Shown here in pieces: positions 1 through 64,000 of a DNA stretch of 64,000 nt; position 1 is the first letter of the stretch, and every line of letters starts with the position of its first letter. This DNA comes from Penicillus capitatus (lineage: Eukaryota; Plantae; Chlorophyta), in NCBI GenBank assembly GCA_965649825.1, contig OZ287695.1:846981-910980 (forward strand). Direction: 5' to 3'. A model generated the notes under the pieces. The model did not search any database. It was given only the letters and a program-made list of their open reading frames with translations, and had not been told where the DNA came from. The position numbers and the translations under genes were made by a program.

Positions 1-2007
1 CTGTTTTGACACGACGGTGCCGGGAGGCTGGAATTTGGGAGAGCTCTGCGAAGCCGGACGTGGCTACGTCTGTTCTTCTGCAGATCTGAAGCACGAAGTT
101 GTGAACAAACGCAGCGGACAAGAGAACATGATCATCGATACTTTCTTTGACATTGCTCAACAGACCGCCTCAAAGAAACCGCTCATCATTCATATCAAAG
201 CAATATCGATCTCACTCTTTGTCACACAATTTATGCTGATGTGTTGGACAGGATGCCGAGTTGAGTGTTTTGGGCAAGGTGGATCGCTTTGGACGGTTTA
301 AACGGCGCCTGGATATGCTTAACGGTTCGGTGCTGGTGATCGGCACGACGATTCGCGAACAAAAAAAGGACAGCAATCCTTCAGGACTGTTCTCAAAATT
401 CGGTTCCCATCCGTCAGCGATGCTGGAGTTTGGATTCTTTGAGAAGCTTGGAAAATCGGACGACAAATCGGCCAACAAGGCAGAGAACACCAAATCTGTC
501 AAACTGCTGTCGCGACTGTTCCCCAATCATCTCTGTATCGTTCCACCCACGACGGAGCCGGAGCTTTCTGACTGGAAGAAGGCCATCGAGCGCGATACGG
601 AGCTGATGAACGAAGAGAGCAATCGCCGGCTCATGTCCAGCGCCATTCAGAAATGCAATGCCTACTGTCCCGATCTCGACAAAATCGCCGTACACGATGC
701 GCAGATGCCACCTGAAGACGTGGAGAAGCTCATTGGACTGTCGATTGCTAACAGACTAACGTGCAGTGGCGATCCCGAAATGCACGAAGGGAAGCTAGTG
801 ATTGGTAGGGAGGACATCGAAAAAGGCTCCGCCCTGTTCCGAGGCTTTCAGGACGAGCCGTCTTCATCCAAGGGCGATCTGCACGATGTCGTTACGGATA
901 ACGAATTCGAGAAGAGACTGCTGACGGAAGTGGTGCCTCCATCTGAAGTGGGCGTGGGATTCGATGACATCGGGGCGCTGGAGAATGTCAAAAAGACGTT
1001 GCACGAGATCGTGATGCTGCCGTTGCAGCGACCTGAGCTGTTTGCACGTGGTCAGCTATTGAAGCCCACCAAAGGCGTATTGCTTTTTGGACCTCCTGGT
1101 ACTGGAAAGACGATGCTGGCGAAGGCGGTGGCGGCGGAATCGGGAGCCAATTTCTTAAACATGAGTGTCTCCTCCATCGCTTCCAAATGGTTCGGAGAGG
1201 GAGAGAAATACGTGCGCGCCCTGTTCTCTCTGGCGCACAAGATCTCGCCGTGCGTTATCTTTGTCGATGAGGTGGATTCTCTGCTGGGAAGACGTGACAA
1301 GACCAACGAACACGAAGCCATGCGGAAAATTAAGAACGAGTTCATGGCAAACTGGGATGGACTGCGCACGAACGAACATGACCGGTGAGGACGCAGCCGA
1401 TGTGACGTGTGCCTGTTTGTGAGATCTGTTTTCTAGTGTACTGGTCCTGGCGGCTACGAATCGTCCAATGGATCTGGACGACGCAGTGATTCGGAGAATG
1501 CCTCGTCGTCTGCTGGTGGATCTGCCAGACGCTGAGAACAGGATCAAGATTCTGAATACGATCTTGCGTCACGAAGATGTGGATTCAGGATTCAGCTATG
1601 AAGAAATCGCTGCCGTGACAGATGGCTATTCAGGAAGTGATCTAAAGAATTTGTGTTTAGAGGCTGCCCTACATCCTGTGAGAGATTTTCTCAAGCGAGA
1701 GAACGAACAGGTTGCCCCTCTACCTGTCGCTGAGTCGACAGAGGACGCGACTCCCATACGCACAGACGACGAAAAACTTGTCCTTTCCTTGACGCCTAAA
1801 AAATCCAGTTCGACAAAGCATGCCGACAAGAAGGCCAAAACGGTGCAGCTACGTCCGATCAGTATGGAAGATATGTTGGACGCCGCTCGACAGATTGCCT
1901 CGAGTGTATCGAACGATGCCATCAGTATGACAGAGATTCGAAATTGGAATCAGATGTACGGCGAAGGCGGCAGTCGTCAGAAGACGCCTCTGTCCTATTT
2001 CGTATGA
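1..2007 (+). CDS. AAA+ ATPase of the spastin/MSP1-related plant-algal large AAA family; 5' end lies outside the window; introns 200-251 (GC-AG) and 1385-1436 (GT-AG)
   Basis: Walker A GPPGTGKT, Walker B IFVDEVD, VLAATNRPMDLDDAVIRRMPRR (sensor 1/Arg finger, rebuilt across intron 1385-1436), C-terminal WNQMYGEGGSR. The frame is open from base 2. Confidence 0.93.
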
Positions 2008-2563
2008 ATCTCTTGGTTTTGTTGCTCTCGGAGTTCCTTCTCTGTGTGGGTCATGCGTAAGCCATTGTCTATCGACGATGCGCTGCTGGTCGGACCATTT
2101 CTATCTAACGATCGATTGATCTCTATAAATTTCGACCGCGGTCTGTTACGACATCACATGTAATTGAGGCGGATTGGACGAAGATATAGATTGCTGATAG
2201 GCTACAAGAACAGGGTCTATTGTACCAGCATTCTCATAATGAAGAACCTCCAGCAATACACATAGATCGATGGGTCACTTGAGCAAGATCCGTCAAGGCA
2301 CGAATTTCTCTCCTGTCTTCATCCATCCATCCATTCACCCATCTCAACGGTTCCATCACATAAGCTTCTCTTTCTTTATTCTTTACCCGGACAGTACAAC
2401 GTCACAATAGTTAAGGCGATGACGCGATTCAACGGTCTGTACAGATCGCCTCGATAAGTTTTGAGTAAACAGTACTGTCCAAAAATATCAAAGATATCAA
2501 ACTTGACTCAGAATCACTATACTGCCTGCAACAATAATGCTAATACGGTACGAAAAAGGCATC

Positions 2564-3352
2564 TTACGAAGGGATGATAGGATTCTGTTCTTTGGTGAGG
2601 GAAATGTCGTCGGGTGCAAAAGACTGCAAGATGGTTCGCAGGTGAACGATCTCTCTGTCTTTTTCATGAATGATTTTGTGCAAGGTTTGAATCATTTCTT
2701 GGGAGGAGCGCAGTTTGGCATCCGTTTCTTTCAGTGTCTCATTATTACGTTCGACGGTGCGTGAGATGGCCTTCAACTGAAGTTCCAGTTCAAGATCAGT
2801 TCTATGAATTCGGTCAAGCAGCCTGGCAATACCACACACGATGGATGGCTCATAAAGCCAGGGATCCAACGCTGACACCTTTCTTGGGAATGCTTAAGTT
2901 CTCTGCATTCGTGTTGCAAACGCTTGTAGTCATCACAAGAGTAACCCACGTCATCCACACGTGTTGGCGGCACAAGTGTCGTCGTCGAAAGCATCCGCGT
3001 CGTACTAAGCATTCGAAAACGGACACCCCTGATTCCGCTGTTCGGTCGTGGCGTAAGTGCCTGCAGCAAAGAAGTTGAGTATGGGCAGAGGGCATGGTAG
3101 GACTTAGGTAACAGGTGCGTCATGTTTGTCGGTTATCCCATGTCGAACACTCGGTGTGTTGAGGTTGGCTGGCATGCGAAGCCAACCGCGAATGAACCCC
3201 CGTGTCCACGCAAAATTGTTCTCCGCGTCGTCGCCAGATTCGTTGTCCTCAATTGCGTCACTGACATAGTGCAATACTGGACGACGACTCCTGGCGTTTC
3301 GACTAAGCGAGACGCGAACCTCTTGACGCGCGCCATCCGGCATTTTCTCCAC
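2564..3352 (-). CDS. Hypothetical multi-exon protein with a coiled-coil C-terminus; exon structure unresolved
   Basis: Protein-like segments MEKMPDGARQ... (3352) and heptad-like LELELQLKAISRTVERNNETLKETDAKLRSSQEMIQTLHKIIHEKDREIVHL (2878-2564) lie in different frames, consistent with short introns. Confidence 0.35.
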
Positions 3353-3409
3353 TGCCTCCGACTCTAACCTATAGCGCGCCTTTGAATGGAAGCATGAATC
3401 GTGCGTTTG

Positions 3410-4500
3410 TTATGTTGCGTTCTTAACGGTAGACAGGCCGCGTGTATTTGCGCGAAAATGATGATGCCGACAGTCAGCTGAGATATCGACCAATACAAAG
3501 GTGGCATGCCACTGTGCTGGTCCAATACTTAAAGTACTGCATTCGAGATGCGTCGAAGTTAATGGAGAGCATGAGAATGGATGTCTCTTTGATGTCGAAC
3601 GGACGGTACGTCTCATCGAGAGCCTCTCGTCCGACGGATGGAACCGAGCTTTCCGGTAAACTTCATGTTTTTTGGACACTAGGCGATAACCGACGGCCAC
3701 GCGCGGAGAGTTTTTTGGAGGTCATGGAACCGACAAGGCAGCTTCCCAATCGCCGCCTCTGTGCAGCAGTCGAATGACGGCGGGGCGACGAAGCACACGA
3801 TGTGTGGTCGAGCCATTGGACGAAGGCCGGATCTCTGTGCTGTCGGAAACGCCTTCGAGTGTTTCGTGCACTTCTGTTATGATAGCGATGGTCTGTACAC
3901 AGGTTCTGTTTTTATGTATGTACTGTTGTCGTGCGATTCTGCTCTGCCTCGTACGGCGACGACCGTTGCGTCATCCCATGGCACCTGAATCTTCGCCAGG
4001 CGGCGCGGTTCTCTAAGGACTGCCCGCTGTCGCACAGGGCTTTCCTGATGCGGTCGCCTGCGCTGCGTATAGGGAGGTGCATGAGCGAATCCTGCTCGAG
4101 TGAGATGGCATCCTTTTCGCCCTGTGCAGAGGATGGCACAGCAAAGAGCGCGTTGGAAAGAGCGGCTCGTGTTTGTCGGGGACTTCCGAGACTGTGCCAA
4201 CAGTCGGTTCAGACAGAGCGTTCGTCGATGGTGGCGCAGAGCTGTTGATTATGTAAGGATTCGAAGGTTAGGTTAAAAAACACGGCAACTGATAACCGTC
4301 AGGTACCGACGCATGGAAGCCCTCCGAAGGCCATTCGGCCGACGGACGTCGCGCATCTCCCTCCACGTCTGCACACGGACCAGATGGATGCGGGACAGAA
4401 ACACGTCGTCTCTCGTTGCGGACGACAGGCATAGGGCCGACCTGCATTTCCCATTGCAGCCTATCTATCCATAGAAAATGGTGCCGTGCCGTCAATCGTT
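3410..4500 (-). CDS. Possible hypothetical multi-exon gene; unresolved
   Basis: Several protein-like stretches in alternating frames (e.g. GEKDAISLEQDSLMHLPIRSAGDRIRKALCDSG; ALDETYRPFDIKETSILMLSINFDASRMQYF) sit near plausible AG acceptors. No recognised motif. Confidence 0.2.
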
Positions 4501-4798
4501 GGTCTTTTCTCTGTTGTTCGATGGCGGCGCATATGTGTGCCAGTAAAGGAGAGCTCGGCCTGCGTAGCTGTCGCTATAGAACAGATAGACGCAGTTTTGA
4601 TGCCCACCTATACCCTGGACAGGACATGTCTGTGCCCTCGCACATAAAGACAACGGTAGACTGCGGCAGACAGACAACGAAAGACCTGACCACACTTTGA
4701 GGACCTCTCAGTGTACGTTCTGACGAAGAAGAGCAGCGAGAGGCGCTTTAGGACCGTATCTTTGCTTAAGGTATGCAAACATGAAGCGTGATAAAGTA

Positions 4799-5917
4799 CT
4801 AGGGTTCGTTGAACATTTGAATCTGGATTCTCTCTTCGCGAAGTTTGACACCATACAAACGCGAAATCTCGAGAAAAGCAAAAAACCAGACTGGGAGCAC
4901 GACAATAAGCGCATCGATTCCTCCCCATATAAGAACCCCGGATAACCATGCAAGACAGGATACAATGACTGCCTTGAGGAATTTACCATACGGAAAGTAA
5001 TCGGCGGAATCTTGACATCCAAAGTGAGAGGCGAGACGCGAAAACCAACGACTGTTCAAAACAGAGTCACCGCAGGTAATGCAGGAAAGGACTTCGGTGC
5101 TTTCTTCTGCACACTCTCCATTGTGCAGGCAGCGTCCGTACAGTAAGATGAAAACGAGACCCAGGCCGCCGGCAAGTCCGATGCCGAGCTCGATGCTACA
5201 CCATCCGCCAAAATGGGCAGCACAGCGCGTGAGAGATCTCTCACGGCATGCCCAGTGATGGCAGTAGCGATCCTCTCTTTGACGGCACTGGCAGAAGGAC
5301 GATTCGATTTCGTAACTGGATGAGATATTGCCCTTCCAGCTGTAACAGTACTCCCCTGTCACATCCTCCTCGAGGCAACGATAGTCTTCCGCCTCGGAGT
5401 ATCCATCCGAACTGACATCGCTGCATGACCACTGGGCACAGTAGTTCTCATTGGCCGCCGGCAGGTCACACGCACATGTCAGACTGTTGCTAAGGTAGAC
5501 ATCCTCACAAGAGCTCGAGCCGCCGTCTATTCCGCCGCCGCCTGTGCAATGGGCCTTCTTTTTGACATGCGTTGTCTCGCACGTCCATCTCGTGCAGTAG
5601 GAGAGCCTCGCTGTCGCATCGATGCATGTACAAGTACCGTGTTCCCTTGTATGCTTGCTTTCTTCTTCAGTTGTCCAGTGACGACAGTAATTGATCCTGT
5701 TGTCTAAGCAGGAATAGACTTCTGAATCCGTCGCCTTAGCATCTCTCCACAGGCCTCCTCGGTACACTCCCGACTCGGTAAAATATCCGGCGTCGCGTTT
5801 CAGTCGGTGCCACGAGGACAGATTTTTATCCAAGTCCACGAACTCTTCGTTAGAAATCTTACGAGCGGCCACAGAGAACCAGCTCATGGCGAAAAAGAGA
5901 ACACTGTACGCGTTCAT
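4799..5917 (-). CDS. Intronless Cys-rich cell-surface protein, paralog 1 (signal peptide, repeated C-x-C...YC-x2-W modules, C-terminal TM segments)
   Basis: 372-aa ORF with a hydrophobic N-terminus, about five YCxxW modules, and hydrophobic segments LGIGLAGGLGLVFILLYG and AVIVSCLAWLSGVLIWGGIDALIVVLPVWFFAF. Clear paralog at 6410-7525. Confidence 0.85.
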   Translation of the reverse strand: MNAYSVLFFAMSWFSVAARKISNEEFVDLDKNLSSWHRLKRDAGYFTESGVYRGGLWRDAKATDSEVYSCLDNRINYCRHWTTEEESKHTREHGTCTCIDATARLSYCTRWTCETTHVKKKAHCTGGGGIDGGSSSCEDVYLSNSLTCACDLPAANENYCAQWSCSDVSSDGYSEAEDYRCLEEDVTGEYCYSWKGNISSSYEIESSFCQCRQREDRYCHHWACRERSLTRCAAHFGGWCSIELGIGLAGGLGLVFILLYGRCLHNGECAEESTEVLSCITCGDSVLNSRWFSRLASHFGCQDSADYFPYGKFLKAVIVSCLAWLSGVLIWGGIDALIVVLPVWFFAFLEISRLYGVKLREERIQIQMFNEP

Positions 5918-6409
5918 CCTGTAAAGCGTGTTGTTTACTGCTCAGTAGAAACGATTAAATACTGAGGTCACACGATCTTCATGTTGAAAGTGTGTCTGCA
6001 TATCATTTCTTCTCAGCGAACAAGAAGATAGCTAAAATGGTCACAACCGTCGCCTTCAAAAAGCAGAACGGTCGACACGCACGACCCTCATCGCAACGCA
6101 CAGGCGATTCGCACCAACAGGACGCGTTTACAAAGAAACGATCACACACACGGCGGCGGTCCTTATCTGTCGCAGTGCCCCACCATCCCCTGCCTCGAAG
6201 CAGATTCTCGTCGTGATCGAGTCACAAAGACGCCATCCATCGCGCAGAATTCTCTAAAGTATGCGCACCTTGTCGTGATCCTTTGCGTCACACTTTTAAG
6301 ATGTCATTGTTGGCCGAAAATGCTCTTCGATGCTATACGTCATCACTCTTTTTTGGTCATCCGTCCGACAGTAGACAGCATCAGGAATCACTTCCTTGAG
6401 CCCACGTCA

Positions 6410-7525
6410 TTACACGTTTGATATCTCAACAGTCGAACCTGTTTGCCGAGTCCTGTTTCGGCGTTTCGTTGCACAGTCCAAACGTAAAAACTCAAAGGTA
6501 ACAAAAAACCAGATCGGTAGAACAATGATCAGCGCATCGACGCCTCCCCATATGAGCACCCCGGACAGCCATGGAAGACAGAGCAATACAATAGCAATAC
6601 AAAACCTCCAGACGCGAAAACAATCAAACGCGCCAGGACGACGCAAAGAAGAGACAGAGTCCTCGCACTCGTCGATGTGCAGCATAACACTGAGGCATCG
6701 AACGAAGGGCAGCCAATTGAAGCATCGCGTGTTCGGTTCGTATCGGAAAGCGCAGCCACACAACAACAGAAAGAGGAGACCAAAGCCGCCACCCACAAAC
6801 ACACCGACCTCCAGTCGGCACCACCCACCGAAATGCGCTCGACAGCGAATCACTGTTCTCTCGCGACATTCCCAGTACTTACAGAAACGTTCCCCTCGAT
6901 CGAAGCATTGACAGAAGGACGATTCGATGGCATACCTCGACGAGGCGTTTCCTCTCCACTGGTAGCAATACTGTCCGCCAACATCTTCGGTGAGGCACTG
7001 ATAATCCTCCTCCTCCGAATACCCATCGGAGGTGCGTTCGCTGCATTTCCACTGTGAACAGTACATTCGATTCTCGGCAGGTATCTCGCAGCTGCACGAA
7101 AGTGCATCGTCCTGTTGGCGTTCATAGCACGCCCTGCTGTGGCCTTCCGTTCGACAGTTTGTTCTCTTGCTGATATGCGACGTCAAGCAATTCCATTGTT
7201 GGCAATAGGGCTGTTCGGTTTCGGCGCACAGACATGTGCCATACTCAATCTTCCGTCGGTTCTCTTCTCTGAGTGACCATTGCCCACATCCCGTTTGTGT
7301 GATATTCATGCAGTGATAGACCTCTCGCTCAGTGTAGCTTGCGAGGCGCCACAGGCCTCCTTTCCAAACGCCGTTTTCCGTATAGTAGCCGGCATCTCTC
7401 TTCATGCGGTTCCACGAACGCAGACCCTCTCTGAAATCGCGAGACAGTTCTTCCTCTGACAGTGCTGTCGCTGAGAACGAGACCATTATCGAGACGAAAA
7501 GAAGACAACGGCGTTCTGCTAGCAT
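6410..7525 (-). CDS. Intronless Cys-rich cell-surface protein, paralog 2
   Basis: 371-aa ORF colinear with 4799-5917. Shares KRDAGY, GGLWR, SDGYSExEDY, SSxYxIESSFCQC, AHFGGWC and WLSGVLIWGGxDALIxVLP. Confidence 0.85.
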   Translation of the reverse strand: MLAERRCLLFVSIMVSFSATALSEEELSRDFREGLRSWNRMKRDAGYYTENGVWKGGLWRLASYTEREVYHCMNITQTGCGQWSLREENRRKIEYGTCLCAETEQPYCQQWNCLTSHISKRTNCRTEGHSRACYERQQDDALSCSCEIPAENRMYCSQWKCSERTSDGYSEEEDYQCLTEDVGGQYCYQWRGNASSRYAIESSFCQCFDRGERFCKYWECRERTVIRCRAHFGGWCRLEVGVFVGGGFGLLFLLLCGCAFRYEPNTRCFNWLPFVRCLSVMLHIDECEDSVSSLRRPGAFDCFRVWRFCIAIVLLCLPWLSGVLIWGGVDALIIVLPIWFFVTFEFLRLDCATKRRNRTRQTGSTVEISNV

Positions 7526-8040
7526 CTTATGGAGGCACTGAGGCCGACTCCGTTATGCAGACACGCAAAGACTTGGATAAAATCCGATTGTGCGGCGACC
7601 TGCGTTGAAGGTACTGCAACATTCCGACTGTTGCAGTGCATCGAGGTGTACAGCATCGATCCGTGCACGATCGATCGATCGTAACCGTTTCAACCATCTA
7701 TCCACATGAAAGGACGACCCTCCATCGAGGGCCCTTCACTAGCGCATGCATAGACGGTGCAGATCCACATCATCATTTGAAAAACATAACACTCCACAGC
7801 TGGCGAAGTGGAGGAGAACGCGATCGGTGTGCTTAGGCGTCGATGATGGGACGTTTACAATGGAAGGGCCTGGCTGGTTTAAAGAACGTCTATCGCACTT
7901 CCTTTTGGGCACCAATCAAATAACAACGAACATACCAGCGCGTGTTGGTTGTCAATCGAGCCCGCTAGCTGCTGGCCATTCAAATCTAGATCCAAGTGAA
8001 TATCGCATAGAGATCATCAATAGAATCGACGAAAAGCTCT

Positions 8041-9214
8041 TCAGCTTTTCTGCTTGTCCCACCAATCCATTCCCAATCTCCACAGCACCGTGAACATAAT
8101 CCCCTGCATTCCATTGGTGAGAATTTTTGTCTTCAGTCCACGAAACATCAGTCCAGATACGCCATCCTTCTGCAGGACATGCTGTGCCATACCCATCCGT
8201 CAGTACGCGATCCATCGAGGCGATGTCTCACTCTAACGACTTGTGGATAGGTCATGGGCGTCGTGGCTGTCTGTCTTGTGGTCTTGATGACTCGAATGGA
8301 ATTGGAACATGTGTCCGATACGAAAGAACTGGAGAATCCCAAAACGGCGCTGCGCATGAGCTTCTTCGCAAATTCGTCGTATTGTGGAAGATATGCATTC
8401 AAGTAATTGTACTGCATCACAGGGCACGTGATGAAGGGGTGGTTGAGTGAGGGAGTGGTCACTCACTGTAGCAAACCATGGATAATGGCCCACCGCCGTG
8501 GCCGTCGCTGCGGCCAGTGCTCCATGGAAAAGAACAGGCGGTCCGTTTGTCGAGAGCTTTCCGCCCAAAATCCGCAACCCATTCTTCCCCTCGACCTGAA
8601 TCGACACAGCTCTATGCAACGACGCATACAGGTCGCCTTCTTGCTTGGAGGATCGTCTTGCACGTGTCCACAGGCATCAGCAATATGCGAAAGGATGCCG
8701 CCGCCAACGAAGCGCTGCCTGTTTTGACGCCGAGTGGCAGAGTCGTTGTTGCCTCATAGCTGTCCAGCAATGCCAGCATGCCAGTATTCGAAGCCGTGTC
8801 TCCAAACCGACTCAGTGGCCCCTGGATGAGAGCGGGTCCCACGCCTCTGTAGAATCGCCGAACGCCTCCTTGGGCATAGAGCGTCTGCAGAGCGTGCAGC
8901 GTGCCGGTGCCATAACGGTACTGATAGTTGACCGTGGTGCGCAGCCACATGAGAGAAAGCACCTGAATACCCATGGCCACCATTCCTGGGACCCCTCCAC
9001 TCAAGGCACGCGACCCAGCGGAGGATACAATGTCGCGAAACGACTTCTCCGCCTTGGAGTACACGGAGACTGGGGCCAGTCCTTTTCCGAGGGACCCCCT
9101 GTCAAACGCCGTCGTCTTCCGGACGATGTCATGAGTGGTCGGTCGTGGTGTCGCGAGACGTTCAAGTGTCTTGGAGCCTTTGATGACGTCCCAGAAAGGC
9201 GAGACGGAATGCAT
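8041..9214 (-). CDS. Mitochondrial carrier (SLC25) family protein; three introns, the first (8644-8596) GC-AG
   Basis: Carrier-type motifs [48 protein letters not shown]|[29 protein letters not shown]. Splicing gives one continuous frame ending TGA at 8043-8041. Confidence 0.9.
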
Positions 9215-9369
9215 TCACGTAACGCTGAGGGTGGCGGCGGGGACGTAGACACGACACGGGAGAGAACGAGAGGAAGAACGACACGTCTTACACGTCAGTC
9301 ACATCATTGCCACAGCGTCACCACCGTGCAGCCTTCCTCCACGTCTGCCTCTTTGGCGAAGTGGCGCAC

Positions 9370-12300
9370 CTAAAGAGAAAAACGCCCATCGGTGTGCGTG
9401 GAGATAAAAAACGCAACAACTCGGTAGCACTGCAGAAGGTAATCCCGGATGGCGGCTATGACGTCATCGGTGCATCCATGGTGTAAGACGTAGAGAACAG
9501 CCACATCTGAACGCGTCTCCATCGCATGGTCTAGTCGTTCCAGGGCATCCTCCATGCTCTCGAACACCACACGGATGCTGTCGTTGCCGACGGCCGTCCA
9601 TACCTTACCATGCCTTTGATGTCCAAGGTGTTGGCCAATGTCCGTTCCCCGGTCGAAGGTGCTGTGGGCTGTGGTGTCTGCCGAGGCGGCACTTTGGTTG
9701 TCGTTGTCTCGCCATCTGCGTCCTGGGCGTCGATGGACTCGATGTACCAGATGGGCATATCCAGGCGCATGGTGCCGCATTCGACTCGGACAGTTTTTCC
9801 CCTTTTCTTCGACAGGACTGTCCCCAGTCGCCCGCCCAAATGCTTCAACCTTACTGTCTCGCCATACTGAGGGTACCAAGCGGCATCTGTCCCTGGAGTT
9901 CGACATCGGCGGCAAGTTCAGAGAACGAAGCACCTGGAGCGTCCGTTTCTGGATGGGGAATATGATCGAGGAGTTCCTGAAAACAGGACTCCGCTTCTTC
10001 AAAGGTCAGCTCGCCGCGCTTGACCTCTTCCAGAATCCAGTCCACCTCAGCCTCGGCTGCGCTCGGCGGTGCTGTCTGGTATGCCTCCAGCTTACCCTGG
10101 TGATGCACAGAAGGTTCAGAGAAGCTGAATGGAATGCGTCCACTTGGAGCTTCTTCTCTTTTGTCTTCATCTTCTGAAACTCCTTCTCGAGTTGACTCAG
10201 CTTCCTTTTGGCTTCCTTTTGCGTCTTGAGCAGCTCGTCGCGCATCGAAAACGTCTCTTGCAGCTTCTCCTTTAGCGATTCCTCGACATTCGCTTTCTTT
10301 TCTGCCTGCAAGATGCCAGTCTCTAACGTTTGCCTGGCTTCTTGAACGACAGCGGGGTCAAAATTCAAGGCAGCACAGACATCCAGTGCATTGGACTGCC
10401 CAGTGCTTTCCCAAATCAGCCGATACGTTGGCTTCAGTGTCGCGGCATTGAATTCCATGCTTGCATTCATAAACAGAGGGTGCGTATCTGCCAGCTCCTT
10501 GATCTCTGCATGGTGCGTCGTCGCAACAGTCAGTCCTGCGATTTGACTCAGTTCCGTCATTATGGCAGCGGCCAGAGCAGCGCCTTCTGTCGGATCCGTC
10601 CCCGTGCCGATCTCATCCAAAAGGACCAACGAATTGCTGCAGACTCTGTCGAGAATCTATGGCCGTCGATATCGCAACGGCCCGCTGCAGAGAGGGGGAC
10701 ATACGTGTGTCAGGCGGCGGACGTGTCCACTGAAGGTGGAGAGACTCTGTTGGAGACTCTGGCTGTCGCCAATGTCCGCGAAGACTTTATCAAACCACTT
10801 CATATGGACTTCGATGCTGACACGTGTCGGATCTGCCTCAACGGGAACGTAGAGTCCAGACTTGGCCATCAGGACGCAGAGTCCCAGGGTCTTCATCGTT
10901 CCTGTTTTACCGCCAGTATTGGGACCTGCCAATAACGCAACGTGTCCGGTGCATGGCTCTGGCACCGGATGGCGAGGAACCTGTCAAGGCAACGACCGCC
11001 TTTGAACGGGGAATCATGAGTTCTAGCGGCTGCGGGCGGGGATGCTGGACAGCCGTGGGTGTTTTGGCGGCTCTCTCTTTTGCCTGACCGAGCGGCAGCA
11101 CAACGGTCTCGATGCGCGGTTGGAAATCGTTTGCGAATGGCCTGTCCCCTTTCTACGCCATCCGAAGGCATGAAAGTCGGAAGCTGCGGGGATCTCACCG
11201 ATGGCGGTTTGGGAAGAGGTTCCAGTGCGCGTTCCAATAGCAATGGATGCACAGCGCCAGGAATGCACACCTGCCAATCTTCGGATCCCGCATCTGCCGC
11301 CGTCCAGAAACGTGGGCGAACACCTCCAATCCACCGTGCATACTTGGCGCGTGCATACACAATGTCCAACACCTTCACGGTTTCCATCACCTCCTTCACA
11401 GCATCGAGCTCGTCCAAAATCTGCACCATCCGCCATCGTTAACGGCTTCCCTGGCAACGCGGCACACACATGCTTCGACAGGCGAACCAGAACACGCCGT
11501 TCATGATGCCGGATTTGACTGTGCAGCAAAGCATCGCGGTTGTTGAGCTGGACGATCGGTTCCGGTTCCATGTAGACGGTCATCCCACTTGAGCTCTGAG
11601 CCAGACGAATGCTTCCCCTGACAGCAGCGACGCATGGCTGTAGGGAGCTGCGTTGACCAGAAGGATGCATCACTTGGGCAGCTGTCCCTGACGACCGTTC
11701 TTGATTGGAAGACACCGACGGCCTCGACGAAAGACCACGATGGGCCGCTCACAGACGCCTTCCTTGAACAGTCTCTGCGCCCATGCCTCTGTCTCTCTCT
11801 GCAGTTCCTCTGCATTCTTATGTCTCTCCATTCGGCGCTGTGCCAAGTCAGTGCTTGCTGCATCGAGTATGCTCCCATCCATCGCCTACAGCATTCGTTA
11901 TCTTTCAGTCGTTCCAAGATACGGTTTCGACTCGAATGCTGTGTTCCAGTGTGTCCACGAGCTTTGATGTGACAGCTGTCAGGGACCGTGCCATCTCATA
12001 CAACAAAGAAGCTTGTGCGGCATTCTCTTCAAGTCGCGTCTGCATTCGAATGGCATTGCGCAGCGTGATGCCAATGATGCTCAGCTGCAACGGCGAAAAC
12101 ACAAAGTGTGTATTCTCGGTCAACATAGCGAGTCCGGGTGTGATATCATAGACACCGTCGAAACTGCACACGTCAATGTAACGATGGATGAATTCTGAGT
12201 GTCGCGCGTACGAGAGATCCACCGATAGCGCCTGTGATGTCTGTTCAAGGAGCAATTCCGATTCCTGTCGACATGATGGAAGGTGCAGTCCGTGTGCTGC

Positions 12301-12724
12301 CAGTGCTTCCGCACCCATCGGTGTCGATGCAAAGCAAGAAACCTAATCGACACGACTCCACGAGGGATGCGATTCGCTGGATGCCAGATGCCTGACGACA
12401 GATTTCATTCCATTCCAGAACTCGCCGAGACGCCTCTTCTGTCGTCTCTTGTTGCCGTTGCGTCTCTTCTGCGACTCTTGTCGAGGAGGAATGCACGCCG
12501 ATGCCGTTATTCCTCTGCGAAGCGGCGTGACAGACGGGCGTTGTGTTCGTTCGTTCAGATCGCCGTCGTTCGCGAGGTGGACGCAACACCTGACGACGTT
12601 GGCGACAAGATGCGGCGGCGCACGATGCCTTGAACGGAGCAGACACGCGATGGCCGACCCTACCCGAGACGAAGGCGGAAGGCGCCATGATGCTTGGGAC
12701 GCGTATGACAAGACAGGTCTGCAT
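9370..12724 (-). CDS. mutS2: Plastid-type MutS2 (MutS ATPase plus C-terminal Smr-like domain), about 9-10 short introns
   Basis: N-terminal LEWNEICRQ|VSCFASTPMG, DGSILDAAS, SSSGMTVYMEP, GAVHPLL, Walker A AGPNTGGKTGTMK, DIGDSQSLQQSLSTFSGH, LDEIGTGTDPTEGAALA, TTHHAEIK, GQSNALD, TLDIKGM (Smr start). The Ser/Arg/Ala-rich leader resembles a transit peptide. The start codon is uncertain (12724 or 12688). Confidence 0.9.
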
Positions 12725-13925
12725 CGAGCACGCGTCCCGAACCAAGACACAGGCAACCGACCCCCCTACGTCTGCGCAGAGGAGGGGAAGACGGCGAAAC
12801 TAAGCAGTCTGGTGTTCCCTATCGTTGTCTACGGACCACTGAGGCGGTGTAGGAGATGCTTTCGCATTTGTGTCGGACGACGTCCGTTCTTACCGACCAT
12901 TTCCCCTTCCATCGCTCAGGGGCTGTAGAGAACGCCAACACAGCTATTGATGACGCACAAAGGTTCTCGCTGTCACCACCTGTCTGCCAACCCGCGATGG
13001 ACGTGGCAGAAATGAAATCTGATGGGAGATGAACACAGGTGGCGTACGTCGTACGCCCTCACAACACGTCTGGCCATACAATAAGCGCAAGCTGGCAAAA
13101 AAACAACGTGTCCACCGTCCAACTGTTGCCGGACGCGGCTCGACGACGTTTTCCAACCGGACCGTTTTCTGTCTGTGTGACACAGACGACGCTGGCGGAC
13201 AGACGTCGCAGTCGTCTTTGTCTTAGTGGAGCGTCAGATACTCCCCATCTCACCGGCGACTGAACCTACCGTTCCTGCAGACTGAAGAGAAAAGGCACGA
13301 CGGCAGTGTTTGACACAAATATTGGCGGCACGTCTTGTTGCCTAGGTCAGACTTGACGAAAGAACTGTGAACGAAGGTGCGAAGTGCTGTCGCCAGGTCG
13401 GCAGCGCAGACAATTGCCGTCGGAAACACCTTCGACGAAGATTCCTGGAGTCCAGGCACAGCAGAATTGCTGTGCGATCGGTTTATGCTGACGCGCGTTT
13501 TTCTTTTCCTGGGTCTCGCGAACCTACCGTGCATCTTCTATGTTGCTTAAGTCCTTCTGCCGAAGGCACATCTGAACGTGTCACGCTGTGGTGCTGCTGC
13601 ATCTCGACCATGAATTTGTCATCGTACGTCATCTCTTGTAATGACAGCATTCTGTCGCGTTCTGCAGCATGATTTTCCAGCATACATATTTAAGGATGAC
13701 GCATCCTTACCACAACAAGTCGAACGTCTTTGCAGGATTTGTGCAAATCTGTTCTGTGGACGGTTATTCTGAGGGTCCGAGTCATATAAAAGCGCTGTTC
13801 TCTTGAACACCTTCCATCGACGTGCTCAAAGCCCGACCGGTCGGACAACAACATCAGCCCAAGAACTCGTTCTACTTTGACAACGTATGCTCTGCAATGT
13901 GTCGTGTGGTGTATACTGATGCAGT

Positions 13926-15170
13926 GTGCATCATTCGCAGAAGGATAGTAATCTCATGAATTATCGAAGAAGCATTGCTACATCAGGTGCATCGCGTCGC
14001 TCAGGTCCAGCGAGCGATGCACTGGGTAACAATGAAGGGCTTCTGCGGTACTGTCTACCCTTCTTCGTAAATCCTGGGTGCGCTGCCTTGAACGTTACCG
14101 CGGAGCGAAATGCGGCGACCGGCGAATTCGAGTTACTGAACGACCGAAATGCTTCCTACGAACCAGCCGACGGGCTTGACTCTTCGTATGAGGCGAGTCT
14201 TGAAGACGACGGTTCTCTTGGAGCTGAATGGTCGGCAGTGAACGAATTCACGTCCCCAAAGCTCAACAACGCGGATTCGAATGTTGACGAAGGCGGTTAT
14301 GGATTCGGCCAGCAAGGACTCGCACAAGAGCTCCCTTTCCAGTCAATGCTGAGTGATGAACCAGACTTTGCTGCAATGCCAGACGCAGCAGAACACCAGC
14401 CTTTCAGATCCTTTGACCAATCCTTTGACCCAGAACAGATGGCGAACCTCGCAGCACTACTCTCTGTCGACGAGTCGCAGCACTGCGCAGCAATGCAAGG
14501 TGCAGGTCATACGAGACCACGGAGGTCGAACAGGAGCAGTGCTGTGAGCGTGGGACGCCTTGCTGCACGACGCCAAAGGAACCGGGGTAATTGCAGACGC
14601 CGTCTATCACCTCGGTTATCCAACGTAACATCACATCTCATGTCATTTCGCCACGTCGCTCATGTTCTCTTGTAGCGGAGGTCGGCGGGAGGCGTGACTG
14701 GGGTGACGATGCGCCTGCGCACCGTCGCTCGAAAATTGCTAGCCGGGTCGGGCTGGATAATGGACAGTAGTATCAACAAAGAAATGGCAAAGAGGCTTAT
14801 CTGCGAGCTCGTCGGTGACTTACTTCCCAGACTAGCATATGAATTCCCCGTCTTGCGTGACGTAACGCTCTCGGTGGGGCATGAGCGAGAAGGCAGTATT
14901 GAAGAGATACTGCCAGGTAATATCCATCCTGTCCTGACGTCGTCGTTCTGACTTCTTCTCTGTGCTTAGCTGTCATCGCTGCGTACACAGGCAAGAACGT
15001 TACGCTGCAAGACGTGGATAACTTCATTCACAGGGACAAAGGTCCCTACCATATGACAAGCGCTTTTCTTTCACTTCTTGATCAGAGACCGTGGCCCCCT
15101 CGTTTGCCATGCGCCGCCGAACTTGGCTATTATGGATGCTATCTGGAAGGGGGTAGGAGAAACAGTTAGT
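13926..15170 (+). CDS. Hypothetical protein (acidic low-complexity region then basic stretch); true start may lie upstream
   Basis: 249-aa ORF followed by splice-compatible exons (GT at about 14624 with tag| acceptor at 14675; ccag|gtaata...acacag|). No recognised domain. Confidence 0.45.
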
Positions 15171-16066
15171 CAAGAGATGAAACCGTTTACGCATAGAAAG
15201 CGATTCTTCATCATGTGTGATGGTCTTTTGTCTGGAGTCTCTATGTCTTCCTAGGATGACCATATGCAGACGTGAGCAGTGGGTTATAGTCTATAGATGA
15301 TTCTGTCTTGCTTGTCTGAACAAATGGGGAGTGTGAAAGCTTTTCTCTTTCTCTACGTATAGCATCGTTTCTCTGTTACCTATGTCGATAGAGTCCGTCT
15401 CTCGAATCAAGCGAGACATTCTTTTGAATTCTTGTTGCCATCATGCATATCGAGGTAGATACAGAAACCGGTTGTGAAACCAGTTATTTATCGATTGGTA
15501 TACAACAAATCTCAGCTCAAGGCTTGCGTCGCAGGACGTCAGATTTTCTTTTATACTCTCCTAACCCGTCTCCTAGGATGTGAGTCATCCATAGATGTAT
15601 GCTGTGCCAGATTGCTTAGGTCCATAGTCAGCCAAAGTGGGTCGGTTGCCTTTCTTCTTGTGATGTGTCAGTAGGATACGATAGCGTGGTTGATGAACTG
15701 CACAAGGCATCTCAGGCGATTTTGCTGACGCGAACGCTTGCCACGATACGTCTCCTTTACATTCATTTCTTTTTTCGCTGAACTGTCTTGTCTGTATCCC
15801 TATTTCGTGTGCTTCCCCCTGTTTTGTCTCCGTTTCTCTCCTAACAGCAGATACTTAGATGATATATGACCTCTAGTAGCATCTCTTTGTAGTCTTTCGA
15901 ATAAAGCAATTAAAAAAATTAAAAAAATGATAAAATTCTTAGACGATATGTACGGCATATGGAAGAATGCCAGTTGGTATGGTTAGACAATGCAATTTAA
16001 AAAATCGAAAGATCCATCAAAGCTGTCTCTTCCCACGAACGCATCTTCGTTATACGACAAAAGCGA

Positions 16067-16522
16067 ATGGGGTGTCTGCCTTCGAAATCGCAAACGCGTG
16101 TGGGTCGAAGCAAACGGCGACAGAAACCGCGTATCGCTATCAAAGAATGGTCCTCCAACAGTCCCATCACCAAACAGCAGCTCGAAGCACAGAGGGAAGA
16201 ATTCTGGGACACACAGCCATACTACGGAGGAAACAAAGGCATCTCACGCCACTCACTCACCGCCAACCATGTCTATGTTCAACATCGTAGTGGTATGGGA
16301 GACGCTCAAGGCAGTGGTCGAAGCAGACATGGATATGAAACCGGTCATCATTGATTCTGCTGGACTGATCATCGGTTCCAGCGATTTAACGGTCTTCTAT
16401 GACGAGAAAGGTAAACAGCTAGATGTCCTCACGGTGCTCAGATGTGGGAGGATGATGGTGCAGGGTGGAAGTATGACCTGCCCAGATATGTCATTAGCGA
16501 CCCGACAAACCTCAGCCAATAA
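16067..16522 (+). CDS. UBTD1/UBTD2-like (DC-UbP N-terminal domain) protein; introns 16239-16290 (GC-AG) and about 16411-16463
   Basis: MGC N-terminus (myristoylation/palmitoylation-type), W-S-x-x-P-I-T-x-x-Q-L-x-x-x-R-x-E-F-W-D-T-x-P-x-Y-G-G, VWETLKAVVEAD, IIDSAG, DLTVFYDEKGWKYDLPRYVISDPTNL*. Confidence 0.9.
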
Positions 16523-16682
16523 TAATAGCCCGTGGTCATAAGACTGTGTACGGTTCTGTAAAACACATACTGACCATTGCAAAGCACCTATCGTCGGCCA
16601 CTCGATGGAGTTGAGAGGGGGAGCGTACAAACGATGTCATCAATAAAGGAGAGTCCGTCGCCGTTTGAGGCACACATGTGGG

Positions 16683-17410
16683 TTATAGATCATAGTTTTG
16701 TTTAAAAGCGTCCTTAGCTTCTGGAGAAAACCCAGCTAGCATTGATTTCATCAGGGCTTCGTTTAGGGGATTCATATTGGACTGTTCTTCAAAGACTATC
16801 GTCCACGCTTCGTTCTCATCGGAACCGATCTGTAAACGAGCGCCTGAAGGGGCGAGGTAGGCAACGCCCGATCTCAGTGGGTTGTTGTTCATCTCTGTGT
16901 ATGTTTCGGATGCGATGTCGTCAGGGTTGCCGCCTAAAGCGGTGACGCGGACTTGAGCATTCTTGACATCGATGCGGATATGCTCGTCCAGTACTAGATA
17001 ACAGAAACACCGATCGAAAGCTCTTTATTCAGAAGAGTGAGATCCTAACCGTTGGTCCCTTGGACGATGAGGTCGGCATTGGATGAGGTCCCAATCAGGA
17101 ACGGACTCTGTGTCATGCTTTGTGTGGATGAGAGGCTGTGTGTGTTTGGGGATACCTTCGCAATTTGTGTTTTCTGACCCGATGGGGACAGCAGATGAAC
17201 GTCTTTAGATACAGCGTCCTGACCGGATGGCGTCGCTTGTAGGTAAGTCGGCTGTTGCGTCGTGCGTAGAGAGTCGCTACGGCTTGGCAAGAGAGAAGAA
17301 GGCAGATGGTGAGAGCGGACAGAGGCTCGATGCGGAGAGAGATGTCCCCGTCGCGGCAGCGACGGCACAGGAAGACATAGGCGTGTATGAATGCAAGCTG
17401 TCATTTCCAT
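16683..17410 (-). CDS. Small FHA-like domain protein with a transit-peptide-like leader; two introns
   Basis: The spliced product reads PFLIGTSSNADLIVQGTN|VLDEHIRIDVKNAQVRVTALGG...TEMNNNPLRSGVAYLAPSGARLQIG, an FHA-like beta-sandwich pattern, behind an Arg/Ser/Pro-rich leader. Confidence 0.6.
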
Positions 17411-17860
17411 GTTCTGCTTCTTCGGAACGAGTGAAATGACTTCTGCATTCTCATGATGGGATGTTCATAGGAGAACTAGGCGGTTGATATTGCGACAGAA
17501 ACGAAAGAAAGTGCCTCCAGCGGATAGAGCAAACATCGGGTAGTGGATATTCTTACCTAGGCTCCTAACGTGGTAAGTGCGAATGCGCTATCACAAGTTT
17601 GTTTCGCGCTAGTTGTGGCGACAGCGAGTCGAAAACACAAGGCGTTCGTGATTAATCAACGTTCTGAATTGGACGCAACAGTCTTAGTGACGTCTCTAGT
17701 TCTTTTTGGCGTGTAAAAAACCAGTCGCCTGGTTTTCCATTCGATGCAAATGACAAACAAGAATTCGTCAGATCATCGAAGAATCGTGAAAAAAAAAACT
17801 ACTCAAAGTTAGGCGTTTTTATAGATGGAATGTGTAGCGGTGGGGTCTTGTTGGTATTCC

Positions 17861-20800
17861 TCATGGACGCAGGAGTTTCTCCAGATAGGTTTTAGTCGAG
17901 TGCGGACATTCAAAAAAAGTTTCAGTGCAAATAACATCGAAAGGCGTTTCTCCGTTATCGTTGGTTGCCGTCTTCGAGGCTCCGGCATCTACCAGAACCT
18001 GAAAATACGCTATTAAACTATAAGATGCTATATCTGACTCGCCTCTGCTGCTTCGTCCTCTCCGTCTTTTGCTGCATTATGAAGCGGAGTGTCTCCGTCC
18101 GTATCTTCCCTATCGAGAGAGGCATCTTCTTCAACTAACAACTGCAGCAGGCCAAGTGAAATAAAAAACCGTACCAAATGTGGGCGATCCACCTTCACAA
18201 CCTCAGGATTCCCTCCTACCGCGGCGAGATGAAGTGGCGTCTGTCCTAGGTGTGTCTCGTCGCTAACCTTCGCTCCGTTGTCGAGGAGGATCTGGCAGTC
18301 GACAGTTTTTGTCAACGAGCTAAGAACGTAGATGCGCAACTGACCTCGACCATCTCGGTGTCTGCGTAACGTGCTGCCAAATGCAGAGGAGTCCATCCAT
18401 CGTCCTTGGCCTGGCTAGCGTCCGCTCCGTACTCGAGGAGGACCTGGCACTCGACAGTTTTGTCAATGAGCCAACGACGTCGATGCGCGACTGACCTCGA
18501 CTATCTCGGTGTCTGCGTAACGGACTGCCAAATGCAGAGGAGTCCATTCTTCGTGACAGACCTGGTTGACGTCAGCTCCGTACTCGAGGAGGACCTGACA
18601 GTCGACAGTTTTGTCGATGAGCTAACGACGTAGATGCGCGACTGACCTCGACTATCTCGGTGTCTGCGTTATAACGTGTTGCCAAATGCAGAGGGGTCCA
18701 TCCATCGTCATCATGGTTGGCGTCAGCTCCGTTCTCGAGGAGGACCTGGCAGTCGACAGTTTCTGTCAATGATGTATCGACGTAGTACGTCACCGACCTC
18801 GACCACTTCAGCATCTGCGTAACGTGCTGCTATATGCAGAGTACTCCATCCATCGTCCTTGGCCTGGCTAGCGTCCGCTCCGTACTCGAGGAGGACCTGG
18901 CACTCGACAGTTTTGTCAATGAGCCAACGACGTAGATGCTCAACTGACCTCGACCATCTCGGCGTCTGCGTAACGGACTGCCACATCCAGAGGAGTCCAT
19001 TGACTTTCAGTGGCCGCGTCGATATTAGCTCCTTCTCCCAGAAGCATCTGCACATAACACAATAATTAGCGAACAGACGCCAAAAAGTATACTACCTTCA
19101 CGATATTGGGATATCCGTACTCGGAAGCCACATGCAAAGCTGTCCGTCCGGTTTTAGAAACGGCCTCGATATCTGCTTTGTAATCGAGAAGAATCTGTGA
19201 ATCACATAAGATGCAGGAGATTAAAATGTGCTATTAGATGCAGACTTCAAATATCTCAGAGTGTCCGTAGCGTGCTGCGTAATGCAATGGAGTCCATCCA
19301 TCGACGTCAGTGGCGTTCACTGCAGCGTCTTCCTCAAGAAGAATCTGTGAATGGACATTTGAGCGGATGATTTGGATCATATTGAAATTACCTTTGTCAC
19401 TCTTGCGTGTCCGAATTCTGCTGCCACATGCAAAGGGGTCACTTTATAAGTACCGTTGTCTTTGTTGTCCACGCCTGCTTCGTACGACAGAAGAACCTTC
19501 ATTTACGCAAAGCACTCGTGCTTGATTGAAAAATGAGTTGTCCTCTATCTGTTATCCAGAGTCGATGCTGAATGCTTTACCTTAGTGCATTCTGACGCAT
19601 TGTAATACGCCGACCAGTGCAACAGAGTAAATGGTTCCCCTGGCGGATAACCTGACATTTGAGATGCATTGTAGAAAGAATCTGGATACACTCCAATCAA
19701 AAGTGCGGCCTCCAAAGTCAGGACAGTGTCATTTCTTATAGCGTCAATTGCTTCCTATGAGACCATTTGCATATGTACAATGAGATTTGATTCATCATCG
19801 ATGTTACATTCAGCAGTTCTGTATCGGAGAATTCCTTCAGCCGTTCGCACTCTTCATCAAGTTCCTGTTGTTCCAACTTCTCTTTCAGTTTACCATCTGC
19901 AGGTTCATCTACCTTTGGAAATGGTGGAACACTTGGCGAAGGTTCTTCTGATGGTTCTGGCACCTGCACAAAGCGATCAGGACAGAAGAAGAGATTTGGA
20001 GAACAGTTTACTTCTGGACCTTCACCAATTGTTTCCTGAATCCAATCCCAGAATGCGCCAATGCTGGTGTAAATACTTGGTGCAGGGTCATGGCAATCAT
20101 CAAACCCCATAGAGGTTATGCCGACAATCATATCAAGTTCTGGATCCCCAGCCTTTATCTTCTTCGAGTTATGGGGGATCAATAGTGGACCACCAGAATC
20201 ACCTTCCACACGGAAGACTAATCAGAAAGCGGTACTCTCGTATTCCAAACCTTTGCATGTGTTAGACTCCTCCAATCCAACACAAATCGAGTGATTCTTG
20301 ACCGAGTTTTCGAGGAACTCTATGCAGTCGTGTTCATTCACATACTGTAGCTTGCTCGTCATCTGTAAAATATTTGGACGATTTCCACTTCCATCGTCTC
20401 CCCAACCCAGAGCGGTGAACAATGTGCCCTCTGGAAATTCTCCTTCCTGTTGGCTAAACAATGGCTCTATGAGATTCGCTTCTTTGTTCAGTTTGACGAC
20501 GGCGATGTCGTAACCATCGTTCACGTCACCGTTCCAAGACTCGGGCCAGTGGCTTTGTACTCCGCTGAGTACCTAGCAACATCCATTTCGGGAACAAAGT
20601 GAATAAACGTGAACAGTTCACTTCGCCGCTGTCGTTTGCGTCAAGAGTGTGAATACCACAGCGGATAAGCGGATGTCTGCCGAGACTTTGCGAAGAGGCT
20701 GAGTCGACGCAGTGCGCTGCAGTGATGACCCACTGCTGTCGAAAAAGCACTCCGCCGCAGCGGTGGAGTCCATCTTCTCGTGCCGAGAGACTACACATAT

Positions 20801-21075
20801 AAGGGAACCGTCCCCTAGGCGCATCTACGCCATCCTACAAGATACAATGGTCACGACGCAGCGAAAGGAACGTGCGAGATTACGACAATGTAGGGCCCTT
20901 TTCCCCCTTTGGAGCTTGGCTCTCTTGTTTTATCTAAACAATCACCCGTGTCGGAGTGACAACCGACAGAAGACTCACTCTGGACTTGAGGACTGGCGTC
21001 GGCATAGAAGTGCAGCAGGGATGCTAACAGGAGCAGAACTGCGATGGCTCTTTTTGGCAACGAGGGAAACGACAT
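17861..21075 (-). CDS. Secreted trypsin-family (S1) serine protease fused to about 11 ankyrin repeats, copy 1
   Basis: Signal peptide, mature N-terminus IVDG, TAAHC, DGYDIAVVKL, GDSGGP and an acidic Pro-rich linker. These are followed by 12 phase-0 exons (mostly 99 nt), each like VLLEYGAD...GWTPLHLAARY..., spliced in frame to TGA at 17863-17861. Confidence 0.88.
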
Positions 21076-21785
21076 GTTTGAGGAATGAGAGAAGACGGTG
21101 GCTACTGAAACGCCAACAGCTGTTTAAATAGACTCAGCGCTATCCATTCGTCACATCGCATTGCAGTAACCACCACGATGACTTCTGGACACCGCACAAC
21201 GAGAATAACTACCACGTGTCTATTACGGTTCTGCATCAATTCACTCCAGTCTTTTCAATCATCTTTCAAATAGAGTATTGTTAGAGCAAGCTGTTCCTTC
21301 GCGTGAGAATGAGTGAGCTCATACAAGAGCATTCCTAAGTACGTTTACGGTTTGCTTTCTCCACAAATTGTCCGCTTTCCGTCTATAACATTCACTTCCC
21401 AATCCCGATGTTTCCCACTGTGATCAAACGCAGAGGAGGAGGTTAAGAATGTGAACGCACAGCACTGCACTCATCTAAACAGGCTGCGGTTCGCCAGACA
21501 GCCATCAAAAAGAAAATATGTCTCCATAATTTCACTGCCTGAAACAAAAATCTAAAAGCCTGAAGACTAAGAGACGTGATCACTGTAACACGTCTCAACA
21601 GAACGTATAGCAGAGGGAACAAGAGAAGAGAAACAAGGCTCGACCAGAAGAACCAGCCAGCTCAATCGAAATCAAATCGTCCAATCGGATATTCTCAAAA
21701 CTGAGTGACAGGCAATGAATGCCACAACGAAATCCCAAGCGGCTCTCATCAGGTTGAGCGCATCTGTCTGTCTGTTGCGTCGGGC

Positions 21786-23258
21786 TCAGCAGATTTCCAC
21801 AAAACAGCCCGCAGAATCGATGCGATGCAGCAGAGGCATTTCCCTCTTCTGTTGTCCCTGATGCACCGAACAGAGACAGTACTCGTAGTCCAGTCTCTCC
21901 AGACGATGCCCGATGGACATCGAGACCAGATCTGACAGCTGCAGGTTGTGGCATCCCTTGATCGAGAGCTCCTTCACCTCGTGACACGCCTTTTGAAGAC
22001 TGTGCAGTCCGGCAGCGGTCACCGAACTACACCAATTAAGAATCAGACGCTGCAGCTTGGTCAGCTGCGTCAAGCACGCGAGTCCTGCGTCGGTGATGTG
22101 ACAGAGGAAGCTCAGATCGATGTCCTCCAGGAGTGGTGATTCGCCGAGGCAGTTGAGTCCCGCGTCCGTGATCCGAGTGCATCCTCTGAGATGGGCGGAA
22201 CGCAGGAGAGGAAGACGGCAGAGCATTTTCAAACCGTTGTCCGTTATCTGATGGCAGTTGCGAAGACAGACGGACTGCAGCGTCTTGCACTGGGCAAGGT
22301 CTTCCAGCGTCTCGTCCTTGACCCATCCACAGTCTCGCAGGCTGACAGATGCCAGTCGCTTCATCTTGGTCAGAGAAGAGCACCCGAGTGGCTTCATTCC
22401 TTGCATGTAGAGATGCGTGAGGTCTGGCAAGTTCGACAGCTGCTCGATTCCGGCGGACGAGATCGCGTGACAGCTGCTGATGTCCACTCTCTTCAGACTA
22501 CGGATGTGCTGCAGCCAAAACATACCGTCATCCGTCACCCCATCGCACCTACTCAGGTTGAGCACTTCTAGTTCGAGTTCGTTCAACGACATCAGTCCGT
22601 CGTCCGTGACGTCTGTGCCGGAGAGGTTCAGGACACGCAGTGTCGGGACGGAGATCAGACATTCCACAGCTTCGTCGTCGACATCCACGCAGTTTTTCAG
22701 ATTCAGCACCTCCAAGTGGGAAAGCGAGGCGATGGAGCAGAAGGCTGATGGGGTAAGGGCATTCCATGACAAATCGAGGCTGGTCAGTTGCGGAAAGACT
22801 TCAAACCTGTCGAATGTTGTGTACGGACGCACGGCACAGGATGCATCGCATCCTGGATGCATAGGCAGCAGACGGAGGAACTGCAGCTGGGGTAGAACTC
22901 CTTCCAGCATCTCCCATCCGTTTTCGCTGACTCCGGGGCCACATCGCAGTGTGACGTCACGCAGTGTGGGGATCTCTGCCAATCTCTGGCCGATCTGCTT
23001 CAGTTCCGCATCGTCGGCGACGTCGACGGAGGACAGATCGACGGCCTTGAGGTTAGGATAGAGATGCGGCAGATGCCCCTCTTGCAGTGTCCCAAGAGAC
23101 AGCGGGTGGACTCGTGTGACATATCTGTCCGTAAACTGTTTCCACTGTCTGTTGACGAGGCGAACATGCACGAGGTCCTTCTTCGGTAGAAACGACAGGA
23201 CGCGCTCGGCAATATCTCGCGGAAAGACATCGAAAAGGCGATGCATTGGGCGCTCCAT
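21786..23258 (-). CDS. F-box/LRR-repeat protein (AMN1/FBXL-type LRRs), intronless
   Basis: F-box LFDVFPRDIAERVLSFLPKKDLVHVRLVNRQW followed by many LxxLxLxxCxxITDxGL repeats. Confidence 0.92.
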   Translation of the reverse strand: MERPMHRLFDVFPRDIAERVLSFLPKKDLVHVRLVNRQWKQFTDRYVTRVHPLSLGTLQEGHLPHLYPNLKAVDLSSVDVADDAELKQIGQRLAEIPTLRDVTLRCGPGVSENGWEMLEGVLPQLQFLRLLPMHPGCDASCAVRPYTTFDRFEVFPQLTSLDLSWNALTPSAFCSIASLSHLEVLNLKNCVDVDDEAVECLISVPTLRVLNLSGTDVTDDGLMSLNELELEVLNLSRCDGVTDDGMFWLQHIRSLKRVDISSCHAISSAGIEQLSNLPDLTHLYMQGMKPLGCSSLTKMKRLASVSLRDCGWVKDETLEDLAQCKTLQSVCLRNCHQITDNGLKMLCRLPLLRSAHLRGCTRITDAGLNCLGESPLLEDIDLSFLCHITDAGLACLTQLTKLQRLILNWCSSVTAAGLHSLQKACHEVKELSIKGCHNLQLSDLVSMSIGHRLERLDYEYCLCSVHQGQQKREMPLLHRIDSAGCFVEIC

Positions 23259-23426
23259 TCAGTAGCGTAACAAATGCGCGATTACGGGGCAGACGGGGAG
23301 GAAAGCGCACCGAGTGGGTCAGAACGCGCCGTGAGCTTGTTAGGAATTTGGTAAACAACGGTGTGAAGCGACTGCGTGAGGAAGGCATGCGTTGGCACGT
23401 GACAGGTGTCTGACGCGGCGTTGCTA

Positions 23427-24267
23427 ATGGATGAGGAGCGAAACGACTGGCATTTGCCGAAGATGACGCGCCGCAGGTCGAATGCGACGTCGTGTCTCTC
23501 CGTGGCACTGTCCCTACTGATCTGGACAGGTGGTTGTCTGCCTCCAGTGCTCTCGCATCCGCAGACAGGGCGCATCGCCTACGACGTGGTTCAGAATCTG
23601 GAATTCGCCGAAATACGTCGTTACCCGGCAGGTATGTCGCGTCCTTGTGTTCTGGAGCCGATAGGGGTTGGACATGTCGTAAGGCACGTGGTTGACGGTG
23701 CCGGTGCCCAATGACAACTATGCGCTCATGATGGCGTATGGCTACGATGTGAGCCTTCTGCTGTCTTTAGCCCTGCGCCGCCATCTGATGGATGTCTTAC
23801 TTAGATGCTGCTGAAGTACTTTGAAGGCGAGAATCTGTCAGGGGAGCAGCCTCTGGCGTTGGCACTGCCGATGCGCGTATCCATGCGCGTATGGAATATG
23901 GATGCCACGCGTTTTGCATCGATTTTTATGGGACACAACGTAAGGATACGTTTTCGATGCGTGGTTTGGTTGAGGCTGCTTGAAGGGATGCCTGTAGTCT
24001 ACGTCGCTGCCAGTGCCGAGAGATCCACTATTCTTTTCGGAGGAGCCCGAGGCATTCGTCTATGTCAAACGCGTCCGAAGCACCGACGATCTGAGAACCG
24101 TCTTGCATCACGCCGCCTGTTTCATCGCCGACCTCTGCATGCGACGCGCAGCCGTCGATGCACAGCACATCTTTGTGGCCTACCATGCACCCGACATCGT
24201 CGCCAATCGCACAACAGAAACGCCACTCATGGATGAAGTGTGGGTCCAATGGACTGGACGAAACTGA
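23427..24267 (+). CDS. SOUL heme-binding family protein, multi-exon
   Basis: YDVVQNLEFAEIRRYPA, LLKYFEGENLSG, AFVYVKRV, VAYHAP...DEVWV match the SOUL/HBP pattern. Confidence 0.72.
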
Positions 24268-24471
24268 AACATTTGCACAGACGAAACGCACTAGCACATG
24301 CATTAACGCACTTTGCAACCACAACGATTATTATCGCATCATTTGATCTCTCGTCACTCTTACCGTCATGGAAACCAGTCATCACTGGAGGGAGTGAAAT
24401 GCTTTGAGGGGAAGCAGATTTTGATGATGTGTGGTGAACGGGGTTTATTGTGGTGATGTGACTTTTGAAGA

Positions 24472-26681
24472 ATGGAGATGAGCGTTGTCGTACAGGTCAA
24501 GAATTCTCCGAACTCTGACCTTCATGGCGCTGCGTTTTGCACAAAGCTCAAGAAACAGATACCACCGACACCACCACGACGTGTGTTTGACCTCGTCTCC
24601 CTTAGTCAACGAACAGTCGTTCAGCCAACGCATCGCATGGCGTTCGTCTTCTCGGACGGCACGATTTTCGCATAGCAGTCTCGCTGCGACACATCTCACG
24701 ACCCTTCCCAGAACTCGACCACGTGTCGTTGGTGCGTTCGTCGTTCACAAGAGTGAGAATTGCATAACCCTCGATCCCTTGAGCAGATCTCTCGTTGTTC
24801 AGTCGACCTGCCGTGTTCCACGTCCCGCCACGGCCGTCACTGCGCGTCTATCGACGCCGTCCTCGGGTCGATGCCTCGTCAACGGAGTCCAATTCGTTGC
24901 GATCCTGTCTCCAGCGTCCGTTCGACGATTTGCGACGAGAATGGAGGCAGTTGCTGCCGATGTGTTCCCTTTTCTTCTGCATGGCCTTTATCAACACGCT
25001 GATCAACAGTTTGGCGCTGTCGCTGGTGATGACCTGCGAAGGTGGCGGCGCCGTAGTGATCCCATTTCTCAATGTCTATGCCGTGCTGCCAGCCTCCGTC
25101 GTCTTCACGGTGTGCTACGCCTATGCCGCACATCATTTCTCAAGAGATCGGCTATTCAATTTTGTCATCGGCTCCTTTGCTGCGATGCTCTTGGGATTCG
25201 CCTTCTGCCTCTATCCCCATCACGACGCGCTTCATTTGCACCATCTTGCGGAATATCTCACGGCGGTAAGGTCACTCTTTTGGTGGAATGCGCACGAGGT
25301 CACACTTTTAGATACTGCCGAGTGGATTGGCGGGCGGCATTGGAATGATCCGAAACTGGACGTTTACTCTATTCTACTGCATTTCTGAGTTATGGGGCGA
25401 TGTCGGTTTGAGTCTGCTCTTCTGGGGATTCGCAAACGAGATCACACACGTGGACAGTGCACCGCTTCTCTATCCCCTCTTCGGCATCGGTGCAAATCTG
25501 GCGCAGATGTCGGGCGGCGTTCTCCTGCGGCTCTACTCATCACTAGAATTCGCCCAATCGTTCAAGGCACTGACCATCCAGATGCTCATCTGTATGGGCA
25601 TTGTCATCGTACTGCATCAATGGATCGCCTACGATGCACAGTCCAAGAACGCTGTCAATATCCCCGTGCCGCTGAACGGCACGCAGCCTGTTCATGGAGG
25701 CAATGGGGTATCACCTCAGAAGCTGGACAGCGGTCGCGTGATGCACGTTTCGTGGAGAGAGGTGAAAAGGACAGAGCAACGACCACCGAAGGGCAAGAAA
25801 TCTTTTAAGCAGTCTCTGAAGACGCTGTCAGAATCTCCTCAGATTCGATGTCTGGCTATCATGACGGTTGCGCAGAGCCTGTCGTTGGCACTTATGGAAT
25901 TTCTCTGGAAGTTTCATCTCCGATTGGCCTATCCCACGCCCGAAGCGTTTACGGGTTTCCTCGGAGATGTCTCTACGGCTTCGGGAGCGGTGACTGGGAT
26001 GGCGATGCTGGCATCGCCGCTGCTCTTTCGCAAGCTTCAGTGGAAAGAAGTGGCGAACATTACGCCCAATGTCCTCACCTGGGGTGGCATCGTTTTCTTT
26101 GGCGCCTGTCTCGCCTACCATCTCTCTGTGAAGCTGAATGCCGCTTCCGTGACGCAATGGATGATCGCACCGATTATTGTCGGCGGCGCCATTCTGTTCG
26201 TTCTCTCTCGAGGAGCGAAATTCTCCCTCTTCAAACCGGCTGAAGAGATGGTCTATATATCGCTGGATGAGGAATCTAGGACAAAAGGCAAAGCGGCGGT
26301 CGATGTCGTTGGCGCGCAGGTCGGAAAATCCGGCGGCAGTATTATGCAACAGGTCCCTGCTCGACACGCTGTCTCCCGCCTATCCTCTCCTCCTCATCCC
26401 TTTGCCTCTAGGTCCTTCTCATGATCAGTGGTGGACGGCTGCTGAGCATCACACCCATCATGATGGTGGCTTACTTCTGTATGCTCAATATGTGGAAGAA
26501 GTCCGTCTCCCTGATCGCCGCCCGGCAGCAACTCATCAAAATGACGACTTCTCAACAGAAGACAGAAAAGACGTCGTCGTCGCCGCCGCCGCCGCCATCC
26601 AACGGAACATCAGAGATCTCATCGTCCATCGTCGCAGATGACGAACCTGTCGATCATTTTAACATCATTTCTATTCCTTAG
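24472..26681 (+). CDS. TLC/NTT family nucleotide (ATP/ADP-type) transporter, divergent; 5' exon structure uncertain
   Basis: LLPMCSLFFCMAFIN, IRNWTFTLFYCISELWG, SLLFWGFANEIT, YPLFGIGAN, MEFLWK, FKPAEEMVYISLDEESRTKGKAAVDVVGAQVGKSGG. Confidence 0.9.
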
Positions 26682-26963
26682 CCCATAGGCAGCGCAGCAT
26701 ACGATTAGATAGAGTGCTGTACTGTGCAGCCAGCCAAGTCTCATGCTAAACGGACGAATTGACTGATTGACTGAGTGCATTCTTTTGGATTCTATTTCCT
26801 ATGGAGCGATTCCAGTTATCTGGACAGAGAGTACATCGCTCCTGCTTCTCAGGATCTCGAGAGGAGGAAGCAGCTGTTTACATCTTTTGCTGATCCGGGG
26901 TGGATTGATTGGAATCATCATTTGTAACGATTTCTTCCGCATTCCGTGCGTCCATCGTCCGCA

Positions 26964-29900
26964 ATGGGGAATCAGTTGGCAGCGCACAGCGCCACGCACA
27001 AACAGATCGATGAACTGCAGAACGCCTGTGTCGAGGCGCCTCTAGGTACACCGCCGCCATTTCGTTACAGATGGCGGCGATGGAGTGGACGCAGGTGGGG
27101 GTCGTCTGCTTCAGACGATGCTGTACAAACACGACGTCGGCAAGCTCGTGGTAAAGGTGTATAACAAACAGGGGGAGTCACTTGACCTCAAGCCCTACAA
27201 ACAGCAACTGAAGAACATACAGTACGGTCGAGCTCTCTTGCATCGTCCCTGTCTACTGCGGACATGTGTAGCGACCGATTGAAGTGTTTGACAAGGCCAC
27301 ACGTGTGGCCCTTTCAGGAGTTCGTAGAGACGGAGAACACAGGGTTCATGATACGCCCTTTCATCTTTCAGAACCTCTATGACCGGATGTGCTCGCGTCC
27401 TTTTCTCTCACACATTGAGAAAGTGTGACGTGCGGATTCAGTATTGGATGAATCGTCTGTTTGGTTGTAGTGCTGGATAACATACCAGTTACTCGAGGCG
27501 CTCGTTCAGTGTCACAGTCTCGGCGTCTGCCACGGCGACATCAAGAGCGAGAACGTGCTAGTCACATCATGGAACTGGGTCTTCCTGGCTGACTTTGCCA
27601 GCTACAAACCCACCTACCTCCCCGCCGACAATCCAGTACACCTACCTCACTCCACACACGGAACACTGACGACGAGATTGTGACGGCAGGCGGATTTCTC
27701 CTATTTCTTCGATCTGTCCGGAGAGAGGCGATGTTACGTGGCCCCTGAGAGATTCGTGGACGAGAGCGTGCTAAAGACCAAGTCGCGCGGTGAACTGACG
27801 CCTGCCATGGTGCGGTAAAGTACTAGACGGACGAGTCACATCGTACTGGCGTCTGTTGTCAGGACGTGTTCTCTTTGGGATGTGTGATTGCCGAGCTGTT
27901 CATGGACTACGCTCGCGGCATGTTTATCTTCTCGGAACTGCATCGTTACAAGAAAGGCCAGTTCGATCCAAAAGAGAAACTGACGAAGGTCAGAGCTTCC
28001 CACGAGCTTCCTTCTGTCCGTCTAGCCCTTCGTCTTTCTGTCTGTAGTTGGACCCTCACGTACAGGAGCTCGTTCTGCACATGATTCAACTGGATCCCGC
28101 TTCGCGACTGACATCGTCGGAGTACCTAACGCGTTTCACACCTTCCATCTTTCCCGTGTACTTCAACAAGACGCTGGCGCCTTTCTTTGGCTCGCTGCTG
28201 TTCGAGGACTCGGATACGAAACTGGCCCTCCTCAAGAGTCAGTTCAGTGTCCTGATGGAACAGATCAGGAACCCCTCGACCGACGAGAACTTCATTTTTG
28301 AATACGAATCGGACAACACTGGAATACAGAAGAAACTCAGTTCGGTCTTGAGCGCCCGAGATGTCGTCTACAATCCGGAGAACAACAGTGGCTGTCCGTA
28401 CGTATCGGCAGATTCTTGCGGCACGGAGCTGATGGACAGGATCGAGGAATTGGAGAAGCAGTTGGCGGCGACCATGAAACAGTTCTCCGAGATCGACGTC
28501 CACGCAACCACTCCGCAACGACAAGATGTCAAACCGCGGCGGATGTCGTCGCTGTCGGCGCGGGGACAAGCGACCGAAGACGATCCTGACCCGCAGTCTG
28601 CCAAATCTGCTCAGCGGCCAGTGGAGAGCGAAAGCCGCGCAGATGGAACGCTCCTCATTCTCGTCCTCCTCTGCTCCCTCGTGCGCGGGCCCAAAATCAT
28701 CGAGTCCAAAGTGAGTGAGAAAGAGTGATGATGTGACGTGCGAGCATAAATAATGGTGTGCGTGCAGCGAACGGCGATCACTTTGATGGCTGAGATCTCG
28801 GAGAGTATGTCAGCCGAGTGCTGCCTGAACCGTATGGTTCCTTACTTCTTGGCTATGCTCTCCGATTCGACGGCTTCCATCCGTGCTCTGGCATTGCACC
28901 TCCTTCTGAAGATGCTCTCCTCTATTCGCCGCTCATCCATTCAGAACTACGAACGGCGTTTGTACCAGGACTACATCCTCCCCTCTCTGTCCCTGCTGCC
29001 GAACGATCCCGAAGAATTGGTTCGAGTCGAGTATGCGGCTGGAGTGCCAGAACTCACCGCCTGCGCTTGCGACTACCTGCAGAAAGAGATCGCAGCGCAG
29101 ATGGGCAACGGCTCCGTGGCGCAGCAAAAGCACGAACGGGATCTGACGACGCTGAGAGAGCTGATTGTGAAAGTCATCCACGAGTTGATCTCTGGAGAGC
29201 GCAGCAGCTCAGCCACTCGATGCGCTCTTTCGGCCTCTGTCTCGAAGCTGGCGCAGTTCTATGGCAACAAGAAGACGCCAGACCTTCTGCTGTTGCTGAC
29301 AACCTTCATGAACGACGCCAACGACAAAGTGAAGGTCTTGTTCTTTGAGTGCATTCACGGCATCGACGCAAAATCCCTGGGAAAGTCGCTCAAGATCCTC
29401 CAGCCCTTCTTGGAGATTGTACACTTGGCTTCCCTTTTCGGCGAGATGACCGACGGTTGATACTTAGGGTCTCAAGAACAAGGATGACACCGTGCTGGCC
29501 GCAGCGCTATCCCTGACGACGCATGTCTGCGTAGCCGTCAATCGCAAGAAGGAGTTCGTGTTGGGTATGGCTCGAATGGTGGCTCCGTTGGTGACGCATC
29601 GATCGTCGGCCGTCCGAGCAAAGGTCATCGAATTCCTCGCCGCTGTCGCACAGGTCTTGACACCTGCTGACGCTTTCGCTCGGCTTCTTCCCCTGATGAA
29701 AGGAACACTCCCTCAAGGTAGGTGCTCTCGACACTCTCTTCCCTTAGCTCACCGTTGTCTGCTCTGTACAAAGATCCAGGTGTCCTGGATTCGGAAGAGA
29801 TCATTGCAGATACTTTGCGTACAGAGGATTCTTCGCTGAGATCTTCTGCGGCATCTCGTGGCGCCACCTGCGAGAACTTCGTTCCTCCCAGAACAGTGCT

Positions 29901-31735
29901 GCTGACACAGCACGAAGCAGAGAACGAGCGTCTCTTTCCCAAGACAGCCTCCTATTCGACGCACGTCAACTTGCGTCTGATTCAGAGCGGCTTCTCCAGA
30001 CATCGCGCCAGCTTGGAAGTCGTCTCGATGAGTAACGCCTCCACAAAGCAGCTCAATTCCAGAAAAGAACGGTCAGCGCAGGCCTGCCGCTGCGATTCCT
30101 GTTCTGAGGCCCGTGCGTTTAGAGACATTCGAAGTCGATCGGCCTTGATGACACACGAACTCTCGCGCAACTCAGTGAAGCACGGAAACCTGGATGACAG
30201 CGCGTCTCGTTCCTTTGCCCAGAGCCACTCGCACCCTCAGTACCGAGCCGCCGTGCACGATGCAATAGGTTCAGGGATGGATGCCCGTTCCGTTTCGCGT
30301 ATGATGGATGCCTGGAAGCCAGAAGGCATTCTGTTGGCGCACTATGTGGAGCACAGACGCCGCGTGAATCAGATCGCGATCAGCAGAGACCACTCGAATC
30401 CTTTCTTCGTGACGGCCTCCAACGATGGCACTGTCAAGGTTTGGGATCTCAAGCACATCGAAGACGATCTTAGTTTCCGCAGTTGCGCGACCTACGCTGC
30501 GCAGAAAGGAGAGATCCTCTCCGTCACTGCCTGCGAGGATCGACACAGCATCGCCTCGGCATCGAGTCAGGGGACGATTCATGTCTGGCGCGTCAACTAT
30601 GCCCCTCAGTCGAGCAACGGCTCAACCGTCGATCAGTTTACCGGGATCTCTGCGCATCAGGAGGTCTCGCCAGACGAGGGGGCTATCTTACGTGTCCAGC
30701 AGTGGGATGCTCTCCTACTGTACACCACACAGAGAGGCGTCATTCATGCGTGGGATACACGTATGAAGAACGATGCCTGGACGATCTGCGTCGATCCGAA
30801 AGAGGGACTGATTCGCCACGTGGTGACGGATCCATTGAACGGCGGCACGTGGATCGTGACGGGATCGAGTCAAGGGGTGCTGGACCTCTGGGACGTGCGT
30901 TTCAAACTGAGGGTGGCGCGATGGAGACATCCGACCAGGAATCCGATCGTGGCTGTGTCGCCGATGTGCGGATCACAGGATCAACTGCGCAGCATGAACA
31001 TCAAGAATCAAGGTCCGTTCGTCTACGTGGCGGCGGGAGGCAACGAAGTCGGCTTATGGGATATACAAGAACAGTCTTGCAAACAGGTAGACGACTGCCG
31101 AGAGTGTTTCGTAACCGTCAAGGGATGTGCGATGATCAGGTGTTTCGTGCCATCTCCCGTGAAGAGACAGAGGTCAAGAAGATGGAGCTGCCGGCCGCTC
31201 TCGGTTTGCTTCCCGAGTCGCGACGGGGCGAAGGAGCGTCAGGGGCACCGACCGATTTCGATGACTGCATCCATCAGCTGAACCGATCGACAAGTGTGCC
31301 AGAAGGCATCCGTGCCGTTTTGCCCATCGGCGAGGGATGTATTGTCACGGGAGGCTGCGATCAGTACATTCGTGTCTGGGACGGAGTGGAACCCAAGCAC
31401 AGCTTCCCTATGTGCGGCCCAACGCCCCAGAACCCATACTCAGCGTCGCAGGCAAGACCATCTCTTGTGCAGTGTATCGCGGACGAAGGGGAGGATGTGT
31501 GTAGGGAGCAGTGGGCTCGTATGATTTTCAGTACAGTCGGCATTTTGAACGAGGCGTGCCCGTCATCGACGAATGCTGTCTGCCATCACACTTTCAACGA
31601 CCGACGCAGAGCTCTCTGAATTCGAGTCAGAATTCCAGTCATGTTGACTGTATTACAGATTTGGGTATGGCACATGTTCATGAAAAAATGCTTATCAGCA
31701 GCAGTCGCGATGGAATGGTAAAGATCTGGAAATAG
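26964..31735 (+). CDS. VPS15: Vps15/PIK3R4 (pseudokinase, HEAT repeats, WD40), about 11 introns including GC-AG at 31452-31504
   Basis: MGNQLA myristoylation start, [35 protein letters not shown]|[66 protein letters not shown]. Confidence 0.95.
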
Positions 31736-32206
31736 ATGTCGTTCATGTACACCCTGACCTTAGTCATGTCTTTTAAGAAAGTTGACGACAACGGCAGGCA
31801 ATCGCTCCTTTCTGCAAAGACGGTTAGATTTTTGGCGGCTGTGTGTGAAAATCGCCGCCTTATTCAGAAAGGTGAGATCTCTATACACCAAAGACGATTA
31901 TATCTTAGCCGGCGGCGAAAGAATCCAGCCGCTGTCGGCATCACGCTCCAAACTCTGCCGAGATCTCCTCGTCTATCTCACATCCTGCAACGCGCGAGCG
32001 CTGTTCGGAGGCTCGATGCATGCGTGCGCAATGCGTCGACAGTCAATCAGCCGAGTCAACGCAGAATCGGAGCTTCTGGAAGACGCTTCGATGCCTTTTC
32101 TGGCATTGACCACGTTCGACGGTGCCCTATTTGTTCTGTGGCGCGCTTTTTGAATTCTGACCTCTTCGCTTTCTGACCTCAGCGACGAACTGCGTTCTCT
32201 GCAACG

Positions 32207-32413
32207 ATGGCGACATCTGTGCGTTTCTTTGTTCTTTTCGTCTTCCTTTCGCTCTCCTTCGCCAGTGCGCGGCGCGAACTTATGTGGAAAGCCTCCAGCC
32301 AAATCTCTTATGCACCTTCGCCGAAAGGGGCTCCTTCACTGACCTCGTCGTCTATCAGAGCATGTCAACTAATGGTGACGTCGGCGACGCTCATCTCTGC
32401 AGCTCTGCTATGA
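32207..32413 (+). CDS. Small secreted peptide resembling an arabinogalactan (AG) peptide with a possible GPI signal
   Basis: 68-aa ATG ORF: signal peptide MATSVRFFVLFVFLSLSFASA, a short mature part with APSP/GAPS, and a hydrophobic C-terminus MVTSATLISAALL*. Confidence 0.5.
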   Translation: MATSVRFFVLFVFLSLSFASARRELMWKASSQISYAPSPKGAPSLTSSSIRACQLMVTSATLISAALL

Positions 32414-34320
32414 GCGCTAATCGAACGTCTTCTGTGCGTTTTAGACGTGGATTTGCAAGACGGATGAGGACTGTTGCCCTGGACTGACGTGTGGGCAACT
32501 TTACCCCGGAAGAGAAAAACAATGCTTCAGCTTCCGACATACGTCGGCTAGGGAGAGCAGCAGTCAGCTTGTTATCTAAACAACATCTATGTGTCCTGCA
32601 AAAGTCAGCGTTCGCTTGAATCGAACCGGCGCCGTCGTCGTCGTCCACGCGCCAACTTGACCGTCGCAAAGTCTGCGTTATTCGGTGTTCTGCTCCTTCG
32701 GGAGCGTCCTAAAGATTCTCTCCGTCGCTACGACGACCGTCGACGTGGGATACACGCAATATTGGTCGCGCAGTGTGCCATAAAGAACGCGCGAACAGAG
32801 TCGGCGCAGATTGCAGCTGCTCTGCTACGATGCCAAGAAACAGCAGTGCTTCTCATTCGGCAGCAGTGACGTAGCGTCCAAACCATTTCCTCAATCGATT
32901 TGACAGATTTCGGCACAATATGCATCGCGTCACCGACGCAAATCCGGCCCGTCGAAGGTAAGCGAAAGGTCGACGGACAAAGAGGCCGTCCTTTGCATCG
33001 GATGAACTGTTTCGCGTTACAGTCTGACGTCATGTCCGTCCGAGCGGCTTCTCGGTGAACGACATGTACTGCAAAGCAGTAGACAGCTAGCTGGCTTTTA
33101 GGCGAGCGCCTCGTTTTTGTTTTGTTTATCGATGGCGTCAAATTCAATAGACACGCAACACGTCCGTAGGACTGCACCACTGGACATTATGAACAGACGA
33201 CGCCCCAACAACTCCGAGCGAGACGAGCAGACGGACGCGAATCTGTGAGACAGACAGCTCTTTATCTCTGTTTCCTTTCACTTGAGCTCATCCTAGATGC
33301 CAGTCAAACGACTCTGGTGAAAACAAGAGGCTGGCTGTCCTACAGCACGAGTTGACTCAGTCAGCAACGCATCCTTACCCTACTCTTGGCGAATGTCGCC
33401 GTGCCGTGTAGATTGGCGTCAGCGGTCAATGCACAGAAACAAGATATCGGAAGTCTAGGAGACGACGCTGAGAGAAGAGCGCGTATGTGTCAGGCTGAGG
33501 CTGTTGCTATGGACTCCCTGATGAAATTGGTCGACCGTATCGAAGAAGCCATGAGGGAGATTTTGCCAGAAGATATCCTCGACGACATTCGTGAAGACAT
33601 CATATAGTGCCTTTCGTGTATGTACCTGAATGATGGCTGAACCACAAGTCTGTGATAAACGATGATAAACACACAACGAATGCCATGCATCTCAAATGAA
33701 GTGTGAGCGTTTGGGACAAATAGACGGCTGTCGAATGTAATGTAACAAATCAATCATAGAAGAAGCAATTTCCCTTTGCTGACAACGAGGCTCGAGGAAT
33801 CGAACGAGGGGCGTCTGAGAAATGACAGGCGGATGGATCACGGCCAAGCAACCTATCGTCTTGTCGCACAGGAGAAGATTCATCTCATTACTCTACCTGT
33901 TTCCTTGGTCCTGCAGTGAGAAGTGTGACTCGGATTTGATATCGTAGCGAACGAACGGCGCACAATCACACATCATCGCCACAGATACCAGACACTTAAG
34001 CATTAATTACTCGTCTCTGCAGTTGTAACAGTAAATGAGATCGTAAGGTGTTTTGCCAGATCGACTTAACAATAATCTGAAGACTGTGTGTCCGTCTGGA
34101 CACACCATCACATGGGTGCAAATTAAGAGAAAACAGACATCCAAGTAAATGGGATGGAAAACCTGCGTGACCTAGAAGATCGGACAGCTCTGTGATAGAT
34201 GCACGATGAATCGAAGCAGAACATAACGAAAATGTGATGGCGTTATCTTCTGTGTTGAAATGAATGTGGAATGAAGTGCGGTGTTTCGTGTTTGTTCGAT
34301 CAGAGATCGGTCTGTTCTGC

Positions 34321-36488
34321 TCAGCAGCACATGAGCTCTTCGTTTGTTCTTTTTTTGCCCAGGCTGCACATGACGTCTTTCGCGGAGAGTTTCTTGACGT
34401 CCTTGATGGGTCTCGTTTCGTCGATCGCTTCGATTTCGTCCACGCACTTGTTCAGTGGCGGGACCTTGAGGTAGCCTTTCTTATCTTCATCGGCCACACC
34501 AGCAAGACACGGAGCATCTGTGTCGAATCTGCAGATGTAAGTGGCGACACCACTGCACGGGACGGCTCTCAAGTTGGCGATAGCGCCTCTCGTATCGATC
34601 GTGACGCACCTTTCTGTCCCGTCTCTGAAAAAGGGCTCCTGGATCCCCCAGAACTCGGAATCTTCCTTCAGATCGGGCAACGAATCGTCGAGCCAGGCGA
34701 AGTTCGCCGTCGGCGTTTTCTCGGCACCGACCCAGGATCCGTCGATGGAGGCCAGATTTGCCAGAAAGGCGAGCTCGTCTTTGTCTTCGATGCTCACGAG
34801 CTCCCCGTCCATGTCCGCGCAGATGGAGACGGCCTCAGTCTGCTTCACCTCCTCGACCGATCTTAAGTAGTACCTATCTCTGAATGCGTAACACTTGACG
34901 TATCTCTCCTCTGTGTCAGCGTCCACAGGTGCGTCCAGAGCAACGGGATACGGATCTGCGCAGAGGGCTCTCTCGTCATGGGCATTTCTGTAAACCTGCA
35001 ATTCGCAGGGCGTCGTGTCCGCGAGATGGCAGCCCTTCGTGCGACGGATGATCGCACTGATGACCTGATCACTGGTCACTCCATCGAAATCCAGTTCTCG
35101 CAGAATAATGTCGTGTCCCATGACGCCCAGAAACACATCAGGCACATCTCTCGTTCCACGGGCGTAGAATGGCATGGCCACTGTGGTGACGAGTCCTAAT
35201 CCAGCTGCATCTTCGTAGGGCTCGATCCAGAATGGTGATTCTGTCCGACGCTTCGATGCCTCGTACAGGTAGTACGAGTTCAAGGCGTCCAGTGTGTTCG
35301 TGTGTACATCGATGAACGCCCAGGCCCCATCGTTGGCGCAGGCAATCTGTCTCGGAATGCCATCGTCTGCGTGATCCGACAGCGAGTAGGTGAAGATGGT
35401 TGCACGCTTTCCCGTCTTCTTCTTGAGCTTTTCCTGCAGGCGTTCGATGTTGGAGGCCATCTCGGATGGCTTGATGCTCTTCCAATCTTCGGCTGACGTG
35501 TCTCTGCCATCCGTCAGAAACAGTATGATCTTCTCACAGTTGGAGCACGGCGCAGGCTCGTCGTCGCAGCCTTCCCACAGCAAAGGGAAGGCTGCCTCGA
35601 ATGCCGCTGTGAAATTGGTATGTCCCACAGGGACCTCGTTTAGAAGAGCCTCCTTCAGTATCTCCCGATTTTCTTCGTCCCCTTTGATGAGACCGGTTTC
35701 ATTTATGACGGACTCGGCCAAGTCTGAAAAGGTCACCAGAGATATGAAGTCAGCAGAGGTGAATGTGTCGACCATTTCGGAGACAGCCCGGGAAACTAAA
35801 TCCCACTTAGTTTTCATTTGCGAGAAATCTATGAAGTCCAACATAGACCCAGACTTGTCCACCACCAGAACAAGATCCTTCGGTCCAGTACTGGCTCCGA
35901 CATACCATGGGCGGATGCGAGGGTCGAACAGTCTGCATGAATTCCACAGCTCGTCCCCGTTCTCCACATAGCGTGGATCCGCGGTACCTGGATATCGTCG
36001 AATGTGACCATCTCGCGTTCCTGTAAAAATCCATTATCGCCAAAACATGAGGAATCGCACTTACCAATATATATCCACCCAATTTCGTCGCGACCGTATT
36101 CTTTGACAGCGTCTTCGAGGTTCTTGTAGACGCAGATGCTCTCCTTGAGGCTGTCGGTCAGCGTCTTCGGATTCGTGCCCGGAGGCGTGTGGAAAACGGA
36201 ATTATCGTAGTCCACCCGTCGACCGTCGGTTTCGCATATCTCCAGTTCTCCGAGGTGGTGGACGCACTCGGCATCCAAGTAGTTATTAGAACAGGCGTGT
36301 TTGGAACATTTACAGTCGCGGACCAAGAGCGTTCTATTCGAGTGCCACAGTGCCGCGTTCTTGGCGATGTCTATCACAACCTCCTCCTGTCTGTCCAAGA
36401 ACCGTCTGACATCGGCGTTGGAGTCGATTGCCTGTGTAGAGGTTTCGCAAACGAAAATGAAGAGCAGCAAAGCCAAAAGAGCAGTCAT
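34321..36488 (-). CDS. Secreted alpha2delta-like VWA_N-VWA-Cache protein with a C-type lectin-like domain; one intron near 36020-36062
   Basis: Signal peptide; FDPRIRPWYVGASTGPKDLVLVVDKSGSM (VWA MIDAS); ILFLTDG; QIACANDG; FWIEPYEDAAGLGLVTTVAMP (Cache); CYAF...A..IC...GELVSIEDKDELAFL...SWVG...W...EP...RCV...VPCSGVATYIC (CTLD). Confidence 0.87.
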
Positions 36489-38706
36489 CGTTCGAACAAA
36501 CAGCGTTTCAGGCGACAGAGGCGAAAGACGTAAACAAAAGCCAGCGTGTTTGTCGAATGCGTGCGGTGCAAACGAGTGGGTCGATTCTTAAAGACCAGTT
36601 GACTCACTCTGGTCCCCCTTTTCAGTTGCCTTGCATAGGATGATCTGTCACATCGAACTGCAGCATTCGCCGCGTACTGGGTCAACACTCCGTCTTGTGT
36701 TCGACGTCAAGCTCGCCGCTTAGCAGTGCGCGGGGAAGTGCGAAAGCAAGAGAGTAGAGGTCTTTGATCGATTCAGCTGAATTCGAATCCAGCCTAAAGA
36801 ATACGGCCGATTACTCAGCACTGTTTGATGTGACAGGAATCCGTCTCCAGCGGGTGAGTGCTCTCTGACGCGAACGACACTGCGGTGTATGCTTGGGCGA
36901 AGAGTCGGTTAACATGCGACGGATCGATCAAATATCGCTGATGCCGCCAACGCGTCGAAGCTACAGTGTACAACCTCAATCTATCATGCATGGGGCCATG
37001 TGCAACATACACCACCAGTAAATGCTGCTCGAAGATGTCTGCCGTCGACATATCAGAAGCCAAACAACGAACACCTATCGATGCTGTTAGCTTGTCACTC
37101 AATTGAATTGGCGACGACGAGGGATCTTTCGTCTATGACTTTCAAAACATGGACCATCTCCTGTCTTCGACTGAAACACAAAAAATCTTTCCATAGAATA
37201 GGGCAGCTGTTGCATCCATTTTGATGAGCAGTCACGTTTCGTATTGTTTCTGTGCTGGAATTGTCGAACGGTCAGACCGCGCGAGAATGGAAACTGGCTG
37301 ACGAACTTCTCAGACGATTCAGAGCGATGGCAAAGTCCTCATGATCAGTGGGGTGGACGACTGGACCGTTCGTCCTTGTGATCGGACCAAGGAATTCATC
37401 CACTTCCTGAGTTTTAGTTTCATATCCAACGCAACAGCTTGTCGTTCACGAAAAGCGGGCGTCGTCGTCGGAAGAGAAGAGGTAATAACATTCTTTGATC
37501 CCCCGACGGTTTACGAGCTAAAAGCAGAGCTCGCTGTCTAGAGAATCTGAACTTGTCCATTCTTGAGGATAATAAGGAGCTGATAGTCGTGGAGCATCTT
37601 AACGGCCTCATTTTGTATCGCTCTCCCTAACAGACAAGCACCATTTCATCGCTTTCTTCGCTCTGTGGCGAGACTGACAGGTAGAATAGATTCATTACAT
37701 CCGCAACGAAGAAAGGATGATAGAGGGTCCAAGAAAATGCAATTCGATACTCCAGACTTAGTGAGGTCGGCGGCGCATCCAGACCGACAGGTGAAAACCT
37801 GCGGACGGTCAATGCTGTTAACTGGGTTGTTCTTCTCTTCCAACTTGTGCCGGTCAAATGGTTTTGTTATCTTCACAACAAACGGTACATAGTTTCAGCA
37901 TGATTCTTAGGGCAGAACGGATCCTCTCTTTGGTATCTACAGGACAATCGAGCAAACATATGGCGACCTCCGTTCTCGTAGTTTGAAAGAAAATGAACTA
38001 CCATAGAAATACATCATGGATCCGGATCACTGCAGTCGGCATTCGTCTGGAATCAAACTCAATCAAGGTTCGTCGAAGTCTTGCAGAATAGCAGAAAAAG
38101 AAGAGAACCATTATCAGATCTCACGTTTAGAAAAATCTCGTCTCAGATCGATACTTCTGCGGCTCCTTATTAATAACGATATCATGGCTCTATATGTTTG
38201 TCCCCTGTCACAAGCGCTCATGTGTCATGCAGAACACGAGTTCTAAGACAACCCCTTTAAACGGCGGACCTTTGCATCAGCTGATGATGTTCTTCGACTT
38301 TAAAGCGGAGTTTCTGTCGACAAGTCCTTGTGAAGTGGCAGCGCGAGGGATCAAGGCCAGCTTTGTCAGTGTGGTCGCGAAGAGCAACACCCGATTGATA
38401 AGCGTTTTGTTCAGATTTCGAGAGAGAAGCTCGAATGTGCCACCACAAACTGCTTTGTGTCGTAGATGTGGCAACGGCGAGTCGGCAATGCGCTGAATGC
38501 GTAAATAATCAACAATCAATAACAGAAGCCACGGTCCTAGTGACTTCTCTCCTCTTGCATACAAGAAAGCCATCAGTCGATTGTTCCTCCATTCGAACTT
38601 ATCACAGAAGTGTTTGTCAGAACTTGTAGGTATGGTAAGATCAGCTAGCGGGAGACAGTTGTTCAGATGATATGTTTGACAGCAGAGGGCTCTTTTGGAC
38701 AACCCC

Positions 38707-39600
38707 TCACGGACGCAGGAATCTCTTGAGAGAAGATTTTTTCGATCTAGAACATCTAGAGAAGGCGTTAAGACAGATAACGTCAAACGGCGTTTCTTCA
38801 TCGTCATTGGTTACCGTCTTCGATAATCCAGCACCCACCAGAACCTGAATGGAATGCACCGTTAAGCTTTGATGTGTTACCTCTGACTCGCCTTTGCCGT
38901 TTGTAGCTTCCCGCCATGTGCGGCTTCGTGAAGTGTAGTGTCTCCATCGTAATCAGTCGCATTGATGTCGGCCCCTTCTTTTAGCAACACCTACAAGCAA
39001 CAACGTGGACGAGAGAACGGAGGCAAATTGTCATGTACCTTCACAACTTTGGGGTTACGATTGAAGTTGGCAGCTTCGTGAAGTGGAGTGTCTCCATCGT
39101 TGTCGACGGCATTGATGTCGGCTCCTTCTTTAAGCAACAGCTATAAGCAACACCGTGGACAAGAGAACAGAAGCAAATGGATATATGTACCTTCGCAACT
39201 TTGGGGTTATCATTGAAGTTGGCAGCTTCGTGAAGTGGAGTTCTTCCAAAGGAATCGGTCGCATTGATGTCGGCCCCTTCTTTAAGCAACACCTACAAGA
39301 AACCGCGTGGACAAGAAAACAGAAACAGATCGGCATGGACCTGAACACATTGTGTTCATTGTCCATTCTCTTCCCAAGAGGTGAACAAACAGGCTGACGT
39401 CCAATCGATTCGAGATGGCGACTGTGCTCGCAAGCAGATAACCGACCCACCCCACAGAGCGAGGAACAGACCGAAGACCAGAATGACCAGCGCAGGCCAC
39501 AGCAGTTGTCGCGTCGCTTGATGTGGAGAGATGTCTTCGTCGCGGCAGTGACAGCAGGAGAAGACACGGACACGAATAAATGTGATCCTGCACTTCAATG
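38707..39600 (-). pseudogene. Chimeric remnant: FHA-gene 5' fragment, STRA6-like 3' fragment and the last four ankyrin exons of a third trypsin-ankyrin paralog
   Basis: 39520-39600 resembles 17340-17410; 39345-39490 resembles 48010-48145 (YLLASTVAISNRLDVSLF vs YLLVTTIAILNRLDITLF) with a frameshift; ankyrin exons run from 39292 to TGA 38709-38707. An in-frame stop precedes the first ankyrin splice. Confidence 0.72.
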
Positions 39601-40046
39601 TGGTGCGTTTTCTGAACAAGTGAAATAACTCGTGTCTCCTCATGACAAACTTTCACAGGAAACTGGAAGGCTGCCACTGCGACAGAAACGACAGAAAGAA
39701 TGCATACCGCAAAGGGAGCGATGATCGGGTATTAAACGCTCTTACCTAGGCGTCGAGTGTGTCAAGTGCGAATGTCTCATCACGTGCTTGTTTCGCGCTG
39801 GGTGCTACGACGACGAGTCGAAAACACAAGGCTTTCAGGACTAATGAACACTCTTAATTAAAACAACTATCTTAATTACGTTTCTAACTTTTCCCGACAC
39901 GCAGCAAACCAGTCGCCTGGTTTTTTTCAATTCGATGTAAATAACAAACAGGAACTCGTCAGATCATCAGAGAAAAGGGGGAAAGAATCCAAAGCTAAGC
40001 GTTTCTTAAAATCGAGTGCCTAGTGGTGGGGGACTATTGGCGATAC

Positions 40047-42998
40047 TTATGGACGTAGGAGTTTTTTCAAGACGTTTTGTCTCGATTCAGGACATCGAGG
40101 AGACCCTACAACGCAGATAATGTCAAAAGGTGTTTTTCCACCGTTATTGGTTTTCGTCCTTGAGGCCCCGAAAAGCACCAATACCTGAATGGACCATTAA
40201 ACTGTGCATGCTCTCTCTGACTCACCTTTGCTGTCTCTGGCCGACCGTACATCGCTGCATAATGAAGTGGAGTGTTTCCCTTGTTATCAACCGCATTACG
40301 ATAGGCTTCTTCTTCAAGTAACAGCTGAAAGAAGCATAGTGGAAATAAAGACGAAAGTAAATAGCAATGCACCTCTGCGACGTCAGGATTCCATTTAACC
40401 GAAGCAAGGTGAAGAGGCGTCTGTTCGACAGTTGTTTCGTCGTTAACGCCCGCTCCGTGTTCGAGGAGGATCTGGCAGTTGAAAGATTCTGTAAATGCGA
40501 CAACGAAGTGGATGCGCAATAGACCTTGACCATCTCGGTGTTTGAGTAACGCGCTGCTAGATGTAGAGCAGTCCATCCATTGTTGTTGGTCTGTTCGACA
40601 ACCGCTCCGTTCTCGAGGAGGACCTGCAGCCGAGAGATTCTGCCAATGGAGCAACAAAGTAAATGCACCACCGACCTCGACCATCTCGGTGTTTGAGTAA
40701 CGCGCTGCTAGATGTAGAGCAGTCCATCCATTGTCGTTGGTCTGTTCGACGTCCGCTCCGTTCTCGAGGAGGACCTGACAGTCGACAGATTCTGTAAGCG
40801 AATCAGCGAAGTTAATGCGTTACCGACCGCGATCATCTCGGCGTCTGAGTAACGGACTGCCAGATGTAGAGCAGTCCATCCATTGTCCTTGGTCTGTTCG
40901 ACGTCCGCTCCATGTTCGAGGAGGACCTGACAGTCGACAGATTCTGTAAATGTGGCAACAAAGTGAATGCGCAATAGACCTCGACCATCCCGGCGTGTGC
41001 GTAACGCGTTGCAAAGTGCAGAGCGGTCCATTCATTGTCGTTACTCTGTTCGACGTCCGCTCCGTTCTCCAGGAGGACCTGACAGCCGACAGATTCTGCC
41101 AATGGAGCAACAAAGTAAATGCACCACCGACCTCGACCATCTCGGTGTTTGAGTAACGCGTTGCAATGTGCAAAGCAGTCCATCCATCGCCGTCAATGGC
41201 GTTCACATCAGTTCCGTGATCAAGAAGAATCTGAAATGGACGTTAGAGCAGACGATCAAGATAGCTTTGCAGATTTACCTTCGCCACATTCGCGTATCCT
41301 TTTCCCGCTGCCAGATGCAAAGGAGTCTCTTTGTCGCTCTTTAGCTTGTCAACGGTTGCGTTATATTCCAAAAGAACCTACAAGGTATGAGCGCAATGAT
41401 TTAGTAGACACAAAGGAATCATATAGACTCTGTAATCCAGAGTGGACTGGAGGAGAGTGCTACCTCGGTGCTTTCTGATGCATTGTAATACGCTGACCAG
41501 TGCAACAAAGCAAGGCGGTCCCATTTGCTCTTCCATGGCATGTGAACGAATGCCTTGTAGAATGTATCTGGATCCAGTCCCTCCAGAAGCGTGGCTTCCA
41601 ACGTCAGGACATTGTCATTCATTATAGCGTCAATCGCTTCCTGCAAAACAATCCGCCTTTGTAAAATGAGAAACATCATCGATGTTACATTCAGTAGTTG
41701 AGTTTGCGAGAATCCCTTCAGTCGTTTGCGTTCTTCTTCAAGTTCTTGTTTTTCCGACTTCTCCTCGTTCACTCTATCATCCGCAGGCTCATCTGCTTCT
41801 GAAAAACGCACATCGTCTTCGACATCTGGCGTAGGTCTGTTAACAGCTCCTGATGAGTTTGGCACCTGCACTCAGCGATCAAGACAAAAAAAAGCAGATT
41901 TGGAGAACAGTTCATTCACCTCTGGAGCTTCGCCGATTCTCCATAGAATCCAATCCCAGAATGCGCCGATACTTGTGTAGACAGACGGTGATGCATCGGA
42001 GCAATTCCTGGACCCCAAGGATGTCACGCCGACAATAATATCGAATTCTGGATTTCCGGCCGCTATGTTTCCTTCTGGTCTGTTCGAAATCAACAGCGGG
42101 CCGCCAGAATCTCCTAAACCAAGAGAATCTCAGCAGAAATCGAAATCTCGTATCACCGCCCTAAACCTTCACATGTGTTTTCAGGCGAAAAACCGGCACA
42201 AATCGAGTGACTTTTGACTGAGTCTCCCAGAAGTTTCTTGCAGATGTGGTGTTCCACATGTACTAGGTTGTTCGTCAACTGTAAAGTATTTGGGTAATTT
42301 CCAGTCTTGTTCAGTCCCCAACCGAGTGCGGTGAACATCTTGCCGGTAGGAAATTCGCCTTCTTGCTTATCAATCGACGGCAGTGTGAGATTCGCCTCCT
42401 TGTTCAGTTTGACGACGGCGATGTCGTACCCGTCGTGCACGTCGCCAGACCAAGATTCAGGCCAGTAGCTTTGCTCTCCGCTAAATACCTACAAACATTC
42501 ATCTCGACAGGAAAGCGAACAAACATAAACCGGGTAAGTAGTACTTTGTCAGGGTCGTTTGCGTCGAGCTCGTAAATACCACAGCGGACAAGCGGATGTC
42601 TACCGAGACTGCCCGAAGAGGCTGGGTCGACGCAATGCGCTGCAGTGACCACCCATTGTGGTCGAATGAGAAATCCACCGCAGCGATGGACCTCTTCTTC
42701 TCGTGTCGCAAGACTGCAAAGGTACGGGAACCGTCCCTCAGGTGCCTCTTTCCCCTTCATCGTACAAAAGTGTTACGATACCGTCAGAGAATCGTGAGAC
42801 TTCACAATAATCTGTGGAACAAGTTTCACTGTAGAGTCTGGCTTTCCCGACTTCTCTAAACAATCACCCGTGTCGGAGTGCTAACCGACAATAGTCTCTA
42901 CTATGGACTTGAGGACTGGCGTCGGCACAGACGAGCAGCACAGATGCCAATAGAAGCATAACTGCAATGACTCTTGTCGACAACGAAGAAAGCAACAT
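40047..42998 (-). CDS. Secreted trypsin-family (S1) serine protease fused to about 9 ankyrin repeats, copy 2
   Basis: Signal peptide MLLSSLSTRVIAVMLLLASVLLVCADASP, TAAHC, DGYDIAVVKL, GDSGGP; 10 phase-0 ankyrin-region exons spliced in frame to TAA at 40049-40047. Confidence 0.88.
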
Positions 42999-43128
42999 GT
43001 TTCGAAAAGCGAAAGGACAATGGCTACAGAACACCAACAGCCGTTTAAATAGACCCAGCGCCGTCCATTCATCATAAAGCGTTGAGTAACCGCCACGATG
43101 ACTGCTGGACACCACACGACGAGACTAA

Positions 43129-43267
43129 TGTAAGTTGACAGTCGATGGCGCGGGAAAACAAGACGAAGAGTCGGGAGAACTAATCTCTAAAAGACTGTTT
43201 GACTTCCTCCTTTTATAATGACACATGATTCATTTGATTGTGTCAGTTGTAGTCATTCATTTCCACA
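43129..43267 (-). repeat. 3' LTR (139 bp)
   Basis: Identical to 47637-47775; preceded by the short purine-rich AGGGAAGCG; contains minus-strand TATAAAA at about 43211-43217 and the pol stop codon. Confidence 0.97.
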
Positions 43268-46009
43268 CGCTTCCCTGTGCTGAACTTCCCGGAGTGAATC
43301 CACATGTACGATCAAACTACGAGAGCCGCATTGGAGTTCCCTGAGGTGATTCGATATCACTCTGTTCACCGGATAAGGCCCCTTCCAGAAGGGTGCAAAC
43401 TTTTCGTCTAAGCGGCCCATTCGAACATGATCTCTAAGCCAGACACTCTCGCCAGCTTGGAAGAGTAAACGAGAAGGAGAAGATCGACCCTCGGAGGTCT
43501 TCTGCTGCCGAGCGCAAGTTTTCTGCCTCGCTCGAGAGCGCGCTTGCCTGACCTCTGAGATTACCTCGGTCTCCAGACGACCCATTGCCCAGAGCACCGC
43601 TGGCGGTGATCCCGTGACATCATTGGCAGTTTCATTAATCACATCTGTCGCTTTCTTCAGGAGTTTCATCCAGGTAGGTCTTCGGGCTCCTTCATGCATC
43701 ATTCGACGTAATCGCCCGATCAAATTCTGATTACATCGTTCGATCTGTCCATTCGAGTGATGAGCGTGACCAGGTGCCAGTACGCCTCTGATGCCTGCGT
43801 TACGGAGCCACGATTGAAACTTCTCGGACGTGAAATATGAAGCTGAGTCAGTCAGCAGAACCTTGGGCACTCCGACTTCATCGAATAGACGTTGTAAGTG
43901 ACGTTGAGCCGTCTTGGTATCCGCACGTTTCGACGCTGACGTCCACAGAAACCTTGAGAGATGATCGGTCACCGCCAAGATATACTGCACTCCTCCTTCA
44001 GCAGGTTTGAGGGGACCAATAAAGTCGGCACTCCAAACATCTTTGACATCCATGACTTCTTCAACTACTCCTAGAGGAATCACAGGCTTCGCCGCCTTAA
44101 AGCGTTGACACGCTGTACAGCTTTCGACATAAGCCTTGACCGCTTTCCACGTCGCTCCTCCTCCAAGTGCCTTCAATCGTTGCATCGTCTTGCGTGCACA
44201 GAAGTGGCCATCATGCGCTCTTTTCAACAGGCGATAAGGATCTTCTTGCATGGTTCTCAAGTGTGGCATTCGTGACAGAAAGTCTGGGATTACATTGCTT
44301 CGACCATCGACGAATCGAATGTCAGGACAAAACTCCAGAAGTTTCACAAGACGTCTGTACACAAATGGACTGCAATTGTCTGGATTATCCAAGCTGAACG
44401 TGGAACTGTTGTCGGTGTAGACAGTGACGTCCTGTCCGTAGATGTACGGCTTAAATCGCTGCAACGCTTGTAGCAGCGCTTCAGCTTCAAGTTCGTTCGA
44501 ACGGTGCTTCTGCATCTGCGAATTCCACAGGCCGGACGTGCACACTATGATGGCTTGATCTTGCTGCAGGCACGCGCCCCATCCAGTGCTCGATGCATCC
44601 ACACTGACCGAGTACTCTTTCGTTGATGATGGTAGAGTAATCCTGACGGTGTGTTGTTCGAGTAATTTCAAGAACTCTGTCCAGTCTTCCGACTTGCCGG
44701 ATTCTTCACACCTCTTCAATGCTTGCGAAACAGTAGCCCCTTTCCATACGAATCTGCAAATTTCATTCCACCAACCCTTCACCTTGCGCCACTCTTTTAT
44801 TCCTTGAGGGGGCTTCATGTCTTTCCATTGGGTGAGTACCGCTGATTCTGGGGTCCACCCTTCAGTTGACAATTCCATGCCCAGATACTGGAAGCTTGTT
44901 CTTCCAAATTTACTCTTCTTGGGATTGAGTTTCCAGCCGTCTTTGACCAGTGCCTTCAAGAGCAGTTGAAGGTCCTTTTCATGCTGTTCATCGGAACAAC
45001 TCAGCACCAAGATGTCATCTGCGTACACTATTAGTTGCGATTGTATTTTAACATTACGCAAAGTCTTATCGAGCGCCCGCTGGAATTCGAATGGAGAATT
45101 CGAATAACCAAACGGCAGTCGATTAAAAACGTACTGTTTGTTTCGGTGAGAGAAGCCGAAAAACTGTCTGATCTGTTGGCCCAACACTATCTGGTTGTAA
45201 GCCCTGGAAATGTCCAAGCTTGAACCAACAGAAAACGGTTGAATGCTTGCCACGACATTAGTTCTCGAAGTTTTCGAGTAAGGCTCTTTTCTCACGAAAC
45301 TGTTGAGTCTTCGCAAATCAGCCACAATTCGATCGCCGCCTTCCTTTTTAGGAACGCCGAAAATAGGCATGAGTAGAGGTTCTTGGGCTGCTTCGCTGAC
45401 AATACCATCTTTTATCAACTGATCCAGATCTTTCTGCAGAGCTTGCTCTTGAGCCGGTCCTCTTGGAGGTGGTTTCGGTTGCTGGCGTGGGTCAAGCGGA
45501 CATTTGAGGGGAATATGGTTGACAACATAATGTTGACATTTACCTAACGTTTCCTCAAATAGCTCTGGGAACTCTTCTTTCCATCTTTCTCCGTCGAGTG
45601 CTGCGCTTCGACACATCGACACCTTCTCTCGGTCTTCAATGATTCGGATGCCTTGGTCAGGAATCATTATGCTTGTAGATGTAGTCATCACGTTGCATAG
45701 ATCACTCTTCGGTGTAAGCGCAACAGCCGTTTTCGAGTGATTTGTTATCACACCCCAGATGCGCTTCCCATCAGTCTTCGCATGAAACTCTATGTAACTT
45801 GGTCGGGTAGCGTCTTCGATCTGTTTAATGTCACTAAATTGGATCTGGATGTTGATGGCTCTCTTTTCTTGTGGCCCCAACATCCAATTCCTATTAAAGG
45901 GAATCACTAATCGATTGTTTCGTTTGAATGGCATGTATTTGAGAGGCTCCAGCAATCGCACTAGGCCTGGCTGTTTGCCGGATTCACAGCCAGACCACAT
46001 CCGTTTTTT
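43253..46009 (-). CDS. pol: Pol (degenerate dUTPase-like segment, RT, RNase H, integrase), probably expressed by -1 frameshift
   Basis: RT PIFGVPKKEG-GDRIVADLRRLN, LDISRAYNQI, LPFG, YADD; RNase H VDASSTGWGACL, ELEAEAL, YTDN; integrase H-x3-H...C-x2-C, WSADFIGPL, TDSASYF, SNGQIER, KGPYP. Confidence 0.95.
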   Translation of the reverse strand, partial: KKRMWSGCESGKQPGLVRLLEPLKYMPFKRNNRLVIPFNRNWMLGPQEKRAINIQIQFSDIKQIEDATRPSYIEFHAKTDGKRIWGVITNHSKTAVALTPKSDLCNVMTTSTSIMIPDQGIRIIEDREKVSMCRSAALDGERWKEEFPELFEETLGKCQHYVVNHIPLKCPLDPRQQPKPPPRGPAQEQALQKDLDQLIKDGIVSEAAQEPLLMPIFGVPKKEGGDRIVADLRRLNSFVRKEPYSKTSRTNVVASIQPFSVGSSLDISRAYNQIVLGQQIRQFFGFSHRNKQYVFNRLPFGYSNSPFEFQRALDKTLRNVKIQSQLIVYADDILVLSCSDEQHEKDLQLLLKALVKDGWKLNPKKSKFGRTSFQYLGMELSTEGWTPESAVLTQWKDMKPPQGIKEWRKVKGWWNEICRFVWKGATVSQALKRCEESGKSEDWTEFLKLLEQHTVRITLPSSTKEYSVSVDASSTGWGACLQQDQAIIVCTSGLWNSQMQKHRSNELEAEALLQALQRFKPYIYGQDVTVYTDNSSTFSLDNPDNCSPFVYRRLVKLLEFCPDIRFVDGRSNVIPDFLSRMPHLRTMQEDPYRLLKRAHDGHFCARKTMQRLKALGGGATWKAVKAYVESCTACQRFKAAKPVIPLGVVEEVMDVKDVWSADFIGPLKPAEGGVQYILAVTDHLSRFLWTSASKRADTKTAQRHLQRLFDEVGVPKVLLTDSASYFTSEKFQSWLRNAGIRGVLAPGHAHHSNGQIERCNQNLIGRLRRMMHEGARRPTWMKLLKKATDVINETANDVTGSPPAVLWAMGRLETEVISEVRQARSRARQKTCARQQKTSEGRSSPSRLLFQAGESVWLRDHVRMGRLDEKFAPFWKGPYPVNRVISNHLRELQCGSRSLIVHVDSLREVQHREACGNE
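45948..46009 (-). promoter_or_regulatory. -1 programmed ribosomal frameshift signal (A_AAA_AAC plus predicted H-type pseudoknot)
   Basis: Minus strand reads c-aa aaa aac, 6-nt spacer ggatgt, then ggtctggctgt-gaa-tccggcaa-acagccaggcc-tagtgcga-ttgctgga. The pol frame is closed by TGA just upstream of the slip site. Confidence 0.85.
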
Positions 46010-47637
46010 TGCTCAGGTTCGTATGCCTTGAAGCATTGTACTTCTGGTTCGCCGACTTTGATCAGCTTCTTGGAGCTACAATCAACGAGGTAGCCGTTTG
46101 TTTCGAGGAATTTATACCCTATTATCGCTTCTTGGCCTTTTCCCTTAAAACAGTAAGCGCTGAAATTAACCGGGCGACCATCCAGCTTCGCGGGCACATC
46201 TAGATATCCCGTGATCTTCTCTCGCTCCCCGTTGGCCAAGACCACATGCCTGTCTGAAGGGAGCATGCTTGAGGCCAGTCCGAGGGCTTTCACGGTTTCC
46301 TCTTGTAGGAAATTATCCGTGGCTCCAGTATCAATGAGAGCACGGATTGACTTTCCTGCCATCTCAAGGTTAGCATGCATAGATGCTTTCTTAGGTTGGA
46401 CACTTCTGCACACAAGCGGCGATTCAGTTCTACTTATGCTTTCAACTTCGCAAAGATGAGCTCTGTCAAGAGCTTCTTCTTCATCCATATTGGCATGGCG
46501 CGCTTCTTTGGCTTTCGAAGAATGCGTTCGACGTCGGTCAGCCTCAGCTCTGATTGCGCGTTGGCTCTCTTCAAAATAGCGATCTTCAGAGAGTAATTCT
46601 TTGAACGCAATCATGATCTGATTCTTCGTCTTCAGTGTCAGAGGGAATTGTAGCTTGCCATCCCTCACGATAACGTCCCTCACAGCGCGACATGTTTCGT
46701 CTTCGTCTACGGCTGCATTACACATCGTTTGCATCGATCCGAGATCCATGTAGTCACCAAGTTTCATCGAAGGTCGGACCTCTCCAGATCTTAATCGAAT
46801 GTAATCCATCACCACACAGACTCTGTCGTAGATGAACTGGAGAGTGAGCTGATTGATGGCCACAGTCGACAGATGATACACAAAGTCGACAGGAAGTTTC
46901 TGGACTAAAAGATGAGTCACATTTTCTTCTGATAGGAGTTTCTCATCAATATACGTTTTCCCGGCTCTTCCGAATCGAACAACGAATTCGAGGAGCGTCT
47001 CTGTAGGTTTCTTCTCTAAAGCCTTCAGTTGAGCGAGGGGCTCAAGAGCGCTCTCTTGTGGAACCAATTTCTTCAACTCACACTTGATGGCACCCCATCT
47101 CAGCAGTTCATCAGTCTGAGTTCGGAAGAATGCCTCGTCTTTTTCAGCATAGTACCCCGTTTTGACTTGTTCTGACGGTAATCTCTTCACGCAGTGAACA
47201 GCCTCGAGAAGGGACTCTCCCAGAGGATTGGCGTAGTCAATCCACGACAGAAACAACCGCAGACGTTCATTGCCCGCATTTGTGCAGGACTCCAAATGAT
47301 TGACGACTCTTCTATACGTTTTTCGGTCCCATGGGTGAAGAGGTACTGGCGGCGCTTCGAGTCCTGAGCCTCCGACGCAGTCTCGAGCGATCAGTACCGT
47401 CGCGTTGACCAAAATCGAATCCCGCATTCGCACACCGTATCTCCCTTGCGCCGTCAAGAGAGCGACGCGTCCGCGCTCAAGACGGAAAAAATCACACGCA
47501 GCGTCACGCAGCTGCGCGTAACTCATCGACGCGTCAACTTCAATTTCGACTGTACGTCCGTTCCATGACACCTGACATGAGACCGCCGTACTTCTCGTCA
47601 TCTCCAAGGATTCGTTGTCCGTGCGCTCCGAAACCAT
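45961..47637 (-). CDS. gag: Gag-protease polyprotein with an N-terminal ubiquitin/SUMO-like domain
   Basis: 558-aa ORF: beta-grasp-like N-terminus ending IARDCVGG, helical Gag-like core (TETLLEFVVRF...LLVQKLP), aspartic protease ALIDTGATDNFL...IIGYKFL. No CCHC knuckle seen. Confidence 0.88.
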   Translation of the reverse strand: MVSERTDNESLEMTRSTAVSCQVSWNGRTVEIEVDASMSYAQLRDAACDFFRLERGRVALLTAQGRYGVRMRDSILVNATVLIARDCVGGSGLEAPPVPLHPWDRKTYRRVVNHLESCTNAGNERLRLFLSWIDYANPLGESLLEAVHCVKRLPSEQVKTGYYAEKDEAFFRTQTDELLRWGAIKCELKKLVPQESALEPLAQLKALEKKPTETLLEFVVRFGRAGKTYIDEKLLSEENVTHLLVQKLPVDFVYHLSTVAINQLTLQFIYDRVCVVMDYIRLRSGEVRPSMKLGDYMDLGSMQTMCNAAVDEDETCRAVRDVIVRDGKLQFPLTLKTKNQIMIAFKELLSEDRYFEESQRAIRAEADRRRTHSSKAKEARHANMDEEEALDRAHLCEVESISRTESPLVCRSVQPKKASMHANLEMAGKSIRALIDTGATDNFLQEETVKALGLASSMLPSDRHVVLANGEREKITGYLDVPAKLDGRPVNFSAYCFKGKGQEAIIGYKFLETNGYLVDCSSKKLIKVGEPEVQCFKAYEPEQKNGCGLAVNPANSQA

Positions 47638-47775
47638 GTAAGTTGACAGTCGATGGCGCGGGAAAACAAGACGAAGAGTCGGGAGAACTAATCTCTAAAA
47701 GACTGTTTGACTTCCTCCTTTTATAATGACACATGATTCATTTGATTGTGTCAGTTGTAGTCATTCATTTCCACA
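47637..47775 (-). repeat. 5' LTR (139 bp)
   Basis: Identical by eye to 43129-43267; TG/CA termini; followed immediately on the minus strand by the PBS-like TGGTTTCGGAGCGC. Confidence 0.97.
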
Positions 47776-47905
47776 CTAACCACCACAGACAGACAGTGTT
47801 TTGACGTGTTTTCAGCTAACCTCTGCCTCGGTGAACTGGCAAGGCGATGAGGGGATAAATTGCAGAGATTCGAGCAACGACTTATGTTCTGCAACGTTTG
47901 GTTGT

Positions 47906-50373
47906 TCATGTTTCGGATGCCTGTACAGATGATTGTCTATTCGAACGGGCGGCGAAGGAGTCATGGTCTTCCTGCACCAGCACCGTCAATACCAGCATAG
48001 ACATGAATGCATTGTGCCCATTGTCCAGTTTCTTCCCGCTGGCGAACAAAGTGATGTCCAATCGATTGAGAATGGCAATCGTCGTCACGAGCAGATACAC
48101 CAATCTCCAAAGAACGAAGAGCAGTCCGAGGACCAGATTGACCTACAAGGGACACAGGAATGTCCGTTTGGCGGAGGCGGCTGGGCAGACCATGGACAGG
48201 ACAACGATGAAGAAGTTGAACCATCGTGGATGTTGGATGCGTTCACCGTCTGACGAGATGAGCCACGTCTTCAGGAAATGCATGATCACTCTCTCGATCA
48301 CGAAGACCAGGAGGTAGGCGAGGATGTAGTATCCGAACTCGTCCATCAGGACAAGGGACTCCGAGTAGTTGATGATCAATCCCAGCAGGACGGAGGAGAG
48401 AACGCCGATGATGTGGAGCTGCACGACAGCCGTGCTGCAGAGGATGGCCAGGAAGACACAGGCGTCCAGAATGGGATACTTCTGCTGAAACGACGCCCAG
48501 GGACTCGCCGCCCGATTCCCTGCAGACTGTCCCTCCTGTCGAAGGGCGGCACGCAGTCCTTCTGAGATTGCAAGAGACAGCCTCTTGTGCTGTATCAGCA
48601 CGGTCACCAGACTTCGCAGGCCGACAGCAGTTCCCAGCATGTACCCAACGAACGCAGTAGTGTTCAGATCCAGAATAACTGCGTCGATGAGGTGATAGAC
48701 CTTCACCACCACTGACTTGTCGATGCTGTCGAATCCATTCTTCCATCCTGCCCCTATGAGGCACTCCTCACACCCGTCCAAGTTGCTGTTGAACTTCTCC
48801 TTGTTCCTGGCGTAGAGATCCGAGAGGTGATGTATGACCGACAGTGTGCGGATGTGGGTGTACACCAGAACGATCGCGCTGGTGAGGAATGCGGATTTGA
48901 TCCAGACGGCGTAGCGGAACCTTCCTGGCTCTTCGCGGAGAGCATTCCAGACATCTCTGGGAGACCACCAGATGGAAGAGCCTTCCGGATCCTCCTCCTT
49001 CATAAGAAAACGGCGGACGATGCTCGTCACATTGGGGACGGCTGACGATGGCCTTCGCGACGCTCCTCTTGTCTCCGGCATCTGCGGCGACGTGGAACTC
49101 GCGCCCGAAGAACTCTCAGTATAACCTCACCGCCTGTGGCTCTTCCTCGATGATTTCACAGCCCTGGCTGAATTCTCTCGTGCAACCTTGTTGGCTGTGA
49201 AGGCTTCTGGATCCGAGCTCCACGAGTTGCATCGTATCCATCTTTCTTAGAGTCCTGTGAGGCTTCGGCGCTGGAAGCGGGGTTCTGTGGAAACCATTGC
49301 TGGCGGGCGACACCGGCAAGACAACTGGTGGTGCCTCCGTCTGCACTTCCTCAAGATCCTGCATTCTGCATTCCTCTGAGGGTTTTGTCGAGACGCTTGA
49401 AGTGCTTGGCGTTGTCTGCGCATGATCACATGTGTTTCTTGCCACGTCAGAAGCAGAATGCATTTCGGGGTGCTGCGATTCAAATGACATCGACTTGGCT
49501 TGACTGTGATTGCAATGAGACGCTACTTGATCATGTGATTGAGGCTCGGGCGCTGCGTGACCTGTCGAGCCGCTTGACCATAAGCTCTGCTGATTATCAC
49601 TCGATGCCTGATTTGTGTCCCTAAACGTGTAACAAGACGTACGCCAGCGTCTGTGAAGAGAAACGCACTCTCTGTCTTCCGAGACTTCGTCAAGATGCGA
49701 TGAGTCACTGCTGCCGTGCGGCGGAGGGCAACAACAGCGACATAAGTGGCAACAACGACAGCAGCGGCAGTGGCAACAGGCACAGCATCCAAACATCCGC
49801 ACGTACAGCACATTGAAGAACACGGCCAGTGCGCTTCCGACGAACGAGATAAATGCGGTGGCTGGAACGGACACGATATCGTTCTATATGCTTGTCCTGT
49901 AAGTAAACCGAATTTTTGCAAAGTGAGCATGCTTACTGTCCGAAAAAGGATTTTGTTAACGGCATAACCCATGTACTCCCAGGCCATAATGTCGATGAGG
50001 AAGAGAGCAAATCCAGATAGGCAATTCCTTCTCCTCCACCTCTCCGTGCCCGCAGGCCTGAGATTCGGAGACAGTACTCCCACGGCTAACACTGCTTGTA
50101 TAACTGCGGCGAACATTGCCCCGAGATAACGCAGAAGCTCATCAGTCCAGCTTCCACGTTCAAAAGGCACGTAAAGAAAACCATCACGGTCGTTGACAAG
50201 CACCACCAGCTGCACAACGCCCCTGACGTCAAGCAGGAAGTCGGGAACAAGTGACCCACCCAAATGGCAATGGTCGTGTGCAGTAGTGTCGTCAGTTTCC
50301 ATGAGCGGCCCTCGAAGATAACGGAGAGAGGCAAGGAACGCGGCGCACGCTGTGGCGTCGTTTCCCCGTTCAT
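47906..50373 (-). CDS. STRA6/RBPR2-like (RBP-receptor family) multipass membrane protein, multi-exon
   Basis: RFRYAVWIKSAFLTSAIVLVY and HPRWFNFFIVVLSM|VNLVLGLLFVLWRLVYLLVTTIAILNRLDITLF...LDNGHNAFMSML follow the STRA6-family C-terminal pattern (N-x-x-x-G...R...R-x-D-x-S/T-L...D-x-G-aromatic-x-x-aromatic). Cys-rich juxtamembrane patch present. Confidence 0.62.
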
Positions 50374-50506
50374 TCGATAGACGTCAGTTACAACACCAGC
50401 TGTCAACAGTCAGTCGTCTTCTGTTACTTCAAAAAATTCGCGTCAAGTTCTAGGTTACGTTCTATTATGAAGCACAGAGGCGTCCCCCTCTTTTCCACTG
50501 CCTTCT

Positions 50507-51168
50507 TTGGCCTCGCGATATACTCTTGTCGAAATCGCCTGTCTGTGTCACGATCTGGGACATGAACTGCAGTTGCCGGCTCGAAGTCACAATCCCGATG
50601 CGTTTCTCAAACCCAAACATTCGTTGCTGGAATACGTCTACGAACACTATCAGTCGGACTCGCCCGGAGCTCAAAGAGCAAAGGAGCTGTGCAGAAGGAT
50701 TGAGTTGAGACAACTGTACACACTCTGTGGAGAAATGGCCATTCCCGAGAACCACATTCCTTGGTTCCTGACAGACAAAGTGACTGCCAGTGATATCATT
50801 ACTCGACAGAAAACCGATGGCCAGGTGAGACCCTGATAGACGACAGAGATGTCTGCCATGCCTAACAGGTCGATCTGAGGCCAGAAGACATTCACATATC
50901 CTACAACTATGCAGACTGTAGAATGAAGGACAAGAATCCGATTCGCAGAGTCAAGTGCTATCACGAGCGTTTCGATGAGATCGGCATCATGGCAGAAGAA
51001 ATCGAACCCATTCAACGACTATCCATCCGAGTCCACTGCAAGAACAGGGAACATTAGGGCGCTGTGAGAGCTGCTTTCGGGTCATTCAAGAAATCATTTG
51101 CGCCCGAGCTGTCCACTCCTGACCGCAATGAGAGGAGGTCCTTGGACACTCAGTACTTGTCTGAATGA
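50507..51168 (+). pseudogene. SAMHD1-like HD-domain dNTP triphosphohydrolase pseudogene fragment
   Basis: VEIACLCHDLGH joins directly to C-terminal-type A.ELCRRIELRQLY...GE and, after intron 50825-50868, MKDKNPIRRV...IRVHCK. The central part is missing, the N-terminus is absent, and there is an in-frame TAG at 51055-51057. Confidence 0.7.
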
Positions 51169-53104
51169 AATTGGCGGCGCTTCGCTGATGTGCATGCAAG
51201 TGCACGTCGTGACAGTCACGACCAATTTCGTTTTCCACTCGTTTTCTTTTCTGCTGCTTGTCATCCGCAACCAGCAGCGTGCATTGATTCTTGACTCTTG
51301 TGATGGAGGGCTGGGTCAAAAATATATCATTGGACCTATTATGAAGTGAGGATGTGTCGAGGGAAAATGATATAGCGTTCACGAAATCAAGCCAGGTGGA
51401 CGCATATGTTCTCTGAACCCCTTGACGGACTGCAGCGTTAAATATGCGTCCATCTGTCGCTGCTCTTTCACAAGTGTTCGTGTCGGGTCTCGATTTCATT
51501 TCATAGAGTCCACAAGATCGCGGGAATTTGTATGTTCTTCGATCCTTGGCTGATGCAGTCAGGCACTCCTTCGCTGAATGGGATACTGGACGAGGATTCG
51601 GGACATTTTGGCTTTGGGATTCGCGAATTGTAAAAGCGAATGCCTAAGAAATGTAGATCTCTCGAGTCAGAAGAGCGCCAAAACCACACCGTCCAGAGCT
51701 ATGTTCTCCGTCCTCCCGACCGCTGAGCTATCTTAATGCTGTCAGCAGAGACGACAACAAATGCGACATCGATCCATTGACATTTCAATCTCGAAGCGAC
51801 AGATTCGGGATGCACGATCTTGCAAAAAGAGACAGGCGTGATCCGACTGAGGAAAAACCATTCCCCGTTATCTGTTGTGCCTACTGCTCTCGGATCGTTC
51901 AAGGTGGAAAGCTGCATACGTCTTGTGTCGTGAAGAGGGATCATTGGAAAGGGCAATCGCGTCTGTCGTTTGTTTTGCTGTCAGCGATATCCTTGAAAGA
52001 GCCCTTTCGTTGTACGTGTCGACATTTTTGAACAAATGACGGCGAGAAATTGAGCGGATCATTCACCACGATGCATAACGATCTGTGATGCTCACCGCAC
52101 TGAGTCATCATGCCATCTTATCCCCTTTGACTCAATAGCTGAGATGTGTGCCGGTTTCGACTACCAGTTTTCATCTTGCTTCTCCATACAGCATCCATTA
52201 CTACCCCCCTTGACATGCTTTGTGGGTGTCTATCAGACTGCCGAAATCTGCTGACGCCGAGATTCATATCCAGACTCAAATCAAGAACTGCATTCGGTTG
52301 TCGCGTGCATTGACTTCCTAGTCACCGATGTCTGGATGTGCGAGCGTTCCTTCGGCTGGCACAGTCGATAACAGCCATCTCGTGCATGTTCTAAGACTGT
52401 GAAGCTGCTCTTGATGCTGTGTATTGTACTTCATCAGGTTGATATACCTTGTTCATTCTGACGCTGTGTTCCTGATTGTTTGTATACGGAATCCGACACA
52501 CGCATAATAAACGTTGACGTCACACACATTACACCATACACATATTGTAAACGTCGACAACACTTTAATCAGAATTGAATTCGATCACAGTGGTTGTGTA
52601 ATACTCTCTCATTCGCGAAAACACATCGTCATCTCTGTACGACAAGATCGGTAGGCGGCGGCGCCATGCTGCATTCTATTTTGCGGAGGCAATCTCAATC
52701 TGAGATAAACGCGCTGGGGGCTGAAGTTCCTTAAAAATCGTCCAGTGCATTAGACAAAGGAAAGATTACGTGCGGTTTTGACAGCAGTTCATTTCTACGC
52801 TATATCACTCTTTCTAAAACTAAGAACTCTGATGTCACACTCTATTGTATGCAACAAAACAAGAAAGGTAGAAAGAAAACAGAGAGCTTTGACAGCAGGT
52901 CTTCCTCCAGACATGTTTGCTGGACGTATCTCTACCACTGAAAACGGCGTTTTCATCTTGTCTCCGTCTCTGTAGACTGAAACATTGTTTAGAGAGAAGA
53001 TTGTGTAAAGAATAGCTAACCTGTAGATCGCTTCCTTCAAGTGAGAGATGTTGATCTCCGAGGCAGACTTAGATTTGACGGCTTGCGCCAGCTTCAGTCT
53101 AGAA

Positions 53105-56100
53105 CTGCCTCGACTGGCAGCCAGACCGGTCGATAGGATGCCCTGGCTGCCTCCACTGGCAGCCAGAGCAGTAAGTTGGCCTCCAGTGACGGCCAGAGCG
53201 GTCGGTAGGGTGCCCTGGCTGCCTCCAGTGGCAGCCAAAGCGGTGGGCTGGTCGCCCATTGCTGCCTCCACTGGCAGCCAAAGCGGTCGATAGGGTGCCC
53301 TGGCTGCCTCCACTGGCAGCCAGAGCAGTAAGTTGGCCTTCAGTGACGGCCAGAGCGGTCAGTAGGGTTCTCTGGCTGCCTCCACTGGCAGCCAAAGCGG
53401 TGGGCTGGTCGCCCAATGCTGCCTCCACTGGCAGCGAGAGATCGGTTAGGCTGCCCTGGCTGCCTCCACTGGCAGCCAGAGCAGTAAGTTGGCCTCCAGT
53501 GACGGCCAGAGCGGTCGGTAGGGTGCCCTGGCTGCCTCCAGTGGCAGCCAAAGCGGTGGGCTGGTCGCCCATTGCTGCCTCCACTGGCAGCCAAAGCGGT
53601 GGGCTGGTCGCCCATTGCTGCCTCCACTGGCAGCCAAAGCGGTCGATAGGGTGCCCTGGCTGCCTCCACTGGCAGCCAGAGCAGTAAGTTGGCCTTCAGT
53701 GACGGCCAGAGCGGTCAGTAGGGTTCTCTGGCTGCCTCCACTGGCAGCCAAAGCGGTTTGCTGGTCGCCCATTGCTGCCTCGAGTGACAGCGAGAGATCG
53801 GGTAGGGTGCCCTGGCTGCCTCCACTGGCAGCCAGAGCAGTAAGTTGGCCTCCAGTGACGGCCAGAGCGGTCGGTAGGGTGTCCTGGCTGCCTCCACTGG
53901 CAACCAAAGCGGTGGGCTGGTCGCCCAATGCTGTCTCCACTGGCAGCGAGAGATCGGTTAGGCTGCCCTGGCTGCCTCCACTGGCAGCCAGAGCAGTAAG
54001 TTGGCCTCCAGTGACGGCCAGAGCGGTCGGTAGGGTGTCCTGGCTGCCTCCACTGGCAGCCAAAGCGGTGGGCTGGTCGCCCAATGCTGCCTCCACTGGC
54101 AGCGAGAGATCGGTTAGGCTGCCCTGGCTGCCTCCACTGGCAGCCAGAGCAGTAAGTTGGCCTCCAGTGACGGCCAGAGCGGTCGGTAGGGTGCCCTGGC
54201 TGCCTCCAGTGGCAGCCAAAGCGGTGGGCTGGTCGCCCATTGCTGCCTCCACTGGCAGCCAAAGCGGTGGGCTGGTCGCCCATTGCTGCCTCCACTGGCA
54301 GCCAAAGCGGTCGATAGGGTGCCCTGGCTGCCTCCACTGGCAGCCAGAGCAGTAAGTTGGCCTTCAGTGACGGCCAGAGCGGTCAGTAGGGTTCTCTGGC
54401 TGCCTCCACTGGCAGCCAAAGCGGTTTGCTGGTCGCCCATTGCTGCCTCGAGTGACAGCGAGAGATCGGGTAGGGCGCCCTGGCTGCCTCCACTGGCAGC
54501 CAGAGCAGTAAGTTGGCCTTCAGTGACGGCCAGAGCGGTCAGTAGGGTTCTCTGGCTGCCTCCACTGGCAGCCAAAGCGGTGGGCTGGTCGCCCAATGCT
54601 GCCTCCACTGGCAGCGAGAGATCGGTTAGGCTGCCCTGGCTGCCTCCACTGGCAGCCAGAGCAGTAAGTTGGCCTCCAGTGACGGCCAGAGCGGTCGGTA
54701 GGGTGCCCTGGCTGCCTCCAGTGGCAGCCAAAGCGGTGGGCTGGTCGCCCATTGCTGCCTCCACTGGCAGCCAAAGCGGTGGGCTGGTCGCCCATTGCTG
54801 CCTCCACTGGCAGCCAAAGCGGTCGATAGGGTGCCCTGGCTGCCTCCACTGGCAGCCAGAGCAGTAAGTTGGCCTTCAGTGACGGCCAGAGCGGTCAGTA
54901 GGGTTCTCTGGCTGCCTCCACTGGCAGCCAAAGCGGTTTGCTGGTCGCCCATTGCTGCCTCGAGTGACAGCGAGAGATCGGGTAGGGTGCCCTGGCTGCC
55001 TCCACTGGCAGCCAGAGCAGTAAGTTGGCCTCCAGTGACGGCCAGAGCGGTCGGTAGGGTGTCCTGGCTGCCTCCACTGGCAACCAAAGCGGTGGGCTGG
55101 TCGCCCAATGCTGTCTCCACTGGCAGCGAGAGATCGGTTAGGCTGCCCTGGCTGCCTCCACTGGCAGCCAGAGCAGTAAGTTGGCCTCCAGTGACGGCCA
55201 GAGCGGTCGGTAGGGTGCCCTGGCTGCCTCCAGTGGCAGCCAAAGCGGTGGGCTGGTCGCCCATTGCTGCCTCCACTGGCAGCCAAAGCGGTCTATAGGG
55301 TGCCCTGGCTGCCTCCACTGGCAGCCAGAGCAGTAAGTTGGCCTTCAGTGACGGCCAGAGCGGTCAGTAGGGTTCTCTGGCTGCCTCCACTGGCAGCCAA
55401 AGCGGTTTGCTGGTCGCCCATTGCTGCCTCGAGTGACAGCGAGAGATCGGGTAGGGTGCCCTGGCTGCCTCCACTGGCAGCCAGAGCAGTAAGTTGGCCT
55501 CCAGTGACGGCCAGAGCGGTCAGTAGGGTTCTCTGGCTGCCTCCACTGGCAGCCAAAGCGGTGGGCTGGTCGCCCAATGCTGCCTCCACTGGCAGCGAGA
55601 GATCGGTTAGGCTGCCCTGGCTGCCTCCACTGGCAGCCAGAGCAGTAAGTTGGCCTCCAGTGACGGCCAGAGCGGTCGGTAGGGTGCCCTGGCTGCCTCC
55701 AGTGGCAGCCAAAGCGGTGGGCTGGTCGCCCATTGCTGCCTCCACTGGCAGCCAAAGCGGTGGGCTGGTCGCCCATTGCTGCCTCCACTGGCAGCCAAAG
55801 CGGTCGATAGGGTGCCCTGGCTGCCTCCACTGGCAGCCAGAGCAGTAAGTTGGCCTTCAGTGACGGCCAGAGCGGTCAGTAGGGTTCTCTGGCTGCCTCC
55901 ACTGGCAGCCAAAGCGGTTTGCTGGTCGCCCATTGCTGCCTCGAGTGACAGCGAGAGATCGGGTAGGGTGCCCTGGCTGCCTCCACTGGCAGCCAGAGCA
56001 GTAAGTTGGCCTCCAGTGACGGCCAGAGCGGTCGGTAGGGTGTCCTGGCTGCCTCCACTGGCAACCAAAGCGGTGGGCTGGTCGCCCAATGCTGTCTCCA

Positions 56101-59100
56101 CTGGCAGCGAGAGATCGGTTAGGCTGCCCTGGCTGCCTCCACTGGCAGCCAGAGCAGTAAGTTGGCCTCCAGTGACGGCCAGAGCGGTCGGTAGGGTGTC
56201 CTGGCTGCCTCCACTGGCAACCAAAGCGGTGGGCTGGTCGCCCAATGCTGCCTCCACTGGCAGCCAGAGCAGTAAGTTGGCCTCCAGTGATGGCCAGAGC
56301 GGTCGGTAGGGTGCCCTGGCTGCCTCCACTGGCAGCCAAAGCGGTGGGCTGGTCGCCCATTGCTGCCTCCACTGGCAACCAAAGCGGTGGGCTGGTCGCC
56401 CATTGCTGCCTCCACTGGCAGCGAGAGATCGGTTAGGCTGCCCTGGCTGCCTCCACTGGCAGCCAGAGCAGTAAGTTGGCCTCCAGTGACGGCCAGAGCG
56501 GTCGGTAGGGTGTCCTGGCTGCCTCCAGTGGCAGCCAAAGCGGTGGGCTGGTCGCCCATTGCTGCCTCCACTGGCAGCCAAAGCGGTGGGCTGGTCGCCC
56601 ATTGCTGCCTCCACTGGCAGCCAAAGCGGTCGATAGGGTGCCCTGGCTGCCTCCACTGGCAGCCAGAGCAGTAAGTTGGCCTTCAGTGACGGCCAGAGCG
56701 GTCAGTAGGGTTCTCTGGCTGCCTCCACTGGCAGCCAAAGCGGTGGGCTGGTCGCCCATTGCTGCCTCGAGTGACAGCGAGAGATCGGGTAGGGTGCCCT
56801 GGCTGCCTCCACTGGCAGCCAGAGCAGTAAGTTGGCCTCCAGTGACGGCCAGAGCGGTCGGTAGGGTGCCCTGGCTGCCTCCAGTGGCAGCCAAAGCGGT
56901 GGGCTGGTCGCCCATTGCTGCCTCCACTGGCAGCCAAAGCGGTGGGCTGGTCGCCCATTGCTGCCTCCACTGGCAGCCAAAGCGGTCGATAGGGTGCCCT
57001 GGCTGCCTCCACTGGCAGCCAGAGCAGTAAGTTGGCCTTCAGTGACGGCCAGAGCGGTCAGTAGGGTTCTCTGGCTGCCTCCACTGGCAGCCAAAGCGGT
57101 GGGCTGGTCGCCCAATGCTGCCTCCACTGGCAGCGAGAGATCGGTTAGGCTGCCCTGGCTGCCTCCACTGGCAGCCAGAGCAGTAAGTTGGCCTCCAGTG
57201 ACGGCCAGAGCGGTCGGTAGGGTGCCCTGGCTGCCTCCAGTGGCAGCCAAAGCGGTGGGCTGGTCGCCCATTGCTGCCTCCACTGGCAGCCAAAGCGGTG
57301 GGCTGGTCGCCCATTGCTGCCTCCACTGGCAGCCAAAGCGGTCGATAGGGTGCCCTGGCTGCCTCCACTGGCAGCCAGAGCAGTAAGTTGGCCTTCAGTG
57401 ACGGCCAGAGCGGTCAGTAGGGTTCTCTGGCTGCCTCCACTGGCAGCCAAAGCGGTGGGCTGGTCGCCCATTGCTGCCTCGAGTGACAGCGAGAGATCGG
57501 GTAGGGTGCCCTGGCTGCCTCCACTGGCAGCCAGAGCAGTAAGTTGGCCTCCAGTGACGGCCAGAGCGGTCGGTAGGGTGTCCTGGCTGCCTCCAGTGGC
57601 AACCAAAGCGGTGGGCTGGTCGCCCATTGCTGCCTCCACTGGCAGCCAAAGCGGTGGGCTGGTCGCCCATTGCTGCCTCCACTGGCAGCCAAAGCGGTCG
57701 ATAGGGTGCCCTGGCTGCCTCCACTGGCAGCCAGAGCAGTAAGTTGGCCTTCAGTGACGGCCAGAGCGGTCAGTAGGGTTCTCTGGCTGCCTCCACTGGC
57801 AGCCAAAGCGGTGGGCTGGTCGCCCATTGCTGCCTCCACTGGCAGCGAGAGATCGGTTAGGCTGCCCTGGCTGCCTCCACTGGCAGCCAGAGCAGTAAGT
57901 TGGCCTCCAGTGACGGCCAGAGCGGTCGGTAGGGTGTCCTGGCTGCCTCCACTGGCAGCCAAAGCGGTGGGCTGGTCGCCCATGGCTGCCTCCACTGGCA
58001 ACGAGAGATCGGGTAGGGTGCCCTGGCTGCCTCCACTGGCAGCCAGAGCAGTAAGTTGGCCTTCAGTGACGGCCAGAGCGGTCGGTAGGGTGTCCTGGCT
58101 GCCTCCACTGGCAGCCAAAGCGGTCGATAGGGTGCCCTGGCTGCCTCCACTGGCAGCCAGAGCAGTAAGTTGGCCTTCAGTGACGGCCAGAGCGGTCAGT
58201 AGGGTTCTCTGGCTGCCTCCACTGGCAGCCAAAGCGGTGGGCTGGTCGCCCATTGCTGCCTCGAGTGACAGCGAGAGATCGGGTAGGGTGCCCTGGCTGC
58301 CTCCACTGGCAGCCAGAGCAGTAAGTTGGCCTCCAGTGACGGCCAGAGCGGTCGGTAGGGTGCCCTGGCTGCCTCCAGTGGCAACCAAAGCGGTGGGCTG
58401 GTCGCCCATTGCTGCCTCCACTGGCAGCCAAAGCGGTGGGCTGGTCGCCCATTGCTGCCTCCACTGGCAGCCAAAGCGGTGGGCTGGTCGCCCAATGCTG
58501 TCTCCACTGGCAGCGAGAGATCGGTTAGGCTGCCCTGGCTGCCTCCACTGGCAGCCAGAGCAGTAAGTTGGCCTCCAGTGACGGCCAGAGCGGTCGGTAG
58601 GGTGTCCTGGCTGCCTCCAGTGGCAACCAAAGCGGTGGGCTGGTCGCCCATTGCTGCCTCCACTGGCAGCCAAAGCGGTGGGCTGGTCGCCCATTGCTGC
58701 CTCCACTGGCAGCCAAAGCGGTCGATAGGGTGCCCTGGCTGCCTCCACTGGCAACCAAAGCGGTGGGCTGGTCGCCCAATGCTGTCTCCACTGGCAGCGA
58801 GAGATCGGTTAGGCTGCCCTGGCTGCCTCCACTGGCAGCCAGAGCAGTAAGTTGGCCTCCAGTGACGGCCAGAGCGGTCGGTAGGGTGTCCTGGCTGCCT
58901 CCACTGGCAACCAAAGCGGTGGGCTGGTCGCCCAATGCTGTCTCCACTGGCAGCGAGAGATCGGTTAGGCTGCCCTGGCTGCCTCCACTGGCAGCCAGAG
59001 CAGTAAGTTGGCCTCCAGTGACGGCCAGAGCGGTCGGTAGGGTGTCCTGGCTGCCTCCACTGGCAGCCAAAGCGGTGGGCTGGTCGCCCAATGCTGCCTC

Positions 59101-61740
59101 CACTGGCAGCGAGAGATCGGTTAGGCTGCCCTGGCTGCCTCCACTGGCAGCCAGAGCAGTAAGTTGGCCTCCAGTGACGGCCAGAGCGATCGGTAGGGTG
59201 CCCTGGCTGCCTCCAGTGGCAGCCAAAGCGGTGGGCTGGTCGCCCATTGCTGCCTCCACTGGCAGCCAAAGCGGTGGGCTGGTCGCCCATTGCTGCCTCC
59301 ACTGGCAGCCAAAGCGGTCGATAGGGTGCCCTGGCTGCCTCCACTGGCAGCCAGAGCAGTAAGTTGGCCTTCAGTGACGGCCAGAGCGGTCAGTAGGGTT
59401 CTCTGGCTGCCTCCACTGGCAGCCAAAGCGGTGGGCTGGTCGCCCATTGCTGCCTCCACTGGCAGCGAGAGATCGGTTAGGCTGCCCTGGCTGCCTCCAC
59501 TGGCAGCCAGAGCAGTAAGTTGGCCTCCAGTGACGGCCAGAGCGGTCGGTAGGGTGTCCTGGCTGCCTCCACTGGCAGCCAAAGCGGTGGGCTGGTCGCC
59601 CATGGCTGCCTCCACTGGCAACGAGAGATCGGGTAGGGTGCCCTGGCTGCCTCCACTGGCAGCCAGAGCAGTAAGTTGGCCTTCAGTGACGGCCAGAGCG
59701 GTCAGTAGGGTTCTCTGGCTGCCTCCACTGGCAGCCAAAGCGGTGGGCTGGTCGCCCATTGCTGCCTCCACTGGCAGCCAAAGCGGTGGGCTGGTCGCCC
59801 ATTGCTGCCTCCACTGGCAGCGAGAGATCGGTTAGGCTGCCCTGGCTGCCTCCACTGGCAGCCAGAGCAGTAAGTTGGCCTCCAGTGACGGCCAGAGCGG
59901 TCGGTAGGGTGTCCTGGCTGCCTCCAGTGGCAACCAAAGCGGTGGGCTGGTCGCCCATTGCTGCCTCCACTGGCAGCCAAAGCGGTGGGCTGGTCGCCCA
60001 TTGCTGCCTCCACTGGCAGCCAAAGCGGTCGATAGGGTGCCCTGGCTGCCTCCACTGGCAGCCAGAGCAGTAAGTTGGCCTTCAGTGACGGCCAGAGCGG
60101 TCAGTAGGGTTCTCTGGCTGCCTCCACTGGCAGCCAAAGCGGTTTGCTGGTCGCCCATTGCTGCCTCGAGTGACAGCGAGAGATCGGGTAGGGTGCCCTG
60201 GCTGCCTCCACTGGCAGCCAGAGCAGTAAGTTGGCCTCCAGTGACGGCCAGAGCGGTCGGTAGGGTGTCCTGGCTGCCTCCACTGGCAACCAAAGCGGTG
60301 GGCTGGTCGCCCAATGCTGTCTCCACTGGCAGCGAGAGATCGGTTAGGCTGCCCTGGCTGCCTCCACTGGCAGCCAGAGCAGTAAGTTGGCCTCCAGTGA
60401 CGGCCAGAGCGGTCGGTAGGGTGTCCTGGCTGCCTCCACTGGCAACCAAAGCGGTGGGCTGGTCGCCCAATGCTGCCTCCACTGGCAGCCAGAGCAGTAA
60501 GTTGGCCTCCAGTGACGGCCAGAGCGGTCGGTAGGGTGCCCTGGCTGCCTCCACTGGCAGCCAAAGCGGTGGGCTGGTCGCCCATTGCTGCCTCCACTGG
60601 CAGCCAGAGCAGTAAGTTGGCCTCCAGTGATGGCCAGAGCGGTCGGTAGGGTGCCCTGGCTGCCTCCACTGGCAGCCAAAGCGGTGGGCTGGTCGCCCAT
60701 TGCTGCCTCCACTGGCAGCCAAAGCGGTGGGCTGGTCGCCCATTGCTGCCTCCACTGGCAGCCAAAGCGGTCGATAGGGTGCCCTGGCTGCCTCCACTGG
60801 CAGCCAGAGCAGTAAGTTGGCCTTCAGTGACGGCCAGAGCGGTCAGTAGGGTGCCCTGGCTGCCTCCACTGGCAGCCAAAGCGGTGGGCTGGTCGCCCAA
60901 TGCTGCCTCCACTGGCAGCGAGAGATCGGTTAGGCTGCCCTGGCTGCCTCCACTGGCAGCCAGAGCAGTAAGTTGGCCTCCAGTGACGGCCAGAGCGGTC
61001 GGTAGGGTGTCCTGGCTGCCTCCACTGGCAACCAAAGCGGTGGGCTGGTCGCCCAATGCTGCCTCCACTGGCAGCCAGAGCAGTAAGTTGGCCTCCAGTG
61101 ATGGCCAGAGCGGTCGGTAGGGTGCCCTGGCTGCCTCCACTGGCAGCCAAAGCGGTGGGCTGGTCGCCCATTGCTGCCTCCACTGGCAGCCAAAGCGGTG
61201 GGCTGGTCGCCCATTGCTGCCTCCACTGGCAGCGAGAGATCGGTTAGGCTGCCCTGGCTGCCTCCACTGGCAGCCAGAGCAGTAAGTTGGCCTCCAGTGA
61301 CGGCCAGAGCGGTCGGTAGGGTGTCCTGGCTGCCTCCACTGGCAGCCAAAGCGGTGGGCTGGTCGCCCATGGCTGCCTCCACTGGCAACGAGAGATCGGG
61401 TAGGGTGCCCTGGCTGCCTCCACTGGCAGCCAAAGCGGTGGGCTGGTCGCCCAATGCTGCCTCCACTGGCAACCAAAGCGGTGGGCTGGTCGCCCAATGC
61501 TGCCTCGAGTGACAGCGAGAGATCGGGTAGGGTGCCCTGGCTGCCTCCACTGGCAGCCAGAGCAGTATAGTGGCCTCCAGTGACGGCCAGAGCGGTCGGT
61601 AGAGTGCCCTGGCTGCCTCCACTGGCAGCCAAAGCGGTGGGCTGGTCGCCCAATGCTGCCTCCACTGGCAGCCAAAGAAGTAAGTTGGCCTCCAGTGACG
61701 GCCAGATCGGTCGGTAGGGTGCCCATGGCTGCCTCCTCCA
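53105..61740. repeat. 8.6-kb GC-rich modular minisatellite with a palindromic core and higher-order repeats
   Basis: Core TGGCTGCC-TCCACT-GGCAGCCA (8-bp inverted repeat) joined to four recurrent modules of 72, 43, 42 and 41 bp. A 356-bp higher-order period is visible (e.g. 56602, 56958, 57314). Confidence 0.97.
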
Positions 61741-61779
61741 TCGGCGGCTAGACGTCAGGTTGGACGCCTCTATGTGTCT

Positions 61780-62930
61780 CCGGCGGCGGCGAGACTTTAT
61801 GGAGGTCTCATTGCAGCGACCACCGCCTCCATTGGCGGCCAGACGTCAGGTGGGCGCCTGCGACCGCCTCAAGCAGCGGCTAGACAATTGGTATGGCCCA
61901 GACGACGATCTCCAGCAGCAGCAAGAGCGTCAAACAGATCGTCCGTGATGGACTCCAACAACAGCAGCGCATCAGGTAGGGCGCAGGCAACGGTCTCCAA
62001 TGACAGCAGGGCAGCTGACAGATCATCATGAGGACCTCCAGCATCCAATAACAGCAAGAGCGGCAAGTGGATCATGTAAAACGGCCTCCAGTAGCCGCCT
62101 TACGTCAAGTAGGCAATCGACGAAGGTTCCCAGTCGCAGCAGAGCAGCTAACAGATCATCCCAGACTGCCTTCTGCCTCTAATGACGGCATATAGATCAT
62201 TATGGGGACATCCAGCCTCCAATCACAGCGTGACAGCAAACAGATCATCTGTGAAGGCCTCCGGGTCTCCAGCGGCATCAAGACAGCAGGTGGATCATCT
62301 ATGAAGGCCTCCAGCCCTCGACAGCAGCAGCAAGACATCAGGCAGGTGGATCTCCATGTCGGCCTTCAGCCTCCGTTGGCAGCAATACAGCACTAAGACA
62401 TCTGAGATAGCCTTCAGCCTCCAATGGCAGCAAGTAGAACATATGTGTCGGCCTCCATGCTCCAGACACAACAGAGCAGCAAGTAGATCATGTGAGACAT
62501 CCTCCAGCATAAAATGGCAGCAAGTAGAACATGGGTTTCGGCCTCAGGGCCTCCATCAGCAGCCGGTCAGCAAACAGATCATCCATGACAGACTTCAATG
62601 TGAGCAAGACATCAATACAGCATGTAGAACATCCGTCTCGGCCTCCAGCAATCAACAACAGCAAGTAGAACATCTATGACTGTCCTTAGCTTCAATCACA
62701 GCGAGATAGCAAACAGATCGTCAGGGATGCCTCCAGCCAGCCTCCAATGACAGCAATGCAGCAGGTAGATCATGCAGGACAGCCTCCAGCCTCCAATGAC
62801 AGCAACGCAGCAGGTAGATCATGCAGGACAGCCTCCAGCCTCCAATGACAGCAACGCAGCAGGTAGATCATGCAGGACAGCCTCCAGCCTCCAATGACAG
62901 CAACGCAGCAGGTAGATCATGCAGGACAGG
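61780..62930. repeat. Degenerate satellite-like flank including a 49-bp tandem repeat (about 4 copies, about 62738-62929)
   Basis: Recurrent gcctccag / gcagcaagtagatcatg motifs; unit cagcctccagcctccaatgacagcaacgcagcaggtagatcatgcagga. Confidence 0.8.
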
Positions 62931-63229
62931 CTCCAAGTAAAACACCGAATGCGCTTCGACAGCCTCCAAGCAAAAAACAGCTAACACAGAGCCAACCACA
63001 GCAAAGCGGAGGTGGAATGGCAGAGAAACATCAAAAGAAAGAAAACAGCCCTTTATTCTCTTAGTCACACTTTTCAGAGTGTGACTTTTTATTCTTTATT
63101 CTTTATTTTTCTCACACAACAAAAAAGTGTGAGATGTGAGACTGAAAAAGAAAACTTTTTGTTTTGTTTTGATTTTTCACAGCCCCTAGAAAACAGCTCA
63201 AAGATCAGAGATCTGTCACCCCATCTGTC

Positions 63230-64000
63230 CTAAAACTGGACAGAAACCTGCACAAAAGGCAAAGCATAAGAGAGACGAGAGAAAAAGAAATTCACTTACG
63301 CAGGTTCCAGACATGAAGAACAGACGTTCTGGGATGGCTGCCGAACCGATCCGGACACATTCGCCCGACATAAAATACGGACGGCGGTGGAATCCTGGTG
63401 GAGTGACTGGAAAAATGAAGGGACGGGGAGGGATGGGAGGAGGGGCATTCAGAGAGAAGATGGAGGTCCGTTGGGGGAAGGGAGGAGGTCGAGCCGGGAG
63501 GGAGAAAAGCAGCGGACGAGACGGAATTAGAGGCGAGGGAGCGGCAGGAATACAAAATACTTGTGGGCGGGGAGGAAACAATGGAGTCTGGACAGGCTGG
63601 CAGGCTGGCGGCTGGGTAGGCTGTAAGAACGGAGGAGGTGTGGCAGCTTCGGTGGACGCTGGCGGCGCTGGGGACCACTCCATGTGGCGAGACTGGGAAG
63701 GCAGCGACTCTGGCGGAGGAGTGGCTGGTTGGGATGCTCGCGGCGCTGCCGGCTGGGCAGGAGACCACTCCATGCGGAACGGCTGGAAGCAGAAGGGCTC
63801 CGAGGCTGGCGGCTGGACAGGCGGCGGCACGGCTGTCGGCGTTGCCGGCGTGGCCGGCTGGGAAGGCTGCTGCGCGGAGCGCTGGGAGGCGGAATGCTGC
63901 GAGGCCGGCTGGGCAGGCGGTGTCGCGGAGCGCTGGGAGGCGGCATGCCGCGAAGCCATCGGCGGCGTGCCATGCGGCGCGGAGGCGGAATGTTGCTGGG
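63230..64000 (-). CDS. C-terminal Pro/Ala/Ser/Gln-rich part of a gene that starts beyond the window; last intron about 63298-63248
   Basis: The frame is open to the window edge; it contains a duplicated MEWSPA motif and a canonical acc tgc|gtaagt...tgtgcag|gtt tct gtc cag ttt tag ending. Confidence 0.5.

Follow-up and report, generated by a model that had tools for sequence, protein, structure and literature searches.

A predicted ubiquitin-like domain with a conserved terminal Gly-Gly on the Gag protein of a compact Ty3/gypsy element, and its possible processing by host proteases

Ubiquitin-like proteins (Ubls) are known as N-terminal fusion partners from UBA52, RPS27A and FAU (FUBI-eS30), in which a host isopeptidase generates the mature N-terminus of the cargo. 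Cytopathic pestiviruses (BVDV) carry captured inserts of host ubiquitin, SUMO or NEDD8 that serve as processing signals for host proteases. The UBL of DDI1 remains uncleaved and does not end in GG. Non-LTR retrotransposons, among them L1Tc, Ingi, CR1 and others, have ORFs whose N-termini carry 2A-like skipping peptides (PMC3708506), and the only 2A case for LTR elements that we found in the literature sits C-terminally on a Ty3-like RT (PMC13405545). The giant planarian gypsy element Burro contains an internal Ubi2/SUMO-like (PF11976) motif (PMC6431247). Our literature search found no report of a Ty3/gypsy lineage whose Gag carries a Ubl-GG at its N-terminus. The initial annotation of the locus analyzed here had named no Ty3/gypsy precedent for this architecture, which has to be qualified by the SUMO-like motif reported within Burro.

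The window, by which we mean the whole 64-kb stretch of DNA that was analyzed, contains an intact, compact Ty3/gypsy element of 4.65 kb on the minus strand (Table 1). Characteristic of this group, it has identical TG..CA LTRs, a target-site duplication, a primer-binding site (PBS) starting with TGG after the 5' LTR and the domain order PR-RT-RH-IN. The element was recently active, and its 5' and 3' LTRs are identical; the 141 nt given by the repeat tool for the LTR contain, on either side, a single base that matches by chance. Coding sequence occupies the whole stretch between the LTRs, and A47637 is at the same time the final base of the 5' LTR and the A of the Gag start codon. The first 11 nt of the PBS, and hence the peptide MVSE, are kept in distant relatives: Gag starts with MVSE in P0008, P0012, P0015, P0019, P0020, P0023, P0025 and P0028, and L009 carries ATGGTTTCGAAGCG at the PBS/MVSE position. 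The conserved start of Gag is M1 and not M13. Within the 64-kb window, no second copy of the element and no rRNA or tRNA were found; the neighboring genes encode F-box/LRR, WD40, VWA plus C-type lectin, TLC ATP/ADP transporter and AAA ATPase proteins, which identify the source as a eukaryote but no more closely than that.

The 78-aa string that had originally been compared with ubiquitin corresponds exactly to residues 13-90 of the ORF 47637..45961 and is directly followed by SGLEAPPVP, and Pfam confirmed the Gag-protease gene. The protease scored 44.9 bits against the retrotransposon families and 15.6 bits against the DDI1-type family PF09668, which is below the cut-off of 26, and membership in the DDI1-like UBL-retropepsins was rejected for this reason. 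Pfam gave no Gag-family match on the 558-aa ORF. The Gag core, predicted by AlphaFold2 (AF2) to consist of helices between aa 105 and 383 with pLDDT >90 over aa 141-280, is homologous to 29 Gag proteins, one of the remote relatives, P0020, carrying a CCHC knuckle. A Foldseek search with the whole-Gag model retrieved no capsid; the matches were exclusively Ubl-plus-helical proteins (ELMO, FERM) and ubiquitins.

Table 1. Positions of the element and of the parts of its Gag protein in the window.
Feature	Position	Strand	Remarks
Target-site duplication TTAG	upstream copy 47776..47779, downstream copy 43125-43128	-	
5' LTR	47637..47775	-	139 nt, TGTGG...TTACA; 100% identical direct repeat
Primer-binding site TGGTTTCGGAGCGCACGG	47619..47636	-	immediately after the LTR; translated (M)VSER
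Gag-protease ORF	45961..47637	-	558 aa
Disordered leader, aa 1-18	47584..47637	-	pLDDT <50 for aa 1-15 (whole-Gag AF2)
Predicted ubiquitin-like beta-grasp domain, aa 19-90	47368..47583	-	AF2, Foldseek against PDB and BFVD, dN/dS 0.25
Predicted elements of the domain			b1 19-25, b2 28-34, a1 40-51, b3 58-62, b5 79-84, tail RDCVGG
Gly89-Gly90, GGA GGC	47368..47373	-	proposed processing site
Disordered Pro-rich linker SGLEAPPVPLHP, aa 91-102	47332..47367	-	pLDDT <50 (both AF2 runs)
Predicted all-alpha Gag core, aa 103 to ~385	46483..47331	-	from invariant W103
Retropepsin domain, DTG	46102..46371	-	aa 423-512; Pfam gag-asp_proteas PF13975, 1.8e-11
Slippery heptamer A_AAA_AAC	46003..46009	-	inside the gag-PR/pol overlap; pol frame = -1
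Pol ORF	43253..46000	-	RT, RNase H, integrase; stop codon 15 nt inside the 3' LTR
3' LTR	43129..43267	-	139 nt, same as 5' LTR

Structure prediction assigns to Gag an accessory, modifier-type beta-grasp domain. The first AF2 model, built on an alignment of six sequences, has the topology b-b-a-b-b with pLDDT values of 86-95 (means of 10-residue blocks) over aa 24-83 and of ~80 over aa 14-23. A second run with the whole Gag protein returned the same elements, with confidence below 50 between beta3 and beta5 (aa 64-80). All of the 50 top matches in a Foldseek search against the PDB were ubiquitin-like proteins, mostly free modifiers (E ~1e-4, rmsd 1.6-2.5 A over ~75 residues), and the target-normalized TM scores for single-domain modifier chains were 0.70-0.77. 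The best matches were preSUMO-3/SENP2, UFM1, SUMO-2, an archaeal ubiquitin, ubiquitin and ISG15. PB1, RA or RBD-type identity was rejected as the primary reading because no such adaptor family occurred among these 50 matches. In BFVD, the best structural matches include giant-virus ubiquitins and fragments of BVDV polyproteins, which are plausibly the host Ub/Ubl inserts of cytopathic strains. The beta-grasp fold that the initial annotation had expected is thus predicted in both AF2 runs, as a modifier rather than a PB1 domain, but the domain proper comprises aa 19-90 and not aa 13-90. Beta5 ends four residues before the GG and can be aligned without gaps to residues 65-76 of ubiquitin (register checked against the known 1UBQ topology). 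The GG lies on a flexible tail with pLDDT <50 from aa 88 on, and the disordered linker follows.

In sequence, the similarity to known Ubls is weak and is strongest to plant-type SUMO. Pfam matches of the domain to ubiquitin (E=0.33) and TUG-UBL1 (E=0.06) were below the cut-off, and weak matches also included uncleaved beta-grasp families (TUG-UBL1, RA_2, RBD). There was no match to Rad60-SLD (PF11976) at E<=10 and none to Pfam Ufm1, and phmmer with the domain against the PDB found nothing. Comparison by hhalign with small SUMO, ubiquitin and UFM1 alignments yielded probabilities of 1.5-12%, and the identity to any known Ubl is 10-20%. A profile search against the PDB placed plant SUMO first (E=0.026), through the helix-1 motif (A/V)C-x-R-Q-x-(V/I). 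AtSUMO1 scored 18.8 bits with the family HMM; like it, human SUMO1, SUMO2 and UFM1 exceeded 1000 of 1000 shuffles. Since this HMM ranks genuine SUMO and UFM1 above all shuffles and all five intact lineages retain the GG despite synonymous codon changes, the resemblance to Ubls exceeds chance. The terminal GG lies in the register of ubiquitin. The closest modifiers are SUMO and UFM1 rather than ubiquitin, and a family is not assignable from sequence alone. The tail RDCVGG is neither LRGG nor QTGG and fits no known protease specificity exactly; UFM1 ends in RDRVG|SC (verified), and P0002 has an identical RDRVG. Membership in the SUMO or UFM1 family is not supported, as a Pfam-level match is lacking and the tail is neither QTGG nor of the single-Gly type.

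Conservation was assessed in five intact lineages from three samples, including the window element, whose domain is 23-28% identical to that of the other four, with one at 61%. The GG is present in all five (tails RDCVGG, RDRVGG, RDKCGG, RDKSGG and KDKCGG) and is encoded by GGA, GGC, GGG or GGT; conservation at the RNA level was rejected because the codons differ among lineages. Only six columns are invariant, the two glycines, C48, R70, D86 and W103. The residue after the GG varies (S, T, S, H, P), with proline in the intact P0011 and non-proline residues in the other four, including the window element. In the decayed copy L005, which has an in-frame stop, GG is replaced by ED (GAA GAC). The dN/dS of the domain is 0.25 against the L001 subfamily and 0.88 against the dead copy L005, and the domain is under purifying selection. 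The linker sequence is unconserved across lineages, in agreement with the original proposal that the GG is conserved while its flanks drift; the GG was lost only in the stop-containing L005. Protein searches by word index, run with the Ubl alignment and with P0011 and P0012, added no lineages and missed some of the query proteins themselves, so that their negative outcome carries little weight, and an alignment-based search of JGI metagenomes returned only the contig of P0011.

In ten relatives the domain is missing, and 4-17 aa lie between the Gag start, taken as the PBS-encoded MVSE or the first Met, and the conserved W. In the Ubl lineages, 8-12 aa separate the GG from this W. Three further relatives have a 2A-like NPG|P 7-14 aa before the W, at the position of the Ubl-GG; all three motifs deviate at the canonical Asp and are putative skipping peptides. 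The linker is as long as the N-terminal arm of both the domain-less and the 2A-bearing relatives, and the coincidence of domain-less Gag starts and 2A-like NPGP at the same point supports a release site at the GG.

Taken together, these observations suggest that a host Ubl protease cuts the domain off Gag. We regard the chances as evenly balanced that the domain is a captured Ubl, most likely SUMO-like, with the GG as host Ubl-protease processing site on Gag. It would have descended from a host Ubl captured long ago, and the GG would be read by a Ubl-specific protease of the ULP/SENP, DUB or UfSP type. Cleavage would yield a Ubl of ~90 residues whose C-terminal glycine is exposed, and a Gag protein with an N-terminal arm, formed by the linker, as long as in domain-less relatives. 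Ubl-GG might in this way do after translation what the putative 2A-like skipping peptides would do in sister lineages, and the released Ubl could assist folding or expression, act as a decoy or be conjugated as a modifier. The variable residue after the GG is as expected if specificity sits in the Ubl body. Because coding sequence fills all inter-LTR bases, an extra domain of 80 aa is unlikely to be idle. Junctions of GG and Pro are poorly or not cut by Ulp1-type proteases and most DUBs. The GG-Pro of the intact P0011, the sub-significant Ubl similarity and the non-canonical tail count against the cleavage model, as do the small numbers of intact lineages (five) and of sequences behind the structural model (six) and the deviating Asp position of the three 2A-like motifs.

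The same evidence for a beta-grasp fold would also fit an integral, uncleaved type II UBL as in DDI1, RAD23 or ubiquilin. Such a domain would stay on Gag or Gag-PR with the GG as a conserved hinge and might dock the particle or precursor to the proteasome, to a ubiquitin/SUMO receptor or to a Ras-like GTPase. Uncleaved families among the weak Pfam matches, GG-Pro in P0011 and the formally DDI1-like order of UBL, helical region and retropepsin are consistent with this explanation. We nevertheless consider it somewhat unlikely, since a di-Gly placed as at the C-terminus of ubiquitin is generally missing from integral UBLs, whereas here the GG is among the six invariant columns. In addition, the site coincides with the 2A-like release sites and the natural Gag N-terminus of relatives, and the closest structures are mostly free modifiers. 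Removal of the Ubl by the element's own aspartic protease through a cut in the linker, with the GG incidental to cleavage, would be in line with the presence of a retropepsin in the same ORF and with the predicted disorder and accessibility of the linker. This is improbable in view of the sequence divergence of the linker between lineages, and it would leave the invariant GG unexplained, as retropepsins favor hydrophobic P1/P1' residues.

Cleavage by a host protease might also take a different form if the domain was derived from UFM1 and cut by a UfSP-type enzyme after the first Gly (RDxxG|G), which would also accommodate the GG-Pro lineage. In the Foldseek search, no match had a lower rmsd (1.6-1.7 A) or a higher query TM (0.68) than those to UFM1, which also exceeded all 1000 shuffles with the family HMM and shares RDRVG with P0002. 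Yet SUMO outscored UFM1 in both profile tests, the hhalign comparison with UFM1 gave P=1e-3 with a probability of 8.6% and Pfam did not detect Ufm1, so that we assign little probability to this variant. Chance resemblance, with a GG that merely happens to occur in an unrelated or unstructured N-terminal extension, could be invoked because no standard sequence search was significant, but is hardly credible given the confident fold prediction reproduced in a second run, the uniform structural matches, the purifying selection on the domain and the retention of GG over deep divergence with synonymous codon turnover.

If the captured Ubl is indeed cut off at the GG, this would be a naturally occurring example in which an LTR retroelement delegates a step of Gag maturation to the host Ubl-protease system. 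Known examples of this principle have so far been ribosomal-protein fusions and, sporadically, cytopathic pestivirus recombinants; no retrotransposon lineage has been known to have it as an ancient, fixed trait. Cleavage would also produce a free Ubl with exposed glycine in a one-to-one ratio with the capsid protein, which leads to the testable idea that transposons tap or disturb SUMO/UFM1 signaling. In several eukaryotes, SUMO has a central role in the silencing of transposons. It is conceivable, but doubtful, that a protist Ty3/gypsy clade uses 2A-like peptides or Ubl-GG as interchangeable release cassettes at the Gag N-terminus and that the released SUMO-like protein is itself active, either conjugated or as a decoy against the host SUMO/UFM1 machinery, e.g. 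by blunting SUMO-dependent silencing. Such an active released Ubl would be the first transposon-encoded ubiquitin-like modifier. Ubl-GG and 2A-like motifs at the same site in sister lineages provide a comparative system for the question why a separable N-terminal Gag product is made, and the layout of Ubl, helical region and retropepsin is of interest for the origin of DDI1.

Among the modifiers themselves, SUMO is one of the best fold matches and has the best profile scores, but its tail QTGG is not that of the Gag domain. UFM1 is likewise among the best fold matches and its tail RDRVG matches that of the Gag domain family, but UFM1 has one Gly where two are conserved here. DDI1 and DDI2 share the order of Ubl, helical region and retroviral-type aspartic protease with the element. 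Burro also has a SUMO-like domain within a Ty3/gypsy polyprotein, but its motif is internal to an ORF of ~4,900 aa with many captured domains and is recognizable by Pfam, and neither a terminal GG nor a processing role has been proposed for it, whereas the domain described here is N-terminal on the Gag of a 4.65-kb element. Like 2A peptides, Ubl-GG would detach an N-terminal product from the retroelement's main protein, but 2A acts co-translationally and independently of proteases, unlike the proposed cut. With UBA52, RPS27A and FAU, the Gag protein has in common an N-terminal Ubl ending in GG that is fused head-to-tail to its cargo; in the element, a retrotransposon capsid protein serves as cargo, the Ubl has diverged strongly, is preceded by an 18-aa leader and is equipped with a non-canonical tail, and processing is only proposed. 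BVDV likewise has a polyprotein with a captured Ubl as processing signal read by the host, as proposed here, but its inserts are recent, near-identical to their source and sporadic, whereas the Gag domain has an old and diverged sequence and is a fixed feature of several retrotransposon lineages.

The peptide singled out in the initial annotation matches exactly residues 13–90 of a 558-aa Gag-PR ORF, which belongs to an extremely compact Ty3/gypsy element of 4.65 kb (the window copy). Its LTRs are flanked by a 4-bp target duplication (TTAG), and a primer-binding site (PBS) beginning with TGG lies directly 3' of the 5' LTR. The 5' LTR ends with the A of the Gag start codon (A47637) and the PBS (TGGTTTCGGAG...) opens with its TG, so that translation of the PBS gives (M)VSE, MVSE(R). 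At least nine distant relatives keep this MVSE start, apparently as a consequence of PBS conservation. Since pol extends 15 nt into the 3' LTR to its stop codon (43253–43267, minus strand) and the ATG lies at the edge of the 5' LTR, there is essentially zero non-coding internal sequence. Pol is read in the -1 frame and overlaps gag-PR by 40 nt. Several further contigs of this ENA assembly carry near-identical copies that encode the full-length 558-aa Gag-PR, which indicates that the family is young and probably active.

Judged by the neighbouring genes, the DNA of the window is eukaryotic: the host genes are typical eukaryotic, long and apparently intron-poor ORFs, and products among the five are an AAA ATPase with DUF7751, F-box/LRR, TLC-type ATP/ADP transporter, WD40 and VWA plus C-type-lectin proteins. 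The satellite-like array has a base period of ~42 nt with higher-order periods of 156 and 356 nt, and its several open frames on both strands are Ala/Gly/Ser/Leu-rich pseudo-ORFs. A 151–152-nt repeat (82% matches) forms three short arrays, the first and third with similar consensus units; one of the arrays lies ~2 kb from the 3' end of the retrotransposon.

Features of the window, with positions in nt unless marked aa
Feature	Position	Strand	Basis or remark
5' LTR, 139 nt, TGTGG...TTACA	47775-47637	-	direct repeat, 100% identical; ends read
PBS	47619-47636	-	
Gag-PR ORF, 558 aa	47637..45961	-	ORF reading
Retropepsin, C-terminal part of Gag-PR	aa 423-512	-	PF13975, 1.8e-11
A_AAA_AAC heptamer	46003-46009	-	canonical -1 frameshift type, within gag-PR/pol overlap
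pol ORF, 915 aa: RT, RNase H, integrase zinc domain, integrase core	46000..43253	-	downstream of gag-PR
3' LTR, 139 nt, TGTGG...TTACA	43267-43129	-	direct repeat, 100% identical; ends read
Host gene ORFs	261-1388, 21786-23258, 25327-26424, 29722-31281, 34321-35967		
151–152-nt repeat arrays	18271-19000, 38923-39342, 40446-41187		
Satellite-like tandem array, 8.5 kb	53179-61677		

The accessory domain of Gag (Ubl, aa 19–90) has a modifier-type beta-grasp fold, is maintained by selection and ends in Gly89-Gly90 (GG). In the window copy, Pfam gave only sub-threshold matches to it (TUG-UBL1, E=0.06; ubiquitin, E=0.33) and phmmer against PDB sequences gave none; in a Pfam scan of all six family members, four of the five weakly matching families were beta-grasp folds (TUG-UBL1, RA_2, RBD, ubiquitin). 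AlphaFold2 with a six-sequence alignment yielded the beta-grasp fold that had been anticipated in the initial annotation, arranged as b1-b2-a1-b3-(b4)-b5 over aa 19–84, with pLDDT (10-residue block means) of 86–95 over aa 24–83, ~80 over aa 14–23 and <50 from aa 88 on. A second prediction run (Gag aa 1–405, 28 sequences) recovered the Ubl elements, with confidence <50 for aa 64–80, and predicted a disordered linker at aa 82–96 followed by an all-alpha core from ~aa 105. The best 50 Foldseek matches in the PDB were all ubiquitin-like proteins, including preSUMO-3 bound to SENP2, UFM1, SUMO-2, Caldiarchaeum ubiquitin, ubiquitin and ISG15 (E ~1e-4, rmsd 1.6–2.5 Å, target-normalised TM 0.70–0.77 for single-domain modifier chains). 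Among viral structures, the best match was a BVDV polyprotein fragment, plausibly the host-Ubl insert of a cytopathic strain, followed by giant-virus ubiquitins. R-D-C-V-G-G directly follows the last strand (aa 79–84) and aligns without gaps to ubiquitin residues 65–76, which places GG at the canonical position.

Within the modifiers, SUMO ancestry is most likely. The best five matches of the family profile among PDB sequences were SUMO or SUMO tags (E=0.026–0.07), in an alignment that spans b1-a1-b3 and takes in the SUMO-typical C-x-R-Q helix motif; UFM1 and ubiquitin/NEDD8 were absent from these matches. An HMM built from the five intact domains scored 18.8 bits on Arabidopsis SUMO1, 8.0 on human SUMO2, 7.7 on SUMO1 and 5.6 on UFM1, none of which was reached by any of 1000 shuffles, and 2.7 and 1.6 bits on ubiquitin and NEDD8 (reached by 4 and 10 of 1000). 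Pairwise hhalign P-values were 5.6e-4 for SUMO, 1e-3 for UFM1 and 0.013 for ubiquitin, with the terminal Gly of the reference aligned to GG in all three comparisons. The family tail, RD(C/R/K)(V/C/S)GG, resembles the UFM1 terminus (RDRVG|SC, checked in PDB 8ohd), and subfamily L001 has the identical RDRVG. The domain is a diverged modifier-type Ubl that cannot be filed under SUMO, UFM1 or ubiquitin.

When 1.84 billion representatives were scanned in full by phmmer with Gag aa 1–405 as the query, only 29 proteins reached E<=1e-3, and in none of them was the Ubl region matched outside a Gag context. The relatives fall into three architectures. Besides the window family, the Ubl is present in L001/P0002 (61% domain identity), P0010 (28%, same assembly), P0012 (24%, another ENA sample) and P0011 (23%, JGI metagenome); the five tails read RDCVGG, RDRVGG, RDKCGG, KDKCGG and RDKSGG, and the sole invariant columns are C48, R70, D86, G89, G90 and W103, the Trp that opens the Gag core. 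At least ten lineages are domain-less; their Gag begins 4–17 residues before the conserved W/Y, either at the PBS-encoded MVSE or at another Met. One of them (MVSELRTSK...) lies head-to-head with P0010 at <1 kb in locus L006 (4802–5095, minus; 6001–6825, plus), so both architectures coexist in one host. Three distant lineages have a 2A-like NPGP motif 7–14 residues upstream of the conserved W: P0016 (LLLRGNIESNPGP), P0030 (LLKTGAESNPGP) and, after extension of the ORF upstream, P0021 (MTKSRRLIEMLLLMAGVEPNPGP, also given as LLLMAGVEPNPGP). Their 2A-like activity is uncertain because all three lack the canonical Asp. The leader that precedes the motif in P0016 (aa 1–76) includes a hydrophobic stretch resembling a signal peptide, and P0033 has an acidic, disordered-looking extension (aa 1–85) with neither GG nor 2A motif. 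GG lies 8–12 residues before W, and this spacing, compared with the domain-less and 2A-like cousins, places it at a module boundary that in the cousins is the natural Gag N-terminus or a putative site of co-translational separation.

Between the window copy and L001, dN/dS of the Ubl region was 0.25 (dS ~1.2); for the comparison with L005, which is fragmented and has an in-frame stop shortly after the domain, it was 0.88. GG conservation, on which the initial annotation had staked its proposal, holds in all five intact lineages, and only the decayed L005 has lost the motif (GGA GGC to GAA GAC, GG to ED). The intact lineages use GGA, GGC, GGG and GGT in differing combinations, which rules out constraint on the RNA and points to the protein.

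Chance resemblance of the Gag N-terminus to a Ubl is essentially excluded. In the proposed processing, a host Ubl protease would cut the Ubl-Gag precursor at GG, releasing a ~90-aa Ubl and a Gag with an N-terminal arm of normal length; we give this full chain about an even chance. GG coincides in position with the Gag N-terminus or the 2A-like sites of relatives, the linker behind it is disordered and non-conserved, and the residue after GG differs between lineages, a position that also varies at DUB and ULP sites. Against cleavage at GG stand the non-canonical family tail and the intact P0011 element, which has GG-Pro, a sequence poorly cut by Ulp1 and most DUBs; in P0011 the Ubl may either be retained or be cut after the first Gly in the manner of UFM1 (RDxxG|G).

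Retention throughout the family is the main rival: the Ubl would stay permanently attached and serve for docking, like that of DDI1, a protein with the domain order that the Gag-PR ORF mimics. We regard this as less likely than host cleavage at GG. Cleavage within the linker by the element's own protease is less probable still, as Gly-Gly is an unlikely choice for a retropepsin.

A Ubl-GG on Gag is well supported computationally, and the processing of Ubl fusions by host isopeptidases is an established principle (UBA52, RPS27A, FAU, cytopathic pestiviruses). The literature searched yielded neither a Ty3/gypsy element nor any other LTR element whose Gag carries a Ubl-GG at its N-terminus, so the claim that the architecture was undescribed stands for this arrangement; it has to be narrowed for Ubl-like sequences in general, since the giant planarian gypsy element Burro contains a Ubi2/SUMO-like Pfam motif (PMC6431247). 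Burro is the nearest precedent, but its motif is internal. Non-LTR retrotransposons are known to have 2A-like peptides at the N-termini of their ORFs (PMC3708506); the only LTR-element example we found lies at the C-terminus of a Ty3-like RT (PMC13405545), and we found no report of one at the N-terminus of Gag. Compared with these systems, what would be new on the sequence evidence is the fixed use of the Ubl-fusion principle by a retrotransposon lineage and the apparent interchangeability of Ubl-GG with 2A at the same site.
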